Below, one piece after another: positions 1 to 64,000 of a stretch of DNA of 64,000 nucleotides; within the stretch, counting starts at the first letter, position 1; the number at the start of each line of letters is the position of its first letter. Source of the stretch: Acinetobacter phage ABPH49. Below the pieces are notes generated by a model. The model ran no database searches and was not told the origin of the DNA. It saw only the letters and a list, made by a program, of their open reading frames with translations. The stretch lies in the sequence record MH533020.1. One strand, written 5' to 3'. Position numbers and translations under genes: made by a program.

Positions 1-1
1 C

Positions 2-1054
2 TCATCGTTTGGTGGCTCCATCCCACGTACAGCCCTGCTGCTGGGGGAGTCCGGCAAACGCGATGATGAAAAGATCGGTAAGTTTGGTGAAGGCCTGAAG
101 CTTGCCCTGCTGATCCTGTGTCGCGAAGGGTACGATGTGGCCGTTCATACCGGTAAAGAGGTGTGGACCCCATACATGGACCACAGTGAACAGTTCGGCA
201 CCGAGTGTCTGCACATCTTCATCGAAGAGTCAGACAACGAAGATGATAGCGCCGTTCACGTATCGATCGGTGGGTTATCCCGTGAGCAGTTCGATGAAAT
301 TGACGACATGTATCTCTCTGAAGAGCAAATGGAAGACGCAATTATCGAGGTTGATGGTTGTCACGTCTTCAATGCGTTAACGACTGCGCCGGAGTACGAC
401 GACGGAATGTATACGGACGACGAGATCCCTCGCAAAGTTTACTGCGGAGGTCTTTTCGTGTGCAACCTGCCGGAAAACTTCGAGTATTCGTACAACTTCC
501 GCCCAGACCGTATCAAGCTGGATCGTGATCGTAAGACTGTTCAGGCGTGGGATATCGCTTGGGAAATCTCCCGGATCTTCGCTTCCGCTGGCCGCGCCGA
601 CATGATCGTAAGTCTGGCCGGTCAAAAGAAAGAGGATGTAGGGAACTACTCCACGATCCACACAACCTACTACGGTGCGTCTACATCGGGCAAGTCTACG
701 GCTGAGTTCAGCGAAGAGCTTCAAACTCTGGCTGCGGAAAGCTTCAAGACTCGACATGGTGAACGTGCGGTCCCTGTATATGACAACATGGATCACGCAA
801 AGCGCCAGCTCTTGACCAAGGCGATACACAAGGCTGGATACATCCCGGTCAACGTTGGGAAGTCTGAGTTCGACATGATCGGTGACTGTATCCAATTGCC
901 GGAGAACTTGACTTTACCTGACGAGCCAAACATGCTATCTTTGCTGCTCGAGTGGAAAGACAAGTTCGGAGGTGAAACTTCCGAGGCGGGGAATGAATCG
1001 ATGAACGAAATCATCGAGAAACTCCAAAACTGGGTGATGTTCAAAGGGGAATAA
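2..1054 (+). CDS. hypothetical protein, 5'-truncated at the window edge; N-terminal GHKL/Bergerat-fold-like ATP-binding motif (GKFGEGLKLALL)
   Basis: open frame 2 runs uninterrupted from position 2 to stop at 1052-1054; motif recognised by eye only. Confidence 0.5.
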   Translation, partial: SSFGGSIPRTALLLGESGKRDDEKIGKFGEGLKLALLILCREGYDVAVHTGKEVWTPYMDHSEQFGTECLHIFIEESDNEDDSAVHVSIGGLSREQFDEIDDMYLSEEQMEDAIIEVDGCHVFNALTTAPEYDDGMYTDDEIPRKVYCGGLFVCNLPENFEYSYNFRPDRIKLDRDRKTVQAWDIAWEISRIFASAGRADMIVSLAGQKKEDVGNYSTIHTTYYGASTSGKSTAEFSEELQTLAAESFKTRHGERAVPVYDNMDHAKRQLLTKAIHKAGYIPVNVGKSEFDMIGDCIQLPENLTLPDEPNMLSLLLEWKDKFGGETSEAGNESMNEIIEKLQNWVMFKGE

Positions 1055-1055
1055 G

Positions 1056-1235
1056 ATGACAAAGGTGATTTTGTTTTGGGTGATGACCACCCTGAGTGGT
1101 GACGGTATCTCCACACAGGCGGGGACCGCTGAGTTCCCCACTGCTGACCAATGCATGACGGCCAAGGCTATGATCTTGGACCATGCAAAGACACTGTCCC
1201 GTGCTGGAGTTTCTGCACAAGCGGATTGTCTGTAA
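1056..1235 (+). CDS. small protein (59 aa) with hydrophobic N-terminus, probably secreted or membrane
   Basis: ATG 1 nt after the upstream stop, RBS GGGGAATAAG upstream; below the ORF-track length cutoff. Confidence 0.4.
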   Translation: MTKVILFWVMTTLSGDGISTQAGTAEFPTADQCMTAKAMILDHAKTLSRAGVSAQADCL

Positions 1236-1555
1236 TGGACGCCGTAATGATCGCAGACCTTGAGGAAGAGGGTTATGTCTTCCGCCGGGATGGGATCGTA
1301 CTGGGCAAGGACGGCTTTAAAATGCCGTCTTACTTGGCTAAGAGTCCATATCATGTAGATCTTGAGTGTAAAAAGCGTTGGGAAGGGAAACAAAACTTCC
1401 TGATTGCACACCTGATCGCTGCTAAGTATAAGCCTTGCCCGGGCGATCTCAAAAGCGGTACGTATTTCATTCGTCATATCAACAGCTTGCAGAGTGACTC
1501 GTCTGTTGAGAATCTCGAATGGGTTAAATTCACATCTCAAAACGGGGGTGGGTGA
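1236..1555 (+). CDS. hypothetical protein
   Basis: TAATG stop/start overlap with the upstream gene; open frame to 1555 (part of track ORF 1151..1555). Confidence 0.45.
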
Positions 1556-1716
1556 TGGAGAGCTATCACGAAATGATGTGGCGTTGGTATCTGGAGGGTG
1601 CCAGATGCTACAGCTCCGGTGGTAAGATCGAGGACTGTCCTTACAGCCCCGAGGATGAGGAGAGCCATCGCGAGTGGATGGACGGATTTGCTGATGCACA
1701 GATGGGGGATTTATGA
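1555..1716 (+). CDS. hypothetical small protein (53 aa)
   Basis: ATGA overlap with the previous stop; open frame; ends in TTATGA overlap with the next gene. Confidence 0.35.
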   Translation: MESYHEMMWRWYLEGARCYSSGGKIEDCPYSPEDEESHREWMDGFADAQMGDL

Positions 1717-2036
1717 CTTCAGTTCGTTACGATGAGTACGTCAGGGATTTGGGTCTTGATGATTTGAGCAGCCTGAGTGAGTCTCTGGAGAACCGCCGAG
1801 CGTTACTTCGGGACGAGGAAAAGAAAACCGTCTGGCGGATCGTTGATCGGTGGATGTGTTACGGAAACTACCGTGAAGAGGACTACGTCCGAGCTGCACA
1901 GGGCCTTGCCGCACACGCAACCAAGATCTTCAACGATGGGGAGAGGGATCGTGGCGACCTCGAGTTGCATATTCAGGCGGAGAGATTGCCTGCCAGTGAA
2001 TATGCCAAGTGGGAGAAAGAATATGGCTTCGATTGA
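1713..2036 (+). CDS. hypothetical protein
   Basis: ORF track 107 aa; translationally coupled to the upstream gene. Confidence 0.5.
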   Translation: MTSVRYDEYVRDLGLDDLSSLSESLENRRALLRDEEKKTVWRIVDRWMCYGNYREEDYVRAAQGLAAHATKIFNDGERDRGDLELHIQAERLPASEYAKWEKEYGFD

Positions 2037-2364
2037 TCTTGAAATGAAACCTGAGATAGAGTCGGACGAGCCAGTCTTCGACTCGCCTCACGGTAGCATC
2101 TGGATCGTCGCTGTAGACTACGCCGGTAGGGTGAGTGTTCTTCAGACCCCAAATATTCACTACTCTCTACTTGACAACGGTCCAGAGGCGGAGTATCTTG
2201 GGCTTCCTGAGAGTGTTGATGACTTAGACCCGGGGGTTTACCGGTGGAAGTGCAGTTATCACACATCTGTCGATTGGGAATCAGGGCATGTTGACGGCTA
2301 CAGCTTCGAAGTTGAAGAGTCCACACTGCTCTGGAGTCCAGATGAGGAATTACCAAGGGGGTAG
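2023..2364 (+). CDS. hypothetical protein
   Basis: internal ATG (MASIDLEMKPE...) of track ORF 1777..2364; starts just before the 1713..2036 stop. Confidence 0.45.
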   Translation: MASIDLEMKPEIESDEPVFDSPHGSIWIVAVDYAGRVSVLQTPNIHYSLLDNGPEAEYLGLPESVDDLDPGVYRWKCSYHTSVDWESGHVDGYSFEVEESTLLWSPDEELPRG

Positions 2365-2368
2365 TGAA

Positions 2369-2644
2369 ATGCGGTCCACAGAAGAAATCATGGCTGATAT
2401 GCCAGAAGATATGAAGGTGAAGCTGGCTGATATAACTGAGATGTTTTCAAAACTGCTGGCAAATCCAGAGGCTTTCATGCCAAAGGCTGAGTGCAAGGTA
2501 TGCGGAGAGAATCGCAGTCAGGATCTGGTGGCGCATGGCCCGGGCGTTGCCCGGTTCATGTATTACCCTTGCCGCCATAGCGAAGTACACAAGGACCATG
2601 TTTCGACGTGGTATGATGAGAAAGATAACGAGGTGGAGGTATAA
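2369..2644 (+). CDS. small Cys-containing (Zn-ribbon-like) protein
   Basis: internal ATG (MRSTEEIMADM...) with GGGGGTAGTGAA upstream; CxxC...C..H pattern. Confidence 0.4.
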   Translation: MRSTEEIMADMPEDMKVKLADITEMFSKLLANPEAFMPKAECKVCGENRSQDLVAHGPGVARFMYYPCRHSEVHKDHVSTWYDEKDNEVEV

Positions 2645-4017
2645 TGACCAAGTCAGTAACTGAGATCCTTAACGAGCTGCGTGCAACCTCGTCTAAGAAC
2701 GAAAAAGAGCGAATCATCCGTGAGAATGCTGATCATGACGGCCTGCGTGAAGCATTTCGTGTAGCTTACTCGAAAGAGTTGAACTTCTTTGTGCGTGGCG
2801 TGAAGAACACCTACCAGAACCCGGGCCTGCGCCCTCTTTCGGACAGCATCAACGATCTGGTAACGAACATCGCTGGCCGCCTGTACACCGGCGACGAAGC
2901 CAAGTCGTACATGCAGCAGCTGATCGGCTTGTGTGAAGAGCCTGATACGCTGGTGGCGATCATCAACCGCGATCTGGAGTGTGGTGTACAGACAACCATC
3001 ACCAACAAAGTGTGGAAGGACCTGATCACCGAGCCTCCGTACCAGAGCTACACGCTGTTCACCGAGAAGTTGCTGCGTAAGTTCAACTTCAAGGGCGCTT
3101 TCTCCGATGAGAAAATGGACGGTCTGTATGCAGACATCATGGTATGGCCTGATCAGGTTATCTATCGCTCACGATCTGGTAAAGAGCTGAACTTCCGTGC
3201 CCCACAGGCAGTGGAAGATGCGCTGATGTCGGCGGCCTGCACTCGAGGCCCATTCGTGGCACACGGTGAAGGTCTGGTTATCGATCCGACAGCACGTCAT
3301 GGTGTTATGGAACGTGCAGAGGGTAACGGCTATCTGAACCAAGATCCTGAAGACATCGACCGAAACCGGGTCCGACTTGTTGTCTGGGACATGGTTGACA
3401 TGGACGATTACATCGCCCGCAAGTCGAAAGTCGAATATTACATTCGTCGTGACAACACCAGCTTCTTGGTTGCAGAGGTGGATGTTCTTGAGCATTTCCA
3501 GATGGTTCGTGGTCGTAAGATCAACAGCCTGAAAGAGGCGATCGACCACTTCATCGAAATGCGACAGCAGAAGAAGGAAGGGACGGTACTCAAAGAAGCT
3601 GATATGTTGTGGGGTGACAACAAGACCAAGAAGGGTATCAAACTGAAGAATGAGTTTGACGTCGATCTGGAAGTTGTTGCGACGACACCTCACAAGAAGA
3701 AGGAAGGTTGGGTGGGCGCTCTGATCTGTCAGACACGTGATGGTCTGCTTGAGGTTGGTGCCGGTTCTGGATTGACAGATGCACTGCGTGGCAAGTCACC
3801 AGACTACTTCGTCGGCCAGATCATCACGATCAAGGCGAACGACATCACGAAATCTGAGACGAAAGAACTCCAGTCTCTGTTCCTGCCACGACTCAACTAC
3901 AAGTTTGTTGAGATCCGCCGGGACAAGAGCATCGCCAACAGTCTGGAAGAAGTTATCCAAGCTGCTGACTCACTGCTGGAACTGCTGCGTAAAATTGCGG
4001 AGGATGTGGATAAATGA
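2644..4017 (+). CDS. ATP-dependent DNA ligase (T4/T7 ligase family)
   Basis: 457 aa ORF; adenylation motif I K-M-D-G (SDEKMDGLYADI) and overall ligase-like layout; TAATG coupling to the upstream gene. Confidence 0.85.
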   Translation: MTKSVTEILNELRATSSKNEKERIIRENADHDGLREAFRVAYSKELNFFVRGVKNTYQNPGLRPLSDSINDLVTNIAGRLYTGDEAKSYMQQLIGLCEEPDTLVAIINRDLECGVQTTITNKVWKDLITEPPYQSYTLFTEKLLRKFNFKGAFSDEKMDGLYADIMVWPDQVIYRSRSGKELNFRAPQAVEDALMSAACTRGPFVAHGEGLVIDPTARHGVMERAEGNGYLNQDPEDIDRNRVRLVVWDMVDMDDYIARKSKVEYYIRRDNTSFLVAEVDVLEHFQMVRGRKINSLKEAIDHFIEMRQQKKEGTVLKEADMLWGDNKTKKGIKLKNEFDVDLEVVATTPHKKKEGWVGALICQTRDGLLEVGAGSGLTDALRGKSPDYFVGQIITIKANDITKSETKELQSLFLPRLNYKFVEIRRDKSIANSLEEVIQAADSLLELLRKIAEDVDK

Positions 4018-4475
4018 CAGGTGAAGGTTACTTCCTGCTGATCATGGGCGTACTTATCGCCCTGATTATGGTCATCTGGGCCGATGACACATTCTTCAAG
4101 CCAAAGCGTGAGACTCGCCCACCGGTGGAGAAGATCCTCGATCTGATAAAGTCAGAGGCTGGTTCCATAATCGTCCACAATGGTGACCACCTCGCTCCAG
4201 AGAGTGTCATGAAGAGGCAGTTCGTGGATTATACCATTGAAGACCGGATCACAAAGAAGCTGACATGGATCGGGAGGTTCCCTATGCATGACACCCCGGC
4301 AATCTCTGGGGATTTCAAGTGGTTCAATTCTTCGGAGGCTAAAAGGCTGTATCGGATCGTCAACAAGATTGGCACACGCCAAAGGAAAGAGAAAAACGAG
4401 AGGGCCTCAAAGGAACGCTATGAGCGTCATGAGGAACTTCGTAAGAAGGCCGAAGAGACGTATAAATACCGTTGA
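4014..4475 (+). CDS. hypothetical membrane protein (N-terminal TM helix)
   Basis: ORF track 153 aa; hydrophobic N-terminus LLIMGVLIALIMVIW. Confidence 0.55.
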   Translation: MTGEGYFLLIMGVLIALIMVIWADDTFFKPKRETRPPVEKILDLIKSEAGSIIVHNGDHLAPESVMKRQFVDYTIEDRITKKLTWIGRFPMHDTPAISGDFKWFNSSEAKRLYRIVNKIGTRQRKEKNERASKERYERHEELRKKAEETYKYR

Positions 4476-4501
4476 CATACTTCCCCGGGGTCATGTAATA
4501 T
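4472..4501 (+). promoter_or_regulatory. sigma70-like promoter (TTGACA-18-TAATAT)
   Basis: near-consensus -35/-10 hexamers immediately upstream of RBS GAGAGGAGAAAA and GTG at 4531. Confidence 0.55.
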
Positions 4502-4530
4502 GGCCCCACATTGAACGAGAGGAGAAAATA

Positions 4531-5319
4531 GTGGAATACATCAATTCGATGCGTAAGCGTGAGGATTTCTTGGTGTTGGGACTTGATCGAGTGATCAACT
4601 GGAACCTTACCGCTCGCGGATCGCATCAGTTCAGTGACGAAGATGTGGCTCGCCAAAAGAGCTTTGTTGCTGAGGAGCTGAAGGAAACAATCCAAGCATC
4701 CGTGGATAAAAACCGTAAAGAGATTATCGACGGGATCTGCGACATGTTTGTTGTTGCTACCTACTGGAACTTCCTCAAGGTAATGAAAGAGCAGAACGGC
4801 CGCATCAAACCAGAAGACCGGGTTTCTGGACATTTCGACGATGGTTTCAAAGAAATGGTTATCCGAGATGCGAGAATGGACACTCTGGACTACATGAAGC
4901 CGGGTAGTTATTGGTCAGATGAAGAGCCTGTCGAGCTTCTCACGTATCTTGAGAACTGCCTTAATGATGACCGTTCGCATACGTTTGTTGAGATTGTTGT
5001 CACCCTGATGGAAATTCTCGACTTCAATGCCGAATTGGCTCTGGGTCGGGTCCTTGATTCAAACGACAGCAAGATGCCGACTGTGTACGAACTGACAAAC
5101 GCACTTGAGCAAGGTGGTTCACAGTTTATGGATGAACCACGGTCAGTTGATGAGATGGTTGAATTTGAGGCTGACAACCTTAACAGGTACCACGCCGGTC
5201 GCTACTCTGGTATCACCGGCAACATCAATGTTCAGTTGAATCGGGTAGTTTTCAAAGACTCGAACAACAAGATCATGAAGCCTTGCACATTCGCTGATCC
5301 AGCCCTCAGCGACCTGTAA
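4531..5319 (+). CDS. hypothetical protein (GTG start)
   Basis: the N-terminal 80 aa of track ORF 4288..5319 are Arg-rich junk overlapping the upstream gene; a promoter and strong RBS precede GTG 4531. Confidence 0.45.
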   Translation: MEYINSMRKREDFLVLGLDRVINWNLTARGSHQFSDEDVARQKSFVAEELKETIQASVDKNRKEIIDGICDMFVVATYWNFLKVMKEQNGRIKPEDRVSGHFDDGFKEMVIRDARMDTLDYMKPGSYWSDEEPVELLTYLENCLNDDRSHTFVEIVVTLMEILDFNAELALGRVLDSNDSKMPTVYELTNALEQGGSQFMDEPRSVDEMVEFEADNLNRYHAGRYSGITGNINVQLNRVVFKDSNNKIMKPCTFADPALSDL

Positions 5320-5327
5320 GAAAGTTG

Positions 5328-5357
5328 TTGACATAGACCACACGGATGTGGTTTAAT
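5328..5357 (+). promoter_or_regulatory. sigma70-like promoter (TTGACA-18-TTTAAT)
   Basis: consensus -35 plus an AT-rich -10 in the intergenic gap before the 5382 gene. Confidence 0.45.
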
Positions 5358-5381
5358 GACCACCTTACATCGGGAGGCAGT

Positions 5382-5573
5382 ATGCAGATAAGCACTTACG
5401 ACCTTATCACCAAGATTGATGCGGTGGTAGTTTGGAAAGCACGGCGGCGCTGGGGGAAGTTCAAAACTGAGCGCACCGAGGTTAAGTCCCAAAACGAGCT
5501 GGCGTATGTCATGAAGACAATCCGCGAAGCTGGTGAAGATGCAAAATTCGTTCGCATTGAACATAAAAAGTAA
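5382..5573 (+). CDS. hypothetical small protein
   Basis: RBS GGGAGG 6 nt upstream of ATG; within track ORF 5346..5573. Confidence 0.45.
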   Translation: MQISTYDLITKIDAVVVWKARRRWGKFKTERTEVKSQNELAYVMKTIREAGEDAKFVRIEHKK

Positions 5574-5590
5574 TCGAGAGGAGAACAAAA

Positions 5591-5914
5591 ATGGCTAAGA
5601 AAGACCTGATCGCAACCATCCCTTCAGACCCGGCAGCACGTAAGCGCCTGTCAGACACCATCAACGAAGCTGTGAAGCTGCGTATCGGCATCAAAGACAG
5701 TCAGGAAAGCCTTCGCGACCTCATCAAGGTTGAGAAAGAAGACCGAGACTTCTGTCCGAAATTCCTGAAAACCCTGATCGACGGTGAGTTCGACAAGCAG
5801 TACGCAGCAGAAAAAGCCCGCCGTAATCTGGAAGGCAAGATCGAACAGCTGAACGAACTGGACATCCTGATGGGCCGCAAGGCTGAGCCGGAAGCGGAAG
5901 ACGGCGAGGAGTAA
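5591..5914 (+). CDS. hypothetical protein
   Basis: ORF track 107 aa; RBS GAGAGGAGAA. Confidence 0.55.
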   Translation: MAKKDLIATIPSDPAARKRLSDTINEAVKLRIGIKDSQESLRDLIKVEKEDRDFCPKFLKTLIDGEFDKQYAAEKARRNLEGKIEQLNELDILMGRKAEPEAEDGEE

Positions 5915-6144
5915 TGTACATCCACTTCCCGGGTGACGTTTACGAAAGGCTGAGTGTTCTTGCACAGCGCGATGAAATCTCTATCGCGGCCTTCGTGGCA
6001 AAAGAGATGGCCCGGATCTCGAAGGAGCGTGTTACCATCGAGTACACGGTCAAGGAAGAAAGTTCCGCAGACATGCGGGAACTCCGAAACCAGATCCTTC
6101 GCTCGCTGGAAATAGGAAAGATTGGAGCACCTACGTCGAACTAG
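5914..6144 (+). CDS. ribbon-helix-helix (CopG/Arc-like) DNA-binding protein
   Basis: 76 aa; RHH-like segment VYERLSVLAQRDEISIAAFV. Confidence 0.45.
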   Translation: MYIHFPGDVYERLSVLAQRDEISIAAFVAKEMARISKERVTIEYTVKEESSADMRELRNQILRSLEIGKIGAPTSN

Positions 6145-6165
6145 GACGAAAGGCATCCAAAAACA

Positions 6166-6196
6166 CTCAAAGGTCACCTTCGGGTGGCCTTTTTCA
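6166..6196 (+). terminator. rho-independent terminator (AAAGGTCACCTTCGGGTGGCCTTTTTC)
   Basis: perfect GC-rich hairpin with UUCG-like loop followed by a T-run; identical copy at 11831-11861. Confidence 0.7.
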
Positions 6197-6223
6197 ATAT
6201 GGCCCACAATAGGGGAGATAAAA

Positions 6224-6442
6224 ATGAAAGGTTTTTGCTTAGGTGTTAGCGTAATGGCGCTGCTTGTAAACATCGTACTGTATTTCTCTATGCCTTCCGC
6301 ACACGCATCGCAGACCATGAGCCTTGTCGATGAATACCGGGACGGCAATCAAAAAGTCTGTGTGTACAGCGACGGACGCAACAGCGCCGAAGTCAGAAAG
6401 AGCCTTGCAGGGGCTTGTCCTTCAAAACATATTCGGGGGTAA
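6224..6442 (+). CDS. small secreted/membrane protein (signal-peptide-like N-terminus)
   Basis: RBS GGGGAGATAAAA; hydrophobic N-terminus MKGFCLGVSVMALLVNIVLYFSMPSAHA. Confidence 0.45.
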   Translation: MKGFCLGVSVMALLVNIVLYFSMPSAHASQTMSLVDEYRDGNQKVCVYSDGRNSAEVRKSLAGACPSKHIRG

Positions 6443-6444
6443 AA

Positions 6445-6762
6445 ATGGGTAACGTACTCCACATCCATGCAACTGATCGCGCTCTGGCTACTGGGCTGTT
6501 TGCACCGCAGGACTCTCCATCTGAGAACTGTGAGTACAACATGTACCTGCCGTCAGAATCATGCGACATGAAGATCTGGCTAACCCAGATCGACACAATC
6601 TTCCAGAGGGTATACTGGATCGGCTTCGACTATGTGACCATCCATAGCGGGGATTATTCAAGCTTGGCAATCACTGGGATGAAAATCAACCTTGGAAATC
6701 TTCTTTTCCGAGAAGGTTCCCGGGTGAATGTCCCTAGTGACCTGCTGAGGAAATTCCTGTGA
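6445..6762 (+). CDS. hypothetical protein
   Basis: RBS GGGGGTAAAA then ATG; part of track ORF 6415..6762. Confidence 0.5.
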   Translation: MGNVLHIHATDRALATGLFAPQDSPSENCEYNMYLPSESCDMKIWLTQIDTIFQRVYWIGFDYVTIHSGDYSSLAITGMKINLGNLLFREGSRVNVPSDLLRKFL

Positions 6763-7196
6763 AGATAACAGACAAGCACGTATTGTTCTTTTCATACAAG
6801 GATATGTTCAGCAACCACTTCCGGTCTGAACGCCCATTCTTCTCTCCACGTCATGAGCGTGACGGGGTTAAGTTCTATACCGGCGAGCACTTCATGATGT
6901 ATGAGAAGGCAAAGCTGTTCGGTGATGAAGAGATCTCAAAGAAGATCCTTGAAACATTCCACCCTCAGGAGGCAAAGAAGCTCGGACGGCTGGTGAAGGG
7001 GTTCAACAACGATGTGTGGGAGTATCACCGTGAGGACATAATCTTCTCGATCGTGTATTGCCGGTTGGTATACGACCAACACCTACGCCTGTCGGCGCTC
7101 AATCACCGCATGGATGGCCGATCATTCGTTGAGGCGTCCCCTTGGGACAAGATCTACGGCATCGGTCTGAAGGAGACTGACCCTGCGTGCGGCTGA
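6759..7196 (+). CDS. NADAR (YbiA-like, DUF1768) domain protein, truncated by an apparent frameshift
   Basis: YbiA/NADAR-like motifs (GEHFMMYEKAKLFGD, IYGIGL). The conserved C-terminus DDPSQWKGLNLLGKAWDNATDAL continues in the +1 frame to about 7319. Confidence 0.7.
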   Translation: MKITDKHVLFFSYKDMFSNHFRSERPFFSPRHERDGVKFYTGEHFMMYEKAKLFGDEEISKKILETFHPQEAKKLGRLVKGFNNDVWEYHREDIIFSIVYCRLVYDQHLRLSALNHRMDGRSFVEASPWDKIYGIGLKETDPACG

Positions 7197-7310
7197 CGAT
7201 CCATCCCAATGGAAAGGATTAAACCTCCTCGGCAAGGCGTGGGACAACGCCACAGACGCTCTGGCGGAAAAGTGCGGAGGGTACGAGCTTATGAGTAAGG
7301 AGAGAGCAAC

Positions 7311-7415
7311 ATGGGGCATATAATGCTACTGATGGTTTACGCTGGATGGTTCTCATCGGTGGCGTGGCTAAGTTTTACTGGGAAACTGCATTTTACCTTG
7401 ACAGTTTCCCGTTAG
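7311..7415 (+). CDS. very small hydrophobic protein (34 aa)
   Basis: AAGGAGAGAGCAAC ATG; hydrophobic sequence; below the track cutoff. Confidence 0.3.
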   Translation: MGHIMLLMVYAGWFSSVAWLSFTGKLHFTLTVSR

Positions 7416-7426
7416 CGGTGTATGGT
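7398..7426 (+). promoter_or_regulatory. sigma70-like promoter (TTGACA-17-TATGGT)
   Basis: hexamers upstream of the HNH gene RBS. Confidence 0.45.
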
Positions 7427-7487
7427 ATCATGTTCTTCTTCCTGACACATCTGGTTGCTTTCTACGAAGTGAAAAGGAGGGGTTACA

Positions 7488-8000
7488 TTGTCAGATAAGA
7501 TAAAGCACAAGATCTGTCTTATCCCAAGGACATCGTGGGACCAAAACCTGCGAAGCCACCTGACGAAGACAGGTTGGGACAAGGTAAGGCGAAAGTGCTA
7601 CGCAGAACATGGCTATCATTGTCAGATCTGCGGGAACCAAGGTGGTAACGGTAAAAAACACCCCGTTGAGTGTCATGAAGACTGGACATTCGAAGACGGA
7701 GAGGTTAAGCTGGTAGGCCTTATGTGCCTGTGCCCTCCGTGTCATGAATTCCATCACCCGGGGCTGGCCGAGATGAACGGTAATGTCGAGCGTATGCTCC
7801 GGCAGTTCATGAAGGTGAATAACATCACTCGCGATCAGGCGATCGCATACATGAAGAGTGAGTTCAATATCTGGCGGGAGCGCAGCAAACAAAGCTGGAC
7901 CCTCAATATTGACTACCTCGACGAGTACATGGGTGGTGAGCAGGTTGGTAAGAAAAAGAAACCGGTGCTGAAGGACTACGGCCCGGGCGAGGCATTCTGA
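7488..8000 (+). CDS. HNH endonuclease
   Basis: 170 aa; Cys/His-rich HNH zinc motifs (CYAEHGYHCQICG...HH); TTG start after RBS AAAAGGAGGGG. Confidence 0.65.
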   Translation: MSDKIKHKICLIPRTSWDQNLRSHLTKTGWDKVRRKCYAEHGYHCQICGNQGGNGKKHPVECHEDWTFEDGEVKLVGLMCLCPPCHEFHHPGLAEMNGNVERMLRQFMKVNNITRDQAIAYMKSEFNIWRERSKQSWTLNIDYLDEYMGGEQVGKKKKPVLKDYGPGEAF

Positions 8001-8031
8001 GGAGTGCGAGAGAAGTGAAGAGGGGGTTTTG

Positions 8032-9153
8032 ATGGGGTACCCATACGTTAAGGACCTCGCGGAGATCATGTCTCCAGATTGTGAGATTATTCTCGATCTG
8101 GATCAGACGTGCTTCGTGGCGGCGGCAGGAGCCGAGAAGAGAACGATCAAGGCGATTCACACCAAATCAGGGAAGTTCGAGATCTTCAAGAACAGGACCG
8201 AGTTCTGGGGATCCGGTAAGAAAGCGATCGGTGGTTGGCTGAAGGATTCAAACACCAACCGCGAGATGGCGGCAATGAAGGCTGGAAAGACCTTCAGGCC
8301 ACTTGGTCGGGAAGACTTCACAATCGAGGATATTCAGACGCCGGAGCCGGTTGAGAACTGTCTACACCTGCTGAAGGTGAAGATCAACGCAATCCTCGAG
8401 CACATGCAGTGCGAAAACGGTGTGGGTGTTCTGGGCGGGGAAGGAAACTTCCGCCTTGTTCTTCCAACGCCGGAGATTTACAAGGGCAACCGCGAAGACA
8501 CTCTACGACCGCTTCTGTTGGCGGATACCCGCGAGTACGTCAAGAAGAAATACGGCGCGGTTGTGATCGACGGGATCGAGGCTGATGACTACCTGACCAT
8601 GAAACAGTGGGAGGGGTGGCAGCACTACCAGCGGACTGGCAAGTTCAACAAGATCGTTGCCTCGTTCGACAAGGATCAGGTGCAGTGCCCGGGGCTTATC
8701 TTCAACACGATGCGTGAAACGGATAAAGGCCGCGAGTCTGGGTGGAAACACCCGCAGCCAATGCTTATCGACGATTCGATGGGTGAAGTGTGGATGGAGA
8801 AGGGTAAGGTTAAGGGCTGGGGTAAGAAATTCTTCGGCTACCAGATGCTGTTTGGCGACACGTCGGACAACGTCAAACCCTACCAGAACTTCGACATCAA
8901 GTTTGGGGAAGGTGCCGCCTTCAAGGTGATCTCCCCTTGCGACACGGAAGCCGACATGTGGGCTGCGATCGTAGACACTTACAAGGGCTGGTTCCCTGAT
9001 GGTGTTGAGTTTGTGGACCACTCTGGAGTTGAGCGTAAGTTTACTGCCGGGCAGTGGGCGAGCGTAATCTTCCAGCTGGTGTACATGAAAAGGTGGGAAG
9101 GTGACGAAACTTCCTTGACCACAAAACTGAGGGAGGTTGGGCTGATCAAATGA
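8032..9153 (+). CDS. 5'-3' exonuclease / flap endonuclease (T4 RNase H / FEN family)
   Basis: GIEADDYL and LFGDTSDN motifs typical of 5' nucleases; RBS AGAGGGGG. Confidence 0.75.
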   Translation: MGYPYVKDLAEIMSPDCEIILDLDQTCFVAAAGAEKRTIKAIHTKSGKFEIFKNRTEFWGSGKKAIGGWLKDSNTNREMAAMKAGKTFRPLGREDFTIEDIQTPEPVENCLHLLKVKINAILEHMQCENGVGVLGGEGNFRLVLPTPEIYKGNREDTLRPLLLADTREYVKKKYGAVVIDGIEADDYLTMKQWEGWQHYQRTGKFNKIVASFDKDQVQCPGLIFNTMRETDKGRESGWKHPQPMLIDDSMGEVWMEKGKVKGWGKKFFGYQMLFGDTSDNVKPYQNFDIKFGEGAAFKVISPCDTEADMWAAIVDTYKGWFPDGVEFVDHSGVERKFTAGQWASVIFQLVYMKRWEGDETSLTTKLREVGLIK

Positions 9154-9482
9154 TCTTTGAGAATGCTGATGAGAAAATCATCGAACTCGTAGAGGCGGAG
9201 GATTCTCTTCGCCACCACCTCGCCCAGTACAAGGGTGCAACAATGTTCTACGATGGACCGTGGACCATTGTTGACGACCCTTGGTCGATCCAGTGGTTGA
9301 ACGAAAAGGAAGAGTTGTGCCAAGTGCAGATCATCGCACCACCGATTGAGGGTGAAAAGTTGAGCATGTTCGTTTGCACATTCGATGCACGAACTGTTCT
9401 GAACCTTGTCCTCATGAAGGAAGAGTACATCAGTGTCGAACACGAATTGGAGAAAGAAAAGAGTGAGAATCCTGACGATTGA
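9150..9482 (+). CDS. hypothetical protein
   Basis: ORF track 110 aa; ATGA coupling. Confidence 0.5.
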   Translation: MIFENADEKIIELVEAEDSLRHHLAQYKGATMFYDGPWTIVDDPWSIQWLNEKEELCQVQIIAPPIEGEKLSMFVCTFDARTVLNLVLMKEEYISVEHELEKEKSENPDD

Positions 9483-10044
9483 CCAGAGTATGGCGTCATG
9501 CGCCTACGTGGTGTTGGAAGACGAAAAGCCGATCTTCAAAGAGGTGTTGCACACAACCGGGGCTGCTGATCCAAAGGCTTGGCAGATCAGGTTCGATAAC
9601 CCGGTTGAGCAAATGGATTACATCTCCAAGAAGATCCTCGGGGTAGCCAACAGCTTCGAAGTCGAGCACGTCGTTATGGAATCGCTGAGTTTCGGATCTG
9701 CGGGTAACGCAACCCGCGATCTGGCCGGGCTGTTCTTCTGCATCCAGCTCACTCTGTTCCGAGATGGACGGTATGGGATGGATCAGCTGCATACGATCGC
9801 GCCGACATCGGCCAAATCTTGGGCATGGAACTTCTTGCCAGAAGACATGCAGTCCGTCCCTAATGAAAAGGGAACCAAGATGAACAAGCGAAAGATGGGT
9901 AAGGATGAAATGGTGATTGTTGCCAAATCTCTGTACCCGGGTTTCCTTGACGGCTACAACAAAACAGGTAAGAATGGTGGGTTGACTGACCTCGCGGATG
10001 CGATCTTGATTGGTCGTACTTGGCGGGCTAAGCGGGGGCTGTAA
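9433..10044 (+). CDS. RuvC-like Holliday junction resolvase
   Basis: ILTIDQSMASCAYVVL resembles the RuvC N-terminal catalytic motif; C-terminal DLADAILIG; start ambiguous (9433 or a downstream GTG/ATG). Confidence 0.55.
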   Translation: MSNTNWRKKRVRILTIDQSMASCAYVVLEDEKPIFKEVLHTTGAADPKAWQIRFDNPVEQMDYISKKILGVANSFEVEHVVMESLSFGSAGNATRDLAGLFFCIQLTLFRDGRYGMDQLHTIAPTSAKSWAWNFLPEDMQSVPNEKGTKMNKRKMGKDEMVIVAKSLYPGFLDGYNKTGKNGGLTDLADAILIGRTWRAKRGL

Positions 10045-10628
10045 TGGCCCGTCGCTACCGCCGTAAAACTTCGAGGTCTGCAAAGCCGAAGTTTGCCACC
10101 AAGAAAAAGGTGACCGCTCGAATCACCACACCGCTGAATAAGGATTTATGGGTTTCAGGGTCGAAATCTATAGAGAAAGAAAGGGATAGGATCCTCGCAG
10201 AACAAGGAGGGCTTTGCGCTCTCCTCGGCGAGCCGGTGATAGACCCGTGTCTTGACCATGATCATTACGACGGGAAATGCCGGGGAGTCCTAAGCAGTGT
10301 GGTCAACATGTGGGAAGGGAAAGTTCATGAGTTGTGGGGACGTCATGTGGCCGAATACACAGACACCCCGCTCAGTGAAGTCCTGAGGAGAATGGCCGAT
10401 TATCTGGAAGCTGATCGGACACAATCTAAGCTGCATGGTAAAACAGTGGCCGACCTGAAGGCTTACCTGAAAAAACTGACGAAAGAAACGATCGTCCGTC
10501 GTGGACGAGAGATCCTTGGTATTGAGATCGACCCGGAACTCGAAAAGGTTGAGCAGATCAGGATCTACGTCGTCGAATTCATTCGTCAACTCGAGGAGAA
10601 TTACGGTTATGAGAGAAGTCGGCCTTAG
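10044..10628 (+). CDS. recombination endonuclease VII-like (HNH/Endo VII family) protein
   Basis: GGLCALLGEPV...DHDHYDGKCRGVL matches the Endo VII C...DHDH..G..RG motif. Confidence 0.6.
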   Translation: MARRYRRKTSRSAKPKFATKKKVTARITTPLNKDLWVSGSKSIEKERDRILAEQGGLCALLGEPVIDPCLDHDHYDGKCRGVLSSVVNMWEGKVHELWGRHVAEYTDTPLSEVLRRMADYLEADRTQSKLHGKTVADLKAYLKKLTKETIVRRGREILGIEIDPELEKVEQIRIYVVEFIRQLEENYGYERSRP

Positions 10629-10833
10629 TGCAGGGATTGATGCACCAGTGATCCAGTTCTTCTATCGCAATTGGCGAGGGGAGTGTGGCTACCGTAAGAT
10701 CAAGGGGACTCCGCAGTTCTGGTATGGAACGAGCCAGTACCACAAGGGTGCCCAGTGGTTCATCAAGGCATACGATGCAGACAAAGATGATGTAAGAGAC
10801 TTCGCAGTCAAAGACATCATTGAATTCGTGTAA
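10609..10833 (+). CDS. hypothetical protein
   Basis: internal ATG (MREVGLSAG...) of track ORF 10501..10833 overlapping the upstream stop. Confidence 0.45.
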   Translation: MREVGLSAGIDAPVIQFFYRNWRGECGYRKIKGTPQFWYGTSQYHKGAQWFIKAYDADKDDVRDFAVKDIIEFV

Positions 10834-10853
10834 ACGAGAGGAGAATAGCAGTA

Positions 10854-11828
10854 ATGACAACCAACCAAACGGTCAAGGCAACAATCACGGATGAGCAGTT
10901 GGAAAATCTGAAGGCGTCTGGGCTTTCCAACCGAGCGATTGCCCGAGACTATCTGGGCAAAGAGAGTCGTGAGTCCTACGTGCGCCTGCGTCTTGATCGC
11001 CTGTACGGAAGCACACGAGCAAGTGTCAGTGCGCTGAACGCTGCCAAACGAAGGGCTAGTGGTCCGAAGGTTCTCGTATTGGACATCGAGACAGCACCGC
11101 TGATCGCCCACATGTGGAGCCTCTGGCAAAACGGGATCGGCCTGAACCAAATGCAAGGTGACTGGCACCTGCTGTCGTATGCTGCCAAGTGGATTGATAG
11201 CGACGAAGTGTTCTACAAGGATCAGCGTGACAAGGAAGACATCACGGATGACTCTGAGCTGTTGGAAGATCTCTGGGAGCTTCTGAACGAAGCGGACTTC
11301 GTGATTGGTCACAACATCCGCAAGTTCGACATCAAGAAGATCAAGGCCCGGATGCTGTTGAATGGCTTGCCGCCTCCGTCAACCTTCCGACAGATTGACA
11401 CCCTGATCATTGCCAAGAGCGTGTTCGCGTTCACCAGCAATAAGCTGGAGTACCTGACTGACAAACTCTGCAAGGTGTTCAAGAAGTCCAAGCACGGTAA
11501 GTTCCACGGACATTCCCTGTGGACAGAGTGTCTGAAAGGTAACCCGGAAGCATGGCTGGAGATGGAGGAATACAACAAGTACGACATCCTGTCCAACCAA
11601 GAGCTGTACGAGATTCTGGCACCGTGGGATGCCCGCCTGCCGAACTTCGACCTGTACACGGATGAGGTCCTCGACAACTCCGAATGGGTTAAAGACGGGT
11701 ACCACCTGACCAACCTCGGTAAGTACGATCGTTATCGTCACGTGGTGACCGGCCAGTACCGCCGTGGGCGGAAAAATCTGCTAACGAAGGAAAAGCGAGC
11801 TTCGTTGCTGTCAAACATCATCGCTTAA
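10854..11828 (+). CDS. DEDDh-family 3'-5' exonuclease (DnaQ/RNase T-like)
   Basis: LVLDIETAP (Exo I), HNIRKFD (Exo II), YNKYD (Exo III) motifs; RBS GAGAGGAGAA. Confidence 0.7.
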   Translation: MTTNQTVKATITDEQLENLKASGLSNRAIARDYLGKESRESYVRLRLDRLYGSTRASVSALNAAKRRASGPKVLVLDIETAPLIAHMWSLWQNGIGLNQMQGDWHLLSYAAKWIDSDEVFYKDQRDKEDITDDSELLEDLWELLNEADFVIGHNIRKFDIKKIKARMLLNGLPPPSTFRQIDTLIIAKSVFAFTSNKLEYLTDKLCKVFKKSKHGKFHGHSLWTECLKGNPEAWLEMEEYNKYDILSNQELYEILAPWDARLPNFDLYTDEVLDNSEWVKDGYHLTNLGKYDRYRHVVTGQYRRGRKNLLTKEKRASLLSNIIA

Positions 11829-11830
11829 CA

Positions 11831-11861
11831 CTCAAAGGTCACCTTCGGGTGGCCTTTTTTC
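11831..11861 (+). terminator. rho-independent terminator (AAAGGTCACCTTCGGGTGGCCTTTTTT), duplicate of the 6166-6196 element
   Basis: 31-bp identity including flanking CACTCA; hairpin plus T-run. Confidence 0.7.
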
Positions 11862-11929
11862 GTGATTGGTGATTGACATGGTCGGTAGGATTTGAGAAAA
11901 TTCTCATGTTGAAGAAGAGAGGAGAAGAA

Positions 11930-12567
11930 ATGAAGATCATTGCTTTAAATGCCCCTGCGAACTCCGGCAAAGACGAGATCGCTAAATACCTGAGCAAAAA
12001 TACGGCACCGTGCACATGGAGATCAAAGAGCTGCTGTTCGAAGTGGCTATCCGCGCCGCCGGGGTCAGCAAAAAGCTCTGGGAAGCACTGTATGAGCGCG
12101 AGTACAAAGAGCGCCCATGCCCATACCTGATGATCAACGGACAAAACGTCAGCCCGCGTGAGTGGATGATCCATTGTTCTGAGGGACTGATGAAGCCGAT
12201 CTTCGGCAACACTGTGTTCGGCGACGCCCTCCGCAAGAAACTCGAGGCTTTGGAAGAAGAGAATGCCGGTAAAGAGTTGGTGATCGTCCTGTCCGATGGG
12301 GGCTTCGTTGCTGAGGCGATTCCAAACATGGATTTTGTCGGTGTTCACAATTACTACCTCGCCCGCGTGCAGCGCGTGGATGAAAACGGTGACCCAAGCA
12401 AATACGGCTTCGGGGCAGATAGTCGCCGGTTCTTGTACGCCAGTGACTTTGGCTTCGCTATCCGTGCCGTTGATTGGGAAAACCGACCAAATGAGCTTGA
12501 GCAGCTGGCAGAAGAGATCTATGCCGACGCAATGGCTAACAAAAAGAGCAGCTGGGAGCAACCATGA
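11930..12567 (+). CDS. deoxynucleoside monophosphate kinase (T4 gp1-like), interrupted by an apparent 1-nt frameshift near 11996-12001
   Basis: N-terminal P-loop ALNAPANSGKDEIAKYLSK in frame 2, the remaining about 185 aa in frame 1. The junction lies in an A5 run. Confidence 0.6.
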
Positions 12568-13160
12568 TTAAATGTCCTATCATTGTCGACGTGGATCAGA
12601 CCTTCGTAGATTCTGCAACACCGTGGCTTCGGTGGTGTGAGGATGTGTACGGTGTTCTGCCAGACTGGAGCCAAAGCCCTCCGAGTGGTGAGATGCACTA
12701 CAACATCGGGAGCTATTTCCCGTCGCCGAAGAAGCATCAACCTCTGCCGCTGTTGTTCTGGGAGGATCCGTTCCTCTACGACAAGCTTCGTCCTCTGCCC
12801 GGCGCACTGGTCGTACTCCGCAAACTGAAAAGTATGGGACACCCGATCCGCTTTGTCTCTTACTGCAAGAACGGCCACTTCAGTTCAAAGGCGAGATTCC
12901 TGAAGCGTGAGACAAGCGACTTCTTGGATCTCGAGACTGGGTCAACTGGGGACGGGTTCTACGCCACAAAGGTGAAAAGTGGTGTAAGCGGTGGTGTGAT
13001 CATTGACGATCGCAACGAGTTCCTGAACCAGTTTGCGGATGACGTGCTGAAGATTAAGATGTGGACCCCGTTCACACAGTCTGTTGAGCCACGTTGCAAA
13101 TACGACTTCGAGGCTCGCAGCTGGAAGCAGATCGGCGACTTCCTGCTGGCAACGCTGTAA
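12564..13160 (+). CDS. HAD-superfamily phosphatase / 5'(3')-deoxyribonucleotidase-like
   Basis: N-terminal DxDxT motif (IIVDVDQTFVD); 198 aa. Confidence 0.5.
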   Translation: MIKCPIIVDVDQTFVDSATPWLRWCEDVYGVLPDWSQSPPSGEMHYNIGSYFPSPKKHQPLPLLFWEDPFLYDKLRPLPGALVVLRKLKSMGHPIRFVSYCKNGHFSSKARFLKRETSDFLDLETGSTGDGFYATKVKSGVSGGVIIDDRNEFLNQFADDVLKIKMWTPFTQSVEPRCKYDFEARSWKQIGDFLLATL

Positions 13161-13348
13161 TGGCGAAGGATTGTGGCACATACGCGGTTAAGTATGGGCA
13201 GCAGGTGGAGATTCTGGACGGCGAGGGGAACATCCTCGCCTCTTTCAGAGCCAGATCTGACATGTGCAAAGAAATTCTTGACAGGTATTTGGCTAACATG
13301 TACCATGTCGACACAACAAAACAGTACAAAATCAAAAGGATACGATGA
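13160..13348 (+). CDS. hypothetical small protein
   Basis: TAATG coupling; 62 aa. Confidence 0.4.
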   Translation: MAKDCGTYAVKYGQQVEILDGEGNILASFRARSDMCKEILDRYLANMYHVDTTKQYKIKRIR

Positions 13349-14332
13349 ATGAGTAAAGTGTTCGAAGGTCGTGGTAACATCTTCGTTAAGGTGATTGCGG
13401 ATTCCAAAGTTCGAGAGAACAAGGAGCAAAAGGCGAGGGTAACAACGTTTGAGTTGACATACCCACGGATCATTCATGCTGAGCTGATGACTCACCGGGT
13501 CCTGACGAAAAATGCGATGTCTTCCCGAGCAGTACCGATCGCAACGATGATTGAACTGGTCCGCAGCCAACCTGCAATGCCGGTAGAGTGGGGCAGCAAT
13601 AACCCGGGAATGCGTTCCATGAACTTGCTGGGTGAAGAAGAGACTGCCAAAGCCAAGGAACTTTGGATTGAGGCCTCCGAGTTTGCTTGCCAGAAGGCAG
13701 AAGAGCTGGCCGCGCTGAATGCACACAAACAGATCGCCAACCGCCTGCTGGAGCCGTTCCAGTTTATGCGTACCATCGTTACCGGCACCGACTGGAACAA
13801 CTTCCGCTGGTTGCGTGTGGACAAGGATGCGGATCCTACCTTCTACGAACTGGCTAAGGTGATGATGGCAGCGATGGATCAAAGCCATCCAGAAACTTTG
13901 AAGTTTGGTCAGTGGCACACCCCGTATGTTGAGCATTGCGAGGGTGGAGCGCCGGGCACGTTCGGTTATTACGTGACGGATGAAGAAGATCAGCGTGTGA
14001 TGCTGACCAAGGAAGAAGCATTGGCGATCTCCGCCTCCTGCTGCGCTCAGGTGAGTTATCGCCGACTGAACAGCACGAAAGACAAAGCATTGGACATCTA
14101 TGGTCGTCTGCTGTCTGGCAACAAGGTGCACGCCAGTCCGTTCGAGCATCAGGCGACGCCTCTCCCGTACCACATGTACGAGAAGAAGCCGCTGAATGGT
14201 GTTGCACTGCCACCGTGGAACTGGCCGAAGGGTGTTACACACGTCAGCCGTGAAATGGAGTATTTCTCTGGCAACCTGCGTGGCTTCATACAGCACCGAC
14301 AATTGCTGGAAAATAACGTCAAAGCCGGTTGA
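13349..14332 (+). CDS. ThyX-like flavin-dependent thymidylate synthase family protein
   Basis: ThyX-like signature LMTHRVLTKNAMSSRAV (RHR-x7-S-x-R pattern with Thr replacing the first Arg); 327 aa. Confidence 0.55.
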   Translation: MSKVFEGRGNIFVKVIADSKVRENKEQKARVTTFELTYPRIIHAELMTHRVLTKNAMSSRAVPIATMIELVRSQPAMPVEWGSNNPGMRSMNLLGEEETAKAKELWIEASEFACQKAEELAALNAHKQIANRLLEPFQFMRTIVTGTDWNNFRWLRVDKDADPTFYELAKVMMAAMDQSHPETLKFGQWHTPYVEHCEGGAPGTFGYYVTDEEDQRVMLTKEEALAISASCCAQVSYRRLNSTKDKALDIYGRLLSGNKVHASPFEHQATPLPYHMYEKKPLNGVALPPWNWPKGVTHVSREMEYFSGNLRGFIQHRQLLENNVKAG

Positions 14333-14358
14333 CATTGATCAGCGGTTTTTGGTAGAAT
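14329..14358 (+). promoter_or_regulatory. sigma70-like promoter (TTGACA-18-TAGAAT) followed by a 5'-UTR hairpin (CCCGGTGATGAGCCGGG, 14369-14386)
   Basis: hexamers plus RBS GAGAGGAAATAA before ATG 14413. Confidence 0.5.
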
Positions 14359-14412
14359 TGACGACTTGCCCGGTGATGAGCCGGGCTGATACGAAAGAGA
14401 GGAAATAACCTA

Positions 14413-14958
14413 ATGGCGTTCAAAAAAGTGCAACACATCTCAGTGACTCTGGACTTCCTGCTGGAGCTGCAAAACAACGGCGGTCTGGCCCACATCGAAG
14501 AGCGTTTCGGTGGTAAAATGGATATCCTGCGGAACTCTGAGCATCTCCGCGCCGCTCTCCGCGTTGTAGGTTTCGACGCATGGGAGATCGACGACAAGGG
14601 TGAGTATGTTACGGACGAAAATGGGCACAAGAAGCCTTCCCGTATTGACAAGCTTCCTGCGGTAAACGTCCGCTGCAACAACATGCCGTACAAGTCCCGT
14701 AAATGCATCGTGTTTGCCGGTCGTATGGTTAGCGGATTCAAACACGCACGGATCTACGATGGTGTCGACATCCTTGACGTCGCAGTGGTCAAAGACAGTG
14801 CCATGCTGGACATGGTTAACGAGTTCGACTATGACGTCCCGGTTGTGGATAAAGTAAATACCCGGAAGTACACCAAACGCGAAGATCGTAACTCCACCGT
14901 CGAAGTGGAATACACACCTGAGCAACTGGAACAACTGTCCGCAATCTTTGGAGAGTAA
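14413..14958 (+). CDS. hypothetical protein
   Basis: ORF track 181 aa; good RBS. Confidence 0.55.
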   Translation: MAFKKVQHISVTLDFLLELQNNGGLAHIEERFGGKMDILRNSEHLRAALRVVGFDAWEIDDKGEYVTDENGHKKPSRIDKLPAVNVRCNNMPYKSRKCIVFAGRMVSGFKHARIYDGVDILDVAVVKDSAMLDMVNEFDYDVPVVDKVNTRKYTKREDRNSTVEVEYTPEQLEQLSAIFGE

Positions 14959-14962
14959 TGCA

Positions 14963-15220
14963 ATGGCGAGAAAGCAAACCCCGGCGAAGTGTGTTCCAGT
15001 TGAGAATACCAAATGGCATCAGCGTGGATTCACCGACAAACACCATTACCAAGGGTGGTTGCAGTTCAACGACCTGATCGACGAAGGTTATGGGTACGAT
15101 GACACGTACTATGACCAGTTCAGTGGTAAAACAATTCGCATCGCGGGCAGTACAGATGCACCTGACGGCACCGAGGCGGATGAAGCAGCACAATTCCTGA
15201 AAATGCACGACAAACAATAA
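14963..15220 (+). CDS. hypothetical protein
   Basis: ATG 14963 within track ORF 14948..15220. Confidence 0.45.
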   Translation: MARKQTPAKCVPVENTKWHQRGFTDKHHYQGWLQFNDLIDEGYGYDDTYYDQFSGKTIRIAGSTDAPDGTEADEAAQFLKMHDKQ

Positions 15221-15233
15221 AAGGGAGATTCAC

Positions 15234-17507
15234 TTGATCAACAAGATTGTAAAGGCCAACGGTTCCACGGTAGACTTCGATCCTGCAAAACTGAACGGCT
15301 GGGCCAAGTGGGCGGCTCAGTATGGTGTAGACTGGAGCAACATCGCACTGCAAGCAGTTAAAAAGTGTTTCGATGGTTGTTCCACGAAAGACCTTCAGCA
15401 AGCAATGATCGACGCCTGCGTTGACCGTGTGGATGAGCCGCATATGATGATGGCAGGACGCCTTCTGATTGGCAACATCTACAAAGAGGCCTTTGGCGGT
15501 CATGATAAGATCCCTACGCTGAAAGACTTCTACCACAGCATGGTTGGAAAGGGCTTTTGGCAGGAGATGGATTACACCGATGAAGAGCTGGATGTGATCG
15601 ACCGCTTCATCGACCATGACAAAGACCTGAATACACCGTACCCGGAACTGAACCAGATCCGAACGAAGTACACCTGCATCGACCGTGTTAATGACGTGTG
15701 CCATGAAAGCCCACAGTTCATGTACATCGGCATGGCGATGAAGAACATGGAGAAATCTCCGAAAGACGAGCGAATGACTGACATTAAGATGCTGTACACG
15801 TATCTGAGTGACAAGAAGATCAACGCTCCAACGCCATTTATGGTAAACCTTCGCACTCCGAAGGGCGGCTATGCCTCCTGTTGCGTAAGCACCACCGAGG
15901 ACACGGCCCCGTCTCTGGCGGCAGCAGACCACATCAACTACATGATGACCTGCGCCTCCGCCGGGATCGGTGCTCACATTAAGAGCCGCAGCAAGTGGGA
16001 CGCCGTGGGTAAAGGTCAGGTTGTCCACCAAGGCAAAATGCCGTACTACCGTGCGACTGTTGCTATGGTGAGTGCAAACCTCCAGTCCAGTCGTGGTGGT
16101 GCAGCAACAATGCACTTCAACTGCATGGACCCTGAGGTTGAGGACCTGTTGCAGCTGAAGAACCCGACGACTGTGACCCAGAAGCAGATCCGCGACATCG
16201 ACTACTCGTTCGGTGCCATGCGTCTGTTCGGTAAGCACGTAGCCAAGAACTTGCCTTGGATGCTGATCAGCTACGCTGCGGCACCGGACCTGTACGAAGC
16301 GGCTTACTCTGAGGATCAGGTTGAGTTCGAGCGCCTTTACGAGCAATACGCTAACGATGAAAAGACCAAGAAGGCTTTCATCTCGGCACGTGAACTGCTG
16401 GTCCTGAACTTGACGCAGCGGATTGAAACTGGCAGGATCTATCAGCACTTCACTGACCGCCTGAACCAGCAGACTCCGTTCAAAGACAAGATCTACAGCT
16501 CGAACCTGTGCCAAGAGATCGGCCTGCCGACCAAAGGGTACGACAACGTTCACCAGCTGAACGAAGCGTCTGAGAGCGGAGAGATTGGTCTGTGCAGCCT
16601 GTCAGCGTTGGTTGCTGGCCGTATCAAGGATGAAGAGTACGGTGACGTGGCGTATTACGCGCTGAAAATGGTTGACAACGTGATCGATTTGATGGAATAT
16701 CCATTCCCTCAGCTCGAGTTCACCGCGAAGGCCCGTCGGAGCATCGGCATCGGGATCACCAACTTGGCGTATGCTATGGCGAAGAACGGCTACAGCTACT
16801 CAACGGAAGAGGGTCGTAATTACGTGCACCGTCTGGCAGAGCTTCACAGCTACAGCCTGCACCGTGCAAGTCTGCGACTGGCTAAAGAACGTGGAGTGTG
16901 CGACTGGATTGGCCGGACCAAATACCCACAGGGTTGGTTCCCACATGATGCAGCTGTACCTGCGGTGGATACAGTCCACTCCCAGCCTCTGCTTCAGGAC
17001 TGGGAGACTCTCCGCAAAGAGATCGTTGAGTCCGGTGGTATTCGACACAGCGTCCTCGAGGCACACATGCCTTGCGAGAGCAGCTCGGTGGCAAGTGGTA
17101 CGCTTAACGGCCTGTATCCGGTTCGTTCACTGAAGACCGTGAAAAGCTCGGGCAATGAGCGCAAGAACGTCGTAATCGTCCCAGAGTACGATAAGCTGAA
17201 GGACAAGTACGACATTGCGTGGGAAGTGAGTACCAAGCATCTGACGGAGATTTATGCCCTTGTGCAGAAATTTACCGGTCAGGGGATCAGTGCCGACTTC
17301 TACGTCGTATTCAAGGAAGGTGAAGAGCGTAAGATCAGTACCCGCGTATTGATCAGCGACTACCTCTACATGATGAAGATGGGGCTGAAGACTGCTTACT
17401 ACCTCAACAGCAAAACCTCGGTTGCCGGTCTGAACACTGGCGTCCGTGATGCAGTTGTCGAGGAGCAGGAGAACGAAGATTGCGCCGGTGGTGGCTGCAA
17501 GCTGTAA
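15234..17507 (+). CDS. nrdA: ribonucleoside-diphosphate reductase large subunit (class Ia NrdA)
   Basis: 757 aa; NrdA-like sequence including SNLCQEIGLPT and the C-terminal Cys pair (CAGGGCKL); TTG start after RBS AAAGGGAG. Confidence 0.9.
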   Translation: MINKIVKANGSTVDFDPAKLNGWAKWAAQYGVDWSNIALQAVKKCFDGCSTKDLQQAMIDACVDRVDEPHMMMAGRLLIGNIYKEAFGGHDKIPTLKDFYHSMVGKGFWQEMDYTDEELDVIDRFIDHDKDLNTPYPELNQIRTKYTCIDRVNDVCHESPQFMYIGMAMKNMEKSPKDERMTDIKMLYTYLSDKKINAPTPFMVNLRTPKGGYASCCVSTTEDTAPSLAAADHINYMMTCASAGIGAHIKSRSKWDAVGKGQVVHQGKMPYYRATVAMVSANLQSSRGGAATMHFNCMDPEVEDLLQLKNPTTVTQKQIRDIDYSFGAMRLFGKHVAKNLPWMLISYAAAPDLYEAAYSEDQVEFERLYEQYANDEKTKKAFISARELLVLNLTQRIETGRIYQHFTDRLNQQTPFKDKIYSSNLCQEIGLPTKGYDNVHQLNEASESGEIGLCSLSALVAGRIKDEEYGDVAYYALKMVDNVIDLMEYPFPQLEFTAKARRSIGIGITNLAYAMAKNGYSYSTEEGRNYVHRLAELHSYSLHRASLRLAKERGVCDWIGRTKYPQGWFPHDAAVPAVDTVHSQPLLQDWETLRKEIVESGGIRHSVLEAHMPCESSSVASGTLNGLYPVRSLKTVKSSGNERKNVVIVPEYDKLKDKYDIAWEVSTKHLTEIYALVQKFTGQGISADFYVVFKEGEERKISTRVLISDYLYMMKMGLKTAYYLNSKTSVAGLNTGVRDAVVEEQENEDCAGGGCKL

Positions 17508-17551
17508 TGTCACAAGGCGGGGGTAATTCCCCGCTTCCACAAGGAGAGAAA

Positions 17552-18648
17552 ATGTCCGTATTCAACAAAGAGAATAACAACTGGAAAACTGGTAAGTACC
17601 CCCTGTTTTTGGGAGAGCAACTGGGCCTTCTCGACACCGTAAACACACCATACAAGCGCCTGTTCGAACTGTACAAGCTGCAAAAGAGCATCGACTGGGA
17701 CGAGAACGAGATGAACCTCGAGCAGTCACGTTTGGACATGGCAACCTGCCTGCCGGGCACCCGAAACCTGATGATCAAGAACTTGGCATTCCAAGCCGAG
17801 CTTGATGGTATCGCGGCACGATGCATGGCACCGCTGCTGGCACCGTTCATCACCAACACGGAGATGTGGCTGGGAGTATCCAAGATCACCGAGGTGGAAA
17901 ACCTCCACGCGATCACTTACACCACGATCATCCGCAACGTACTGAAGAATCCAGAAGAGTTCTTCGAAGAGATCACCAAGAACGAGAAGATCTTCGATCG
18001 TTCTGACAGCGTAATGGAAGTATTTGACGAGCTGGCGATCGCCGGTGCAAAATACACGCTGGACAAAAACTCCATCCCGCGCCGCGAGCTTATGTCTCTG
18101 CTGTTGCGTGCCTACGTGGGCATTTACTGTCTGGAGCGACTCCAGTTCATGTCTTCGTTCGCTGCAACCTTCGCGATCGGCGAGCAGGGCATGATGGTCG
18201 GGATCGCCAAGCTGGTATCGAAGATGCTCAGGACGAGCAGCTGCACGCAGCGTTCGACGAGGAAGTTATTCGGATCCTGTTGGCAGACCCAGAGTGGGCG
18301 GAAGTTTACGAAGAGATTAAGCCGTTTGTGCTGCGCTTTGTAAACGCTGTAACCAAGAGCGAGCTGGACTGGAACGAATATCTGTTCTCCGAGGGTCGTC
18401 AGATCGTTGGCCTGAACCGCCAGTTGCTGGACGAATGGGTCCTGTTGAACGCGGGTGTGGTGTACAAGTTCTTGGGCGTTGAAAACCCGCACAAGATCAT
18501 CGATGTGTCCCCGATCACTTGGATGGGCGATTGGCTGGATATCTCCAAGTTCCAGTTCGCGGCACAAGAAGGTGACATCACCGACTACCCAATGAACGTC
18601 GTGAGTAATGACGTTTCCGATGATGAAGAATTCGACTTCGAGGGATAA
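17552..18648 (+). CDS. nrdB: ribonucleoside-diphosphate reductase small subunit (NrdB) with an apparent 1-nt frameshift near 18221-18226
   Basis: N-terminal 222 aa in frame 2; the conserved iron-site (Q)DEQLH segment and C-terminus (...DDEEFDFEG) in frame 1; RBS CAAGGAGAGAAA. Confidence 0.8.
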
Positions 18649-18649
18649 G

Positions 18650-18943
18650 ATGAGCTACATTGTCTTTGGTAAAGAGAACTGCCCGTACTGCGTCCGCGCC
18701 AAGAACCTTCTGGAGCTTGGTGGGTTTGAGTACCGGTACTTGGATGTAGGTAAGGACGGCCATGCCTTCCAAACCATGCTGGACTGGGTCACAGATGCAA
18801 CGGGGACCGGCCCGAAATCGGTACCTCAGATTTTCGTTGACGAAGACGACACCATGACGTACATTGGTGGACACGACGACTTGGTATTGGCCCTCAACAA
18901 GGCCAAGACTGAAGAGTTGGGCGACGAAGACTTCGACTTTTGA
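18650..18943 (+). CDS. glutaredoxin (NrdC/NrdH-like redoxin)
   Basis: CPYC active-site motif (GKENCPYCVRAKNLL); about 97 aa; directly downstream of nrdAB. Confidence 0.75.
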   Translation: MSYIVFGKENCPYCVRAKNLLELGGFEYRYLDVGKDGHAFQTMLDWVTDATGTGPKSVPQIFVDEDDTMTYIGGHDDLVLALNKAKTEELGDEDFDF

Positions 18944-18957
18944 CAGAGGAGATAAAG

Positions 18958-19335
18958 ATGACCCGTCAAGAAGCACTGAATTACGTAGCAACAGAGCTGG
19001 CTGCACAGGCAGTGCGCCATCAGCGTGTGGCTGCACAACAAACTCTCGACTTCCTGAGCCAGATTGACCCAACCGGGGATCCTGACCTCGAGAAGAAGAT
19101 CCAAATGGGGAAGGAAGAGCTGGCCCTCTTCTCCTCTCAGAAGTTTCTCCGTGCACTTGAGTATCTGTACGCGGAGATCTATGACGGGCTGGAAGACAAA
19201 CATCTCATTCGCTTCGCGGAAGAGGTCGAGTACGAACTGGCCGTCTCAACTGTGGGTGCGTTGAACGCGGCGCGTGTCGGAGAGTTGGTAGACCAGCTGA
19301 TCAACGGCACCTACGTGGCACCAACAATCCAATAA
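18958..19335 (+). CDS. hypothetical protein
   Basis: RBS GAGGAGATAAAG; 125 aa. Confidence 0.5.
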   Translation: MTRQEALNYVATELAAQAVRHQRVAAQQTLDFLSQIDPTGDPDLEKKIQMGKEELALFSSQKFLRALEYLYAEIYDGLEDKHLIRFAEEVEYELAVSTVGALNAARVGELVDQLINGTYVAPTIQ

Positions 19336-19345
19336 GAGGTAATGA

Positions 19346-19837
19346 ATGGCTACAAGTCAGAACCTGAGGGCATTTCTGGACATGCTGGCATGGTCAGAGG
19401 GGACCAGTACAAGCCCGGCCACCAAAAATAACGGTTACGATGTGATCGTTACGGGGATCGACAAGAAACCCGAGGTGTTCACTGATTATTCGGATCATCC
19501 CTTCAACAAAGGGCGTAAATCCAAAGTGATCAATTCCAAAGGCCTGACTTCTAACGCCTCCGGGCGTTATCAGTTCATGCTGCGGGACTGGGCGCACTAC
19601 AAGGCTCAGCTGGGTCTGAAAGACTTCAGCCCAGAGTCTCAGGAGAAATGGGCAATTCAGCTCATCAAGGAACGAAGAGCATTGCCTGACATCGAGAACG
19701 GTAATATCACCGCTGCGATCAGTAAGTGCCGTAACATCTGGGCATCTCTGCCCGGTGCGGGGTATGACCAGCCGGAACATCCGGCAGGGAAGCTGATTGC
19801 ACAGTACGTGAAAGCCGGTGGTATCTTCAAATCCTAA
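19346..19837 (+). CDS. endolysin, lambda R-type lytic transglycosylase
   Basis: strong colinear similarity to lambda R (FLDMLAWSEGT, GYDVIV, FTDYSDHP, GRYQ, LGLKDFSP, IWASLPGAGY). Confidence 0.85.
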   Translation: MATSQNLRAFLDMLAWSEGTSTSPATKNNGYDVIVTGIDKKPEVFTDYSDHPFNKGRKSKVINSKGLTSNASGRYQFMLRDWAHYKAQLGLKDFSPESQEKWAIQLIKERRALPDIENGNITAAISKCRNIWASLPGAGYDQPEHPAGKLIAQYVKAGGIFKS

Positions 19838-19849
19838 AAGGAGACACAC

Positions 19850-20596
19850 ATGCGTCGAAACAACCGTAAAGAAGCACAGGATCGCCGTGACCGTAAAGAA
19901 GTCCGTGGCCGGATTGTAACTCAGCGTGGTAGAGAGGAAGCCTCGATGGCTAAGCCGATCACCCCGCAGGGGATCTTCCAGAAGGATCTTCTTTTCGCGA
20001 TTTCCAACAAGAGTGCAGTCTTCGTTGATGCACCTGCTGGTTCGGGTAAGACGTTTGTTGTGATGAGTACCGTATCTGACTGGCTGAAGCAGGGCAAGAT
20101 CAAGAAGATCGTCCTGTCCCGACCAAGTGTCGGGATGGGTAAGTCTCTCGGACTCTTGCCCGGAGACATCAAGGAGAAGTTCGAGCCGTATCTGGCAGCA
20201 CTGATCTCTGTGTTGACAAATCGGTACGGGCACGGGTACTATGAGACTCAACTGTCCAACAAGAACATCGAGTTCGTGCCTCTGGAATACATCCGTGGCC
20301 GGTCATTTGACAACGCTGTCGTGATCGTCGACGAGTTCCAGAACACCACAGAGGATGATGCTTACACCATCATGACTCGTCTGGGTGAGAACTCTCGCAT
20401 GTTCTGTCTGGGTGATTGCACCCAGAGCGACATGAGGGGCCGTACAACTGGACTGGAGTGGGCGATCAGCTTCATCGATCGTCACAATCTTGGAGAGTTT
20501 GCGGAAATTGTGGAAGGCGACAGCGACGATATCGTCCGCAGTCCTTTCTGCCGGGCGGTTGTTAAAGCTCGAGAACAAGATCTGGGTCTGAATTAA
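19850..20596 (+). CDS. phoH: PhoH-like ATPase
   Basis: Walker A GSGKT, PhoH-like conserved blocks; RBS AAAGGAGACACAC. Confidence 0.8.
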   Translation: MRRNNRKEAQDRRDRKEVRGRIVTQRGREEASMAKPITPQGIFQKDLLFAISNKSAVFVDAPAGSGKTFVVMSTVSDWLKQGKIKKIVLSRPSVGMGKSLGLLPGDIKEKFEPYLAALISVLTNRYGHGYYETQLSNKNIEFVPLEYIRGRSFDNAVVIVDEFQNTTEDDAYTIMTRLGENSRMFCLGDCTQSDMRGRTTGLEWAISFIDRHNLGEFAEIVEGDSDDIVRSPFCRAVVKAREQDLGLN

Positions 20597-20605
20597 GGAG
20601 TCAAA

Positions 20606-20707
20606 ATGCAAGATGAATTCGATGGTTTCATCGGCTACGGTGAAGGCATCCTCGGTGAAGAAGACTGGGGAGTTTTCAAGAAGAGTGAGGAGAACTGGGA
20701 TGTTTGA
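20606..20707 (+). CDS. tiny acidic protein (33 aa)
   Basis: excellent RBS TAAGGAG 7 nt upstream of ATG; below the track cutoff. Confidence 0.3.
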   Translation: MQDEFDGFIGYGEGILGEEDWGVFKKSEENWDV

Positions 20708-20821
20708 TAAACAAATGGCCCAACTTCACTCGGATGCGATGAAGCTCCGCAGTCTGATGGATGACCTGCTGATTCGCTCAGCTGAAGATGTGGATTTCTT
20801 CGACGAGTACGAGGGCGTCTA

Positions 20822-21454
20822 ATGTATTACACGGGGATCGGCAGTAGAGATATCCCGGCAGAGGTGGTTAGCATCATGGAAGATGCTGGCTACCGACTTG
20901 CCAAGATGGGGTGGGTTCTCCGCTCAGGAAAGGCAGACGGGTCCGACGCAGCATTCCAACGTGGGATGCAGAAGTACGTGATAGACTCTGGGATCTCGGA
21001 CTACAAGCGCTTGGCTGAAATTTACATCCCTTGGGACAATTTCACCGGCGGTCAAGGACTTCGAGATCATTGGGACATAAGTCTGAACCAAATCGACATG
21101 TTGTTCCCAGAGCACTCGGCGATGAGGAAGGAGTGGATGTCTGAAGTTCACCCAGCACCAGAGCGTTTGTCTCAGGGTGCCGAGAAACTTCACCTCCGCA
21201 ACGTCCATCAGGTGTTCGGTCCAAACCTGACAGATGCCTTCATAAACCAGAGCAAGTTCGTGTTGTATTACGCGAAAGAAGACAAGAAGGGTAATCCAAA
21301 AGGCGGCACTGCCACGGCTGTAAACCTTGCCAAGAAGACCGGGATCCGAGTCCTTAACCTTCTGAATCAAGAGGGGCGTGACAAGCTGGAGAGTTTCCTC
21401 AAGCAAATGGAGGAGAGAAGGAATGCAAAAAGTGAAGGTAGTCCTCTGCGCTAA
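20822..21454 (+). CDS. SLOG/DprA(Smf)-like Rossmann-fold protein
   Basis: YTGIGSRDIP...SGKADGSDAAF resembles the DprA/LOG-type nucleotide-binding core; 210 aa. Confidence 0.4.
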   Translation: MYYTGIGSRDIPAEVVSIMEDAGYRLAKMGWVLRSGKADGSDAAFQRGMQKYVIDSGISDYKRLAEIYIPWDNFTGGQGLRDHWDISLNQIDMLFPEHSAMRKEWMSEVHPAPERLSQGAEKLHLRNVHQVFGPNLTDAFINQSKFVLYYAKEDKKGNPKGGTATAVNLAKKTGIRVLNLLNQEGRDKLESFLKQMEERRNAKSEGSPLR

Positions 21455-21569
21455 GTGCCTGAAGGTGTATAGGATAAAAGACCCTAAGGATTGTTGCCCG
21501 GGGTGCAAGAAGCAGATATTCTACTCGAACTACACGACCGAGGAGGTTGATGATGTTAAAGGATCCTAA
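21423..21569 (+). CDS. small Zn-ribbon protein
   Basis: CAKC...CPGC pattern; RBS GGAGAGAAGG. Confidence 0.4.
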   Translation: MQKVKVVLCAKCLKVYRIKDPKDCCPGCKKQIFYSNYTTEEVDDVKGS

Positions 21570-21879
21570 GGACCTGAATTATCTCTACTCGTTGGGTAAG
21601 AGAAAAGGCGCACAGTATTTTGAAGTGTGCAACATAGTCGGCGACTGGCTGATTAGTGTTGACGATGGGAAGAAGGTTTGCAAGAGTGACCAGCTTACCC
21701 GTCGCCGGATGTTCCGCGAAGCGGAGTTCATTGTGAAGCCACAAGTTGAGGGCCAGCCTTACAAGCAAGGGGCGAGGATCTCTAAGGAAGATAGTGATGG
21801 ACACCCAGCATGGTTCTACATTGTTGAAGTCGGCGAAGAAAGCCCTGACGGAGACGTCAAGTTGTTGGTTGCGTACTGA
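21547..21879 (+). CDS. hypothetical protein
   Basis: ORF track 110 aa. Confidence 0.5.
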   Translation: MMMLKDPKDLNYLYSLGKRKGAQYFEVCNIVGDWLISVDDGKKVCKSDQLTRRRMFREAEFIVKPQVEGQPYKQGARISKEDSDGHPAWFYIVEVGEESPDGDVKLLVAY

Positions 21880-21895
21880 TCAAAAGGGAGAGTGC

Positions 21896-22405
21896 ATGAG
21901 TCAAGTGTTGTTGGCGGTGGTTCCGCATCGTCGGTTGATGGAGCTGAAGAACTCCGGGGTTGTTCGTCCACAAACGATCAAAGATTTGGCGGATATCGCC
22001 TTCATCAGACTGCGTGACAAGATCATTGCCAAGCGGATTGAAGCAGAGAAGCCTACCGGAATCCTGCGGCTGATGAAAAGAAGCACATTCGAACACCACC
22101 TTACCCGCGAGGTTGAAGTGATGTTCGAGAATCGCGAGGCGCTGGTGTCTCACGTCCAGTGCATTAAGGATCGTCTGCCAACACCTCTTGTGCCGGTGGA
22201 TGAGTCAGAAGTGAAGGATCTTCTGTTCTTGGATCGCGCTACCACGTGTGCCGCAGAAGCGGAGAAGGTTGTGATGCTGTTCAAACTGCATGACGAGGTA
22301 ATCGTTGATGCGGATACCAGCTTCCTGTTGAGCTGGCTGATGAGCAACACGCAGCGAATCAAAGACCACATTGCCGGGGAGGTGAAAGATGAATCGAACC
22401 AATAA
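21896..22405 (+). CDS. hypothetical protein
   Basis: RBS AGGGAGAGTGC ATG; 169 aa. Confidence 0.5.
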   Translation: MSQVLLAVVPHRRLMELKNSGVVRPQTIKDLADIAFIRLRDKIIAKRIEAEKPTGILRLMKRSTFEHHLTREVEVMFENREALVSHVQCIKDRLPTPLVPVDESEVKDLLFLDRATTCAAEAEKVVMLFKLHDEVIVDADTSFLLSWLMSNTQRIKDHIAGEVKDESNQ

Positions 22406-23240
22406 GCGTGAAGATTTGGATGGCGGTTTCATGACGGTTGATACCAGCTCAGAGCGTTCGATCTGGCGTCGTGAGCAGATCACCACCCTTTGGGAGGTTT
22501 ACCTGTCCGGGGCAATGGAGAATCATGGCGATCATTTGGAACGTATCGACCTGATCCGTGCCGCGAGTCCAGAAGATACAATCCGTATCCACCTGAACAC
22601 GCCGGGCGGTGTTGTCTCCATCATGGAAAGCTACCTCGACGCGATCTCCGAGTCTCAGGCGAAGATCATTACCCGCGCCGTTGGGCAAGTTTGCTCTGCC
22701 GGGACTGACATCTGGCTGGCCGGTGATGAGCGTGAAATCTCAGACCGAGCTATCTTCATGTTCCACAACACGCAGCTGTGGACCGGTGGCGACCTGTATA
22801 ACGTTCAGAAGTACGCTGACTTCTCGTCACGTCTGTTCAAGGACCAGCTGACCGTAACCTACGGCGAAGTGCTGACAGAGGCAGAGCTGAACACCATCTT
22901 CACCGGCGGCGAGGTGTGGTTGAGGGGAACTGACATGCAACGCCGTGTCGAGGGCGTAGCGCCTCAGCAGCTGGTCGGGAAAGAGATTGCGAGCGAGACT
23001 GAAGAACCTTCTTCCGGGCGTGAGCTGAAGATCATTCTGGAAGATGGCTACAGTAAACTCATCCCGATTGACACCCTCTCGGTAAAGGACTTTTACGAGT
23101 TCAACCACCAAGAGCTGAAGGGCATCTTGAGCGGTATGGGAGTATCACCTGACCGCTGGATGGGCGTCCGATCGGCCACTGACCTTGCCCAGATGGTCGT
23201 TGACGTGGTGAACGAAACGTATAAGCGGGGCGATCAGTGA
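22389..23240 (+). CDS. ClpP-family serine protease-like protein
   Basis: ClpP-like motifs TPGGVV and GQVCSAGT with downstream His region; 283 aa; located in a non-structural region. Confidence 0.6.
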   Translation: MNRTNKREDLDGGFMTVDTSSERSIWRREQITTLWEVYLSGAMENHGDHLERIDLIRAASPEDTIRIHLNTPGGVVSIMESYLDAISESQAKIITRAVGQVCSAGTDIWLAGDEREISDRAIFMFHNTQLWTGGDLYNVQKYADFSSRLFKDQLTVTYGEVLTEAELNTIFTGGEVWLRGTDMQRRVEGVAPQQLVGKEIASETEEPSSGRELKIILEDGYSKLIPIDTLSVKDFYEFNHQELKGILSGMGVSPDRWMGVRSATDLAQMVVDVVNETYKRGDQ

Positions 23241-23779
23241 CGGAAGAGAAAAAGAAGAAGCAAAAACCACGCCTGAAGTCGAAGGAAGATCGTGCAGCTC
23301 ATGATCTGTACGAAACTCCAAAGTGGTGTGTTGATTCTATTCTGAAGATCATCCCGATCAGGAACGACTGGTCTTACATGGAACCTTGCCGGGCATCCGG
23401 CAGGTTTTATAACCACATGCCGATCGGTTCTGCGTGGGGAGAGATCAGACACGGTATCGACTACCTGAAAACGGAGTACAACAACCGTGTGGATTGCATC
23501 CTGACCAACCCTCCATTCCTGCTGGCACAGGAGTTCGTGGAGAAGGCGCACAAGGACGCAGACGTGGTAATCATGCTGCTTCGCCTTGGGTTCTTGGAGA
23601 GTCAGCGTCGGGAAGAGTTCTGGAAACAGTATCCTCTCAACCACCTGATCACTCTGTCACGAAGACCATCCTTTACCGAGGACGGAAAGACTGATGGGGC
23701 AGGGTACGGATACTTCGTTTGGGATCCCAAGGGCAAGCTGAAAGACTTGAAATTGCCACCGTTCATGTGGATCAGCTGA
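23237..23779 (+). CDS. DNA N6-adenine methyltransferase (orphan)
   Basis: motif I region DLYETP and catalytic motif IV NPPF; 180 aa. Confidence 0.6.
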   Translation: MTEEKKKKQKPRLKSKEDRAAHDLYETPKWCVDSILKIIPIRNDWSYMEPCRASGRFYNHMPIGSAWGEIRHGIDYLKTEYNNRVDCILTNPPFLLAQEFVEKAHKDADVVIMLLRLGFLESQRREEFWKQYPLNHLITLSRRPSFTEDGKTDGAGYGYFVWDPKGKLKDLKLPPFMWIS

Positions 23780-23782
23780 TAC

Positions 23783-23810
23783 AAGGCCGCCTTCGGGCGG
23801 CTTTTTTCGT
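23783..23810 (+). terminator. rho-independent terminator (AAGGCCGCCTTCGGGCGGCTTTTTTCG)
   Basis: GC hairpin with UUCG loop plus T-run right after the methyltransferase stop. Confidence 0.7.
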
Positions 23811-23818
23811 TTATGGTG

Positions 23819-23847
23819 TTGACACCCGGTAATGATTCGAGTAATAT
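23819..23847 (+). promoter_or_regulatory. sigma70-like promoter (TTGACA-17-TAATAT)
   Basis: consensus hexamers with optimal spacing, then RBS GGAGGAAAC and ATG 23869. Confidence 0.6.
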
Positions 23848-23868
23848 GCTCTAAACACCGGAGGAAAC

Positions 23869-24228
23869 ATGAAATATTACCTGTATGCAGTTGCCCTGTT
23901 CACCAAGAAAGACAAGAAGCCTAACGGCTCGATGGTAAAACTCGTCGAAAGTAAGGATGAAGGTCTTGAAAGTGAAGGCATCCGGTGCTACACTTTGAAA
24001 ATCGACACGGCGACATTCTCTCGTTGGAATAATGCTCTGTCCTCCTGCGATGACGGTACAGGTTGGGCAGTTATCCCACAAACAGAAGCGGAGCTGTTGG
24101 CTAAAATAACGGGGAAAGAGTTAAAACCTTTCCGAAACCCAGATTGGGAAGACAAAATAGAGGAGTATAAAGCATGGCCGGGCCAAAACGAGACTTCGAC
24201 AAGGTATTTGAGTTCGAGACAGCTGTAA
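23869..24228 (+). CDS. hypothetical protein
   Basis: ORF track 119 aa; promoter and RBS upstream. Confidence 0.5.
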   Translation: MKYYLYAVALFTKKDKKPNGSMVKLVESKDEGLESEGIRCYTLKIDTATFSRWNNALSSCDDGTGWAVIPQTEAELLAKITGKELKPFRNPDWEDKIEEYKAWPGQNETSTRYLSSRQL

Positions 24229-24386
24229 ATCCAGACTTCCTCGCGGCAGTTAGCTGTTACCCGGACGTGTGGATCTCTTATATCGGTACAGAATCTTGGG
24301 ACGATAGCATTGAAGTTATCGTGACTTCAAAAAATGAAAAGTCGGTGTCTGAGCTGGCAGAAAGATTCGGAGGTAAGAATGGCTGA
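24174..24386 (+). CDS. hypothetical protein
   Basis: ORF track 70 aa; overlaps the upstream gene by 55 nt in another frame, so uncertain. Confidence 0.35.
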   Translation: MAGPKRDFDKVFEFETAVNPDFLAAVSCYPDVWISYIGTESWDDSIEVIVTSKNEKSVSELAERFGGKNG

Positions 24387-25640
24387 TATCAAAAATATCT
24401 GGTTGGTGGCGCTGTCCGCGACATGCTGATGGGCAAGGAACCAAAAGACCGCGATTACGTGGTGGTTGGGTCTACCCATGAGGAGATGATCTCCCTTGGC
24501 TTCGGTATGCCATTTGGTGCGGCATTCCCTGTCTATCACCACCCTGAAACCAAGGAAGAGTATGCACTGGCACGTACAGAGCGCTCAACCGGTCCGGGTT
24601 ACCACGACTTCGAGACTTTGTTCTCGCCTGACGTAACTCTGGAACAGGACCTGCTTCGCCGCGACCTGACGATCAATGCGATCGCATACGACGAAGAGAC
24701 TGGTGAGTTCATCGATCCGCATGGCGGTGTTGAAGACATCAAAAATAAACAGCTGCGTCCGGTAAACCCAAAGGCATTCCTTGAGGATCCTCTGCGAATC
24801 TACCGACTGGCTCGTCTGTTTGCCCGGTACGGCGGTGAGTTCCAAATCGGTTGGCGCACCATGTGGCTGGTAACTCAGGCTGTCAAAGCCGGTGGCCTGA
24901 ACCACCTGCCAAAGGAAAGGAAATTCGCCGAGATCGAGAAGTGCTTCAAAGACGACTCTCGCAGCAACAAACCTTCCATGATGATCACCTTCTTGGCAGA
25001 TATCGGTGAACTGCCGGAGATTGCTGCTCTGGAAGGTGTCCCACAACCGGCGGAGCACCATCCTGAGGGTGACGCTTTCGTCCACACTATGTTGGTGATG
25101 GATGCCGCGTTCAATCTGGGGGCGAGCGCACAGGAGCTGTTCGCAGCCATGCTGCACGACGTGGGAAAGGCCGTGGTTTACGAAAAGTACGGCAAGCTTC
25201 ACGGTCACGAAGAGGCGGGTGTTCCGGTAGTGGAGCAAGTGTGCGACCGGTTTGGTGTACCACTCAGCTGGAGAAAGCTGGCGGTTGTGTGCACAGAGAA
25301 TCATGGCCGGGTCCACAAAATCCGCGACATGCGCCCAAAAAAGGTTCTGGCACTCCTTGAACGATTGAAAGCAGAGCAATCCTTTGATACGATGCTGTCA
25401 CTGTGTCTGGTTTGTCAGGCCGACGCATGGGGACGTGGCCCGGATCGTTATGGAAAGATGTACCTGCAAGGGGTGTACCTGATGAATGTTGCAGAAGCTC
25501 TGGCACTGGCACGGAAAGATCTGAAGATCAAAAACCGTGAAATTGCCTTGCAATGCAAAGGTAATCCGGGTAAGATTGCTGAAAGAGTTCGGGCAGAGAA
25601 ACTGTCCGTGGTAAAATCCGCGATACGGGAGATGAGTTGA
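24379..25640 (+). CDS. cca: CCA-adding tRNA nucleotidyltransferase with C-terminal HD domain; apparent 1-nt frameshift near 24390-24398
   Basis: MADIKNI in one frame, then YLVGGAVRDMLMG..DRDYVVVGST..EEYALARTER..HD domain in the next; colinear with E. coli Cca; the junction is an A5 run. Confidence 0.8.
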
Positions 25641-25996
25641 TGGAAGAGGCAAAACGTAACCAACCGGCAGAGACGTTCTTGGACTTCATGTTGTCAAACC
25701 CCCATGACTTTGTGGTCAAGAAGGAAGACATGAAATCTCACTACACCATGACTGTCCGTCACAAATGGACATCCGCCTCAGTTGTGGTCGTGTCTGGGCG
25801 TGGTGACGTATACACCATCCGCCCGGTGGAGGAGAAAGAGGGTGTTATCGGCTACAGTCATCCAGATACCGCGAAAAACATCTGGAATCAGGGAAGCCGA
25901 ATCATCGAAGACGAGAAAATCTTCGGAGAATATTCCCGTGACGTGAGGACTTCGGCGGCACTGGGGGAGTTCTATGACAAAAAAGAAGAAGGATAA
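25637..25996 (+). CDS. hypothetical protein
   Basis: ORF track 119 aa; ATGA coupling. Confidence 0.5.
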   Translation: MMEEAKRNQPAETFLDFMLSNPHDFVVKKEDMKSHYTMTVRHKWTSASVVVVSGRGDVYTIRPVEEKEGVIGYSHPDTAKNIWNQGSRIIEDEKIFGEYSRDVRTSAALGEFYDKKEEG

Positions 25997-26198
25997 GTTC
26001 CGCTTCGAAGGGCATGTCTGGTATGCAGACAAGAACTGTGGTAAACAAGTCTGCGCCGCGTGCGGGCTTGTTGCCCTTAACAATGAGGCCAGCGACTGGT
26101 GCATCCGTAAAGGTTGCAATTACAAAGATGATCCTGCTTACGAGTTGGCGATGGTCCGGCTTACAGAAGGGAAGAGCTTTATAAGGAGGAAACGATGA
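25974..26198 (+). CDS. small Cys-rich (Zn-binding) protein
   Basis: C..C...CAACG...C pattern; 74 aa. Confidence 0.45.
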   Translation: MTKKKKDKFRFEGHVWYADKNCGKQVCAACGLVALNNEASDWCIRKGCNYKDDPAYELAMVRLTEGKSFIRRKR

Positions 26199-26668
26199 AA
26201 TTAAGAGCTTATGCGCTGGTAAACCAATACATCGCCGGGATCCATGCCGGTATTCAGACTGCTCACGCGCTGATGGAATTGTCCGCGAAGTATGATCTTC
26301 GAGACTGCTTTGACGGAGATGATGCTGCAATGTTTTACGACTGGCGTCGGGAAGACAAAACGCTCATCGTCCTCAATGGTGGGTACCAGCAGCGTATCTA
26401 CGAGGCGATGGAGCTTTGGTCCAAGAGCGTATTCCCATATGCCCACTTCTGTGAAGAGCAGGATGCGTTAAACGGTGCATTGACGGCTGCGGTAATCATC
26501 CTGCCGGAGTATGTCTACGATCGAGCTAACCACATCACTTCTGAGGATGGTTCGTCGCTGTACCACATGCCGGATGGTCTCGAGACAGGAAATGACGTTG
26601 TCGAACTCAACTACATCGAGCGTCAAATCTCTGAATCTTTGGGCAAATTCCGACTGAAGGGGGAGTAA
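26195..26668 (+). CDS. PTH2-like (peptidyl-tRNA hydrolase 2 fold) protein, tentative
   Basis: LVNQYIAGIHAGIQTAHA and ...TLIVLNG....LTAAVIILPE loosely match the PTH2 pattern; weak call. Confidence 0.35.
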   Translation: MKLRAYALVNQYIAGIHAGIQTAHALMELSAKYDLRDCFDGDDAAMFYDWRREDKTLIVLNGGYQQRIYEAMELWSKSVFPYAHFCEEQDALNGALTAAVIILPEYVYDRANHITSEDGSSLYHMPDGLETGNDVVELNYIERQISESLGKFRLKGE

Positions 26669-26949
26669 TGGAAGATAAACACGGGGTGTTCATGTACGGG
26701 GACGAGAAGATCGTCGTCTACCAGCAGCCGGGTTGGTTGTACATGTATTGGCGGCACCTGCCGATCGAATACGGTACACGACTCGCACAGACAGGTCCAA
26801 GTGTTTTCGAAAAGAAATACAAAGGATCTTTTGAGAAGTGGTTCGATGCTGTCCAGAAGCGAGAGAAAGAAACAATGCTCAGCTATCAGGAACAGGCGCG
26901 TGACCTTCTTAACCAAGCGGAGTATATCCGTAAAAACAACGGATTCTGA
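26668..26949 (+). CDS. hypothetical protein
   Basis: ORF track 93 aa. Confidence 0.5.
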   Translation: MEDKHGVFMYGDEKIVVYQQPGWLYMYWRHLPIEYGTRLAQTGPSVFEKKYKGSFEKWFDAVQKREKETMLSYQEQARDLLNQAEYIRKNNGF

Positions 26950-26957
26950 GGAGAATC

Positions 26958-27437
26958 ATGAAAGTAAAAGAGCTTATCGACCTCTTGTCGAAGATGGACC
27001 CAGAGGCTACGGCGCTGTTCGCAGCTGACCGTCTCCACGCCTCCATCGGTGGAACACCGGCCCTGCCGGTTGCCACGGTGTCCGCTGGTTTTGACTGGGA
27101 CAACAACAAAGTGTTCATTGGGCCGCCGGTTGGCGCTCACTTCCTGCAAGTTTCCCGGGAAGACTTCAGAGAGGTCATCGAGTGGAAGCAGCTGCTGTCC
27201 GGTTGTCGTAGTCGTGGGGAAGTTAAGGCGATCCAAGCGAAATACATTGACAAGGAAGAGTTGCGTGGTAAACTGGCCGACATCATCAGAAAACATTTTG
27301 GTGATGACTGGTACCCGAGCTGTTCCGAGTCGATTTTCCAGTGCGACACCCCGTTGATCGAGTCCCCTTCAGTGGTTGCTGAAATCATGGAAGAGTTCGA
27401 TCTTTACAAAAGCGTAGATGAAGAAGAAGAGGAGTAA
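26958..27437 (+). CDS. hypothetical protein (acidic C-terminus)
   Basis: ORF track 159 aa; RBS GAGGAGAATC. Confidence 0.5.
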   Translation: MKVKELIDLLSKMDPEATALFAADRLHASIGGTPALPVATVSAGFDWDNNKVFIGPPVGAHFLQVSREDFREVIEWKQLLSGCRSRGEVKAIQAKYIDKEELRGKLADIIRKHFGDDWYPSCSESIFQCDTPLIESPSVVAEIMEEFDLYKSVDEEEEE

Positions 27438-27442
27438 TAAAC

Positions 27443-27841
27443 ATGGCTGCATACATTTCGGTAATCGTACTTCAGGCACTGTGCCTGTTTCTGGCACTGT
27501 TCGGCATGTTCGGCAAGGCGATCCTGAAGAAAGCCGGTAAGTGGGAATTCAAACCTGAGCCGATCTCTACAGCTCAGAAGGTTGTCCAGCTGCTTATCGC
27601 GATTGGCTACGCGGTGCTGATTTACTTTGCCACCATCGGCACCTTCGTCGGCAACCTGCCTCTGGTTCTGTTCGTTATTCAGGTGACCACCACTTCAGTT
27701 CTTTACCTGAAGCACCTGCCTAAGCGAATGACGTCTGATGACCTGTCCGGCACCATGTTCACCATCAGCGTCGCATACGCGATTGGTATTCTGGTCGCCT
27801 ACACCTACATGGGTCTGGTCTGCGCCCGAGTGGTTGGCTGA
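27443..27841 (+). CDS. integral membrane protein (about 4 TM helices)
   Basis: ORF track 132 aa; long hydrophobic stretches. Confidence 0.55.
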   Translation: MAAYISVIVLQALCLFLALFGMFGKAILKKAGKWEFKPEPISTAQKVVQLLIAIGYAVLIYFATIGTFVGNLPLVLFVIQVTTTSVLYLKHLPKRMTSDDLSGTMFTISVAYAIGILVAYTYMGLVCARVVG

Positions 27842-28053
27842 TGAAAACATGTGACAGCTGCACACACTGCATTGTCATGAAAGGGAAGCCGCACAATCTG
27901 TGCGGCCTTCACGATTATAGAGTCAAGGGGGTTCACACCTGCTTGAGCTTCAAAGGGAGAAAATATGAGCGAAGAGAACAAGGTCCCCGGAAAAGTAATC
28001 ATGAAGTGCTTGGCCGGATCGAAGGCATACGGAACATCTGTCCCGACGAGTGA
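27841..28053 (+). CDS. small Cys-rich protein (CxxC..HC)
   Basis: ORF track 70 aa; overlaps the downstream gene start by about 90 nt, so uncertain. Confidence 0.3.
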   Translation: MKTCDSCTHCIVMKGKPHNLCGLHDYRVKGVHTCLSFKGRKYERREQGPRKSNHEVLGRIEGIRNICPDE

Positions 28054-29041
28054 CACAGACATTCGTGGGATCTTTGTTGCCGAGCCAAAGTCTATCCGCA
28101 CACCGTGGTACACCGTTGGTGAATACACCATGCCAGACGAAGAAGATGGAAAACTTTATGAGCTGAACAAGTTCATGGAGCTGTTCGTCGATATGAACCC
28201 AAACATCATCGAACTTATGTTCGTCAGGGAGTCGGAGATCCTCTTCTCGACACCTGAGTATTGGGAACTCCGTCGACATGCTCACGCTCTGCTGTCGAGC
28301 AAGGTAGCCTTCAAGTTCTCCGGGTACGCGATGGCACAGCTGAAGCGCATCAAAGGCCACGACAAATGGATCAACAACCCACAGCCGGTAGAGGTCCCAA
28401 GCCAGCTGGAATTCTTCAGGATGGTGAATAACTACACTGAAGAGAGGATCTTGAAACATAAAGACTTCATGGACGTACTGATCAGGCTGGAGGGTCTTGC
28501 ATCACTGATCCCTCTGGGAAACTGGTTGTACGGTGTGGTGTTCGACTACCGAGAGTCGGTGCCTCCGATGTTCAACCCGGACGGGTCAATCAGGAAGATC
28601 GCTTATGAGGACATTCCTGACGACATCAAGAAACGCGCGCCGCTCTTCATCGTAAAATACTTGAGCGAGGACCACAAACTCGCAAAAGAAAAGCACAGGA
28701 ACTACTGGACGTGGAAGGAAAACCGCAATGCGGCCCGTCACGAACTGGAGGTTAAGTTCGGTTACGACACAAAACACGCCATGCACCTTGTGCGGCTTAT
28801 GCGTATGGCCCGTGAGATCCTCGAAACCGGAGAGGTCCATGTCTGGAGGCCTGACCACGAAGAGCTTGTTGGTATTCGAAACGGATCCCTTGATTACGAC
28901 ACCCTGATCGAGTGGGCCGAGATGACCGACGAGTATGTGCGGGGCGAGGCATACCAGAACACAAAACTTCCTAAAAAGGTTGACTTGAAGCTGGCATCTG
29001 ATATACTGCTCAAAGTTCAGGACATGGCTTGGAGGAGTTAA
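27965..29041 (+). CDS. Pol-beta superfamily nucleotidyltransferase of unknown specificity
   Basis: NTase core motif GS-x10-D-x-D (AGSKAYGTSVPTSDTDIRGIF) followed by a helical C-terminal region; RBS AAAGGGAGAAAAT; 358 aa. Confidence 0.6.
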   Translation: MSEENKVPGKVIMKCLAGSKAYGTSVPTSDTDIRGIFVAEPKSIRTPWYTVGEYTMPDEEDGKLYELNKFMELFVDMNPNIIELMFVRESEILFSTPEYWELRRHAHALLSSKVAFKFSGYAMAQLKRIKGHDKWINNPQPVEVPSQLEFFRMVNNYTEERILKHKDFMDVLIRLEGLASLIPLGNWLYGVVFDYRESVPPMFNPDGSIRKIAYEDIPDDIKKRAPLFIVKYLSEDHKLAKEKHRNYWTWKENRNAARHELEVKFGYDTKHAMHLVRLMRMAREILETGEVHVWRPDHEELVGIRNGSLDYDTLIEWAEMTDEYVRGEAYQNTKLPKKVDLKLASDILLKVQDMAWRS

Positions 29042-29043
29042 AA

Positions 29044-29304
29044 GTGTTGCAGCAGTTGCCGTTCGTTGAGATGGGTGCCGGTCTGGCACTCATCCTGTAC
29101 TTTGCGATGGTTCTTCGTGTGTTCTTGCGTCTCAAGCGGGACGTTGTTCTCAGAAGGGTTGTCGGCAAAGAATCACAGGAGGATTGGGAGGATTTATGCT
29201 GGAAGATGGCAGCGTGGTGGCCGGTAGTCCCGGTGACAAAGAAGATCCTGAGGAAGTTATCGAAGTCAAAGAGTGCCGTGGTTGCGGTAAATTTGGCGAA
29301 GTGA
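29044..29304 (+). CDS. small membrane protein
   Basis: GTG start; hydrophobic LPFVEMGAGLALILYFAMVLRVFL. Confidence 0.4.
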   Translation: MLQQLPFVEMGAGLALILYFAMVLRVFLRLKRDVVLRRVVGKESQEDWEDLCWKMAAWWPVVPVTKKILRKLSKSKSAVVAVNLAK

Positions 29305-29366
29305 ACTTTGACGGGTACGGGATCCAACAGTATTATTGTGGAGGAAGTCCAAATTGTTGTCCGTGA
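29196..29366 (+). CDS. small Zn-ribbon protein
   Basis: RBS CAGGAGGATTGGGAGGA; CRGCG...CGGSPNCC. Confidence 0.35.
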   Translation: MLEDGSVVAGSPGDKEDPEEVIEVKECRGCGKFGEVNFDGYGIQQYYCGGSPNCCP

Positions 29367-29698
29367 ATGAAACATTCGAGGTTGGTGAAAAGGTAATAAT
29401 CAGTCGGGCCGGGTACAGTAAAGCTGTGTCAACCGTTGAGAGGATGACAAAAACACTGTACATTCTGAAAAACGGGATGCGCTTCTCCCGAGAAAGCAAC
29501 TCCGCGAAGAATGACAGCCATTACACCATAACCTGCCTAATGAAGGCGACACCGGAAAGGCTTCGTAAGGTCTATGCCCAAAACTGGCGCAGGACTTTAC
29601 ATGCTTTTGACTTTAATGAGTTCGACGATGATGCCATCATGGCCGTCGCCAAGGTGTTCAAGGAGGAGCGTGATAGATGTCAAAAGAAAACAAACTGA
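29336..29698 (+). CDS. hypothetical protein
   Basis: ORF track 120 aa; start uncertain. Confidence 0.45.
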   Translation: MWRKSKLLSVNETFEVGEKVIISRAGYSKAVSTVERMTKTLYILKNGMRFSRESNSAKNDSHYTITCLMKATPERLRKVYAQNWRRTLHAFDFNEFDDDAIMAVAKVFKEERDRCQKKTN

Positions 29699-30129
29699 TC
29701 CGTGGTCAGCTGTCGATCTCCAGACGGGATGGCGGCGGTGTACCGGCGCGAGTGACCATCAAGATTCGTGATGAAGTAAGCCGTACCGATTTTGTTGAGA
29801 TTGAGATTCCGTTCGACGAGTTCGCAAGGGCGCTGATGGGATCCGCAGAGCGTCCAATGGGCTACCGTACTAAAGGTCTGGACGTTATCGGCAAAGAACG
29901 CATCAATGAGAATCGCAAGATGATCGTGGACAACGTCGGTTACGACAAGGATGTGTATTCCAAAATCATCGATCGAGACTTCAAAGAGGAAGGGTGGAAA
30001 GCCTGCTCTTATCTCGGTTCAAAGAACTCGATCACTCGACTGGGTGACGAAAAGGTTCAACTGAGCTTTGTCGTGAGCAAATACGAGGAGAGCAAAGACA
30101 ATGAGTACAAGCATCCACCTGAGCCGTGA
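29677..30129 (+). CDS. hypothetical protein
   Basis: ORF track 150 aa. Confidence 0.5.
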   Translation: MSKENKLIRGQLSISRRDGGGVPARVTIKIRDEVSRTDFVEIEIPFDEFARALMGSAERPMGYRTKGLDVIGKERINENRKMIVDNVGYDKDVYSKIIDRDFKEEGWKACSYLGSKNSITRLGDEKVQLSFVVSKYEESKDNEYKHPPEP

Positions 30130-30274
30130 GCAGCTGCTGTTCATCGCCTGTAAATTAGCCGCCGGTGAGGGGTCAATCGAAGGATGGGCACGTCACTACA
30201 ACTTCAAGGATGGTATCCCCGCCGGTTACGCGGAGAAACAGATCCGAGACTACATCGAGGAGGTTCGTGAATGA
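30101..30274 (+). CDS. hypothetical small protein (57 aa)
   Basis: ATG overlapping the upstream gene end; ends in ATGA coupling with the 30271 gene; below the track cutoff. Confidence 0.35.
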   Translation: MSTSIHLSREQLLFIACKLAAGEGSIEGWARHYNFKDGIPAGYAEKQIRDYIEEVRE

Positions 30275-30483
30275 GCTTCGGTATCCCACCGATCGGTGTC
30301 GGCGACTTCTCCGAATACTTCGAAAGGCTGAACAAACAGCCTCAAGTTGTCCAACCGGTCGAGAAAAGTGACTGTCTACACGTAAACTGCCCTTCCTGTC
30401 GTGGGACCGGTATTCGTGCAAACGGTCAGATGTGTGTTCATGGGATCAGCTGCCCATGCAAAAACTGCCGGACTTATGCATAA
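30271..30483 (+). CDS. small Zn-finger protein (CxxCxGxG DnaJ-like repeat)
   Basis: CPSCRGTG...CPCKNC; 70 aa. Confidence 0.5.
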   Translation: MSFGIPPIGVGDFSEYFERLNKQPQVVQPVEKSDCLHVNCPSCRGTGIRANGQMCVHGISCPCKNCRTYA

Positions 30484-30504
30484 GAATTCATGAGTAAGGT
30501 ATCG

Positions 30505-30540
30505 CCTATGGGTGGGATCTCATCCATAGGCATTTTATTA
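30505..30540 (+). terminator. rho-independent terminator (CCTATGGGTGGGATCTCATCCATAGG + T-rich tail)
   Basis: perfect 7-bp stem hairpin followed by CATTTTATT. Confidence 0.55.
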
Positions 30541-30671
30541 CTAATTATCGTCATTTATCTGCACAAATTCAAATCCTCTAAATATCTGTTGCAGTGTGCT
30601 ACTACAAATCCCTGCCTGTAGCTTCTCTTCTTTTTGTGGTAAAATGGTTACGTACCGATAAGGAGGTAATC

Positions 30672-31145
30672 ATGTTTTACTCATACACGATGAACACCCC
30701 CTTTGTTACCAAAAGCCATCCAAAACTCCTCGACGGAGATCTAATCACCTTCTCTGGCGGTTACATCAGGCACATCACCGATGAGGATTACAATAATACC
30801 TTCGTAGTCAGGGATCTGAGCAGGGATGTGTCTTATCGCGCCAGTTCCGCAGACTTGATTGTGACAAGAGGTGGTGATGGAAATCGTCCTTGGCAGCAGC
30901 TGAAGATCGTTGTTCCAAGGACTAGGGCGGGCCACATGGTTCTGAATGACTTCCCCGATGAGGACGATCGGGACGACGTGGCTAACTTCATCGAGGTACT
31001 CTCGGAGATGCAAAGGGAGTACGACAAAAGGAACGGAGTAATGTCGAAATTGCTTGGGTTGATGAAGGATCCTGTCGCAAAAATCATCTTGTTGGCAGGT
31101 TTGGTATATGCTATGGTGACAGTATTCGTGCTGGTTGCCGGTTAA
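30672..31145 (+). CDS. hypothetical protein with C-terminal TM anchor
   Basis: RBS AAGGAGGTAATC ATG; extended -10 TGGTAAAAT upstream; C-terminal hydrophobic IILLAGLVYAMVTVFVLVAG. Confidence 0.55.
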   Translation: MFYSYTMNTPFVTKSHPKLLDGDLITFSGGYIRHITDEDYNNTFVVRDLSRDVSYRASSADLIVTRGGDGNRPWQQLKIVVPRTRAGHMVLNDFPDEDDRDDVANFIEVLSEMQREYDKRNGVMSKLLGLMKDPVAKIILLAGLVYAMVTVFVLVAG

Positions 31146-31149
31146 CGTA

Positions 31150-31195
31150 AAGGGCTAATCATCTTCGGGTGGTTGGCCCTTTCTTCTTGTAAAGG
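31150..31195 (+). terminator. putative rho-independent terminator
   Basis: AAAGGGCTAATC...CTTCGG...TTGGCCCTTTCTTCTT hairpin with T-rich tail after the stop. Confidence 0.4.
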
Positions 31196-31299
31196 CCTGT
31201 ACGGCCTCGAGAGACAACACCTGTACATCGGCTCATCTTTCCTGAGATCGGCCCACAGTGGCCCGCACAGGAGCAAACAGAGGCATTTGAGGAGGTTAT

Positions 31300-31788
31300 T
31301 TGATAGAGCACATGCAAGACTGCAAAGATGCGGTGATGATCCTTGCTTCCAAGTGGAAATACGAGGACATGGTTATCGACAGGAAAGACATGTTGAGGGA
31401 TTACTCCACAAGAGAGGTCCATGTCCGAGAGTGGCCCAACTCATTAGTGGGTAACGGGTACAGATTCAAAGCCACCCGGGCAGAGGGGCGAGGTGGGGAG
31501 ATGTCAGACTGGAGGTTCTGGAAAACAGAGAGCAACTGCCTGCTGCAATGGAGAACAGGGATAGGGAAAGAGGGCTGGGACAACCACCGGTTTGTGATCA
31601 CCACCTTCGGAAAAGAGTCTGTTGTTGAACGACTTCCGGTGAACAAGTTCTTCTCCAATCCTCTCGAACCAACAGACGGAGAGATGATGATGTTCATGAT
31701 GTTGTACCCGGAGGTTATCCCGGCACTGGCGGGGATGAAGAACATAGGACCTTGGATCTGGGAATGGAAAAAGAGGGCGAACAGATGA
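31300..31788 (+). CDS. hypothetical protein
   Basis: ORF track 162 aa; last + strand gene before the strand switch. Confidence 0.5.
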   Translation: MIEHMQDCKDAVMILASKWKYEDMVIDRKDMLRDYSTREVHVREWPNSLVGNGYRFKATRAEGRGGEMSDWRFWKTESNCLLQWRTGIGKEGWDNHRFVITTFGKESVVERLPVNKFFSNPLEPTDGEMMMFMMLYPEVIPALAGMKNIGPWIWEWKKRANR

Positions 31789-31792
31789 CAAA

Positions 31793-31815
31793 AAGGGAGC
31801 CGAATGGCTCCCTTT
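31793..31815. terminator. bidirectional rho-independent terminator (AAAAAGGGAGCCGAATGGCTCCCTTTTCTTTT)
   Basis: perfect hairpin flanked by an A-run and a T-run, at the point where the + and - strand gene blocks converge. Confidence 0.75.
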
Positions 31816-31826
31816 TCTTTTATCGC

Positions 31827-32021
31827 TTACTTCTTGGCTTTCTTCAATACCGGGGCCTTGAACGGGTGGCCCGGTGAAACGGTAGTTCCGTTGGTGAAGC
31901 AGTGACCCATTACCTTTTTGGACACGACCCAACCGTTCTTTGGGGTCTTTACCCACCAGTGCACGAACGGCGCGGACACCACCGCTGCCAGAAAGATCAG
32001 GAACAGAGAGTCATACAGCAT
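31827..32021 (-). CDS. small membrane protein
   Basis: internal ATG (MLYDSLFLIFLAAVV...) with RBS AAGGAGG; part of track ORF 31827..32066. Confidence 0.5.
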   Translation of the reverse strand: MLYDSLFLIFLAAVVSAPFVHWWVKTPKNGWVVSKKVMGHCFTNGTTVSPGHPFKAPVLKKAKK

Positions 32022-32259
32022 CGGGAACCTCCTTAGGTAACGGGCCAGAAAGGGCCTCCAATTCAAGGTCTTCTCCGAAAACCACCGAAGAGCTGAAGCT
32101 CAGGCCGGTATCATCAAGACACAGGTCTGTCCACAGGTTCATGACCTCTTTCTGGGCGATCCCCGCCGCATACTCGTAACTCTTGAACGGCCCGTAGGCC
32201 TTGAACGCCACCAGATCACCATTTGAACCAACAACCATCACGTTTGCTACGTATTCCAT
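32011..32259 (-). CDS. hypothetical protein
   Basis: ORF track 82 aa; RBS GGGGAG. Confidence 0.5.
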   Translation of the reverse strand: MEYVANVMVVGSNGDLVAFKAYGPFKSYEYAAGIAQKEVMNLWTDLCLDDTGLSFSSSVVFGEDLELEALSGPLPKEVPDAV

Positions 32260-32267
32260 AAACTCCC

Positions 32268-32537
32268 CTATTTCAGTTTCTTGAGGTTCTTCTCTTGAAC
32301 CCGCAGTGTTACCCAGCCACGGGACGTGCCAGTTTGGACCCTGACGGAGAACATTCTCTCCGTTGGATTCAACGGATGGGCATACGTCTCATACATCACG
32401 TAGCCGCGTTTACCGGCGTACTTGCCGGTTGTTGGAGTTACATCATCGTCTGACTTTATCGTGGCAGGAACGGGGGTTTCCCCGTACTTCACCCTCGCTG
32501 CCCCTCTGGCCGCATACCATTCTGAAAGGTCACTCAT
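32268..32537 (-). CDS. hypothetical protein
   Basis: ORF track 89 aa. Confidence 0.5.
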   Translation of the reverse strand: MSDLSEWYAARGAARVKYGETPVPATIKSDDDVTPTTGKYAGKRGYVMYETYAHPLNPTERMFSVRVQTGTSRGWVTLRVQEKNLKKLK

Positions 32538-32749
32538 TTCGCCTCCAGCAATGCCAGCCCTTTGCGGTGAATCAGGTCGCGAGCAGTGTACGGCTTACCT
32601 GTACCTTCCCACCCAAGTACGAGATGAGGATTAGCGCAGGTGAAGCAGAACTTATCATACTTCCCGCCGGAGTAGTCACGGCGACAACGAAGGCAGTGAC
32701 CTAAGTACCGGTCATCGTGCGGGTGATCCGCATTGCTGAATACTTTCAT
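32534..32749 (-). CDS. small Cys/His-rich protein
   Basis: internal ATG (MKVFSNADHPHDD...CLRC...CFTC) of track ORF 32534..32848. Confidence 0.45.
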   Translation of the reverse strand: MKVFSNADHPHDDRYLGHCLRCRRDYSGGKYDKFCFTCANPHLVLGWEGTGKPYTARDLIHRKGLALLEAK

Positions 32750-32883
32750 TATTTGAACTCCAAGTACCGAGGCTCTACGTTGCCAACCTCGATGTTGTTG
32801 ACGAGGATGTCGTAGTTCCCATTGTCCCGCTTCCTCAATATTTCGCATTCAAAGCGATAGTGTTTTGGAAGGTATACACTCAT
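32749..32883 (-). CDS. hypothetical small protein (44 aa)
   Basis: perfect RBS AAAGGAGG; TAATG coupling to the downstream gene; overlaps the 3' end of the 32849..33163 gene. Confidence 0.35.
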   Translation of the reverse strand: MSVYLPKHYRFECEILRKRDNGNYDILVNNIEVGNVEPRYLEFK

Positions 32884-33163
32884 GTTTTTCCTCCTTTAGT
32901 TTCTTCCTCCGGGCAATAGCCCTCGCGGCCTGAATGTCCTGATCGGACGGTGGAGGGCCATCATACCCTCCATGCGCCCAGTATGCAAGAGTCCGACCGC
33001 AAGATTTGCACTGGTGGGAATACTCACAGACTGTGTAGTCAAGCCGGTCGTGGACGACCGTCTCAACCTCTTCACTGGAGCAGACGAAACACTTCTTGGC
33101 CCCGCCATCCTCGTCCCAGAATTCACTGCGGAGCTTGTATGTTTCAGGCCGCACCGGCTTCAT
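32849..33163 (-). CDS. Cys-rich (Zn-binding) protein
   Basis: ORF track 104 aa; CFVC...C..C..C pattern. Confidence 0.5.
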   Translation of the reverse strand: MKPVRPETYKLRSEFWDEDGGAKKCFVCSSEEVETVVHDRLDYTVCEYSHQCKSCGRTLAYWAHGGYDGPPPSDQDIQAARAIARRKKLKEEKHECIPSKTLSL

Positions 33164-33512
33164 ACTCTTTCAGCAGGGCTATCACACCGGCCTTCAGAGG
33201 GTTATCAGCAATTGCAGAGTACCGTGGCACCTTCTCACCTTTAAACTCCGTGATGGCGTACCACAGCCCGTTCTGGAGCTTGATCTGGGTTACCCCGCCA
33301 TTCATCAGGAACCGGAAAGAGTCCCCCGCGTTGGAGCAGAAATCGTACCAGTGGTATTCGTCATTCTTTACCACACCAACGGAGCGATTGTCCCCGGCAT
33401 GTGGGTACCCGACAATTTTTGGTTCTTCCTGCCAGCCAGATTTTTCACGGATCATCTTCAGGAATTCCGCGTTCAGCTGGAAGGTTGTCATCTTGTCGTA
33501 ATTTTTCATCAC
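33144..33512 (-). CDS. hypothetical protein
   Basis: ORF track 122 aa. Confidence 0.5.
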   Translation of the reverse strand: MMKNYDKMTTFQLNAEFLKMIREKSGWQEEPKIVGYPHAGDNRSVGVVKNDEYHWYDFCSNAGDSFRFLMNGGVTQIKLQNGLWYAITEFKGEKVPRYSAIADNPLKAGVIALLKEYEAGAA

Positions 33513-33862
33513 AGTAGCCCTTTTGCCTTGTTGAGAACAGCGTTAACCCAGTCGCGATCGAAGCCCGGCATGGTTGGCAGAGGGGTGTCTTGAGGAACGG
33601 CGTCAATCCATTCCAGAGCCGCCTCCAGCGCCTCAACCATCTCGATGCTTACCGCCTTAGCATGTGAAGATCCAACGCGGATCAGTTTATCATCTTCCGA
33701 CGACCAAACCTCTACCGTATTTAACAGTTCGTCTTCCTCGTCGTCCGAAAATGCCGTGGAAGGGATCTCTTTGAATACGTGGGCATTTTCTTTCTTCTTT
33801 GTGTAGCCATAGCCCTTTTGTGCGTACCACCCGTGACTGGTGTCTCTGATCAGGTAACCCAT
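33509..33862 (-). CDS. hypothetical protein
   Basis: internal ATG (MGYLIRDTSHGW...) with RBS GGAGGA; within track ORF 33509..33886. Confidence 0.5.
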   Translation of the reverse strand: MGYLIRDTSHGWYAQKGYGYTKKKENAHVFKEIPSTAFSDDEEDELLNTVEVWSSEDDKLIRVGSSHAKAVSIEMVEALEAALEWIDAVPQDTPLPTMPGFDRDWVNAVLNKAKGLL

Positions 33863-34277
33863 TATAAATCCTCCAGTATTTCCCAAACCTCGGAACGGAA
33901 TTCCGGGTCGCAGTTCAACAGCATTTTTATCGTCGTGTAAAGCTCACCAGATGAGTCAGGGAACGGCATCAAGTGGTACCGGCGAGCATTGATCTCCGCG
34001 ATGTAAATTTCACGTTCTTCCTCAACAGCAGACGGACTCTCCGTCATCACGTACCCTGTCCCGCTGAACATGGTGCCCTTCGGTGCAGGGATGCCACGGG
34101 AGATTCGACGATAGAACGCCTTGATTTCCGCCACCGGGTACCCGAAGTAAACTCCGAGGCCACCCAGCGCAAAGCTTTGGCGTGGAGGTGTTTGAACTCC
34201 GGCAGAGGGATGTCGAATTCGTCACCGTCGTTAACCCGCTCGTTAAATTGCGGAAAATTTGGTCTTGTTTTGGTCAT
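33862..34277 (-). CDS. hypothetical protein, possibly one gene split by a frameshift near 34135-34150
   Basis: track ORFs 34047..34277 (good RBS) and 33862..34134 (no ATG or RBS of its own) overlap head-to-tail in different frames. Confidence 0.3.
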
Positions 34278-34281
34278 TATT

Positions 34282-34485
34282 TTACCCCTTTACGTTGCCG
34301 AAGATGTTGTAAGCTTGCGATCTGTCGATCTCCCCGTGAACCCAGTGGTCCTCTTTCTCGTGGCACACCTTGCATATCCGGTACACCGTCGTAACGGGAC
34401 CATCAACCATGACGTTGTGGTCAAGGTGGGAGATCACCCAGTCGTGTTTGCACGACCTCGCCTTCTTCATGAAAAATCCGAACAT
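34282..34485 (-). CDS. small Zn-binding protein
   Basis: ORF track 67 aa; CKH...C..CH pattern. Confidence 0.5.
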   Translation of the reverse strand: MFGFFMKKARSCKHDWVISHLDHNVMVDGPVTTVYRICKVCHEKEDHWVHGEIDRSQAYNIFGNVKG

Positions 34486-34487
34486 GG

Positions 34488-34736
34488 TTACTCCTCGCTG
34501 ACCCAGTATTTGTAAAACATAGAGTTAACAGCGACGCTTGACTGCTCGTAGAAGAAGTCCGCACCGGTACCTGTGTAGAATGTGGCGAGGTTTGGATGGT
34601 ACGAAGTTACCAAATTGAACAGCGCCTGACCGTAGCGGAGGTCAGGGTTCTTGATAGCCTCGTCATGCGCTCGAGAGGCAAGTTCCACGGCAACGAGTAA
34701 CGGAATCCGGTTGATTTCTTTATCCAGCTTTGACAT
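34488..34736 (-). CDS. hypothetical protein
   Basis: ORF track 82 aa. Confidence 0.5.
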   Translation of the reverse strand: MSKLDKEINRIPLLVAVELASRAHDEAIKNPDLRYGQALFNLVTSYHPNLATFYTGTGADFFYEQSSVAVNSMFYKYWVSEE

Positions 34737-34886
34737 ATCCTCTCCTAATGTGAGTTCTGTTTCGATATGGGGATTCTCTCACCTGAAGACATCCATGTCA
34801 ACAGAAAAGATCACAATTTTGCGAGGAGGAGAGTCAAGCCGACCGTGGCACCAATCCCAACGCAAAGAATCAACTCAATAATCTCG

Positions 34887-35522
34887 TTACTCATTGATTT
34901 CCTCAATCAGTTGGTTCAGTAAGTCTCTGAGTTTTATGATGTTTTTAACACCCATGATGGAAACCTCCTGATTTTTATTATCATCTCGCCTCAGGCTGAT
35001 GGTGCTGGCATTCCCGTTCGAGGTCGCCGTTACAATGGCATCATCGATCTTTCCGCATACCCTCATCGCAGGCCAAGCTACCGTAACCTCCTTTTCGAAG
35101 AAGTCTCGTACCAGCCTAACCACCACCGGTCCGTACATCTCCGCAACCTTGATGATGCGTTCCACACGGTGATATGCTACATCACGCTCACCAATAAACC
35201 GTGTAGTCAAGCATCGAGCTACCTGCACCAAGTGGTTATCGTTATCGGCGCGGAAGCTCCAGTAGCCCTCAGGGTAGGATGACGGCATCATCCGGGTAAG
35301 CAGGCGCTCCAACTGCTCGTCCACGATCTCAACATCTGGATGGATCATCATAGCCGAGAAGTGAAAAGACATCATGTTCCAGTCTACAGCTCCCGGCCCG
35401 CCGGGGAGGGCATCTGAATACATCAGGTAGCCGGACTCGCGAGCTTGACGAAGGTCCATTGTGGACATAAGCTCGTACTCTTTGCGTGGCACAACCACGG
35501 CCACTGATTGCGGCATACTCAT
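34887..35522 (-). CDS. hypothetical protein
   Basis: track ORF 34887..35531; ATGA-coupled start preferred. Confidence 0.55.
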   Translation of the reverse strand: MSMPQSVAVVVPRKEYELMSTMDLRQARESGYLMYSDALPGGPGAVDWNMMSFHFSAMMIHPDVEIVDEQLERLLTRMMPSSYPEGYWSFRADNDNHLVQVARCLTTRFIGERDVAYHRVERIIKVAEMYGPVVVRLVRDFFEKEVTVAWPAMRVCGKIDDAIVTATSNGNASTISLRRDDNKNQEVSIMGVKNIIKLRDLLNQLIEEINE

Positions 35523-36160
35523 TTGAACCACCCCTTTATTTTATCCACCACCGTCTGTCGTGGAGGTGCTGGCTTCAGCGTGAAGTTCTCTGGAACAACA
35601 ACCAGATCTTGGGTCAAGAGGTCGTGAGCCTCCTTCATCATCTTATCTAAGTTGTTGAATTTTCTATTCATTTTTGAAACTCTTGCAAACTTCTCGGTGA
35701 GTTCACCCACAGCCAGACTGTATTCACCCTCCAAGAATATCACATGTTCCATTAGGCCGGTTACTTTGTAGCCCCAATGACTGTGAGGATCAGGGCGAAT
35801 TCCAGTTTTCTGGCATACGGCATCTAGCTCATTGTAGGCCGCTGTCAGTGCGTTCCAGATTCCCTCTACACGCTCTGAAGAGCCTGACAATCGGTCCTTG
35901 TAGGGAGCCGTATCAAACTCTTCCAGCCGGGGGTAGATTCTCTTCGGAGGAGGGGCACTTACGGCCTGAGTTTCCAGAGCTTTCTTCGTTCCGATCGTCA
36001 GACTCAGCTGATCGATATCTGACACCCGATCAAGGATGTACCGGCGCAGGCCTACAACCCCGTCAGGACAAGACAGAATCTCTTTATACCCCCGCGAGGA
36101 GTTTACCTCGATCTTCGTCGTGTGTTTGGACAAGAAGTCCAGAATTTCTGTATCGGTCAC
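35519..36160 (-). CDS. hypothetical protein
   Basis: ORF track 213 aa. Confidence 0.55.
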   Translation of the reverse strand: MTDTEILDFLSKHTTKIEVNSSRGYKEILSCPDGVVGLRRYILDRVSDIDQLSLTIGTKKALETQAVSAPPPKRIYPRLEEFDTAPYKDRLSGSSERVEGIWNALTAAYNELDAVCQKTGIRPDPHSHWGYKVTGLMEHVIFLEGEYSLAVGELTEKFARVSKMNRKFNNLDKMMKEAHDLLTQDLVVVPENFTLKPAPPRQTVVDKIKGWFK

Positions 36161-36170
36161 TTATTTATCC

Positions 36171-36542
36171 TCACCATTTTACGACTATTTGCACCGGGTA
36201 TTGTATAGAACCGCCCCGCTCGTATGCCTGCCGGTAGCCGAAATGCGCCTCGAATCCAAGATCTTTAAGGTTGGATATAAGGTTTTTGGCTCGCGTCAGA
36301 TAAGGCGATACATCGCGGTCTATGCCGTCTTCGTCCGGGTCAGCTACTGCTCCGGCAGTGCAGATGATGCATGAGTAATGTCCCTTGCTTGCTGCGGCGT
36401 GAATAGCATTTTTAACGACCTCTGGTACAAGCTTATCCTCCGCTTCTTTGGACTTACGACGGACATTCTCCGCATTAAATGCCTCAAGATCCACACCCTC
36501 TGGGTATGTTGTATCGTCTGTATGGATCATTATTACCTCCAA
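36171..36542 (-). CDS. hypothetical protein
   Basis: ORF track 123 aa. Confidence 0.5.
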   Translation of the reverse strand: MEVIMIHTDDTTYPEGVDLEAFNAENVRRKSKEAEDKLVPEVVKNAIHAAASKGHYSCIICTAGAVADPDEDGIDRDVSPYLTRAKNLISNLKDLGFEAHFGYRQAYERGGSIQYPVQIVVKW

Positions 36543-36808
36543 CGGATGTGATCATCGCAGCTGTACTCGTACTGAGTCTGCAATGTTGTTTGTGGGACCA
36601 TGACCTTGCCGATGGTCAACCATGTTGTGACGGATTTGGTTTCTGACTGACCGGTCTTGACGCAATGTTGGGCATCCATCTCGACAGAGTCTTTGTACAT
36701 GGCGATCGGCAGTACAATGAACAGGAAGGCCACCAGCCAGACAGCAATGCCGATAAAGATGCCATCTTCAAACTTCATTGCGTCCCAAAGATCTTCAAAT
36801 ATCCACAT
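36533..36808 (-). CDS. membrane protein
   Basis: ORF track 91 aa; TM segment IFIGIAVWLVAFLFIVLPIAM. Confidence 0.5.
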   Translation of the reverse strand: MWIFEDLWDAMKFEDGIFIGIAVWLVAFLFIVLPIAMYKDSVEMDAQHCVKTGQSETKSVTTWLTIGKVMVPQTTLQTQYEYSCDDHIRWR

Positions 36809-36810
36809 GA

Positions 36811-37146
36811 TTAGCTCCCATTGTCTTTAAGTCCTTGCAGCCCGGGAAGGGCCAGTCTACGGTTAAGCTCCTGTATTTCGCCCTCATACTGCTCGAAGAG
36901 GTCTTCGTACATTCTCATTGCCGGAGAGTCTACACCATGTTGGTCGGCAATGCCACCGCTTTCGTATTGTTTTCTTCGGATCTCCATTTGGGCATTGAGC
37001 AAGGTTCCGACGTTGGCGTCCCACATCGCCCGGGTGTAAATTATGTTGTTGTATTTCCTCACCTTTTCTTTCTCTGCCTTCAAAAGCAGGATTACCAGAA
37101 CAACGACAAGGGTGATGATGATCAACGCTCCAATTAATTCAGCCAT
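36811..37146 (-). CDS. membrane protein
   Basis: ORF track 111 aa; N-terminal TM LIGALIIITLVVVLVILLL. Confidence 0.5.
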   Translation of the reverse strand: MAELIGALIIITLVVVLVILLLKAEKEKVRKYNNIIYTRAMWDANVGTLLNAQMEIRRKQYESGGIADQHGVDSPAMRMYEDLFEQYEGEIQELNRRLALPGLQGLKDNGS

Positions 37147-37321
37147 GAAACCCCCACTTCACCGGCATGATGCTGACATGACGATGACTGCGTTTTGGGA
37201 TGGTTTTCAGGTATTCTTCCCTAGCCATCTTAGCCTCTTCCTCGGTAGAATGAGCCGATACCGGCATATCTCGACAGCGGAACGATGTAGAGTCTCTCAT
37301 CACTACGTATATGTTTTTCAT
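37139..37321 (-). CDS. small protein, paralog of the adjacent 37318..37500 gene
   Basis: internal ATG (MKNIYVVMRD...EEEAKMAREEYLK...VKWGF); the shared pattern with the neighbour implies tandem duplication. Confidence 0.45.
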   Translation of the reverse strand: MKNIYVVMRDSTSFRCRDMPVSAHSTEEEAKMAREEYLKTIPKRSHRHVSIMPVKWGFHG

Positions 37322-37500
37322 CCGATCCCCCACTTCACTTCTCGAACATGGACCTTGATGTTTCTCCATTTATCGAGGTCTTTCAGGTACTCTTCCTTTG
37401 CAGTTTCGGCACCTTCCGGCGTCTTGTGGGCAGACAGAAGCTGATCTCCGTACAGGCCAGTCAACGACGTCAAAACAACCACGTGTATGTTTTTACTCAT
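37318..37500 (-). CDS. small protein, paralog of 37139..37321
   Basis: MSKNIHVVVL...AETAKEEYLK...VKWGI; perfect RBS GTAAGGAGAAAAC. Confidence 0.5.
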   Translation of the reverse strand: MSKNIHVVVLTSLTGLYGDQLLSAHKTPEGAETAKEEYLKDLDKWRNIKVHVREVKWGIG

Positions 37501-37509
37501 GTTTTCTCC

Positions 37510-37620
37510 TTACAGTGTCGACAGCAATTTTTCAAACCCAACCACCCCGGCAATGATGAGGAGGACAACTACCCATGCACCCATGAAGCGGAGGATGGTT
37601 GGTGGACTATCGTTCATCAT
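37510..37620 (-). CDS. small TM protein (36-37 aa)
   Basis: RBS AGGAGAT; hydrophobic MGAWVVVLLIIAGVVGF; below the track cutoff. Confidence 0.4.
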   Translation of the reverse strand: MMNDSPPTILRFMGAWVVVLLIIAGVVGFEKLLSTL

Positions 37621-37874
37621 CTTTTATCTCCTGTCCACTCGCCTTCGTGGTGTTTCACGGCAAACGTGTAATCCGGTCCGCCGAGATAACTCTCCCAGTG
37701 CAGGTCGGCGCATCCTGCCGCCCATTCTTGCTCAACAAGGTTGTACCCGCAAAGGGCTACAATTGCCAGCTTACCGGCGGCGATGGCCCCTGCCTCGGTA
37801 TCCGCGCCGCAGATGGTCCTAACCCAGCCACCGGCACAGCAGAAGTCTTTACAGCGTACTTGGACAACCCACAT
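37617..37874 (-). CDS. Cys-rich protein
   Basis: ORF track 85 aa; RBS TGGAGGA. Confidence 0.5.
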   Translation of the reverse strand: MWVVQVRCKDFCCAGGWVRTICGADTEAGAIAAGKLAIVALCGYNLVEQEWAAGCADLHWESYLGGPDYTFAVKHHEGEWTGDKR

Positions 37875-38056
37875 TATCGATCCTCCAGAGAAATGAGAAT
37901 GATCTTTCCTACTTTCAGGAGGTACTGGAGATGAAACTGCTCATTTATGTACCCTTCGTCGTAGGCATAGGCCTCATCAGGATCTCGAGTAGTCCCTTTA
38001 TCAGGCGAAAGGTAATACTCTCCAGTAGCTACATGAAAAATAAGGAACTTTTTCAT
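37874..38056 (-). CDS. small protein, paralog of 38833..39045
   Basis: internal ATG (MKKFLIFHVATGEYYLSPDK...YAYDE) with RBS AAAAGGAGAAGG. Confidence 0.45.
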   Translation of the reverse strand: MKKFLIFHVATGEYYLSPDKGTTRDPDEAYAYDEGYINEQFHLQYLLKVGKIILISLEDR

Positions 38057-38352
38057 TATCGACCTTCTCCTTTTACGAGATGCTTCCAAGAGATGCGGAT
38101 GCTTACGATCTCTGTGAGGTGGTAATCATCACAGCTGTACGTCACTTCATACCCCAGAGACTTCAGCAGCTGACCTGCGGTCAACATTTCGTGGTTCAGA
38201 CTCGCCCCTACAATTTTGCGAGTCAGTTTGGTCTGGGTTTGTGTTGCCGGGACGTTGCGGATATGCTCCCATACTGCTTCTGGAAGAATAACTTCCTTTT
38301 GCAGCGCCTCTGTTGTCCGCTTCGCCATCTCTTCTGCTGTTGGTAAATTCAT
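38056..38352 (-). CDS. hypothetical protein
   Basis: internal ATG (MNLPTAEEMAKR...) with RBS AAAGGGGGAT. Confidence 0.45.
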   Translation of the reverse strand: MNLPTAEEMAKRTTEALQKEVILPEAVWEHIRNVPATQTQTKLTRKIVGASLNHEMLTAGQLLKSLGYEVTYSCDDYHLTEIVSIRISWKHLVKGEGR

Positions 38353-38377
38353 TTTATCCCCCTTTGTTTTCAACATG

Positions 38378-38674
38378 TTAGTAGAATGAGTCTTCGTCTC
38401 TTTGCCAGAGATACTCCCAGCGCTCCTCCGCGTCTCGCATCCGAGACTCAAACCACTGAAGTTCGCGCTTCAGCTTGTCGTACTCCTCCTTTTTCTCCCA
38501 AGAGGCGTACTCGGTGCACTCGCTCTCGAAGTTACCTGAATCCGTGAATGAGGTTTGGTCCTCATTCCCACAGGAACACCGGTAGGATACACGAAGCATC
38601 CCACCGCTGTCAACAACTTCGCTGCCTTTTATTACTTGGTGGTTGCTCGAGATCCGGTCGCAGTTGTTACACAT
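38378..38674 (-). CDS. Zn-ribbon protein
   Basis: MCNNC...C.CG pattern; start uncertain (track ORF extends to 38770 with a GTG). Confidence 0.4.
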   Translation of the reverse strand: MCNNCDRISSNHQVIKGSEVVDSGGMLRVSYRCSCGNEDQTSFTDSGNFESECTEYASWEKKEEYDKLKRELQWFESRMRDAEERWEYLWQRDEDSFY

Positions 38675-38832
38675 AAGCCGGGTTCTCGTCCCAAATCTTG
38701 CCTTTGTTCTTGGATGTTTTCTCACGCCCCCTCCAACTGTTGTGGTGTCCAAAATTGGTTGCAGTGGCACACCAATATTGCCTAAAGAGGCAAACCAAGA
38801 CCCGCCTGAAGAGGCAGGCCAGTTTCCTCAGG

Positions 38833-39045
38833 TCACGCCACGGCCTGACCCTCTCCCCTCGGATTCAGCAGCACCAACCGGCATTCGCCGTACTTCAGAT
38901 TTTCCATGATGCTCCACGAACCGAGGATGGCACGCTCATCGTAGACGTGTGCCGAAACCCGTGATGGGGTAATCCCGCAAAACGGTGCAAGGTAATACTG
39001 GTCCTTTTCCACATCCTTGATCAAAAAGAGTTTACTGGTTTTCAT
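38833..39045 (-). CDS. small protein, paralog of 37874..38056
   Basis: MKTSKLFLIKDVEKDQYYLAPF...HVYDE; RBS AAAGGAGGG. Confidence 0.45.
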   Translation of the reverse strand: MKTSKLFLIKDVEKDQYYLAPFCGITPSRVSAHVYDERAILGSWSIMENLKYGECRLVLLNPRGEGQAVA

Positions 39046-39171
39046 TTGTCGCCCTCCTTTCCTGTACCCCATACCCATGAGCGGGTCACGGTACTTTGTC
39101 CAACTGTTAAGCCCAAACAGGCTCTTTGGTGTCACATCATAAAGCCCGTGTTCCCGCAGGATTGTCCCCTC

Positions 39172-39501
39172 TCAGTCAGACTCTTCATTCTGGGATACCT
39201 CCTTTTCCGGTATACCCCCGGTTTTAGAGGGGGTGGGGTCCAAAATATCACCACCAGAAATATCCCGTGGGGCTGTCTGGTCCCGTGGTGACTCGTCACG
39301 GGCGTGGTATCGCCAAATCCACAAGCTCCCGTGGGGTAAGCGCGTAGCAGGCTCACGAACTTCACCAAGGGCCTCGTCGATCGCATCGCGAAGTCTCAGC
39401 AGCTGCTCTTTCCCAACAAGGGTGACGACCTGTGTATTGCCACTCTTGAAGGTCTGGCAGACCACCAGTGATTCTCTGTCTGTTGCCAACTCAATGCTCA
39501 T
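39172..39501 (-). CDS. hypothetical protein
   Basis: ORF track 109 aa; RBS GAGGAC. Confidence 0.5.
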   Translation of the reverse strand: MSIELATDRESLVVCQTFKSGNTQVVTLVGKEQLLRLRDAIDEALGEVREPATRLPHGSLWIWRYHARDESPRDQTAPRDISGGDILDPTPSKTGGIPEKEVSQNEESD

Positions 39502-40324
39502 ATTTTGTCCTCATGTCTGCTCATTTCTTTCCACCACTATACCCAACCTAAAGAGGTCCGTCAACTGTTATCTTTCCTTGCCAAAATATCCTGCCCTTTG
39601 GAGGCGGACCGGAGGGAGGCCTCTGGGTCTTGGTGTTTCGGGGGAAATTACACTATTTGGATAGTGGTGCTTGACGGAACCTCTGGGCAGAACGGGGGTG
39701 GGGCGGATCTTTGCCAAATATCTGGGCAAAAATCAAAAAGGGTACCAGTTCCTCGCCGTTCTCAAGTTACAGACATTATAACATCGGCGTGCCAGAATAC
39801 AAGCTTTTTCTTTGCCTTTTTGTTGCAGGCATTCACCAACATTTGGGGTCAGATACAGCACTTTTTGCCAAGAAACCCGGGTTTACCTGTGCTTCACCCA
39901 ATTTAACATAAAACACGTTATACGCACCAACAAGGGACCGGCGGAGCGGGCCTGTTGCAATTGAGTCTCATTACCAACAAGGCAGGCCAGCTAAGGCGCG
40001 GCCAGTGATCAGCCACCTCCATTTGAGAACGCTTCTCATTCAACTTTTGCAATCTGAATCGCAATAATAATTATTCTCATTTGCATTTCGATCCGCATTC
40101 CGGGCACCAACTAAATTTAAAATAAAAATATTTGACAAGTAGCGAATACTGTGTTTTGCTAGGCAGCTTTGCCCTGCTGTTGGTCATCTTGTGAGCAAAT
40201 ACAGCCGCTATCCTGTGGAACCAGACCTCCGGGGCCTGTTGGTCTGCCTCTTCAGTCATCCCCTGATGCATTTCTATGCTAAGAAAACAAGATATTTATT
40301 CACTTAATTTGATAACAAAAAGCT

Positions 40325-40520
40325 TGACATACTGTAATTTGTCTCTATTAAAGACAAAGGAAAATAGAGACAAGCGCCACCGCCGAAGGCGATGATCGCG
40401 GGGGAAGCAACACAGCCTAGCGCGTGATAGCGCTGGGTGTGGGGGTTACTCTATTTTCCTTTGTCGCTCGCTACGCTCGCGCCACCCTGATCGCGGGGGG
40501 AAAACTGCGACATCTGGTAA
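40325..40520 (+). ncRNA. candidate structured RNA or origin-like element: promoter (TTGACA-16-TATTAA) followed by a long imperfect inverted repeat (GACAAAGGAAAATAGAG ... CTCTATTTTCCTTTGTC) enclosing a GATCGCGGGGG direct repeat
   Basis: 17-bp arms about 70 nt apart; no ORF explains the region. Confidence 0.3.
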
Positions 40521-40857
40521 AGGTCAACAGCCGAAAAGCTGTGATCGTCTAAAACAGCCTGTGCGCTGTTTTAAGGCGTTTTCATGCTAAGGTGATAAAT
40601 GGTATGGCTTACAGCCCGAAAGCCTCGCAGTGGTCCGCCTGTGAAGCCGTTTAGATGATAATGGTTCTCAACAAGTTGGTGGTAGGATTTTTAGGGTGAT
40701 TGGTGGGTTTTGGGGGTTGTATTGATCATTGGTTGGTGATATTCTGTTAGATCGGTGTTGGTTGTGGGTGATACCATTCCGCCAGCGGCTAAGGCCGGTT
40801 TCCAACTGGTGGCAATGCCTCGAGGCTCGCCGCTGTTCGCCCTGGGTAATCTTGTGA

Positions 40858-40890
40858 CGAAAACAAGAAACCCGGCGCTGTGGCCGGGCT
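40858..40890 (-). terminator. rho-independent terminator (CCCGGCCACAGCGCCGGG + TTTCTTGTTTTCG on the - strand)
   Basis: GC hairpin plus T-rich tail a short distance downstream of the stop of the 40968..41318 gene. Confidence 0.55.
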
Positions 40891-40967
40891 TGTGGTGGGT
40901 GTTACTGTGGGTTACTGCTGGGTGTGAAACAACCATTTAGCCGCTTCATTGCGGGCCGCGACCTCTT

Positions 40968-41318
40968 CTAGAACTCTCCCCAGCTGATCCGGCTGATATG
41001 GCGGTTTTCCATTGCTGCCTGTACTGACAGATCAAAGGGGGAGAAACCATAGCGCACTATGCGGATCTCTTCAAAACCGGTGTAATACTCATTGCCGAAC
41101 TTCTTGGCTGAGAAGACCGCCTCGATCGTGTACTCCCGGTTGCCGTCGTTCACCTCTTCAATGAGGACAGTCTCACGCATTGCCCAATTCTGACAATCGC
41201 GGATAACTTGGCAAGCTTCAGGGCGGAGGGTGCCAAAATTCACGGCGTGAGCCAGCGCAGCAGGGCCAAAGGTGCGGGCAATAGCGATAACATCGGCGCG
41301 GGTTTCGATAGTGAACAT
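40968..41318 (-). CDS. hypothetical protein
   Basis: internal ATG (MFTIETRAD...) with RBS AAAAAGGAATCAC; promoter TTTACA-17-TACTAT and 5'-UTR hairpin GGGAGGCAATACCGCCTCCC upstream. Confidence 0.5.
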   Translation of the reverse strand: MFTIETRADVIAIARTFGPAALAHAVNFGTLRPEACQVIRDCQNWAMRETVLIEEVNDGNREYTIEAVFSAKKFGNEYYTGFEEIRIVRYGFSPFDLSVQAAMENRHISRISWGEF

Positions 41319-41340
41319 GGTGTGATTCCTTTTTGTGGGT

Positions 41341-41395
41341 GGAGGCGGTATTGCCTCCCGATGTGTTAATAGTAGGTCATCTGGCGCAGGATGTA
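41341..41395 (-). promoter_or_regulatory. promoter (TTTACA-17-TACTAT) plus 5'-UTR hairpin GGGAGGC-AATAC-CGCCTCCC
   Basis: the same promoter-hairpin-RBS layout as the repeated cassettes further right. Confidence 0.45.
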
Positions 41396-41415
41396 AAGCG
41401 GATAAGTGAAATAAA

Positions 41416-41445
41416 TGCAAAAAACCCCGGCACTACGGCCGGAGT
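41416..41445 (-). terminator. rho-independent terminator (CCGGCCGTAGTGCCGGGG + TTTTTTG on the - strand)
   Basis: hairpin plus T6 after the stop of the 41433..41705 gene. Confidence 0.55.
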
Positions 41446-41705
41446 TCGTTCGTGATTTCGTTGGCTGCGGCGATCTGCCGTAGGCGTGCCAATCTGTCAA
41501 GGTAGGTGCTATAAGCCTGCATTAGGGCGGCTGGCTCTTCCCGGTCATACTGCAAAGACACCCGGCGATCGTCTTCCATGCCAACGATCCAGAAATAGGC
41601 GTGATCGCTTTCTTCCACCGCAACCAGTTGTAACCAGTTAGGGGACATCCCGTCATCGTCAACAGGGGTTACGATACACTCTTCAAGCTTGATTGATTTG
41701 GTCAT
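41433..41705 (-). CDS. hypothetical protein
   Basis: ORF track 90 aa. Confidence 0.5.
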   Translation of the reverse strand: MTKSIKLEECIVTPVDDDGMSPNWLQLVAVEESDHAYFWIVGMEDDRRVSLQYDREEPAALMQAYSTYLDRLARLRQIAAANEITNELRP

Positions 41706-42019
41706 GATAAAGCCTCATTGGTTGGAAAATTTACTACCTGACACCGAACTTTATCAGGATAGGACCTTCCTGTTATAAAGTCAATAAAAATCGCATCTGT
41801 AAATTCAATGCTTACTGAATCATCACACCAGTTAACTATGTAATTTCTGTTTTCGAGTTGTTTGCGGGTGATGGGTTTTGCACCTGCGGCTTTCATAGAA
41901 GACCCAAGGATTTTATGGACTATCCACACATGCGCCGATCCCCGGTAAGATTTTTCTCCCTCGCTCAACAAATGGTCAAGGGCCTTTTCTGGACTGGTAA
42001 AGTTATAAGACATGTGCAT
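41702..42019 (-). CDS. hypothetical protein
   Basis: internal ATG (MHMSYNFTSPEK...) of track ORF 41702..42145. Confidence 0.45.
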   Translation of the reverse strand: MHMSYNFTSPEKALDHLLSEGEKSYRGSAHVWIVHKILGSSMKAAGAKPITRKQLENRNYIVNWCDDSVSIEFTDAIFIDFITGRSYPDKVRCQVVNFPTNEALS

Positions 42020-42059
42020 GATTAGGGTCTCATATAGGCCCCTTTCGGGGCCGGGTTGG

Positions 42060-42326
42060 TTACTTGTACAGTTTGACAAAGTCGCGGAAAATGTCGTTCC
42101 AGTCAGGACCGTTTTGCAGCTGGTAAGGCTTGCCGTGGTGGTCATAGTTCATGGCGCTAACTTCACCAGTGGCAAAGAAGCCGCTGTCATATGCTGCTTT
42201 CTCGGCCTTGCGGATCACGGCGTTGATCCGGTTTCCGTTCGGGTTGCCGTTGCTCTCAGCGTTCAATTGCTTGGCGGTAACTTCCAGATTTTTCAGGGCT
42301 GTTCTGATGAATTTAACTTTGTTCAC
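42060..42326 (-). CDS. hypothetical protein
   Basis: ORF track 88 aa. Confidence 0.5.
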   Translation of the reverse strand: MNKVKFIRTALKNLEVTAKQLNAESNGNPNGNRINAVIRKAEKAAYDSGFFATGEVSAMNYDHHGKPYQLQNGPDWNDIFRDFVKLYK

Positions 42327-42423
42327 TTTACATTACCTTTCGGGGTGGCTGGCGGTGTGCCTTGCCTCTGGAAACAATAATAGGACCTTTCGGCCCTGAA
42401 GTCTTTAGCAAAAAGTGCTATTT

Positions 42424-42582
42424 TTATCGTTTACCGCTTGCACGGTTATTCAGCCAATCCCGAACCATGCGGATCGCCTCATAATTGTAACCTTCAGCCT
42501 GCATTCTGGCCTCTAACTGCATTTTGGTTAGGTTGAGCCTACGGATCCGCCGGGCGTACTGATAAGCCTGATCTTTTGTCAT
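42424..42582 (-). CDS. hypothetical small protein (52 aa)
   Basis: ATGA coupling; below the track cutoff. Confidence 0.35.
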   Translation of the reverse strand: MTKDQAYQYARRIRRLNLTKMQLEARMQAEGYNYEAIRMVRDWLNNRASGKR

Positions 42583-42764
42583 TATACCCGCTCCCAAAAA
42601 GCATGATAATCAGATTCTGAGATAAAGACACGTTTACCCCGGTACAAGTAAAACCGGTGTTCGGTCCCGCGTTGCGGGTTGCGGCCCTTGTGAATGTTCA
42701 CGGTCTGGCCTGTTGCCGGGTTGGTGAAGCGCCCCAGCGGGCGCACATTTGTTAACTTAGACAT
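42582..42764 (-). CDS. hypothetical small protein
   Basis: internal ATG (MSKLTNVRPLG...) of track ORF 42582..42815. Confidence 0.4.
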   Translation of the reverse strand: MSKLTNVRPLGRFTNPATGQTVNIHKGRNPQRGTEHRFYLYRGKRVFISESDYHAFWERV

Positions 42765-42784
42765 AATCAACGATATTCCCCGGG

Positions 42785-43093
42785 TCAGTAGGTATAAAAA
42801 CCCTTTTCGGCACAAAATCCGAGATAACCGCCGGTTGTTGTTTCCCGTGCTAACAGGCCGGTTAAATCAACAGCGCCTACCCAGCGGCCCCACGCTTCAA
42901 TATAGAAAACAACATAGTTTGCCGGGCGGGCCTCAGCGTCGCCGTTTTTGTCAAAGTAAACAGCGGCGGCTTTTGCAATCTTAGCTACGGCCTTATCTGC
43001 GGCGGCCTCCGTTGCATAGTTTTTGCAAGGGTTTTTGTTATCTTTACGATACTCTTCAATGCGGGCGGTGATAGTTGCAATGATGTTAGCCAT
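42785..43093 (-). CDS. hypothetical protein
   Basis: ORF track 102 aa; preceded by a promoter-hairpin cassette. Confidence 0.5.
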   Translation of the reverse strand: MANIIATITARIEEYRKDNKNPCKNYATEAAADKAVAKIAKAAAVYFDKNGDAEARPANYVVFYIEAWGRWVGAVDLTGLLARETTTGGYLGFCAEKGFYTY

Positions 43094-43094
43094 G

Positions 43095-43190
43095 ATGTTT
43101 ACTCTTTAGTCTGGCGGGAACCATTCCCGCTTGATGTAATGATTATAGCTGATCACGCGGGTGATGTTTAGCAATTCGTGCTATTTTGGG
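43095..43190 (-). promoter_or_regulatory. promoter (TATAAT -10) plus conserved 5'-UTR hairpin GCGGGAATGGTTCCCGCC, cassette copy 1
   Basis: hairpin at 43114-43130 immediately upstream of the RBS and ATG at 43093. Confidence 0.55.
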
Positions 43191-43224
43191 ATATTTCTTC
43201 CAGATGATAAAGCTTATCATTTGC

Positions 43225-43385
43225 ATTCTCACCTAAAAGGCCCTGAGAGCGATTCTAAGCGTTTTGCCGTTTTGGCTACCCTCTAAAACCGCCTGTAATC
43301 CATTCTAAGCCGCTTTTGCCTGAAGCCTAGCGGTTATACCTCTTTGAAGAGATCTCACTAATGCGAGCTATTCTCATCTAGAAAA
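43225..43385. repeat. dispersed intergenic repeat (about 150 bp) containing the AGAGATCTC palindrome; second copy at 44590-44730
   Basis: blocks ...CCTGTAA..TAAGCCG.TTT...AGCC...GAGATCTCACTAAT...ATTCTCA shared by both loci. Confidence 0.45.
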
Positions 43386-43646
43386 TCAGGAATTATGTGA
43401 TAAAAGCTTGTCAACGCTTGCCAAGTATGATTTAAGCAGGCTGATGCTCTTCATGTGGTCAACGTGCCCGGCCTTGCCGTTCTGGCTGTTGGTCTTAGTT
43501 TTCCTATACCGTGCCAACAACAACAGGTAAAGATCTGTGTTATGGCGGTTAGCGAAAGGCGGCGTTTGCCGCTCTGGTAAAGCCAGTATGTGACAGGGGG
43601 CAAATCGGCGGGATTGGTCCAGATCGTTACGGCGGTTAGCGCCCAT
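43386..43646 (-). CDS. hypothetical basic protein
   Basis: track ORF 86 aa with RBS GAGGA, but low-complexity and internally repetitive DNA; weak. Confidence 0.25.
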   Translation of the reverse strand: MGANRRNDLDQSRRFAPCHILALPERQTPPFANRHNTDLYLLLLARYRKTKTNSQNGKAGHVDHMKSISLLKSYLASVDKLLSHNS

Positions 43647-43686
43647 GAGAAGATCCTCAAAGATGGGGCCTTACGGCCCCTGTTGG

Positions 43687-43920
43687 TTAACGTAAAGCCT
43701 TGACGGTTTCGCCATAGGAATAATCAATAGGCGATCCGGGGTGATCAGCGGTAATCACATCGACGCCGGTTTGCTTCAGCACGATCCCGGCGACCGTTTC
43801 GTAAATAGGCTGGCGGACGTCGTCGCCGCTTTCGTTTGTGGCGTCATAGTAGCCGGTTAGGATTTCGTCGCCCGCTTGAAGGTTTTCAGCGTTGATCAGT
43901 TGGCGCGTTTTAGTAGTCAT
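43687..43920 (-). CDS. hypothetical protein
   Basis: internal ATG (MTTKTRQLINAEN...) of track ORF 43687..44004; hairpin GGGGCCGCACAAGGCCCC in the leader. Confidence 0.45.
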   Translation of the reverse strand: MTTKTRQLINAENLQAGDEILTGYYDATNESGDDVRQPIYETVAGIVLKQTGVDVITADHPGSPIDYSYGETVKALR

Positions 43921-43963
43921 ACGTAAAGCCTCTATAGTGGGGCCTTGTGCGGCCCCTGTTAGG

Positions 43964-44447
43964 TTAGAAGTTGTGGTAACCGTCGATGCTATTAGGGTTG
44001 ACAAAGGGGAAATGATGATTCAGCGTGTTGCGGCCCCATTGTGCCATATTCATGGAGGCCAGATCCCGGCGCTCAACTGCTGCGGCGTATGCCTCGGCCT
44101 GTTCTGCGGCGTCATTCTCAACAAAGGCGCGGATCTTCTCGCATACGTTATCCGGTAGCCTTGCCAACTCATGATAGGCGAACATGTAGCCATTGAAAGC
44201 GGTGATAACCCGGCCTTGGAACTCAGCAAAGCGTGAATGGTGGTAATTGTAAGACGTTGGATCAATGAAATGCTCTACCGGTGAAACGCGGATATCATCT
44301 GGCTTGCAGAATTGCCAAACAGCCTTGCCAAGGTCTAAGCACAATTCGCCGTCAGCTGCAATATTGATGACGGTTGCATTGATGAGGCCTTTGCTGATGG
44401 AATCGAAAATAACTTTCTGGCCTACGCAATAGATTGACTTTTTCATG
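43964..44447 (-). CDS. hypothetical protein
   Basis: internal ATG (MKKSIYCVGQKVIF...) with RBS AAAGAGG. Confidence 0.5.
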
Positions 44448-44589
44448 GTGTTGCCTCTTTGTTGGCGTTGTTTCGTTCTGATGAGGTAATTATAGATCAA
44501 CGGGTGGGAGATGCAAGCGGATTTTTCAACTTTTTGCATCTTTTTCGTTGTTGAGAACGCTTATAGTTTACATTCTCATCTTGCGGGGT

Positions 44590-44730
44590 GTTTTGTCCAA
44601 ACTGGTGTTTTAGCTGTTGTCAAGCCGTCTTAAAACGGCCTGTAAGGGCCTATAAGGCGTTTTATCCGTTAGCCTTGCCGTTGTATGGCTTCGCAGAGAT
44701 CTCGCTAATAGGAATAATTCTCAATTGGAA
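44590..44730. repeat. second copy of the dispersed intergenic repeat (see 43225-43385)
   Basis: shared blocks including CGCAGAGATCTCGCTAATAGGAATAATTCTCA. Confidence 0.45.
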
Positions 44731-44740
44731 AAGCCCGGAT

Positions 44741-45085
44741 TTACCGGACCTTTATTGGCAACACGCAACCCCATTCCGGGCGCTGCTTTTCTGCTACGCT
44801 TTCCAACTCTTCAGCCTCATAGCCTGACGTTCTCAGATCAAACAAGGCCGCGTCTATTTCTTCTATCTTCTTTACAAGCTCGTTTTTGCGGGCCTGTAAG
44901 GCATCGTCTAACGCTTCTATTGCCTGTTTGACCGTCTCCCCTTTTGCCTCTAGATAACCCCGATCCCTGCCGGGCAAGCTCCCGGCGCTGGTGCTGGCCG
45001 TCCAGCGTCCACGCTTAGACCAGAAAACCCGGAAGCCTTTAACCTCAAAGATGAAATTTTTCATTACGTGGCAAAAGCGGATCAT
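44741..45085 (-). CDS. HicB-like (UPF0150 fold) protein
   Basis: FRVFWSKRGRWTASTSAGSLPG...GETVKQAIEALDDALQ resembles the HicB antitoxin N-terminal domain; RBS GAGGAAAG. Confidence 0.4.
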   Translation of the reverse strand: MIRFCHVMKNFIFEVKGFRVFWSKRGRWTASTSAGSLPGRDRGYLEAKGETVKQAIEALDDALQARKNELVKKIEEIDAALFDLRTSGYEAEELESVAEKQRPEWGCVLPIKVR

Positions 45086-45297
45086 ATCTCTTTCCTCGCT
45101 TGTAAGTAAAGCACCGCCGTTAAGTAGGACTCATCGGCCCACTCTTTAACCGCATCCATAAAGGATGGGTATTTGTAGCTCTTAGCCTCGGGTGTTCCGT
45201 GCCAAGGGTAGATAGTCTGATAAACCTCTTTTAATACCTCTTCCCGGCGCTGTTGTGTCATGGATTCAGGATCATAACGCAAAGGTAAATTGTTCAT
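45082..45297 (-). CDS. hypothetical protein
   Basis: ORF track 71 aa. Confidence 0.5.
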   Translation of the reverse strand: MNNLPLRYDPESMTQQRREEVLKEVYQTIYPWHGTPEAKSYKYPSFMDAVKEWADESYLTAVLYLQARKEI

Positions 45298-45740
45298 TTC
45301 TTGGCAAGCTCCCGATAAAGGCGATCATGGTAGGCCGGGCCGCGTTCGTTAACGTCGATATAAGCCTGCGTTGCGATCCGGCTCTGGTCTGGGTCACAAA
45401 TCAGAGTAGTAATGCCGCCAGCAACTACAGACACGCGGCCAAGATAATAAACATAAGCGCCGCACTCTGTGAAAATGGTGCAATTCTGGCGCAGGTATGG
45501 TAACAGGTATTTATCCCCCATTGCACGGGCCTTGTAAATAGCCTGTGAGCCGTTGATCAGGCGCTTGATGTGATGCGGGTCGTTGATCGCCTTGTTTGGG
45601 CTTCCCATGTACTGATAACGGGCCTCGGCGATGTTTTTGGCCTTGGCTTCAAGCTCTGGGATCATAACGTTGATCCGGGCCTGTTCCTGCGCCGCTGGCG
45701 TCAACTCATCAAAGTAAAACAGTTTTGAAAGATTCATCAT
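45294..45740 (-). CDS. hypothetical protein
   Basis: internal ATG (MMNLSKLFYFDEL...) with RBS CAAGGGGC. Confidence 0.5.
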   Translation of the reverse strand: MMNLSKLFYFDELTPAAQEQARINVMIPELEAKAKNIAEARYQYMGSPNKAINDPHHIKRLINGSQAIYKARAMGDKYLLPYLRQNCTIFTECGAYVYYLGRVSVVAGGITTLICDPDQSRIATQAYIDVNERGPAYHDRLYRELAKK

Positions 45741-45836
45741 AAGCCCCTTGGCTTGTTGGTTACCTTTGACCGGTGAAGCCTCGCAAGGCCCCACCTCAAA
45801 GATATTATGGGACCAGTTCGGCCCCTTGTCAACACT

Positions 45837-46226
45837 TTAAATATAAACTTTCCCGTCGTCGCCGACGTATGGATCACAGCTCCCGGCTTTTTTGCTCATC
45901 GCTGTAAGAACGTCGCCAGTGTTGCCAAGGCCGCGATCCCAGAATCCTACGCCGTGCCCGTTGCGAGTTAACCAAAAGTCATGCCCGGACAATTCGAAAG
46001 AGTGGAGGCCGTCGGCGTCTAGACGTTCCATAATGGTATAAGCATCTTTCCAAAACGCATGGCACTCTAATTTCACCTGCTCCACAGTCTCGGCGGCCAG
46101 CTCAAAGGCTTGGAGATCCTCCACCTCTTCACCAGTGGCGGGATCCGTGCCCGGCGTGCTCCACAGCATGGCGGTGATATAGGCCTTTACAAAAGCGTTG
46201 AATTGTGGGTTATCTGAGTATTGCAT
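45837..46226 (-). CDS. hypothetical protein
   Basis: ATG (MQYSDNPQFNAF...) with RBS AAAAGAGATA; the track ORF start is a TTG. Confidence 0.5.
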   Translation of the reverse strand: MQYSDNPQFNAFVKAYITAMLWSTPGTDPATGEEVEDLQAFELAAETVEQVKLECHAFWKDAYTIMERLDADGLHSFELSGHDFWLTRNGHGVGFWDRGLGNTGDVLTAMSKKAGSCDPYVGDDGKVYI

Positions 46227-46279
46227 AATGGTATCTCTTTTCAAAGGGGCCGGGGTATCCGGCCCTTGTGGTTAGTATT

Positions 46280-46495
46280 TTACGCCAATTCGGTGATGGT
46301 TGCAACAGCGCCAAGCATTACATATTCCGAACCTTCAGCGGTGAAGTGACGATCGCCGATATAGCTTACAAAATCAGACTCGCCGACGTTACGCATAAAA
46401 CACTTATTGTCAGAATCACGAACAAAGAATTGAACCTTCTCTTTCTTGTTGGTGTAGAACTTGCCAGCGCTGCGAGTGGTTTTGGTCTGGTACAT
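46280..46495 (-). CDS. hypothetical protein
   Basis: ORF track 71 aa. Confidence 0.5.
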   Translation of the reverse strand: MYQTKTTRSAGKFYTNKKEKVQFFVRDSDNKCFMRNVGESDFVSYIGDRHFTAEGSEYVMLGAVATITELA

Positions 46496-46568
46496 TTGGG
46501 ATTTCCTCTTGTTGTCCCGTTTCGATATAAAAGATTATACATCACCCACGGGACAACGCAAGCACATT

Positions 46569-46721
46569 TTAGAGATAAGTGATCGAAAACTCCCAACTGA
46601 TTGAAAACGTTTTGTAAACCAGCCAGCAAATCAGACCTACAAGTGCCAGATCACACAGGACAGACAAGCCAAGGGCGGCTAGGTATTTACGGCGCAGGCG
46701 CTTTGTGGTTGAATTTTCCAT
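46569..46721 (-). CDS. small membrane protein
   Basis: internal ATG with RBS AAGGGGGAA; TM segment LGLSVLCDLALVGLICWLVY. Confidence 0.4.
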   Translation of the reverse strand: MENSTTKRLRRKYLAALGLSVLCDLALVGLICWLVYKTFSISWEFSITYL

Positions 46722-46731
46722 GTGTTCCCCC

Positions 46732-47016
46732 TTAGAACCAGTTGGCTGAGTCGTTGAATTTTTGATCGCCGTAGCGGCCGGTAAAGTACAGGCGAACCAG
46801 TGTTGAGAATCGCTCACAGGTCACTGATACAATCAAAAGCGACAAGGTAGCATCCATTTGATCCCACTCCTCAAGCTTCAGTCCGCCAGCCTGCGCCGCC
46901 TGTTGTATGCGCTTCAATTCATCATGGCACGCCGCCCGGGTCCAGCCTGTAAGGCTACCAGTCCCGATCACTTGCTGCAATACGGCATTGTTTACGGGTA
47001 AAGGTTGGTTTGTCAT
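46732..47016 (-). CDS. hypothetical protein
   Basis: ORF track 94 aa. Confidence 0.5.
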   Translation of the reverse strand: MTNQPLPVNNAVLQQVIGTGSLTGWTRAACHDELKRIQQAAQAGGLKLEEWDQMDATLSLLIVSVTCERFSTLVRLYFTGRYGDQKFNDSANWF

Positions 47017-47022
47017 GGTGCT

Positions 47023-47160
47023 ATCCTCTTAGAAGTTGGCCGCGTGGCCGGTTTGGTAAATAGAATCAAGTGCCTTAAAGATCCCGATCATTCTGTCGGC
47101 GTCAAGTCGGTTTACTGATAACTCAACCAGCTTGTAAATCAGTTCGTGGATGATTGACAT
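47023..47160 (-). CDS. hypothetical small protein (45 aa)
   Basis: RBS AGGAG 7 nt upstream of ATG; below the track cutoff. Confidence 0.35.
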
Positions 47161-47205
47161 CTTTAAGGCTCCTGTGCGGGCCGTGGTGGCCCGCTGTAGT
47201 TTGGG

Positions 47206-47625
47206 TTAGCGCTGATAGCCGATCAGCTCAAAACGGGCACCGGCAGCGCGGTAATTGCAACATTCACAGGCTGCGGGGGTGAAGTCCGTCTCTTTCTCAC
47301 CATTGCCCAAAAATTTATAAAGGCGATCCAGTCGCAAAACAGACTTTTCGATCTTGGCTTCCCACTCCGCCGGGATTTCTTCGCGGTGTTCACCATTGGC
47401 CCAGAACAGGCGGCAATCTTCGCACACCATGAGACTGATCGGATCTTTTGATGGCTCCAATTCGAAACCGTTGTTTAAGATCACGTGCTTCACGGCTTCC
47501 ACCATAGACGGGCTTTCGTTGTATTTGCCGGATACCGGGTCGATCTCGATCATTCCGATAAATGAACCTTCACGCTCTACAGCCATGCGGTTTGATGTGA
47601 CGCGGGTCAAAGTGCAGTTATACAT
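47206..47625 (-). CDS. hypothetical protein (Cys-containing)
   Basis: ORF track 139 aa. Confidence 0.5.
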   Translation of the reverse strand: MYNCTLTRVTSNRMAVEREGSFIGMIEIDPVSGKYNESPSMVEAVKHVILNNGFELEPSKDPISLMVCEDCRLFWANGEHREEIPAEWEAKIEKSVLRLDRLYKFLGNGEKETDFTPAACECCNYRAAGARFELIGYQR

Positions 47626-47848
47626 GGTAAAATCCTTTGTTTCTGTTGGTTGATAACTCTTTATATGCGGCTATCTTAGCAATGATCATAACCGCATGTA
47701 AAGGATTATTTTTCGGTAATGTGTAAAATTTTTGGCGCTTTGTTCACTGGTGCGGGCTTCTCGCCGTACTGGTGGATAAAGAAAGCAAAAACACAGGCTA
47801 ACATGATATGCTTTTTCCAGTCAATACGCACCGTATGCTTTTTTGTGC

Positions 47849-48064
47849 TCATAGGTAACGCCCCCACACCTTAGGGATCATGGCATCGATCACCATCGCC
47901 AGACCCGCCAGCGGCCCGGCAACAAACAGGGCAACCGCTCCGCATACCGCCACCGAATCGGCGGACCCGGTTGTCATAATCCCGATCCCGGCGGCAATGT
48001 ACGCCACAGGGACCGCAACTAACATTAAGAATATTGCAGCGGATACTGTGATTAAGCAATTCAT
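47849..48064 (-). CDS. membrane protein
   Basis: internal ATG (MNCLITVSAAIFLMLVAVPVAYIAAGIG...) of track ORF 47849..48127. Confidence 0.45.
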   Translation of the reverse strand: MNCLITVSAAIFLMLVAVPVAYIAAGIGIMTTGSADSVAVCGAVALFVAGPLAGLAMVIDAMIPKVWGRYL

Positions 48065-48372
48065 TTTTCTAATCTCTGGGGCGGTGTCCGCCCCGTTGGG
48101 TGTCAACTTACCGGCACCGCGTGCCAACTATTGACTATGGTTTTATCTTTACCGCGTGCCTCTTCAAGGTCGCGATAGTGTTTCAAGGCCCGATCCTTGT
48201 CAGTGTATACGCCTTTCACCTCGGCGGCAAGCGGGGCCGCCGTGGCTTGCGTGACAATGTAAATCACGTTAGTGATCCGCCGGGATCGTATCGTTAGCGA
48301 TGGCGGCGATAACGCCTTGCACCATATGATCCGGCAGGTAATCGCTCTCCGCCTCGGCGATGCGCTGGCCGT

Positions 48373-48576
48373 TCACCTCGCATCATAGCCGATCTTGAAC
48401 CCTTCAGCGGTACGGTAAACCATAACCACCAGCGGGCAAGTTTTGGATTCGTCCTTGTGGTGTTTAAAGGTGATCATGGTGACGTGCCCGGAGATCTTCA
48501 CCTCTGCATCGATGTGACGTTCTACAGCGGACAGGAAGAAAAATTGATTTGCTTGGCTCATGCGTTGGATAGTCAT
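48373..48576 (-). CDS. hypothetical protein
   Basis: ORF track 67 aa; directly downstream of cassette copy 2 (RBS AGGAAACT). Confidence 0.5.
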   Translation of the reverse strand: MTIQRMSQANQFFFLSAVERHIDAEVKISGHVTMITFKHHKDESKTCPLVVMVYRTAEGFKIGYDAR

Positions 48577-48660
48577 TTTAGTTTCCTCTGTTGGCGGGAA
48601 CCATTCCCGCCGCTTGATAAGAAGTATAGGCGATTGTTCGCGGTGCTGTCAACTAAATAA
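48577..48660 (-). promoter_or_regulatory. promoter (TTGACA-18-TATACT) plus conserved 5'-UTR hairpin GGCGGGAATGGTTCCCGCC, cassette copy 2
   Basis: hairpin at 48593-48611; the same order -35/-10/hairpin/RBS/ATG as the other copies. Confidence 0.6.
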
Positions 48661-49186
48661 ACAGGACTTTATCAATTAATTTTTCCACCAGATCCGCGCG
48701 GTGTGCTGCGTTGCCGTTCGTCTGGCTCAGGGATACGGCGCAGGCGGCGCGGTATGCGGCGATCATGGGTTTAAGCTGCACGCGGTTAACCGTGGCTCGG
48801 GCGGCGGTGTCTGCGTTGTCACTCTGGCCTTTCATGAAGGTTATAGCGTTCTCTTCGCCGACCTTATATTTTGTAATGATCCGGCGATCTTTGAGGTAGG
48901 AAACGATCTCTTTCTGGAAGGAATAGAACCCCTCGAGGCTTCCACGTTCCAACATTTCCCCAGCAACAGACCAGACACAAGCGGCGGCGTAGGTCCCGGT
49001 TTGGCATGAGTCGGCCAGAACGTTTACCGCGTGGCGGAATTCACCGGCGGCGATCAGCTGGCGGATCTCATAAGCGCGGAATTTATAAAAGGTATGCATG
49101 GCGCTTCCAACGGGCGCTGTTCGGCGCTCGGCGATCGCCTGATCAACGATGTCAAATTTCGGCTGCAATTCGTTTAAAGTGTACAT
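48653..49186 (-). CDS. hypothetical protein
   Basis: ORF track 177 aa. Confidence 0.55.
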   Translation of the reverse strand: MYTLNELQPKFDIVDQAIAERRTAPVGSAMHTFYKFRAYEIRQLIAAGEFRHAVNVLADSCQTGTYAAACVWSVAGEMLERGSLEGFYSFQKEIVSYLKDRRIITKYKVGEENAITFMKGQSDNADTAARATVNRVQLKPMIAAYRAACAVSLSQTNGNAAHRADLVEKLIDKVLFI

Positions 49187-49273
49187 GGTAGATCCTCAAC
49201 TGTTTTTGTGGGTTAACTTCTTTAACTGATGCCGCCATTGTATAGCGGCACCTTAAAGAATGCAACCTTTATT

Positions 49274-49429
49274 TTACCTCGCAAAGTATGCCGGGTTAAC
49301 CTTGATCCCGTGGCGGGTCAGTTCGTCAGACCGCACACGTTGACCAGCGGTAAAGCGGAAAACCCCCGCGCCTGTCCCGATCGTTACATCTACCAGACAA
49401 AACAGCAATTTACAGATTGAGCCTTTCAT
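49274..49429 (-). CDS. small hydrophobic protein
   Basis: internal ATG with RBS GAGGTAA. Confidence 0.4.
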   Translation of the reverse strand: MKGSICKLLFCLVDVTIGTGAGVFRFTAGQRVRSDELTRHGIKVNPAYFAR

Positions 49430-49440
49430 ATTGTTACCTC

Positions 49441-49545
49441 TTAAAAAATGTATTGTAAAAGTGAACCTACACCATACCAGAACGCCGCACACAAAACAAG
49501 GATTGCGGCATAAACTTTTTGATTAAACGTGAAGCGTTGACCCAT
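49441..49545 (-). CDS. small TM protein (34 aa)
   Basis: RBS GGGGGAACGGCA ATG; hydrophobic; below the track cutoff. Confidence 0.35.
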   Translation of the reverse strand: MGQRFTFNQKVYAAILVLCAAFWYGVGSLLQYIF

Positions 49546-49750
49546 TGCCGTTCCCCCCGCTAGGTTTCTTGTTTAGCTGCTGAACCATCCACGCCGGGAC
49601 CTTCTGGCCCGCTGGCTTGTGGGTGAATTTCGTGGTTTTCTTGGTGATGCGGATAAATACAGATGGCATTTTGTAGTCCCTTTTGGTTTGCTTTCGTTTG
49701 CATATGCCGCCATTCTACACGACGGCATAAACCAACGTCAAGCTATTATT

Positions 49751-49936
49751 TTATGGCATTGGCTCAACTTCAGGGCCGGGGATACACTGCGCCAAAATGT
49801 AGCGGTGATCCTTGCGGCGCTCGGCTGCTACGATCTCACAGGTTACGCGGTCGTCGTAGGAGTCAATAACGTAATCTTCACAGTTCATATAACCGAAGTT
49901 TGACAAAAAGCACATAGTTGCGAATACTTCAAACAT
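49751..49936 (-). CDS. hypothetical small protein
   Basis: ORF track 61 aa. Confidence 0.4.
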   Translation of the reverse strand: MFEVFATMCFLSNFGYMNCEDYVIDSYDDRVTCEIVAAERRKDHRYILAQCIPGPEVEPMP

Positions 49937-50092
49937 TTACACACCCTCCCGAACATAAAATTTTGTGCCTGCTGGCAGGCGTTTGCCGTAGCCCTCTCGA
50001 TCTCTCAGTCGCTGGCGGGCTTCTTTCTCATTGTGGCCGTGAACCTTGAGGGGGTGAGCCACGCCGGGGATATTTACAAAATAGTGTTTCAT
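49937..50092 (-). CDS. hypothetical small basic protein
   Basis: internal ATG (MKHYFVNIPG...) of track ORF 49937..50128. Confidence 0.4.
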   Translation of the reverse strand: MKHYFVNIPGVAHPLKVHGHNEKEARQRLRDREGYGKRLPAGTKFYVREGV

Positions 50093-50094
50093 AG

Positions 50095-50202
50095 TTACCA
50101 GCCTTTTACAATTGCGATTGCTGCACATGATACCAGAGCAACCAGAGTGAAGAAAACAGCGCCGATCGCGCTAACAGGTACTTGTGTCAATTCATAAGTC
50201 AT
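50095..50202 (-). CDS. small TM protein (35 aa)
   Basis: hydrophobic MTYELTQVPVSAIGAVFFTLVALVSCAAIAIVKGW; below the track cutoff. Confidence 0.3.
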   Translation of the reverse strand: MTYELTQVPVSAIGAVFFTLVALVSCAAIAIVKGW

Positions 50203-50306
50203 TTTACATTTCCTTGTCGGTTTGGTCGGGGCCTTTCCCGTCCTGATGTAAGTAATATACACCTACTCGATCGGGGTGTCAACAAGGAAACAGAAAATAA
50301 TTTAGA

Positions 50307-50531
50307 TTATTTTCGTGTGACTCGGATCGCCGTAAAAATCTGCTTTCCCTCTTCACAGATCAGGATCTGCGAGGTACTAACCCGGATACCTTCACGCGAT
50401 GCCGTAGCTGTCAGCGAGCTAACCGCCTGCGCGTAGGTTTTTGGAGCCTCCACAAAATAAACCAGTGAATAGCCTAGCTGTTGCGCCTTCAGGTGGCGGA
50501 TAAAAGCGGTTAGACTAAGAATGTTTTCCAT
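50307..50531 (-). CDS. hypothetical protein
   Basis: ORF track 74 aa. Confidence 0.45.
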   Translation of the reverse strand: MENILSLTAFIRHLKAQQLGYSLVYFVEAPKTYAQAVSSLTATASREGIRVSTSQILICEEGKQIFTAIRVTRK

Positions 50532-50589
50532 CGTGTCGCATTACCTTTGTTTGTGGGTCAAAAGCGGCCCGTGTGGGCCGCTACGCTGT

Positions 50590-50730
50590 TTAATCCTTCA
50601 GGCCTTCCCAGTGCCACGCCTTGCCGCGTTGCGTCTTGTTGGCCTTGCTACGCTTAACCTTGTCGCGGTCGTGGTAGCCAAATTTTTCTTTGCTTGCCGC
50701 GTTGCGGGTTACTGCATTGTTGGTGATCAT
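50590..50730 (-). CDS. hypothetical small basic protein
   Basis: internal ATG with RBS AGGATAA. Confidence 0.4.
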   Translation of the reverse strand: MITNNAVTRNAASKEKFGYHDRDKVKRSKANKTQRGKAWHWEGLKD

Positions 50731-50740
50731 GCTTATTATC

Positions 50741-51046
50741 CTATTTGTTTGATTTAAGTTCAAGTGCATAACGGCGATCAATCTCATCCTGCACCAGTTC
50801 CAACGATTGGCGGGTGTAATGGTATAGCACCTCGCCGCCTAACTTCTCGAGCCGGGACAATACTGCATCGGCTACGAATTCATTTAACGCGCCGTTTTCC
50901 CGCGTGGTGTACACATCACCAAACAACTCATATTCAATATAATGAAACACTTTATGCTTTCTCCGCATAAGCTCCCGTTTGATGAGGGGCGGCGCATAGT
51001 ACGCCACCACCGCCACGGCCGCAAGGCCTGTTATCATATCAATCAT
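50741..51046 (-). CDS. hypothetical protein (N-terminal TM)
   Basis: ORF track 101 aa. Confidence 0.5.
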   Translation of the reverse strand: MIDMITGLAAVAVVAYYAPPLIKRELMRRKHKVFHYIEYELFGDVYTTRENGALNEFVADAVLSRLEKLGGEVLYHYTRQSLELVQDEIDRRYALELKSNK

Positions 51047-51461
51047 TCATCGCGTCATCCAGTAAACGGGCGATATCTTCCACGATGACGGCGCAGATCG
51101 TCCAGCTGATTACCTCCCAATCATCACCCTTTTGAGCATAGAGCGCCTTGCCGATTTCGTCAAGGTTGAAGTCCGCCAAGCCTCGGCACTCTTTGAGCAT
51201 TTCCAGAGATGATCCGTTGCCACAGTTTGCGGCCAGATTGGACAAATGATCTTGCACCTGATCCGCATACTTTTTGAGGAAAGCGCCGCACTCAGTATAG
51301 TAAATGAAACTTGTACCGCCTGCCGCGCCGTGGTTGGCGATGTCTGAAGCTTTCTCCTTGAAGTCTGCCCAGCTGCCGTGCACATTGGCAACCGCGCGGA
51401 TCAGTTTTGCATTCAGAGCGTTGTCAGTAACAAAAGATTTCAGAGTGATATTCTTAGCCAT
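51039..51461 (-). CDS. hypothetical protein
   Basis: ORF track 140 aa. Confidence 0.5.
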   Translation of the reverse strand: MAKNITLKSFVTDNALNAKLIRAVANVHGSWADFKEKASDIANHGAAGGTSFIYYTECGAFLKKYADQVQDHLSNLAANCGNGSSLEMLKECRGLADFNLDEIGKALYAQKGDDWEVISWTICAVIVEDIARLLDDAMND

Positions 51462-51571
51462 GATATTTACCTTATATAAAATGCCTGTCGGCGGTTGTTT
51501 GGGTTAGGGTGTTTCCCTTCCCCTGATGCCACCTATTATAGGGCGGCACCGGGAAGAGTCAACAACTATTT

Positions 51572-51937
51572 TTAATTTTCTTCGTCTTCCTCTTCGTTTT
51601 CCAACTCTTCGATCTTCTCTTCCAGATCGCTGATCTCGTTTTCTAATTCCTCTTCCTCTTCCATTAAGCCCTTATAATCCTCCTCGTCCTCTTTATCAAG
51701 GCTGTCGGTCCAGTCATTCAGGCCGCCACGGAAAGCGGTCGGGTCCAGCTGTTGGAGCGCGTAGCCCGTGTTGTAGGTTCCACCGGCGATCTCAACCGTC
51801 CCGTAGACCTCATCAAGATACTCCATGTAATCCTCATCGCTGCGGCTGATTTCGTAGGATTCCATTTCAGCCTGTTTTTCCTTCAGGTTATTGCGGGCGA
51901 TGATCAGTTGAGCGTTCAAAGTTTCGATGTTAGCCAT
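51572..51937 (-). CDS. hypothetical protein with strongly acidic C-terminal tail
   Basis: ORF track 121 aa; preceded by cassette copy 3. Confidence 0.55.
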   Translation of the reverse strand: MANIETLNAQLIIARNNLKEKQAEMESYEISRSDEDYMEYLDEVYGTVEIAGGTYNTGYALQQLDPTAFRGGLNDWTDSLDKEDEEDYKGLMEEEEELENEISDLEEKIEELENEEEDEEN

Positions 51938-52020
51938 TATATTTATCTCTCATATTGTGGCGGGAACCATTCTCGCCTTGATGTGTCGTATCTTACTACT
52001 ACCTGTTTTGCGTGTCAAAC
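51938..52020 (-). promoter_or_regulatory. promoter (TTGACA-17-TAAGAT) plus 5'-UTR hairpin GGCGAGAATGGTTCCCGCC, cassette copy 3
   Basis: hairpin 51958-51976; then AGAGATAAATATA ATG. Confidence 0.6.
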
Positions 52021-52026
52021 TTATTT

Positions 52027-52221
52027 TTAAATCTTTTTGCCTTGCCAATCAAACTTGAAAATCACTTTTAAATCAGGGCCTAGCAGGTTTCCGGCGGCAC
52101 TCAGTGCGGCGATCCGCTGGCTGGCTTCTTTCTCTATGTCGTTAAGAGTCTTTACCTCGCCTTTGTGGTTTACCGGCTGTATATACAAAACCGGCCCCGT
52201 TGATAAGCTTATGCTGTACAT
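52027..52221 (-). CDS. hypothetical protein
   Basis: internal ATG (MYSISLSTGPV...) with RBS AAGGAGG. Confidence 0.45.
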   Translation of the reverse strand: MYSISLSTGPVLYIQPVNHKGEVKTLNDIEKEASQRIAALSAAGNLLGPDLKVIFKFDWQGKKI

Positions 52222-52541
52222 TGTGAAACCTCCTTGAACCGTGCGGCCTCGTCTGGGTGTGCGTAGCGACCGAGGCCTATCACATACTCCCAATTTTCGG
52301 CAGTCATTACAAAAGTTTGGTGACGGCGGTCAAGTATGCCGCTTAATGCCGCCTGATCATTATAGACCGTTGGGCTTTTTGCGTCGATAACATAGCGGTT
52401 TAAGCTTGCCGCCTCGCCAGCCGTCAACACGTGGCCGGTATAACATGTATAACCCTCACAAAGCGGGTTTTTAGCCAAGTGATCGACCCGGCCTTGTAAA
52501 GACTCCAAAGAAGGGAGATCAGGATTCTGATTGTATTTCAT
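52209..52541 (-). CDS. hypothetical protein
   Basis: ORF track 110 aa. Confidence 0.5.
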   Translation of the reverse strand: MKYNQNPDLPSLESLQGRVDHLAKNPLCEGYTCYTGHVLTAGEAASLNRYVIDAKSPTVYNDQAALSGILDRRHQTFVMTAENWEYVIGLGRYAHPDEAARFKEVSQCTA

Positions 52542-52606
52542 AGTTTAACCTCGTGTCAACAAAACTTTTATGAGTGGGACCAGACAAGATCCCACTGGTA
52601 AAAGCC

Positions 52607-52786
52607 TTAGTGACGGTTTAAGCTCAAAGTGCCGCCGGTATGGGTTAGGCCCACCGTCCAGCCGTCGCGGCCCTTAACCGGTTGTTTGGTTTTGCCGCCT
52701 ACCTTGCGGAGGATAGCCGCTTCTTTGCGGGCCTGTTCGCGGGTGGTGTGAGTTGCGCCGATAGTAACGATAGTAACGTTTTTCAT
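52607..52786 (-). CDS. hypothetical small basic protein (59 aa)
   Basis: ATG directly downstream of cassette copy 4 (RBS AAAGGAAAGG); below the track cutoff. Confidence 0.4.
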   Translation of the reverse strand: MKNVTIVTIGATHTTREQARKEAAILRKVGGKTKQPVKGRDGWTVGLTHTGGTLSLNRH

Positions 52787-52860
52787 AATGCCTTTCCTTT
52801 TGGTCTGGCGGGAACCATTCCCGCCTTGATATTGAGTATATTAGATTATCTTGTTTTGCC
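52787..52860 (-). promoter_or_regulatory. promoter (TTGACA-17-TAATAT) plus 5'-UTR hairpin GGCGGGAATGGTTCCCGCC, cassette copy 4
   Basis: hairpin 52807-52825; consensus hexamers with 17-nt spacer. Confidence 0.65.
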
Positions 52861-52862
52861 TG

Positions 52863-53216
52863 TCAACCGATCATTTTAGTTTTTACTGAAATTTTCGGGT
52901 GTGGAAGGATCGACCCGTCCAGCAATTCCCCGCCTGCGTGGCGCTGGCGGAAGCGATCCACAAAGTTCAACAATTCGGTATAGCTCGAGATCCTGCCGCG
53001 TGCTGATCTGTTTAGCCCTGCGTACTTAGGATCCCCATGAGACGATGATACGGTCGCCACGCGGCCCGGGGTGATAGGTTGGAAGTATACCGCACGCGCG
53101 GCGCGGATTGACTCAATACCCGGGGCGGCTTTCTTGGCTACGGTTTCGCCATGCTTTACAAACAAGATCTTGTTAAGTTCTGGGGCGTAGGCGTGGATCT
53201 CGATAACCATTTTCAT
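52863..53216 (-). CDS. hypothetical protein
   Basis: ORF track 117 aa; preceded by cassette copy 5. Confidence 0.5.
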   Translation of the reverse strand: MKMVIEIHAYAPELNKILFVKHGETVAKKAAPGIESIRAARAVYFQPITPGRVATVSSSHGDPKYAGLNRSARGRISSYTELLNFVDRFRQRHAGGELLDGSILPHPKISVKTKMIG

Positions 53217-53300
53217 CTGTCATTACCTTTTTGATTTTGGCGGGAACCATTCCCGCCGCTTGATAACTAATTTACGCCCTTATCTTGTTGGCGTCAACTA
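53217..53300 (-). promoter_or_regulatory. promoter (TTGACG-17-TAAATT) plus 5'-UTR hairpin GGCGGGAATGGTTCCCGCC, cassette copy 5
   Basis: hairpin 53239-53257; then AAAAAGG RBS and ATG 53216. Confidence 0.6.
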
Positions 53301-53305
53301 CTATT

Positions 53306-53596
53306 TTAAATCTTTTTTACGTCTTTTCCTGCAACAACCCGGACACGTGCGCCGGGGTGGCGGGCCTGATACGTGGCCGCGCCGTCTTCGCATTCGCGCT
53401 TTGTTCCCACGTGGATTACAGATATTTCCCCGTCCAGCTTATCAGTGGTTACGGCGGCGTGCGACCGGTCAACGGACAACCATCCCGCCTCGAAAGCTGC
53501 GATATTTTCCGCCTTGTTGTAGCGGCTTTTCATGATCAGGCCTTGGCGGGCACACTTCACGCCATACTGATAAGCCGGGGTGTTTACGTCGATCAT
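53306..53596 (-). CDS. hypothetical protein
   Basis: ORF track 96 aa. Confidence 0.5.
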   Translation of the reverse strand: MIDVNTPAYQYGVKCARQGLIMKSRYNKAENIAAFEAGWLSVDRSHAAVTTDKLDGEISVIHVGTKRECEDGAATYQARHPGARVRVVAGKDVKKI

Positions 53597-53610
53597 TTTG
53601 CATTTCTCCT

Positions 53611-53901
53611 TTACAGTATGCGGGAACCTTTGAATCTAAGAATGTAGCGTTCTGTTTTGGCCGCGATGTTTTCCACCGTCTGGCGGTCATAGCCTTGGAT
53701 CTGGATGTAACAACATACCGGCGTGTTGTATGTTTCGATATCTACCAGACATGGCGGAAGGAAACCATTTACCGGCGGAAACTTTTTCCTGATCGTGTCG
53801 TGGAATTTTTCCGCCGCGTCTAGGACCTGATCAACCTCGAGATTTTCGCCCGGCTCAAAGTCTATACTACAGCGGTAAATGGTTTCAATTGTGCTTTTCA
53901 T
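53611..53901 (-). CDS. hypothetical protein
   Basis: internal ATG (MKSTIETIYRC...) of track ORF 53611..53961. Confidence 0.45.
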   Translation of the reverse strand: MKSTIETIYRCSIDFEPGENLEVDQVLDAAEKFHDTIRKKFPPVNGFLPPCLVDIETYNTPVCCYIQIQGYDRQTVENIAAKTERYILRFKGSRIL

Positions 53902-53911
53902 TGTCTGGCCT

Positions 53912-54064
53912 TTATCGGGTTTCGATATGCTCCATTCTAAGCCACGGCCCGGCGTTGTCAACTTCTTTTTTAATCAGCGCTTTGGCCTCAACCGCCGATC
54001 CGGCCTTGATCCATTGCCGCCCGTAGTGCTGGCCGACTTGCCAGCGGATCAAATATTCTTTCAT
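53912..54064 (-). CDS. hypothetical small protein (50 aa)
   Basis: RBS TGAGGGC; below the track cutoff. Confidence 0.35.
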   Translation of the reverse strand: MKEYLIRWQVGQHYGRQWIKAGSAVEAKALIKKEVDNAGPWLRMEHIETR

Positions 54065-54074
54065 TTTGTTGCCC

Positions 54075-54335
54075 TCATCTTAATTGTGAATCTTTAGACC
54101 CGCGCCGGTTGTACGTTGACGCGATCGCCCGATCGTGGTCCTGTTGGCACGTGATGCAATACCGGCAACCCGGCACGGCCGCCCGGCGGCGCTCTGGTAT
54201 AGGCTCCCCGCAATCGTCACAGTGAGTTAATGATTCACCCCGGCGGATCTGGGACCGTGCAAAATCGATCGCGTTGTCTATTGTTGCTTGGATCATGTTT
54301 AGATGATCGTCAGCACCTGCAAAACCACTAGCCAT
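54075..54335 (-). CDS. DksA/TraR-family C4 zinc-finger protein
   Basis: CDDCGEPIPERRRAAVPGCRYCITCQ matches the TraR/DksA four-Cys finger; start uncertain (54335 or 54296). Confidence 0.55.
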   Translation of the reverse strand: MASGFAGADDHLNMIQATIDNAIDFARSQIRRGESLTHCDDCGEPIPERRRAAVPGCRYCITCQQDHDRAIASTYNRRGSKDSQLR

Positions 54336-54416
54336 AAAATAGAGTCCCTTGTAAAGTTTCGGACAGTCTACGCCAGCCACCGGAGCAAAGCAAGCAAAAA
54401 TATTTTAATTTTGTTG

Positions 54417-54444
54417 TTGACTGCTGCAACACAGGGCCTATAAT
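54417..54444 (+). promoter_or_regulatory. sigma70 promoter (TTGACT-16-TATAAT) reading rightwards out of the minus-strand block
   Basis: perfect -10 and near-perfect -35 in the intergenic region. Confidence 0.5.
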
Positions 54445-54475
54445 GGAGGTACAAACAACGCGGAGAATTGAAACA

Positions 54476-54685
54476 ATGTTGAACCTTGACCAGTTGAAAG
54501 CAGCAATAAATAACGGGGAGCTTGAAACGGCTTACAAGGATTGCCGCCGGTACGGGGTGATAACCTCCAAAGAGGATCGCCAGTGGTTTGGCGACATTAT
54601 CACCACGGTTTGGATAAGTTATCTGGGTAGGCCCTTTAAATTCTCCTTGCGGTTAGGTGTGGTAACGGCGGCAACTCTTTATTAA
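54476..54685 (+). CDS. hypothetical small protein (69 aa) on the + strand inside the - strand block
   Basis: downstream of the 54417 promoter; weak RBS; part of track ORF 54443..54685. Confidence 0.3.
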   Translation: MLNLDQLKAAINNGELETAYKDCRRYGVITSKEDRQWFGDIITTVWISYLGRPFKFSLRLGVVTAATLY

Positions 54686-55019
54686 ATTGTGTTGACAACC
54701 CAGCGCAAGCTGGGTTATTCTGTTGTCAGCAGGAAACGCCACCCCACGGCGAAAAGGCGGGGCTAACGCAGCCGGGCACGGCGCGGAAGGTTAATCGCCG
54801 GTAGCTCGTCCAAAATTTCTTTTGTAAAGATTGAGAAAAAGCTTGATCGTGGGTGTGAGTGTGCTATTCTTATCACATGGCACCGGATGACGGGGAAGAC
54901 AAACACCACCCCTGCCTGTCATTCTGCAAACGAGAATGATTATCATTCAACATCCTAAATGAGAACCATTCTCATCCCGACCGGGAGAGATCTAGACCGA
55001 AAAACTGATTTACAAAAAC

Positions 55020-55235
55020 AGGATACCCTAGAAAAATTTTTCGCCCTCCCCTCTTCTGATATAATACGATCGGAAATTTAAAAAATCGATCGAGATCCTA
55101 AAAATTTTTCGCCCTGCCCTTCTGTAGATTACGAAACCGAAAATGAAAAACCGATCGAGTACCAGAAAATTTTTTCGCCCTCCCCTGCCCGGGGTATTTC
55201 GATCTCGATTTTGAAAAACCGATCGAGAACTCAAG
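55020..55235. repeat. three tandem direct repeats of about 65 bp (core AAAAATTTTTCGCCCTCCCCT ... AAAAA(T/C)CGATCGAGA); candidate iterons or origin
   Basis: read directly from the sequence; the first unit carries an extended -10 TGATATAAT; no credible ORF (only the spurious 55028..55234 ORF). Confidence 0.6.
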
Positions 55236-55379
55236 TTTTTTTTAATCCCACGAGGTTGGTAGGAGCGGGCCGATGGAGACCCTTCCGGTGGGTCAAGGTG
55301 TTGGGATACGTGGCGAAGTTATCCACACTTGGAGGTAAGTGGGTGGTAAGCTGTAGGTGGATGGAGGCCCTGAGTGGGT

Positions 55380-55470
55380 GATTACCGGCAACCGAGTGGC
55401 CGCCGGGATCTCAATTTGAATCTCGATTTGGATTTGATTTTGATTCAGGTTTTATAATATCCTGAAAAAT
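55380..55470. repeat. AT-rich tract with short GATTTG/GATTTTG direct repeats; candidate DNA-unwinding or origin element
   Basis: ATCTCAATTTGAATCTCGATTTGGATTTGATTTTGATTCAGG...TATAATATCC. Confidence 0.4.
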
Positions 55471-55471
55471 A

Positions 55472-56254
55472 TCAAATATCTCCAAATATCTTGTCGAGAT
55501 TGTACTGGTGGGACGGGTAAATCATCTGGAAAAGATCTCCCTCTTCTTTCGTAGGCTTCGTCCAGTCAACAAATATCTTCTTCACCTCTGCGATAGGGAT
55601 CGTTAAATATCCGCTATCACCGGGCAGCTGCATCCCGACCTTACCCTCTGTAAGGTTCAACACACATCCATTGCGGTAAACGTAGAAGCCGTGGCCGCAC
55701 CACACGGCACGAATACCCTGCACTGGGTCCATGATCTGATACTCACCACGCTTCAAGTCAGGGTACATGGTGCAACGCCTCAGGCCGAGCGACGTAATTA
55801 CCTCAACAAACAACGGGGCGACTTTATGTGCGGCTATGTGGGAATCAACAGTCATGGCGTATGGGAGGTTTCTAGTAAGTTCTTCCCTCATGTGGGTCAC
55901 CATAATCTTCAGCTGTTCCAGAGACAGCTCGTCAAGGTCTGGTTCCTCATGTAAGCCGCCTGACGCCTCTAGGGCACATACCACGTCATGGCGGAAGTCA
56001 TCCATCTTCTCGTAGACTTTGTCGTGGTACTCCATGAAGTCACTGAAGTCGGGGGCCGAAAGGCTGTTAAGCTCCTTCACCAATGGGTGCACGTCATCAA
56101 GATCATCAGCATTATCGAGATTGTTGGCAATCGTGGCAATCTCCGACATCAGGTCATCCGCACTCGGAGAGGCTGGAGTCTTGCAATTGTAATTGGCATA
56201 GTATTCGGTAACACCCAATACGTGATCCATAGTGATATGGTTTAGTGGCACAAA
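55472..56254 (-). CDS. hypothetical protein
   Basis: track ORF 55472..56383; the N-terminal 40 aa are low-complexity; GTG 56254 with SD AGGAGG preferred, ATG 56230 as alternative. Confidence 0.45.
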   Translation of the reverse strand, partial: FVPLNHITMDHVLGVTEYYANYNCKTPASPSADDLMSEIATIANNLDNADDLDDVHPLVKELNSLSAPDFSDFMEYHDKVYEKMDDFRHDVVCALEASGGLHEEPDLDELSLEQLKIMVTHMREELTRNLPYAMTVDSHIAAHKVAPLFVEVITSLGLRRCTMYPDLKRGEYQIMDPVQGIRAVWCGHGFYVYRNGCVLNLTEGKVGMQLPGDSGYLTIPIAEVKKIFVDWTKPTKEEGDLFQMIYPSHQYNLDKIFGDI

Positions 56255-56355
56255 ACCTCCTGTACGCCATTCTAAAGACGTTGATTGTTTACTGGTGTGG
56301 TTGGATGGGTTGGGGGTTGAAAGTTGAATAGCGGCCCGCAGGGGCCGCACAGAAG

Positions 56356-56658
56356 CTACAGCAGGTACGCCACCAACCAGCACCGGGTCTTCATGAACTC
56401 AAGGGTCCAATCAACCGCTTCGTTGAACTCCGCGACGTGCTCGGCGCTGGCGCTGATCCGAAGGATATTGAAGGTATTATCGTCAACATCCAGAGTCACG
56501 TGACTGTTGAAGTCCTGACTCTCAAATTCGGCAACCACCAAATCTTCCATCTCAGCGTTGTCCGACCAAACGTTTTCAGGGTCGGTGCTCTCGAATGCCA
56601 GCCGGGCGGTAGAGATTATCGACTTGATCCCGAGATCTTTTCTTTCGTGATGTTTCAT
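56356..56658 (-). CDS. hypothetical acidic protein
   Basis: ORF track 100 aa; RBS AGGGGAGA. Confidence 0.5.
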   Translation of the reverse strand: MKHHERKDLGIKSIISTARLAFESTDPENVWSDNAEMEDLVVAEFESQDFNSHVTLDVDDNTFNILRISASAEHVAEFNEAVDWTLEFMKTRCWLVAYLL

Positions 56659-56666
56659 GTTCTCCC

Positions 56667-56816
56667 CTATCGATGCAGGATGTATGCGAAGTACGCGCTG
56701 TTGCGGTTGGCCTTCACGCCATAATACGCCTCATGCCCGTAGCCAAACAGCCAGCCGGTGACGATCAGGATGTACTCCCACATCTTCCAGCGTGCTTTGA
56801 GTGCCAGCTTTTTCAT
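56667..56816 (-). CDS. small membrane protein (49 aa)
   Basis: hydrophobic WEYILIVTGWLFGYG; below the track cutoff. Confidence 0.35.
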   Translation of the reverse strand: MKKLALKARWKMWEYILIVTGWLFGYGHEAYYGVKANRNSAYFAYILHR

Positions 56817-56977
56817 TTCCCCTCCGGGTGGTTGATTGTCGTCAATGTCTCACCCAGAGTCCGGGCCAGCTGCTCACGGAGTTGTTGGGTGCCTTGGTAT
56901 TTCACGGCCGTGTCACGGAGCCTGTTTACAAGCTCCCGAAACACGTGCGGCTTTACGTGGGTCTTAGTCTCGTTCAT
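56813..56977 (-). CDS. hypothetical small protein (54 aa)
   Basis: ATGA coupling to the downstream gene; weak RBS. Confidence 0.3.
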   Translation of the reverse strand: MNETKTHVKPHVFRELVNRLRDTAVKYQGTQQLREQLARTLGETLTTINHPEGK

Positions 56978-57416
56978 CTTTCTTTGCCGGTGCGATGAAG
57001 TAGTTCTGACCCTGTTTCACTTGCACAAAGAAGCCACGGAACCACACGCTACCGTCCAGCATGTCTGTATTCATAGCCACATCGTACAGATCGAGGGTTT
57101 CACGGGATGGGCGCATGGTGGCCGTCAGAAGAGTGTCGAATGCACTCATTGAAAGCTCGTACATGTGGCCGTCTTTGTCTTCCAGATGGATGTTGGCTGC
57201 GCTACGCCCACGGCTGTAAGTGTTGTAACGGAGTTCCAGCTTCCGACTGATGTGCTGATCCACAATCTTGTGCGTCTGCGAAGGCATCCAGTGATATTTG
57301 TCCCGATCCTCCTCGATCCGGATGTCGCCTTCCCAGCCAGTATACCACTTGCCGTCTTTTTCCCCGCCATCGTAAACTACCGCAGGATACTTTCGTTTGT
57401 TCAGCTTTTTGTTCAT
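56964..57416 (-). CDS. hypothetical protein
   Basis: ORF track 150 aa. Confidence 0.5.
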   Translation of the reverse strand: MNKKLNKRKYPAVVYDGGEKDGKWYTGWEGDIRIEEDRDKYHWMPSQTHKIVDQHISRKLELRYNTYSRGRSAANIHLEDKDGHMYELSMSAFDTLLTATMRPSRETLDLYDVAMNTDMLDGSVWFRGFFVQVKQGQNYFIAPAKKDERD

Positions 57417-57505
57417 TTTACCTCCACAGCGTTATCAGTAGGTGGAGTGTACCACACACAACCACCAATGCAAGCCCTAATCTGATCATCCAAAATGAGA
57501 TCAGG

Positions 57506-57727
57506 TCACCCATGCGATCCTTTTCGATTTTTGGCCTCCTTTTGGTTTATTGCAATAAACCATGCCACTGTAAATGCTATGCACGTTATGGATCTGGCGA
57601 TCTTGTCATTCTCGACACCGAACAGGTGGTTCAACAACATGTGGGTGCCGACACCAAATGCAGCCAGTAAGGCTCCACACAGGGCCATCCAAAACATCAC
57701 GACCAGAAACTGTAAGAAAATCTTCAT
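57506..57727 (-). CDS. membrane protein
   Basis: internal ATG with RBS GAAGGAG; two TM segments. Confidence 0.45.
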   Translation of the reverse strand: MKIFLQFLVVMFWMALCGALLAAFGVGTHMLLNHLFGVENDKIARSITCIAFTVAWFIAINQKEAKNRKGSHG

Positions 57728-57924
57728 TTCTTTATGAACTCCTTCTCTATCATATTCCCCAACAAGTAGCAAGTGACAAATACAGCAGCTATTCCAACGA
57801 ACTTAATGAACATCCACAAGTTATTGTTTATTAGCCATGCGGCACTGATCATCAAAGCTGCAACGATCATGATCACAATGATAGCACACAACCCATAAAA
57901 CATACGCTTTAGAAAATTAGACAT
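57724..57924 (-). CDS. membrane protein
   Basis: internal ATG with RBS TGGAGG; two TM segments. Confidence 0.45.
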   Translation of the reverse strand: MSNFLKRMFYGLCAIIVIMIVAALMISAAWLINNNLWMFIKFVGIAAVFVTCYLLGNMIEKEFIKK

Positions 57925-58112
57925 GAAAACCTCCAACATTTAGTAAAGATCCGTTATAATTAGGAGATCAATAATGACGACCGGTTAGGGAGTTATTATT
58001 GATCGAATAATTATCATGAGCGACCAGCGGGAGCGAGTGTTCTTATGTTAATACTTGTGTTCCTTTTTAAGAACACCACTCCACGCCGATCTTGTAGCTG
58101 TTGACTACAACA

Positions 58113-58493
58113 TCATCTCTCGAGACGCTTGGTGAACTTCCTCACCGCGTTGTCAACCTCCTCATCATCGGTACCGGCCTGCCAGTGGATAACGAGAAGT
58201 GATCCCAACTCTATCATCTCTCGGTCCACGTCGTCAAACCTTTCCGTCAACATTTGGATCAGATCCTTCTCACTGTCCTGAACGTCGTCTGGATAGGTGA
58301 AACTGTTGAACTTGACATACGTGTCTTCGAATCCATCACTGAACTTCCGCTCAATTTGGAAACCTTTCCCGTTGGCCGTGATGTTGTACACGATGCTTGA
58401 CTCTTCCCCTGAGTCTGGGATATCCGTTACTGTGAAGATCCCGTACATCCCTGTACGAACGGCGATTGCTTCGCCAGATACGTTTCTTGCCAT
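58113..58493 (-). CDS. hypothetical protein
   Basis: ORF track 126 aa; RBS AAGGAGAG. Confidence 0.5.
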   Translation of the reverse strand: MARNVSGEAIAVRTGMYGIFTVTDIPDSGEESSIVYNITANGKGFQIERKFSDGFEDTYVKFNSFTYPDDVQDSEKDLIQMLTERFDDVDREMIELGSLLVIHWQAGTDDEEVDNAVRKFTKRLER

Positions 58494-58502
58494 GAACTCT
58501 CC

Positions 58503-60269
58503 TTACATGAACTCATCGAAGTAGATCACCTCGCCAAATGGCGCTATCCACGGTGCCCGTCGCCCACCCAGCTTGACCCACAAGGTTTGGTTGTACTTGT
58601 GGTACCAATCTTTCTCGTTGGCTGGAGAGTGGAACTCGCAGTCAGTGAAGATTATCAGCTGATCAACCCGCTCGTCAAGCGTGTCGAGGTAATTAAACAC
58701 GCAGAACACGTCAGTCCCCCACGAAGTCTCGATCTTGTAATCGTTGATCTCGAAGGCATTCTCTTTCGTGTACCGGCATACCTTGCCCACGTGCGTTGAC
58801 CAGCAGAACAATACCACCTCGAACTCGTCGAACTGGTTCATCAGTCCACCGATCTCATTTCGAACATGGCGGAGAAGGCCGTCGTTAAATGACCCTGACA
58901 CGTCGAAACCAATGAATACCTTGATGATCTTCTTGGTATCCTTGCCCGGCAACACGACCGACTGGTTCGGCTTAATGTACCCACCTGACCGCAGTGAGCG
59001 AGTCAATGACCACGACCGACGATGTGGACGGCGATACGACACGTTTTCCTTACGCAGAGACATCAGGGTCTTACGGATCATCTCCATGTAGTTGATACAG
59101 GCTTGTTGGCCGTCTTCCAACCACTCGCGGGCCTCTTTTGGTGCAGCTGCCCCAGCGTTAATGATCGCAACCTCGCATGTGCGACGCATAACCGCCTGAT
59201 TTTCTTTCATCTCCTCTTCGGAAATCTCAGGCTGCTTTGATGTGTCTACGCCCAGTGCACTTTGGATATCCCCGAGGGAAGTCTTTCCGTCATCATCCTC
59301 TTCACCTTCCTGATCGGAGGATCCCTTTCCGCCGACGCCGGATCCTTCTCCCTCTTCTTCACCCTCGCCCTCTTCAGGTTCGCCTTCCCCGTCGCCAGAA
59401 TCTGCTTCGCCTGAGCCTTCCAAATCCCCCTCGTCGTCCTCTTCTTCCTCGGTATCATCGTCTTCATCCGGGGAAGACCCGCCACCTTCTTCTTCTTCGG
59501 GTTCCTCAGGTGGTGGAGTGCCAGAATCATCCTCTTCTCCCTCCGGCTTGTTGCCGGATCCGTCTTCATTGAGGTGGACGTCGTGGGACTTGTCTGGAAC
59601 ATCCTCGCCAGACTCTACACGCTTGTAGATGTCTCGGTAAATGTCTTCAGTCGCCCAGTTCAGGTACTTGAAGTCTACGCAGCACAGGGACAACCATCCG
59701 AACTCTTCACCACGGACAAAGACAGTTTTCTCTGCATCAGGGAACCACGCCTTGCCGAGGGCATCAGTTTTACTGTGCTCGATTACCAGACTTGTGTTGA
59801 TGCCGTGATCCGCAGCGATGTTGAACTCATCATTGTTGAACTCTTTACCACGGAAGATGTGTTCGTTCAGTACGTGGCGCACCTCATGCTCCATGACAAA
59901 GACAACCTCGCGAGGGGTCTTCTCTTTGAACCAAACATCCAGCTCCTCCTTCAGCCGCTGCCGCTTAGCGAAGGACATACCCAGACTGTCGATGCGCTTG
60001 TGGACCATCTCACGGCGCTTCTCTGACATCCCGGCGATGAACTCGACGGAGTAGTAGAAGTTGCGACCATCAGTGGCGCAGGTACTTAACCACTCTGTGG
60101 CCTCAACAACCGGCATGGATGCGAGCATGGTGCCGTAGAACGGGCGAACACGCTGAAGCTGTATGGATGCCATCTCCAACAGGCGGGTCGCCTTCTCGGA
60201 GTTTATACGCGCCTCTGCAAGCTCTTCTTGGGTCATGTGTTTTGGTGCAGTTAACAACTCGATAGACAT
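58503..60269 (-). CDS. CobT-like VWA-domain protein with an N-terminal HExxH metallopeptidase-like motif and a central poly-acidic tract
   Basis: HEVRHVLNEH (HExxH), C-terminal MIDAS-like DVSGS, about 110-aa D/E/G-rich linker; start at the second ATG (MSIELLTAP) with RBS TGGAGGAAAGA. Confidence 0.7.
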   Translation of the reverse strand: MSIELLTAPKHMTQEELAEARINSEKATRLLEMASIQLQRVRPFYGTMLASMPVVEATEWLSTCATDGRNFYYSVEFIAGMSEKRREMVHKRIDSLGMSFAKRQRLKEELDVWFKEKTPREVVFVMEHEVRHVLNEHIFRGKEFNNDEFNIAADHGINTSLVIEHSKTDALGKAWFPDAEKTVFVRGEEFGWLSLCCVDFKYLNWATEDIYRDIYKRVESGEDVPDKSHDVHLNEDGSGNKPEGEEDDSGTPPPEEPEEEEGGGSSPDEDDDTEEEEDDEGDLEGSGEADSGDGEGEPEEGEGEEEGEGSGVGGKGSSDQEGEEDDDGKTSLGDIQSALGVDTSKQPEISEEEMKENQAVMRRTCEVAIINAGAAAPKEAREWLEDGQQACINYMEMIRKTLMSLRKENVSYRRPHRRSWSLTRSLRSGGYIKPNQSVVLPGKDTKKIIKVFIGFDVSGSFNDGLLRHVRNEIGGLMNQFDEFEVVLFCWSTHVGKVCRYTKENAFEINDYKIETSWGTDVFCVFNYLDTLDERVDQLIIFTDCEFHSPANEKDWYHKYNQTLWVKLGGRRAPWIAPFGEVIYFDEFM

Positions 60270-60343
60270 TCTTTCCTCCAAAAGAAAATGGGCCATCTGT
60301 TAAGATGACCCATTGTTTCATGTGTTGATTACGAAGTCAACAC

Positions 60344-61588
60344 CTATTTGAATGCACTCGCCATCGATGCATATCGCGCCATGTACATCGAGACGATATT
60401 CGACAGGTCTTTCACTTTTCGCAGCAAGCTGGTGATCAGGTTATCGCCACGCAGTGGGTTCATGTCCAGAATCGCCTCTTCCTCTTTGGCAACCTGACGC
60501 ATCAGCTTCATGGAGACAGCAATGATCGAGTCCTTGGCTTCATGGATGTGGTTTTTCATCATGAATTTCAGGAAGTTAGCTACACGACTCAGGAACTCGT
60601 CGTTGCTGTACTTGTCGATATTCATCACATCTTTCTTCAGCTGGCGCAGGCAGTAATACACCAACACGGACACCAGATCGATCTCGTTAGGTGCCAGTTT
60701 GTTTTTGTGCTCTGTTACCTTCCCGCTGAGTACGTCCTCGGCGTCTGGAAGCTTCTTAGACCGCACGTGGTGGTCCATCAGGGCAGTTACCATGTCTGAA
60801 CCAACCAGACCTTGAATAGCCACTTCTGCCAACTCACGGTCCAGCTCTCCGGCATCATAATCATCGAGAACATTGCCGCAGTCTACCAGTTGGCGAGGTG
60901 ACGAGAAGCATGGCCCTTCGAAGCCTTGTGTACCAACCAGATGGCCGGTATAGATTTTGTCCGGGTTTTTCTTGATGAAGGTTACGACGCTCTGGTGCAC
61001 GTTCTGAGGAACAGCGAAGTCCTCGATCCACACAGTTGCGTTATAATCAACCTCAACAATCATCATTCGGTTAACCAACGGACCCAACAGCTCGGTTGTT
61101 GCACCGTTGTCGCCCGGGCGGTTACCAGCACCGATAAAGACGGACTTCGGGAAGGTGAACTCGCCGATACGGTGATCCAGCATGATCTGGTATGCCGCCT
61201 GTTGACACGCCGGGCTGGCGTTTGTCAGCTCGTCAAGGAAGACGAATCCGCGCCAGTTTGGGTCGGTAGGCCAGAAGCTTGGCGTTGCGTACACGGTTCT
61301 GACGATAGTCTTTCCGTTCTCGACAACCTCAACTGGGATCTGCACACCGGCCAAGTCGGCAGGTTCTTTATCCGACAGGCGGATATCACAGACTGACCCC
61401 CACGACGTACCGATGTAATCTGGGAACATCTCCGCCGCGAGTTGGGCAATCTTTTGGGATTTACCAAGACCGGCACCGCCGAAGAAGAAGATCGCCTTGC
61501 CAGTTTTGGCACAGTGTTTGATCAGGGGTTCCATCTGGCGCATGGTTATGCGACGAGTGAAGATGTTTTGCTTTTTGTACTGAGCCAC
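60344..61588 (-). CDS. MoxR/CobS-like AAA+ ATPase
   Basis: Walker A FFFGGAGLGKS, Walker B VFLDEL; GTG start after RBS AAGAGGA; promoter TTGACA-17-TATCAT upstream. Confidence 0.75.
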   Translation of the reverse strand: MAQYKKQNIFTRRITMRQMEPLIKHCAKTGKAIFFFGGAGLGKSQKIAQLAAEMFPDYIGTSWGSVCDIRLSDKEPADLAGVQIPVEVVENGKTIVRTVYATPSFWPTDPNWRGFVFLDELTNASPACQQAAYQIMLDHRIGEFTFPKSVFIGAGNRPGDNGATTELLGPLVNRMMIVEVDYNATVWIEDFAVPQNVHQSVVTFIKKNPDKIYTGHLVGTQGFEGPCFSSPRQLVDCGNVLDDYDAGELDRELAEVAIQGLVGSDMVTALMDHHVRSKKLPDAEDVLSGKVTEHKNKLAPNEIDLVSVLVYYCLRQLKKDVMNIDKYSNDEFLSRVANFLKFMMKNHIHEAKDSIIAVSMKLMRQVAKEEEAILDMNPLRGDNLITSLLRKVKDLSNIVSMYMARYASMASAFK

Positions 61589-61618
61589 AATATTTCCTCT
61601 TTCATGTGAATGAGGCCC

Positions 61619-61647
61619 CATGATAAGGACCTTTTGACAGGATGTCA
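61619..61647 (-). promoter_or_regulatory. sigma70-like promoter (TTGACA-17-TATCAT) for the CobS/CobT-like operon
   Basis: reverse complement of 61619-61647. Confidence 0.45.
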
Positions 61648-61866
61648 AATTACTTTTTCGTACCCTTCTGCATAGAGGTCAGTGACAAACCATGCAACCA
61701 ACTTGACTCCACCTTCAGAGAATGGATCCAGTGCCGACGGGTATGGGGTAGCCATAGTTCCATCTCGCCTTTCAAACCAATTTGTCAGGGTTTTGTTTGC
61801 GAAGTCGAATCGGTAAGTATGTCCCGAGATTGGTTCGCGAAAAGTCAAGGTATCATCTTGATTCAT
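61645..61866 (-). CDS. hypothetical protein
   Basis: ORF track 73 aa. Confidence 0.45.
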   Translation of the reverse strand: MNQDDTLTFREPISGHTYRFDFANKTLTNWFERRDGTMATPYPSALDPFSEGGVKLVAWFVTDLYAEGYEKVI

Positions 61867-62062
61867 AGATGCTCTCCAAGTCTAACCACTGATCAAGACC
61901 AACAGCCTTTCCATCGGTCTTCCGGTATTTAGTAATCTTGCCAGTTGAGCACTGGACCGCACTGACCCAGTATTTCTGACCCCCGTCCCGCAGTTGCTCT
62001 GACCAACCCCACCCGAGGGTGTTGCTGATCTTGCCTCTGTGAGTGAATTCTTTCTTAGCCAT
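61853..62062 (-). CDS. hypothetical protein
   Basis: ORF track 69 aa. Confidence 0.45.
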   Translation of the reverse strand: MAKKEFTHRGKISNTLGWGWSEQLRDGGQKYWVSAVQCSTGKITKYRKTDGKAVGLDQWLDLESIYESR

Positions 62063-62116
62063 TATTTACCTCCAGAACAACCCCAACTCCGCCGCAAGTT
62101 TGGCATGGGCCAACCT

Positions 62117-62407
62117 TCATGTCCGATTCATCATAGAAGAATCCTTGGTGGCACCCATTTCCCCGGCAAACATGGGCTTTAGCTTTTTTCGTTGCCGGAT
62201 GATCCAGAATCCACTGTGACCACCTTTCCCAACCTCCTCGAGGTAACCTTTGGAGATCAGGCCTTCCGCCACCTTTCCGATTTTAACAGGTAACAGGCAG
62301 TCCCCGTCCCAATACTGGGTTTTTCGACGAGGACTGGCCTCTATCTCCCAGCCAAATACAACAGCAGCTTGGAGGAAACTTGCCTCGCGTTTGTTAATCT
62401 TGCTCAT
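62117..62407 (-). CDS. hypothetical protein
   Basis: internal ATG (MSKINKREASF...) overlapping the stop of the upstream HD gene; within track ORF 62117..62464. Confidence 0.4.
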   Translation of the reverse strand: MSKINKREASFLQAAVVFGWEIEASPRRKTQYWDGDCLLPVKIGKVAEGLISKGYLEEVGKGGHSGFWIIRQRKKLKPMFAGEMGATKDSSMMNRT

Positions 62408-62886
62408 CACTGACCCCCGTGAAGGATTTCGTGCAGCTGGCGGGCAGAGTCCAGACGAACCCACATCGCGTGGTATTTACGCATACGCAGCAGATCCTTG
62501 TCGGTAATGCCCTTCAGGCGGCGAATGTCGGTATTGTGGCGCAGGTCGGCCAGCTTAACCAGTGTTGCATTCGGGCTTTGCATCAGGCCATTGAGGTATT
62601 CCTCAGGCGTCTGACCTTCCTTCTTGGTCATGCGGTCGACAATGTCCACGACGGACTTGTCAAATCCGGCCTCGAGGAGGTATTCCAAAGTGACGTTGGT
62701 ATCTTCCACCAGATCGTGCATTACCGCAGCCGCTTTCACCAACGGGTCCTGCGACTTGACGTAGTGCATCACTTTCAAGCAGTGCAGGATGTATGGTTGA
62801 CCACCCTTGTCAAACTGGCCGTGGTGATGGGTAGCTGCCAGATAGATTGCTTTAGCCAGTTGTTCTTCTTTGCTCATCAGTTCCAT
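62407..62886 (-). CDS. HD-domain (p)ppGpp hydrolase-like protein (small alarmone hydrolase, MESH1/SpoT-hydrolase family)
   Basis: HHHGQ...(17)..MHDLVEDT..KLADLRHN motif series of the RelA/SpoT hydrolase domain; 159 aa, no synthetase domain. Confidence 0.7.
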   Translation of the reverse strand: MELMSKEEQLAKAIYLAATHHHGQFDKGGQPYILHCLKVMHYVKSQDPLVKAAAVMHDLVEDTNVTLEYLLEAGFDKSVVDIVDRMTKKEGQTPEEYLNGLMQSPNATLVKLADLRHNTDIRRLKGITDKDLLRMRKYHAMWVRLDSARQLHEILHGGQ

Positions 62887-62898
62887 TATCTTCTCCTA

Positions 62899-63846
62899 TT
62901 AAAACATCTGTGGTGGCGGGAAGTATCTAATTTCTTCGTACTTAGGATATGAAGGATATCCTAACTTCTCCCCCTCGTCAACAAAAAACTGACCATCAGG
63001 CCAAACCATCCGAACCAGTGGTGGGATCTCTGGAAGGTTTTTAATCTCCTCGTCGAGCATCTTTGCAACATCCTGCGTCCGGCAGAAGGAAGCACATACC
63101 CTGTCATTTGGGAAAATAACAGATTCATGCTCTGTGCCGATCTCCATCCACATGTGGGTGTCACGATTGGACCAGCTGGAATAGTCCCTGACATTGGACC
63201 CATAATCCGGCCGCGCCGGTGCATTGCCGAAGTTTATCCGCAAGCCACCCAGCTGCGTCCTAACCCTATTGACGCCATACCCGAATTCCTTCGTCACCAG
63301 AGAGATCTCTGTCCCGAGCGTCAGCTCTTTGTGTTCTTCGGTGAGAAGACTACTCACCGCACTTAAACCCTCTATGCAGTACCAGAGGGACCCAACTTTT
63401 GGGCCACTACCCTGTTGGGAATCGAGCTTATAGAAATGCTCGAAAAGCTCCTCCAGAACGGTTTTTATGGAGGTGTTGTAGAATTTAACCATCCCAGTCC
63501 CGCTGACTGTCGGCATCAGATTAGGGCTTGCATTGGTGGTGGTGTGGTATCGGATAGATGGAGCCTCACGATAGAGAACAAAGGAAACGTCATCCCTTTC
63601 CTGATGCTTTACTGAATAGGCAGCGGCGCTGCCCATATTGATCATCGCATCAAGAATGCGCTCATGGAACTGAACAGACCGGTAATTTGGTATTTTACGC
63701 AAGGCTGAGTAAAACAGTGACTCATTTTTGTCGTTGGTCTGAGTGTCCCAATTGCCATTCAACATCGCCTTCATCTCCCTTTCTGAGAAGTTTGGTGTGC
63801 GTATGGATCGTTGTCCGACCCACCACGGATTTTTGTCAATTTTCAT
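62899..63846 (-). CDS. hypothetical protein
   Basis: internal ATG (MKIDKNPWWVGQ...) with RBS GAAGGAGGG; within track ORF 62899..63882. Confidence 0.5.
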   Translation of the reverse strand: MKIDKNPWWVGQRSIRTPNFSEREMKAMLNGNWDTQTNDKNESLFYSALRKIPNYRSVQFHERILDAMINMGSAAAYSVKHQERDDVSFVLYREAPSIRYHTTTNASPNLMPTVSGTGMVKFYNTSIKTVLEELFEHFYKLDSQQGSGPKVGSLWYCIEGLSAVSSLLTEEHKELTLGTEISLVTKEFGYGVNRVRTQLGGLRINFGNAPARPDYGSNVRDYSSWSNRDTHMWMEIGTEHESVIFPNDRVCASFCRTQDVAKMLDEEIKNLPEIPPLVRMVWPDGQFFVDEGEKLGYPSYPKYEEIRYFPPPQMF

Positions 63847-63904
63847 ATTCCCTCCTTCATTAGATTCACATAAAGGTACCATGATATTTTTATGATTTCA
63901 AGTG

Positions 63905-63933
63905 TTGACTTCGGATAATTCGACATGTAATAT
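63905..63933 (+). promoter_or_regulatory. sigma70-like promoter (TTGACT-17-TAATAT) diverging from the minus-strand block
   Basis: consensus hexamers with 17-nt spacer; followed by RBS GAGGG and ATG 63966. Confidence 0.5.
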
Positions 63934-63965
63934 TGGCACATCTTAAACGAACTGAGGGTATGAAT

Positions 63966-64000
63966 ATGTCTCGAGTTATGACCAAGAAAGAAAAGATGGC
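63966..64000 (+). CDS. hypothetical protein, 3'-truncated at the window edge
   Basis: ATG after the promoter and RBS; only 11 codons visible. Confidence 0.3.
   Translation, partial: MSRVMTKKEKM

Follow-up and report, generated by a model that had tools for sequence, protein, structure and literature searches.

What does a short hairpin do that recurs between promoter and start codon in the leaders of unrelated genes? The question arises in a 64,000 nt window (the whole stretch of DNA analysed) from Acinetobacter phage ABPH49 (MH533020.1), a Vequintavirinae (rV5-like) phage with 97.6% identity to Serratia phage vB_SmaM-Kashira. A search of the window for GGCGGGAATGGTTCCCGCC at up to 3 mismatches gives exactly five minus-strand sites, all with 0–1 mismatch. 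The chance expectation is 0.01, and 8 hits were reached in 0 of 100 shuffles. Each site has a promoter-like -35 and -10, in agreement with an earlier note on this DNA that had described five sites of the same layout. The sites may be copies of a compact early-gene expression cassette whose hairpin protects early mRNA ends, a reading judged about evenly balanced. They are:

43094–43170, minus strand: cassette 1, with TAAACA (43170–43165), a 17 nt spacer, TATAAT (43147–43142), ATCAA, hairpin AGCGGGAATGGTTCCCGCC (43131–43113; AGCGGG..., 1 mismatch to GGCGGGAATGGTTCCCGCC) and an A-rich leader with SD; ATG 43093 of a 102-aa ORFan.
48577–48652, minus strand: cassette 2, with TTGACA (48652–48647), 18 nt, TATACT (48628–48623), ATCAAGC, hairpin GGCGGGAATGGTTCCCGCC (48611–48593; exact) and leader with SD; ATG 48576 of a 67-aa ORFan.
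51938–52018, minus strand: cassette 3, with TTGACA (52018–52013), 17 nt, TAAGAT (51995–51990), ATCAA and variant hairpin GGCGAGAATGGTTCCCGCC (51977–51959; GGCGAG..., 1 mismatch to GGCGGGAATGGTTCCCGCC); ATG 51937 of a 121-aa ORFan.
52787–52866, minus strand: cassette 4, with TTGACA (52866–52861), 17 nt, TAATAT (52866–52838 overall; -10 TAATAT/TATACT, 52843–52836), ATCAA and hairpin GGCGGGAATGGTTCCCGCC (52825–52807; exact); ATG 52786 of a 59-aa ORFan.
53217–53297, minus strand: cassette 5, with TTGACG (53297–53292), 17 nt, TAAATT (53274–53269), ATCAAGC and hairpin GGCGGGAATGGTTCCCGCC (53257–53239; exact); ATG 53216 of a 117-aa ORFan.

The -35 hexamer is TTGAC(A/G) in four of the five cassettes, to which the earlier description as near-consensus applies; cassette 1 has a weak -35, so that description is slightly generous. 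The single variant hairpin noted before, at 51959–51977, is confirmed, but a second copy with one mismatch (43113–43131) had been overlooked, and the span given for the fourth site, 52787–52860, misses its -35. The five genes are early ORFans and are unrelated, as had been supposed: their proteins have no pairwise similarity and fall in separate PHROG families of unknown function. In all five copies a sigma-70-like -10 is followed after 9–12 nt by the hairpin, and the ATG lies 16–22 nt beyond it (15–25 nt in the earlier estimate), across an A-rich leader with an SD. Cassette length is 76–89 bp. Alignment of the five copies, a check proposed in the earlier note together with folding and a search of related phages, shows a conserved block of ATCAA(G), hairpin and CCA. 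The GGCGGGAATGGTTCCCGCC hairpin folds into 8 bp with a 3-nt loop at about -13 kcal/mol, and the RBS stays unpaired in the folded leaders. SD and AUG are not occluded by the hairpin, which argues against the translational operator suggested before. The cassette 3 hairpin has an A·C mismatch and a value of -6.2 to -7.7 kcal/mol.

Kashira carries the exact 19-mer at 5 sites, phage ChuuTotoro has it at the four orthologous positions, and it also occurs in GAP31. At the cassette 1 locus Kashira has the perfect GGCGGG form and the ChuuTotoro ortholog has a different hairpin. The cassette 3 hairpin is perfect in both relatives, so the G to A change is private to the window phage. Kashira and ChuuTotoro hairpins show 0 differences over 76 positions, whereas about 10% of positions differ in the 60 nt 5' of the hairpins (hand count from printed sequences). 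This invariance is read as purifying selection or homogenisation.

Four further minus-strand sites in the same block have the same layout but other stems:

41317–41397, minus strand: TTTACA, 17 nt, TACTAT (41397–41369), cATCG, hairpin GGAGGC-AATACC-GCCTCC (41359–41341), ATG 41316.
45772–45832, minus strand: TTGACA, 17 nt, CATAAT (45832–45804), 8 nt, hairpin GGTGGGGCCT-TGCG-AGGCTTCACC (45795–45772).
50224–50282, minus strand: TTGACA, 17 nt, TATATT (50282–50254), cATCA, hairpin GGACGGG-AAAGGC-CCCGACC (50243–50224).
51501–51562, minus strand: TTGACT, 16 nt, TATAAT (51562–51535), cATCA, hairpin GGGGAAGGG-AAACA-CCCTAACCC (51523–51501).

The first of these, GGGAGGCAATACCGCCTCC, is the related but different hairpin that had been pointed out earlier; it starts 9 nt past the -10 TACTAT, and its ChuuTotoro ortholog (AAGGC...GCCTT) shows a compensatory G-C to A-U change. 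The hairpin at 45772–45795 includes two G·U pairs, and its juxtaposition with the promoter arose through a deletion relative to Kashira. The hairpin at 50224–50243 is identical in ChuuTotoro. At the 51501 site the -10 hexamer is enclosed by a second hairpin (51550–51525). A hairpin of some kind is present in nearly every intergenic gap of the block, promoter-less gaps included, and three window promoters have the -10 within a hairpin loop. Some promoters in the same blocks have the ATCAA start without any hairpin, and one orthologous gene has a hairpin in ChuuTotoro that is absent in the window phage.

The element is not a terminator. There is no U-tract after the stem (mean of 1.1 T in the next 8 nt, in a leader that is 51% A), and a minus-strand terminator scan flagged none of the five copies. 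The same stems do carry an added T-run where termination is expected (L108 7407, L007 17627 and window 41422–41447).

The layout extends to other phages. A compact hairpin 8–14 nt past the -10 is found at 36% of early promoter-like sites versus 2% of random anchors (43/119 versus 18/900; odds ratio 27.7, p = 1e-29). The 119 promoter-like sites, each followed by an SD and a start codon, come from six phages, and the wider class includes the hairpins of rV5, GAP31, phi92 and jumbo phage 121Q. Among compact hairpins between -10 and start codon, 34 of 37 begin 8–12 nt after the -10. Where the start codon is more than 55 nt past the -10, 5 of 7 hairpins still begin 8–11 nt after it. The hairpin keeps its distance from the -10 but not from the RBS. 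Individual genomes favour a few hairpin types, each in several identical copies, and the start region ATCAAG / ATCGAG / ATAGGG is conserved. Most hairpins in three lineages share the apex GAA-U(G/A)G-UUC, and rV5 keeps the half-sites GGCGGGAA / TTCCCGCC with differing central triplets. Loops vary in length from 3 to 6 nt, and in sequence (UGG, UAG, UGU, AAC, CAC, CGGU, AAGG).

Several results indicate that the target of selection is the sense-strand RNA rather than a palindrome in the DNA, because stem changes are compensatory, wobbles occur only as G(5')·U(3'), and the sense strand folds better. Stem covariation was seen in 6 of 8 stem pairs changed on both sides (31 cells), a value matched in 0 of 500 shuffles, and orthologous leaders retain the hairpin while the sequence changes. 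All 12 wobble pairs have G in the 5' arm and U in the 3' arm, with 0 in reverse. Compared with the antisense fold, the sense fold of unique hairpins is more stable in 17 cases, as stable in 10 and weaker in 5 (Wilcoxon p = 0.007). The arms are strongly asymmetric, with G-C 152 versus C-G 28 and A-U 59 versus U-A 8. The position lock, covariation and sense-only wobbles support the earlier suggestion of a fixed-distance stem-loop that acts as RNA.

The most likely role is protection of early mRNA ends, as judged from transcription starts that are predicted and not mapped. The cassette combines a host sigma-70-type promoter, a (c)ATCAAG start region, an 8-bp GC-rich stem-loop, an A-rich unstructured leader, SD and ATG, and the stem-loop would fall within the first ~25 nt of the mRNA. 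Starts were predicted at ~7 nt after the -10, at a pyrimidine followed by a purine. The predicted start is the A of cATCAA, leaving 2–5 unpaired nt ahead of a stable stem, and the predicted tail is 2–5 nt in 41 of 43 cases. RppH and the RNase E 5'-end sensor would act poorly on a 5' end with so short a tail, and early mRNAs would live longer; with a tail of at least 5 nt the expected protection is weak. Purines make up nearly all of the 5' arm, which may suit an initial transcribed region. In transcripts that read through from promoters further upstream, the hairpin would lie between cistrons and could be a barrier to 3' exonucleases. Short-patch recombination probably keeps the identical copies of a genome alike and carries them from leader to leader. 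Stem-loops at the 5' terminus stabilise the mRNAs of ompA and papA as well as the T7 gene 10 leader, and intercistronic REP-type hairpins block 3' exonucleases in polycistronic mRNAs. Pairing of the 5' monophosphate end slows RNase E cleavage more than tenfold (review PMC3997798, citing Emory 1992, Bouvet & Belasco 1992). Scanning RNase E readily passes a simple stem-loop (PMC9943677), which rules out protection by obstruction of scanning.

The 5' UTRs of E. coli ompA and papA, and also the T7 gene 10 (phi10) leader GGGAGACCACAACGGUUUCCC, likewise have a stable 7–10 bp hairpin at the mRNA start, followed by an unstructured A/U-rich leader and RBS; the T7 leader also shares the purine-rich 5' arm and G·U pairs in the stem. 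Their 5' ends are mapped and half-lives measured, whereas the 5' end of the window element is predicted. They are single-gene features, but the window element is multi-copy, position-locked and present at many genes in several phage lineages. REP-type elements are also GC-rich, between cistrons and without a U-tract, but are repeats of the host chromosome and have a consensus of their own, whereas the window element keeps a fixed distance from its promoter. Against end protection, one orthologous gene does without the hairpin, two window copies carry destabilising point mutations, and the exact identity of five copies and the recurrent apex GAAUGGUUC exceed the needs of stability alone. A purely 5'-end function fails for the whole set because of the hairpins in promoter-less gaps and the three promoters with the -10 in a loop.

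Copy identity could also mark a sequence-specific RNA operator, at which a phage or host RNA-binding protein or a small RNA co-regulates a small early regulon, for example by shutting off or boosting translation or stability of early genes. This is unlikely. Hairpins without change beside diverging promoter spacers, a 19-mer shared by Kashira, ChuuTotoro and GAP31, the apex common to three lineages and the identical copies of preferred types are all consistent with it. However, loops vary, stems vary by compensatory changes inside single genomes, a candidate binding protein was not found, and short-patch gene conversion would explain copy identity equally well; 28 nt are identical between the Kashira cassette 1 copy and cassette 4. 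The different hairpin of the ChuuTotoro cassette 1 ortholog also counts against an operator. A protein-binding site, as the earlier note had offered, is possible, but not as a requirement, given the varied stems and loops, the ChuuTotoro-only hairpin and the hairpins in nearly every gap.

The closest described concept is the PeSL (promoter-early stem-loop) cassette of the T4-like phages RB49/phi1, T4/PST and KVP40/nt-1 (PMC2839356, PMC4122927). Both PeSLs (roughly 75–100 bp) and window cassettes are repeated intergenic elements in a plastic block of small ORFans, in several near-identical copies per genome, and each combines AT-rich DNA upstream with a strong sigma-70-like promoter, a stem-loop whose G-rich arm comes before the C-rich one, SD and ATG. 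A PeSL-like composite, in which the stem-loop attenuates or terminates upstream transcription and the cassette serves mainly as a homologous recombination substrate that shuffles ORFans, is nonetheless improbable. In its favour, the three promoters with the -10 inside a hairpin match the RB49-type layout, the cassette 1 hairpin was apparently patch-swapped between orthologous leaders, and one leader gained or lost its hairpin. But the PeSL stem-loop lies upstream of, between or over the -35 and -10 and is described as a terminator of upstream transcription, whereas here it follows the -10 within the mRNA that the promoter itself makes, and lacks the T-run that the same stems acquire elsewhere. 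The indels examined relative to Kashira are microhomology junctions (ATAAT/ATGAT, ATGAAT, GGCGGA), with 0 showing cassette-mediated recombination.

The lock to the -10, the extreme arm asymmetry, the conserved start region and the free RBS would also fit a transcription-level or insulator role, in which the purine-rich start and its complement aid promoter escape, stop backtracking or keep the 5' end off the RBS, giving predictable expression of any ORFan placed behind the cassette. The initial transcribed sequence influences escape at T5 N25-type promoters. This role is doubtful, since promoters in the same blocks use the ATCAA start without a hairpin.

That the element is an operator in the DNA, a palindrome at about +3 to +21 where a dimeric phage repressor would switch early promoters off, is very improbable. 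The perfect 8-bp inverted repeat with a 3-bp spacer, its lacO1-like placement and the half-sites kept in rV5 are what it would predict, but imperfections are always sense-strand G·T and never A·C (12 versus 0), loop length varies, each genome has several stems, and outer stem positions that an operator does not need stay complementary.

A known RNA signal has nothing in its favour beyond the conservation of a hairpin in an early phage transcript, and it is hardly credible that the element serves RNase III processing, nut/boxB-type antitermination or intrinsic termination, since the 7–10 bp helix is far too short for RNase III, which needs about two helical turns, there is no boxA (CGCTCTT or TGCTCTT, 0 on the minus strand of 38–57 kb), the loop is not a boxB-like GNRNA pentaloop, the U-tract is missing and no Rfam family matches. 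The first two had been raised in the earlier note. Lambda nutL/nutR (boxA + boxB) and HK022 put are likewise promoter-proximal RNA structures in early phage transcripts, but they occur once per operon, whereas the window element precedes many single genes and is a single short hairpin, not the two stems of put RNA.

End protection remains the preferred role. Two features go beyond what the earlier note had described: a likeness to the PeSL cassettes of T4-like phages, and a spread over several phage lineages that are not T4-like, the Vequintavirinae, phi92-like phages and 121Q-like jumbo phages. The GGCGGGAATGGTTCCCGCC hairpin is one sub-family of promoter-proximal leader hairpins that several large enterobacterial myoviruses carry in the regions of their early ORFans.

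The 19-nt sequence GGCGGGAATGGTTCCCGCC (type-A hairpin) is found five times on the minus strand of the window when up to three mismatches are allowed. Three copies are exact and two have one mismatch; the number expected by chance is 0.01, as determined from shuffles. Promoter-like hexamers are present upstream of each copy, and the hairpin begins 9–12 nt 3' of the -10 in all five. This bears out the cassette that the earlier note had described at five sites. The copies found by the mismatch search are:

43113–43131, minus strand, type-A hairpin of cassette 1
48593–48611, minus strand, type-A hairpin of cassette 2
51959–51977, minus strand, type-A hairpin of cassette 3
52807–52825, minus strand, type-A hairpin of cassette 4
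53239–53257, minus strand, type-A hairpin of cassette 5

The earlier note had also proposed an alignment, a folding of the leaders and a search of related phages. The alignment shows that the -35, the -10, an ATCAA(G) block, the hairpin, a CCA and an A-rich leader with the SD are common to the five regions; the promoter spacers and coding sequences are dissimilar. The five downstream proteins are mutually unrelated and belong to separate PHROG families of unknown function. The RNA fold of the type-A hairpin has an 8-bp stem and a 3-nt loop (UGG) with a delta G of about -13 kcal/mol, and the SD and AUG stay unpaired in the folded leaders, which leaves the ribosome binding site free.

The cassettes are in a block of small minus-strand genes that are annotated as hypothetical throughout. 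The region shares 97.6% identity with Serratia phage vB_SmaM-Kashira and ~80% with vB_SmaM-ChuuTotoro, two rV5-like myoviruses of the Vequintavirinae with a size of ~145 kb. The stem of the type-A hairpin is present in Kashira, ChuuTotoro, rV5 and GAP31. Kashira has five perfect copies at positions matching those of the window, and the two imperfect window copies are therefore private point mutations; the one in cassette 3 puts an A·C mismatch into the stem. In rV5 the same stem is found behind early promoters with the loops UGU and AAC. GAP31 has the exact 19-mer and, in addition, a GCCGGGGA...TCCCCGG(C/U) hairpin family. Phage phi92 (Justusliebigvirus) and the 348-kb jumbo phage 121Q display TTGACA-16/17-TATAAT, then ACATC(A/G)AG, then a hairpin. 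The early regions across these genera show almost no nucleotide similarity beyond a few genes and the cassette. A few early genes of rV5, phi92 and 121Q have 66–90% nucleotide identity amid otherwise unrelated regions (e.g., L006 18339–18672, L246 4994–5327 and L247 17186–17519 in the compared records, with other pairs too), which points to horizontal exchange among the three phage lineages. In IMG/VR the exact 19-mer is found on four contigs, two of which are GC-rich and probably unrelated. Among the matches listed there for the bare palindromes GCGGGAANNNTTCCCGC and CCGGGGANNNTCCCCGG, 55 of 243 are terminator-like and 3 of 243 are promoter-proximal; these three pointed to phi92-like phages and 121Q, and the other matches were of little informative value.

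Other hairpins are present at an equal distance behind promoters of the block:

41341–41359, minus strand, hairpin 9 nt after a TTTACA-17-TACTAT promoter
45772–45795, minus strand, hairpin behind a promoter
50224–50243, minus strand, hairpin behind a promoter
51501–51523, minus strand, hairpin behind a promoter

The first of these is the related but different hairpin of the earlier note, and it is real. Outside the ORFan block, the plus strand at 14329–14388 has the promoter TTGACA-18-TAGAAT; the hairpin TTGCCCGGT-GATGA-GCCGGGCTG begins 7 nt further on and precedes an SD with its ATG. The stem differs from type-A; the layout is identical.

For six early regions, the position of the hairpin relative to the promoter was analyzed on the coding strand. 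A promoter-like site was defined by at least 10 of 12 hexamer matches plus a downstream SD and start codon, and a compact hairpin by a length of at most 26 nt and a delta G of -7.5 kcal/mol or better, with the best local hairpin taken per site. A compact hairpin begins 8–14 nt after the -10 at 43 of 119 promoter-like sites, with a mode of 10–12 nt. Random anchors in the same DNA have such a hairpin in 18 of 900 cases, with a flat offset distribution (odds ratio 27.7, p = 1e-29). When all compact hairpins between the -10 and the start codon are considered, 34 of 37 begin at 8–12 nt. In leaders where the start codon is more than 55 nt past the -10, five of seven hairpins begin 8–11 nt after the -10. 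The leader hairpin is a real and well-supported feature.

The 32 unique hairpins contain 12 G·U pairs, and the G is in the 5' arm every time; none is reversed. The sense fold is the better one in 17 hairpins and the antisense fold in 5, with 10 ties (Wilcoxon p = 0.007). The arms are strongly asymmetric, with 152 G-C pairs vs 28 C-G and 59 A-U vs 8 U-A. A gap-free alignment of 21 hairpins with 8-bp stems shows both-side changes in six of the eight pairs (31 cells), which none of 500 shuffles matched. Pairing in this alignment is 97.6% and decreases to ~63–66% when the partner is slid by one column; the alignment was built from detected hairpins, such that high pairing is there by construction and the information lies in the variety of pair types. 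The ortholog of cassette 1 in ChuuTotoro keeps a hairpin, with a different sequence, and the hairpin at 41.3 kb shows a G-C to A-U exchange with its ChuuTotoro ortholog. The four type-A hairpins shared by Kashira and ChuuTotoro have no differences in 76 positions, and the 60 nt upstream of them are ~10% different (counted from printed sequences).

The wobble, strand-fold, covariation and ortholog data indicate that selection acts on an RNA structure of the sense strand; they speak against both a double-stranded DNA operator and an antisense terminator. The latter, a hairpin plus TTGAT on the plus strand that was flagged once by a terminator scan, is rejected as the wobble pairs favor the sense strand. 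A palindromic DNA operator, with strand-independent symmetry and a fixed half-site spacing, does not fit: the sense strand has 12 G·T imperfections but none of the T·G or A·C type, the loops are of 3–6 nt, and several stem types are present per genome.

Hairpins in the block are not limited to these leaders. In the Kashira counterpart of the block, 21 of the 23 intergenic gaps of at least 25 nt carry a hairpin of -8 kcal/mol or better. Three layouts are found: the hairpin follows a promoter as in the five cassettes, surrounds the -10 hexamer (three promoters), or is present in a short gap that has no promoter. As hairpins are at almost all cistron boundaries, action at the 5' ends of primary transcripts cannot be their only role. 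The three promoters with the -10 in the hairpin loop are:

49228–49252, minus strand, TACAAT in the loop
49704–49728, minus strand, TAGAAT in the loop
51525–51550, minus strand, TATAAT in the loop

The arms, which the three promoters have in common, consist of the promoter spacer and a GC-rich discriminator (GGTGCCGC... / GG(C/T)GGCATC), with G·U wobbles. These three represent a second repeated family and have the classic layout of the promoter-early stem-loop (PeSL) cassettes of T4-like phages. Short and highly GC-rich hairpins in gaps without a promoter are:

42037–42052, minus strand
43665–43680, minus strand
43939–43956, minus strand
46247–46265, minus strand
47176–47194, minus strand
48078–48094, minus strand
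50563–50582, minus strand
52573–52596, minus strand

They (e.g., GGGGCCGTAAGGCCCC) are 13–31 nt before the next ATG and have little or no U-tract; the gaps are 38–65 nt where measured in Kashira.

The switch between divergent transcription units coincides with a large region without ORFs at 54690–55480. Its positions 54731–54979 resemble GAP31, phi92 and rV5 at the nucleotide level, as few other pieces do; they contain the perfect palindrome ATGAGAAccaTTCTCAT as well as GAGAATGATTATCATTC, which is Fur-box-like. On the 3' side are three ~65-bp repeats starting with AAAAATTTTTCGCCCT(C/G)CCC, and recurring AAACCGATCGAG motifs (55030–55230). This region may be a replication origin or a regulatory hub. 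The rV5 genome paper mentions a 'non-coding' box.

Several known RNA signals were compared with the leader hairpins. An intrinsic terminator is a GC-rich hairpin with a U-tract directly 3', and true terminators in these phages have a T-run attached to similar GC-rich stems. The leader hairpins have no such U-tract: T makes up a mean of 1.1 of the 8 nt past the stem, and A makes up 51% of the leader. A terminator scan of the minus strand flagged none of the five copies; the same scan flags real terminators at 41422–41447 and 40868–40891. Stems of the leader type are reused as ordinary terminators, with six T after and no promoter before, in two other phages:

121Q (record L108), ~7430–7460, terminator with stem GGCGGGAA-TAT-TTCCCGCC
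GAP31 (record L007), 17627–17655, terminator with stem GCCGGGA-TAAT-TTCCCGGC

The earlier note had suggested an RNase III processing site or an antitermination (nut/boxB-like) site, and neither is upheld. The T7 type of RNase III site has a double helix of ~20 bp (interrupted), and the helices of all members here, at 7–10 bp, are too short. A nut site would have a 5-bp stem with a GNRNA pentaloop vs the 8-bp stem and UGG loop found, and no boxA (CGCTCTTTA-like; CGCTCTT or TGCTCTT) is present on the minus strand at 38–57 kb. An Rfam scan of 38–57 kb at permissive E values up to 5 gave chance-level matches, none near the sites. A hairpin promoter of the N4 type, read by a virion RNA polymerase, does not fit the canonical -35/-10 before every copy, and rV5-like phages are not known to have such a polymerase.

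At 44447–44517, compared with ChuuTotoro L008 9185–9270, the orthologous gene that begins MKKSIYC has a CTTGCA...TATAAT/TATAGT promoter and an ATCA start in the two phages alike. The ChuuTotoro leader has the hairpin GGCGGGGAATGGTTCCCGCC but the window phage and Kashira have none, and the hairpin is thus an optional module inside the leader. The hairpin of cassette 1 has orthologous flanks, yet 28 nt are identical to cassette 4; this looks like a patch replacement and suggests short-patch conversion between leaders, which would account for the identity of copies within a genome. All indels examined between the window and Kashira have microhomology junctions (ATAAT/ATGAT, ATGAAT, GGCGGA). No cassette-to-cassette junction is among them, and therefore no direct evidence was found for cassette-mediated gene shuffling. 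Otherwise only one patch-like hairpin swap and a single gain or loss of a hairpin were seen. Compared with Kashira, genes 01990 and 02000 were removed by ORF-precise deletions via ATGAAT and ATAAT/ATGAT microhomologies; one deletion joins a promoter to a hairpin that is intercistronic in Kashira. A 1.9-kb segment of the window that is missing from Kashira is bounded by the GGCGGA microhomology. The deletion and insertion sites are:

window 45724–45803, compared with Kashira L001 5715–6170
window 40640–42545, compared with Kashira L001 ~2550

The data show a sense-strand RNA hairpin that is locked in position, leaves the ribosome binding site free and has no U-tract. It is very probably an RNA-level, promoter-proximal leader module. 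Its main function may be end protection, a reading that we infer and hold tentatively. Transcription would start at the A of cATCAA and leave 2–5 unpaired nt before the stem; a 5' tail of this length is predicted in 41 of 43 cases by rule-based start-site prediction. RppH and the 5' sensor of RNase E would act poorly on such a short-tailed 5' end. The purine-rich 5' arm may also suit the initial transcribed region. On read-through transcripts the hairpin would be between cistrons and could block 3' exonucleases. The mRNAs of ompA and papA and the leader of T7 gene 10 are known to be stabilized by stem-loops at the 5' end. The stabilizer hairpins of ompA and T7 gene 10 are the nearest functional analogues, although the 5' end here is a predicted one. 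Stabilizers of this type are defined by a stem that follows about 0–4 unpaired nt at the mRNA 5' end, and by an RNase E/RppH-dependent decrease in half-life when the stem-loop is removed. As in 5' stabilizers, structure rather than sequence is conserved in the RNA (both-side changes, sense-only G·U pairs, sense folding). RNase E is slowed more than tenfold when the 5' end is base-paired (PMC3997798).

A different proposal is that the hairpin is no generic structure and that its conserved GAA-UGG-UUC apex, at the 5' end of early mRNAs, is a dedicated recognition tag that marks them as self, in the manner of a cap. This is improbable. Its reader would have to be a factor common to Vequintavirinae, phi92-like and 121Q-like phages, or a host factor they exploit. 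An example would be that early mRNAs are spared when the phage stimulates RNase E to attack host mRNA, in the way of T4 Srd; rV5 gp11 has been described as an Srd homolog (PMC3606486), and a tblastn search of the 64-kb window with the Srd-like 'anti-sigma factor' of GAP31 found nothing. A barrier to RNase E scanning is rejected, as RNase E bypasses simple stem-loops when scanning (PMC9943677).

PeSL cassettes are the nearest described system, with a common context and common parts: ORFans of a plastic region are preceded by repeated intergenic cassettes, each with an early promoter of the sigma-70-like kind. The PeSL stem-loop is upstream of, between or over the -35/-10 (PMC2839356, legend of Fig. 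2; PMC4122927, legend of Fig. 3) and is described as a terminator, whereas the five copies are downstream of the -10; the PeSL placement is seen in the three other window promoters. As to a terminator or attenuator activity toward upstream transcription, the observations here are the few T after the stem and the negative minus-strand scan. PeSL cassettes are found at indel or replacement junctions that distinguish close relatives, but the indels examined here have microhomology junctions. The leader element is not described in the rV5, RaK2 and PA5oct papers or in texts retrieved by full-text searches that included Vequintavirinae; the rV5 genome paper reports promoters and terminators only.

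If end protection by a leader module is right, several groups of large enterobacterial phages express their rapidly evolving early ORFans, some of which may be host-takeover genes, from a standard plug-in unit in which a host promoter is combined with a protective 5' hairpin and an unobstructed ribosome binding site. Immediate-early transcription units could then be recognized by a simple sequence signature where all genes of a genome are 'hypothetical'. The unit would further provide natural compact expression parts and a direct way to test how early phage mRNA survives while host mRNA is destroyed. It would also extend the PeSL idea beyond T4-like phages, with the stem-loop placed differently.

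Follow-up and report, generated by a model that had tools for sequence, protein, structure and literature searches.

A conserved non-coding region with putative Fur operators and triple tandem repeats in Acinetobacter phage ABPH49 and its rV5-like and phi92-like relatives

In the 64,000-nucleotide stretch of Acinetobacter phage ABPH49 that we analysed (sequence record MH533020.1, in the following called the window), two leftward operons are separated by a region that we read, with a probability of about 0.5 that includes the mechanism proposed below, as a composite non-coding control hub wired to host factors. The best reading is that of a host-coupled regulatory hub in which the repeats are the sites of a putative phage protein. 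From left to right the hub consists of back-to-back promoters, a swappable small ORF, a terminator hairpin within the spacer of promoter P2, about 250 nt of conserved non-coding sequence, an array of one to four palindromes of 19 bp with a spacing of 29 bp, three 63–79-bp repeats, a variable GC-rich spacer and an AT-rich tract with heptamers. This layout was found in every hub that we fetched from Vequintavirinae and Stephanstirmvirinae (rV5-like and phi92-like phages), and the hubs compared came from Serratia phages, Mydovirus, Certrevirus, Seunavirus, Henunavirus, Vequintavirus, Phapecoctavirus and Justusliebigvirus. A 275-bp core of the hub matches 358 phage records with 71–76% identity and is conserved despite being non-coding. 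A protein-coding reading of this core was rejected, as it shows indels that do not keep to multiples of three (1, 4, 5, 6 and 7 nt) and no conserved ORF.

A preliminary description of this DNA had proposed a non-coding candidate origin or regulatory centre of about 1 kb. The regulatory centre is borne out by a conserved, modular and promoter-rich non-coding hub with host-factor sites, and the origin part, which we regard as possible but doubtful, is neither supported nor refuted. Only about 790 bp (54686–55471) and the promoter region are non-coding, and the first ~300 bp carry a 69-aa ORF. The region is the largest non-coding stretch of the minus-strand block as proposed, but only narrowly, with another island at 39965–40690 measuring about 725 bp. 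This island is conserved in Serratia phages only, and its interpretation as a paralogue of the hub could be ruled out with Fur-like boxes as the sole similarity. The small ORF, the conserved 250-nt core and the palindromic boxes, the last being the most informative part, had been overlooked.

Neither the window nor four related loci gave a match to a known RNA family at the Rfam 15 gathering score, a search of 54200–55700 with E up to 10 gave nothing credible, and ARAGORN found no tRNA. OY978796 has a tRNA-Ile and a tRNA-Met annotated across the element, neither of which was reproduced by ARAGORN or Rfam, and several published annotations that place protein or tRNA genes over elements of the hub are probably wrong. 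In the rV5 genome paper the hub is drawn only as a grey box labelled 'non-coding', and we found no literature on transcriptomes or replication origins of rV5-like or phi92-like phages. Our analysis resolves this box into defined, testable parts and links the hub to the iron regulator Fur in a group of phages that are widely used candidates for therapy and biocontrol.

On its left the hub borders on a gene for a TraR/DksA-type zinc-finger protein of 86 aa (54075–54335, minus strand; PF01258, E = 9.5e-14), which opens the leftward operon beginning at the hub and is uncalled in Kashira, the closest annotated relative. On its right the upstream leftward operon ends with a gene (55472–56251, minus strand) that encodes 259 aa when read from ATG and 303 aa from GTG in the ORF list. 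The 259-aa protein shows 100% identity with a protein listed for 'Acinetobacter phage ABPH49' and belongs to a tiny, fast-evolving family with only five representatives among 1.8 billion. It was also considered as an initiator and rejected (AF2 pLDDT of 64; no match in Pfam, PDB sequences or PDB folds). The other neighbours that we found encode an HD-domain protein and a metallopeptidase of the DUF2201 family.

The rightward TTGACT-16-TATAAT promoter of the preliminary description (P1, sigma-70-type, 54417–54444, plus strand) was recovered by the promoter scan with 11 of 12 matches. A candidate leftward promoter, TTGCTT-17-TAGACT (54365–54393, minus strand), which lies below the scan threshold and was read from the sequence by eye, would stand back-to-back with P1, both sharing the A/T-rich tract 54396–54416. 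Downstream of P1 follows the small ORF of 69 aa (phrog_23636, 54476–54685, plus strand). The P1 region up to the ribosome binding site is 99% identical with Kashira, where the slot is occupied by an unrelated ORF (phrog_19316) within identical flanks, and phiTE, PVP-SE1/BIS47 (DUF7170) and the Aeromonas phage each have a different family at this place. These sequences mark the position as a slot for swappable cargo.

The second promoter, P2 (TTGACA-18-TATTCT, 54692–54721, plus strand), was likewise found together with the hairpin described in its spacer (54697–54716), and the scan called 54692–54721 both promoter and terminator. The P2 hexamers are conserved in all genera. The hairpin has a folding energy of -14.3 kcal/mol (z = -3.3), and 7 of its 8 pairs vary on both sides between relatives; 79% of the cells are paired versus 67% in shuffles, with 0 of 500 shuffles being as good and slid controls far lower. 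Because of its G-U pairs the structure was assigned to the plus-strand RNA. P1 is accordingly predicted to drive the swappable accessory ORF, with its transcript terminating at this conserved hairpin. P3 (TTGATC-16-TATTCT, 54843–54870, plus strand) is preceded by the motif TGTAAAGA, which is duplicated in most relatives; its hexamers are conserved (TTGCAA/TTGCTT and TATATT/TATTCT across relatives) and its spacer varies freely. P2 and P3 are shown by these data to be conserved host sigma-70-type promoters, as predicted from their sequence, which point rightward, opposing the surrounding genes, and cover the conserved units A and B of about 250 nt.

Unit A (54727–54812, plus strand) is composed of the invariant core CGCCACCCCACGGCGnAAAGGCGGGGCUAAC, a hairpin of variable length and GGAAGGUGGAUCGCCGGUAG. 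Its helix 3 shows two compensatory columns and zero broken pairs, and the minimum free energy of the whole unit is no better than that of shuffles (z = +0.5). Among 185,579 bacterial genomes unit A is absent apart from one MAG contig, and in phage Ro1 a gene is inserted exactly after it. Unit B (54876–54925, plus strand) is hairpin-prone and carries the conserved motif GAGACAAACACC; its plus strand folds with -20.5 kcal/mol (z = -2.5) versus z = 0.0 for the minus strand. A consensus RNA structure of unit B was rejected, as three competing stem registers exist and none is kept between genera. In FV3/rV5 unit B is duplicated, each copy having its own promoter and Fur box. The conserved promoters, the conserved 30-nt core of unit A, the plus-strand-specific fold stability of unit B and the motif GAGACAAACACC, which could act as a seed, would all fit a purely trans-acting sRNA locus, in which units A and B target host or phage mRNAs and the repeats are incidental. 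We consider this unlikely, as no terminator follows unit A or unit B (the scan predicted no plus-strand terminator downstream of P3), the covariation is weak, and the conserved triple repeats, the Fur array and the AT-rich tract would be left unexplained.

Directly after unit B follow the palindromes, which we regard as putative Fur operators on the grounds of their sequence. Box 1 spans 54926–54950 with the core CGAGAATGATTATCA at 54931–54945, and box 2, 29 bp away, spans 54955–54977 with the core TGAGAACCATTCTCA at 54960–54974. For comparison we used the 19-bp Fur consensus, GATAATGATAATCATTATC, and the 7-1-7 motif, TGATAATnATTATCA. Box 1 matches the former at 15/19 and 14/19 positions in two registers 6 bp apart (54926/54932) and box 2 at 13/19, and the cores differ from the 7-1-7 motif by two (box 1) and three mismatches (box 2), fitting it with one change per half-site. 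Furthermore, the mntH Fur operator of E. coli contains the 14-mer GAGAATGATTATCA of box 1 without a mismatch and shares 18 nt with the Mydovirus box. ArgR, KdgR, IHF, FNR and CRP fitted the box motif worse than Fur in an informal comparison.

Fur-consensus sites of at least 14/19 are present in every hub examined, and all hubs that have two to four boxes keep the 29-bp spacing. According to Chen et al. 2007 (PMC2189734), Fur clusters are marked by sites that overlap at offsets of 3 or 6 bp, and pairs offset by 6 bp were also found in BIS47, phiTE, phAPEC8, PVP-SE1, Hena1, FV3 and T5. When a T5 copy of the box was compared with 5,426 genomes, the best matches were located upstream of E. coli gpmA (19/19), mntH and nohA, at positions coinciding with Fur clusters in Table 4 of PMC2189734; the gpmA cluster (27.4 bits) and nohA are gel-shift positive and mntH is cited as repressed by Fur/MntR in the same paper.

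The number of such sites also brought up the possibility that the phage DNA acts as a Fur sponge, in which the hub sites and other early intergenic Fur-like boxes titrate host Fur during genome amplification, as in the Fur titration assay, and thereby de-repress iron uptake to supply the phage nucleotide metabolism. Sites matching the consensus are indeed enriched across the window (2 versus 0 simulated at 15/19 or better, 7 versus 0.8 at 14/19 or better and 34 versus 7.5 at 13/19 or better), as are matches to the palindrome (11 versus 3.2 expected, mostly in intergenic gaps at 40–45 kb). In sequence the boxes are the same as the strongest Fur sites of E. coli, and T5 carries multiple copies of the motif in each of its two terminal repeats. 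Against this, some genera have just one or two boxes (PVP-SE1, Hena1, UPEC06), and the fixed 29-bp spacing together with the fixed place after unit B in every genus suggests a local role in cis, which makes titration quite an unlikely explanation. A point against the control-hub reading is that Fur boxes usually overlap the promoter that is repressed. The putative boxes of the hub lie downstream of P3, and a leftward promoter-like site, TTGAAT-18-CAGAAT, has only 8 of 12 matches.

To the right of the boxes three iteron-like repeats of about 66 bp extend over 55030–55235 (R1 55030–55097, R2 55098–55163, R3 55164–55235). This confirms the three tandem repeats of about 65 bp noted before, as TRF gave a period of 66 with a score of 182 and a repeat search gave spacings of 65–68 bp. 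The shared motifs were seen as well: AAATTTTTCGCCCTCCCCT occurs three times versus 0.03 expected and nowhere else in the 64 kb, and AAAACCGATCGAG is present in each repeat. The units, which follow the pattern A5T5-6CG ... (A)TACGATC ... GAAAAACCGATCGAGwAC, are 68–87% alike. An extended -10 element, TGaTATAAT (55057–55065, plus strand), was correctly assigned to the first repeat; it is kept in ChuuTotoro and lost in other genera. The repeats do not contain three spaced promoters, since a -10-like element is present in repeat 1 only. A Dam/SeqA theme was dismissed too: 10 GATC sites versus 4.3 expected are found here, but the repeats of Hena1, FV3 and UPEC06 are without GATC.

Three repeats of 63–79 bp are present in all ten other rV5-like and phi92-like hubs examined (four in UPEC06), and the hub of the Aeromonas phage is without repeats. 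In Stephanstirmvirinae the repeat unit has a different sequence, so that number and spacing are conserved and the sequence is lineage-specific, just as would be expected if a DNA-binding protein encoded by the phage co-evolved with these sites.

A GC-rich spacer (55240–55404) that differs between genera and contains a perfect DnaA box at 55319–55327 separates the repeats from the AT-rich tract. The latter was placed at 55380–55470 in the preliminary description; it lies at 55405–55495, with GATTTG-type short repeats located by TRF at 55408–55445, and 55380–55404 is GC-rich. The tract reaches into the final codons of the gene on the right and contains an inverted repeat, TTCAGG...CCTGAA (55446–55468), and AAATATC heptamers at 55467, 55474 and 55484. 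At the right edge, 10 of the 13 hubs have two to four copies of this heptamer (0.07 expected), all of them on the plus strand. Across the whole window, no 60-bp duplex is less stable than that at 55432–55491 (-65.5 kcal/mol versus a mean of -85.3, sd 4.8).

With these parts at hand the hub might be a replication origin, in which a phage initiator binds the repeats as iterons, unwinding takes place at the AAATATC/GATTTG tract, and initiation is activated or primed by transcripts that run rightward from P2, P3 and repeat 1. Such an origin would be similar to lambda, where ori is activated by transcription, or to T7 and T4 oriF/oriG, which combine a promoter with an AT-rich element. For an origin speak the iteron-like triple repeat across genera, the least stable duplex of 64 kb lying to the right of the repeats, the heptamers in a single orientation at the right edge of most hubs, and several co-directional promoters that point into the module and express no protein, and according to the rV5 paper PolA and a gp4-like primase-helicase are carried as in T7. 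The direct-repeat array thus stands near an AT-rich element, but variable GC-rich DNA of 160–300 bp lies between the two (~165 bp here). We found no cognate initiator adjacent to the array, the flanking ORFs showing no Rep-like, winged-helix or initiator domain and no fold match. The perfect DnaA box at 55319 exists only in this phage and Kashira, and no IHF consensus was seen in any hub examined, so that conserved DnaA or IHF sites are missing in these hubs. A strand-composition switch is absent as well: there is no inflection of the GC skew at 54–55 kb, and the sole sign change, at about 32 kb, tracks the switch in gene strand. As skew follows transcription in these phages, a limitation of skew analysis also stated by the rV5 authors (PMC3606486), this test is weak. 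Finally, the T5 region sharing the Fur-box module was reported not to be the T5 origin (10.1101/866236). Altogether we consider an origin a tentative alternative, less probable than the control-hub reading and compatible with it as the process that is being controlled.

Repeats of this kind could also belong to a headful pac recognition region, with the units serving as sites for the terminase small subunit and their A-tracts being bent. The genomes are circularly permuted and headful-packaged, the phased A5T6 tracts and repeated boxes resemble pac sites of the SPP1 or P1 type, and the Fur sites of E. coli nohA/nohB adjoin Nu1-like packaging genes of prophages. Nevertheless, pac sites normally lie in or beside the terminase small-subunit gene and no terminase gene is among the screened ORFs next to the hub, and in the CB7 study no region of higher read depth was seen, making a pac function very improbable.

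For the control hub we propose the following mechanism. Upon infection, host RNA polymerase would initiate rightward non-coding transcription from P2 and P3. Fe2+-Fur occupying the operators, which lie about +50 to +100 relative to the start of P3 transcription, would restrain this transcription into the module of repeats and AT-rich tract and may additionally repress the weak leftward promoter-like site overlapping box 1. The activity of the module would thereby be coupled to the iron state of the host, and the process governed by the repeats and the AT-rich tract might be the start of replication, read-through from operon to operon, or the assembly of a nucleoprotein complex. If Fur binds, the boxes would represent a conserved route by which a lytic phage programme is coupled to host iron status. 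On a more speculative level, and with rather low confidence, arrays of Fur operators could be a cis-element common to the unrelated virulent enterobacterial rV5-like, phi92-like and T5-like groups, used to read or manipulate host iron early; they could gate non-coding transcription into an iteron/unwinding module, through which replication or the early-to-middle switch would be controlled. The T5 array could be the protein-binding part of the injection-stop region, since the calculated shear point of the first-step transfer (9618) falls within it.

Compared with known systems, the hub resembles the origins of lambda, iteron plasmids, T7 (primary origin) and T4 (oriF/oriG) in having direct repeats beside an AT-rich tract, promoters that point into the module and host-factor sites nearby. 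It differs from iteron-type origins in its repeats, which are only three and about 66 bp long, and in lacking an initiator gene, a skew signal and a conserved DnaA box. Typical iterons measure 17–22 bp, and longer units are known from P4 crr and F sopC. Within the Vequintavirinae, phiTE also has a non-coding tandem-repeat locus, pseudo-ToxI, which yields an antitoxin-mimic RNA with a demonstrated anti-defence role (PMC3475682) and is located at 106.7 kb versus 39.5 kb for the hub of phiTE and has near-identical repeats of 36 nt. A pseudo-ToxI or type III antitoxin mimic was rejected for the hub on account of this other locus and of units of about 66 bp versus the near-identical ~36–45 nt that define such mimics.

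The E. coli Fur clusters and the phage boxes are alike in their overlapping sites 6 bp apart, and the gpmA operator AATGAGAATCATTATCATT is the same as the T5 box (19/19). Chromosomal Fur operators of E. coli overlap the promoters that they repress, whereas the phage boxes form a regular array downstream of a promoter and, unlike the operators of gpmA, mntH and nohA, control no recognisable gene.

The closest counterpart of the array is found in T5, where the motif corresponds to direct repeat C copies 1–4 and palindromes E–I (9468–9637) around the shear point 9618, and two of three boxes 29 bp apart also stand beside DnaA boxes in the T5-like Klebsiella phage Kpn13-P3. An injection-stop signal of the T5 type, with the function of T5 Repeat Region 3, is nevertheless extremely improbable for the hub. 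The genomes of rV5, CB7 and phiTE are circularly permuted, and because rV5-like genomes are permuted the hub does not lie at a constant distance from a genome end, which already contradicts this idea. The array of direct repeat C and palindromes E–I is present in the hub, but a fixed place in a long terminal repeat and the paired DnaA boxes are not, and homologues of A1, A2 and dmp were not found within the 64-kb window. The T5 region has a fixed position in the 10-kb terminal repeat, paired DnaA boxes, nine DRD repeats and the A1 and A2 proteins, and in pairwise comparison its similarity to the hub is confined to the boxes, with no match for unit A, unit B, the promoters P2 and P3 or the 66-bp repeats. 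A comparative T5 study left the function of the motif unexplained and did not mention Fur. Both regions are large, conserved and untranslated, belong to virulent enterobacterial phages and are dense in direct repeats and palindromes, and with T5 direct repeat C/palindromes E–I (e.g. AAATGAGAATCATTATCATT) being the box motif of the hub, part of the injection-stop region of T5, long without an explanation, consists of this Fur-box motif.

The hub (about 54400-55495) is surrounded by a long minus-strand gene block and is 97.8% identical to the corresponding region of Serratia phage vB_SmaM-Kashira, its closest annotated relative; the window comes from a Serratia-type member of the Vequintavirinae. 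A BLAST search with a 275-bp core (54716-54990) matched 358 phage records at 71-76% identity, including Mydovirus, Certrevirus, Seunavirus, Henunavirus and Vequintavirus (Vequintavirinae) as well as Phapecoctavirus and Justusliebigvirus (Stephanstirmvirinae), and the 3' part of the core was also matched by an Aeromonas Plateaulakevirus. In every fetched locus the element lies within a 0.7-1.3 kb gap in a minus-strand block, frequently with a small plus-strand ORF directly upstream. About 21 'Campylobacter phage' records (MG0656xx, 135-151 kb) carry the hub as well; their size and content are those of an rV5-like coliphage and the host label is doubtful. In the rV5 genome paper 'non-coding' is the sole label for such a region, and no origin was located because the skew followed transcription (PMC3606486). 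The preliminary description proposed a candidate origin or regulatory centre, and the second reading is supported by the conservation of the hub, its host-type promoters and its Fur-box sequences. The region is more structured than described there, with a conserved module order, a defined promoter architecture, a terminator hairpin and sequence identity to Fur operators.

At the left end, a promoter scan confirmed two rightward sigma-70-type promoters noticed before, P1 (TTGACT-16-TATAAT, 54417-54444) and P2 (TTGACA-18-TATTCT, 54692-54721), the latter with a hairpin inside its spacer. The hub of about 1 kb had been regarded as entirely non-coding; its promoters and repeats stand, but P1 drives a 69-aa plus-strand ORF (54476-54685). 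To the left lies a TraR/DksA zinc-finger gene (54075-54335, minus strand), and a candidate leftward promoter read by eye (TTGCTT-17-TAGACT), weaker than P1, would serve the TraR-led operon. In Kashira the sequence agrees at 99% as far as the RBS, and once more from the P2 -35 onwards, but an unrelated ORF lies in between. The small ORF after P1 is swapped precisely between two 98%-identical phages (window 54443-54690 versus 6168-6445 of locus L001). Across phages and genera this cargo slot holds five unrelated protein families of unknown function, a turnover typical of an accessory or anti-defence hotspot. The UP-like A-run and both hexamers (-35 and -10) of P2 are conserved in all genera. Its GC-rich spacer hairpin varies in sequence but stays paired: in 7 of its 8 pairs both partners have changed, and the paired share of cells is 79% versus 67% in shuffles, none of 500 shuffles doing as well and slid controls reaching 17-55%. 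It folds with -14.3 kcal/mol (z = -3.3), has a U-rich tail on its 3' side and, because of its G-U pairs, is a structure of the plus-strand RNA. By our reading it is a terminator for transcripts from P1, built into the next promoter.

Two conserved non-coding segments follow. Unit A (about 54727-54812) has a 31-nt core invariant in most genera and a variable-length hairpin in which two columns are compensatory and no pair is broken; the unit gave no thermodynamic fold signal (z = +0.5) and no Rfam match, and was not present in the bacterial genomes searched, one MAG contig apart. The 3' end of unit A is the exact insertion point of a gene in Raoultella phage Ro1 and thereby marks a module boundary. 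This gene, which may be a homing endonuclease, stands directly after GGATCGCTGGTAC (locus L023) and before P3/unit B, with the RBS AGGAGG ... ATGAAAAAAGTTTATGGTG ...; the Ro1 record has two matching places. The third promoter, P3 (54843-54870), has conserved hexamers and a spacer free to vary. Unit B tends to form hairpins only as plus-strand RNA (z = -2.5 versus 0.0 for the minus strand), with the conserved motif GAGACAAACACC and a stem register varying among genera. FV3 and rV5 carry two cassettes of promoter, unit B and box, and unit A is absent. A known RNA family or tRNA in the hub was ruled out using Rfam and ARAGORN. In Klebsiella phage K45PH128C2 (L002, OY978796, 1-4252) ten tRNAs are annotated, with tRNA-Ile and tRNA-Met over the conserved element; none of the ten was found by ARAGORN or Rfam, and their coordinates look misplaced.

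Behind unit B, at 54931 and 54960, lie two palindromic boxes of the form AAATGAGAATnATTMTCATT. There are 1-4 copies in other genera, always spaced by 29 bp. The boxes agree with the Fur 7-1-7 motif except for a single change in each half-site. Scanning the window against the 19-bp Fur consensus gave 7 sites with at least 14/19 matches (0.8 simulated) and 2 with at least 15/19 (0 simulated), and sites of at least 14/19 occur in all 13 hubs, in T5 and in a T5-like Klebsiella phage. Paired matches 6 bp apart are found at 54926/54932, and Chen et al. (PMC2189734) give such an offset as the signature of Fur clusters. Box 1 has the 14-mer GAGAATGATTATCA in common with the mntH operator. When a 34-nt T5 box was queried against 5,426 complete E. 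coli genomes, the top chromosomal matches all fell between genes, upstream of mntH, gpmA (19/19) and nohA, and their positions coincide with Fur clusters tabulated by Chen et al. 2007 (Table 4). There the gpmA cluster (27.4 bits, joint strongest in the genome) and the nohA cluster are gel-shift positive, and the mntH cluster (19.9 bits) is cited as Fur/MntR repressed (PMC2189734). Judged from their sequence, the hub palindromes are predicted Fur boxes.

Fur-like palindromes are also located in short gaps between genes of the early minus-strand block (43205-43219, 43244-43258, 43362-43376 and 44709-44723). The site at 43206 matches the Fur consensus at 15/19 with a partner 6 bp off, and those at 43362 and 44709 lie 10-20 nt past a stop codon and have an upstream GAGATCTCnCTAAT motif in common. 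A second non-coding island (39965-40690), whose conservation is limited to the Serratia phages Kashira and ChuuTotoro, has Fur-like boxes at both edges (40024, 40060-40079 and 40656) and, on the plus strand, two TTGACA promoters at about 40133 and about 40324. Its duplex at 40292-40351 is the second least stable in the window, and a long inverted repeat, GACAAAGGAAAATAGAG ... CTCTATTTTCCTTTGTC, encloses a GC-rich stretch of about 85 nt (about 40353-40472). In the E. coli Qin prophage the validated nohA Fur site AAATGATAATAATTATCATTTGCATGTCAC (L035 1801-1830), between nohA and ynfO, runs on as TTTGCATnTCAC, like the boxes of T5 and phAPEC8 (TCATTTGCATTTC). As it adjoins a Nu1-like packaging gene, phage-borne Fur boxes may be commoner.

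The three direct repeats are real (TRF period 66, score 182; spacings 65-68 bp), and their 19-mer AAATTTTTCGCCCTCCCCT occurs in 3 copies versus 0.03 expected, being absent from the rest of the 64 kb. Three spaced promoters had been suggested, but a -10-like element is present in repeat 1 only. Three units of 63-79 bp (four in UPEC06) are found in the Serratia phages, Mydovirus, Certrevirus, Henunavirus, Vequintavirus and UPEC06, and PVP-SE1 has them beneath the annotated 'gp202'. Units of the Vequintavirinae have A5T6CG ... ATACGATC ... GAAAAACCGATCGAGwAC in common, with lineage variants such as CCTCTCAAG; the Stephanstirmvirinae carry a triple repeat of unrelated sequence at the same place. 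The host-facing modules, promoters and Fur boxes, are strongly conserved in sequence, whereas the repeats are constant only in number and spacing, which fits iteron-like sites for a co-evolving phage protein, as we infer from the sequences. Several 'hypothetical protein' CDSs cover the triple repeats or units A/B, namely PVP-SE1 gp202 (L004 2774-3058), BIS47_205 (L008 2793-3137), FV3_00182 (L006 2263-2553), phAPEC8 gp009 (L005 2345-2686) and plus-strand ORFs in L028 and L029; because of the repeat structure and non-triplet indels they are probably not genes. An equivalence to the phiTE pseudo-ToxI was ruled out, as that is a different site with 36-nt repeats.

The AT-rich tract was likewise found again, and the iteron-like triple repeat stands next to the least stable 60-bp duplex of the window (55432-55491), with a GC-rich spacer in between that differs by genus. 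AAATATC heptamers, always on the plus strand, occur in 2-4 copies at the right edge of 10 of the 13 hubs (0.07 expected). Such an easily melted tract, the repeats and co-directional promoters expressing no protein favour a replication origin, a function compatible with the regulatory reading. We consider it less likely than not, as the GC skew is flat over 54-55 kb and changes sign only at about 32 kb, at the gene-strand switch, a DnaA box is confined to this phage and Kashira, an IHF consensus is missing, and T5 replication origins are reported outside the Fur-box region of that phage (10.1101/866236). Neither is an initiator-like protein encoded next to the hub: the adjacent 259-aa protein, 100% identical to one recorded for 'Acinetobacter phage ABPH49' and from a tiny, fast-evolving family, had no Pfam, PDB-sequence or fold match, and the other neighbours identified are a DUF2201 metallopeptidase and an HD-domain protein. 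For the regulatory centre we propose that P2 and P3 would drive rightward non-coding transcription, gated by Fe-Fur bound 50-100 nt downstream, while a phage protein would occupy the repeats. Alternatively, Fe-Fur might repress a weak leftward promoter-like sequence (TTGAAT-18-CAGAAT) overlapping box 1. What the module controls might be the start of replication, read-through between operons or some other nucleoprotein process.

The weakest core BLAST match led to the T5-like Klebsiella phage Kpn13-P3 and then to T5 itself. As far as our searches show, a link between Fur boxes and T5 is undescribed in the literature, and Fur is absent from the text of Davison's comparative T5 study (preprint). 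A T5-type injection stop at the hub was ruled out, since such a stop needs a fixed distance from the genome end and the genomes of rV5, CB7 and phiTE are circularly permuted; A1 or A2 homologues were not found within the 64-kb window. In Kpn13-P3 three such boxes lie beside DnaA boxes in a 2.1-kb untranslated region. In T5 the motif makes up the elements annotated as 'direct repeat C copies 1-4 / palindromes E-I' in Repeat Region 3, which holds the injection stop signal. These annotated repeats are Fur-box sequences (AY587007 9468-9637; L032 869-1038), their array includes the calculated first-step-transfer shear point (9618), and one T5 copy is identical to the E. coli gpmA Fur operator over 19 nt.
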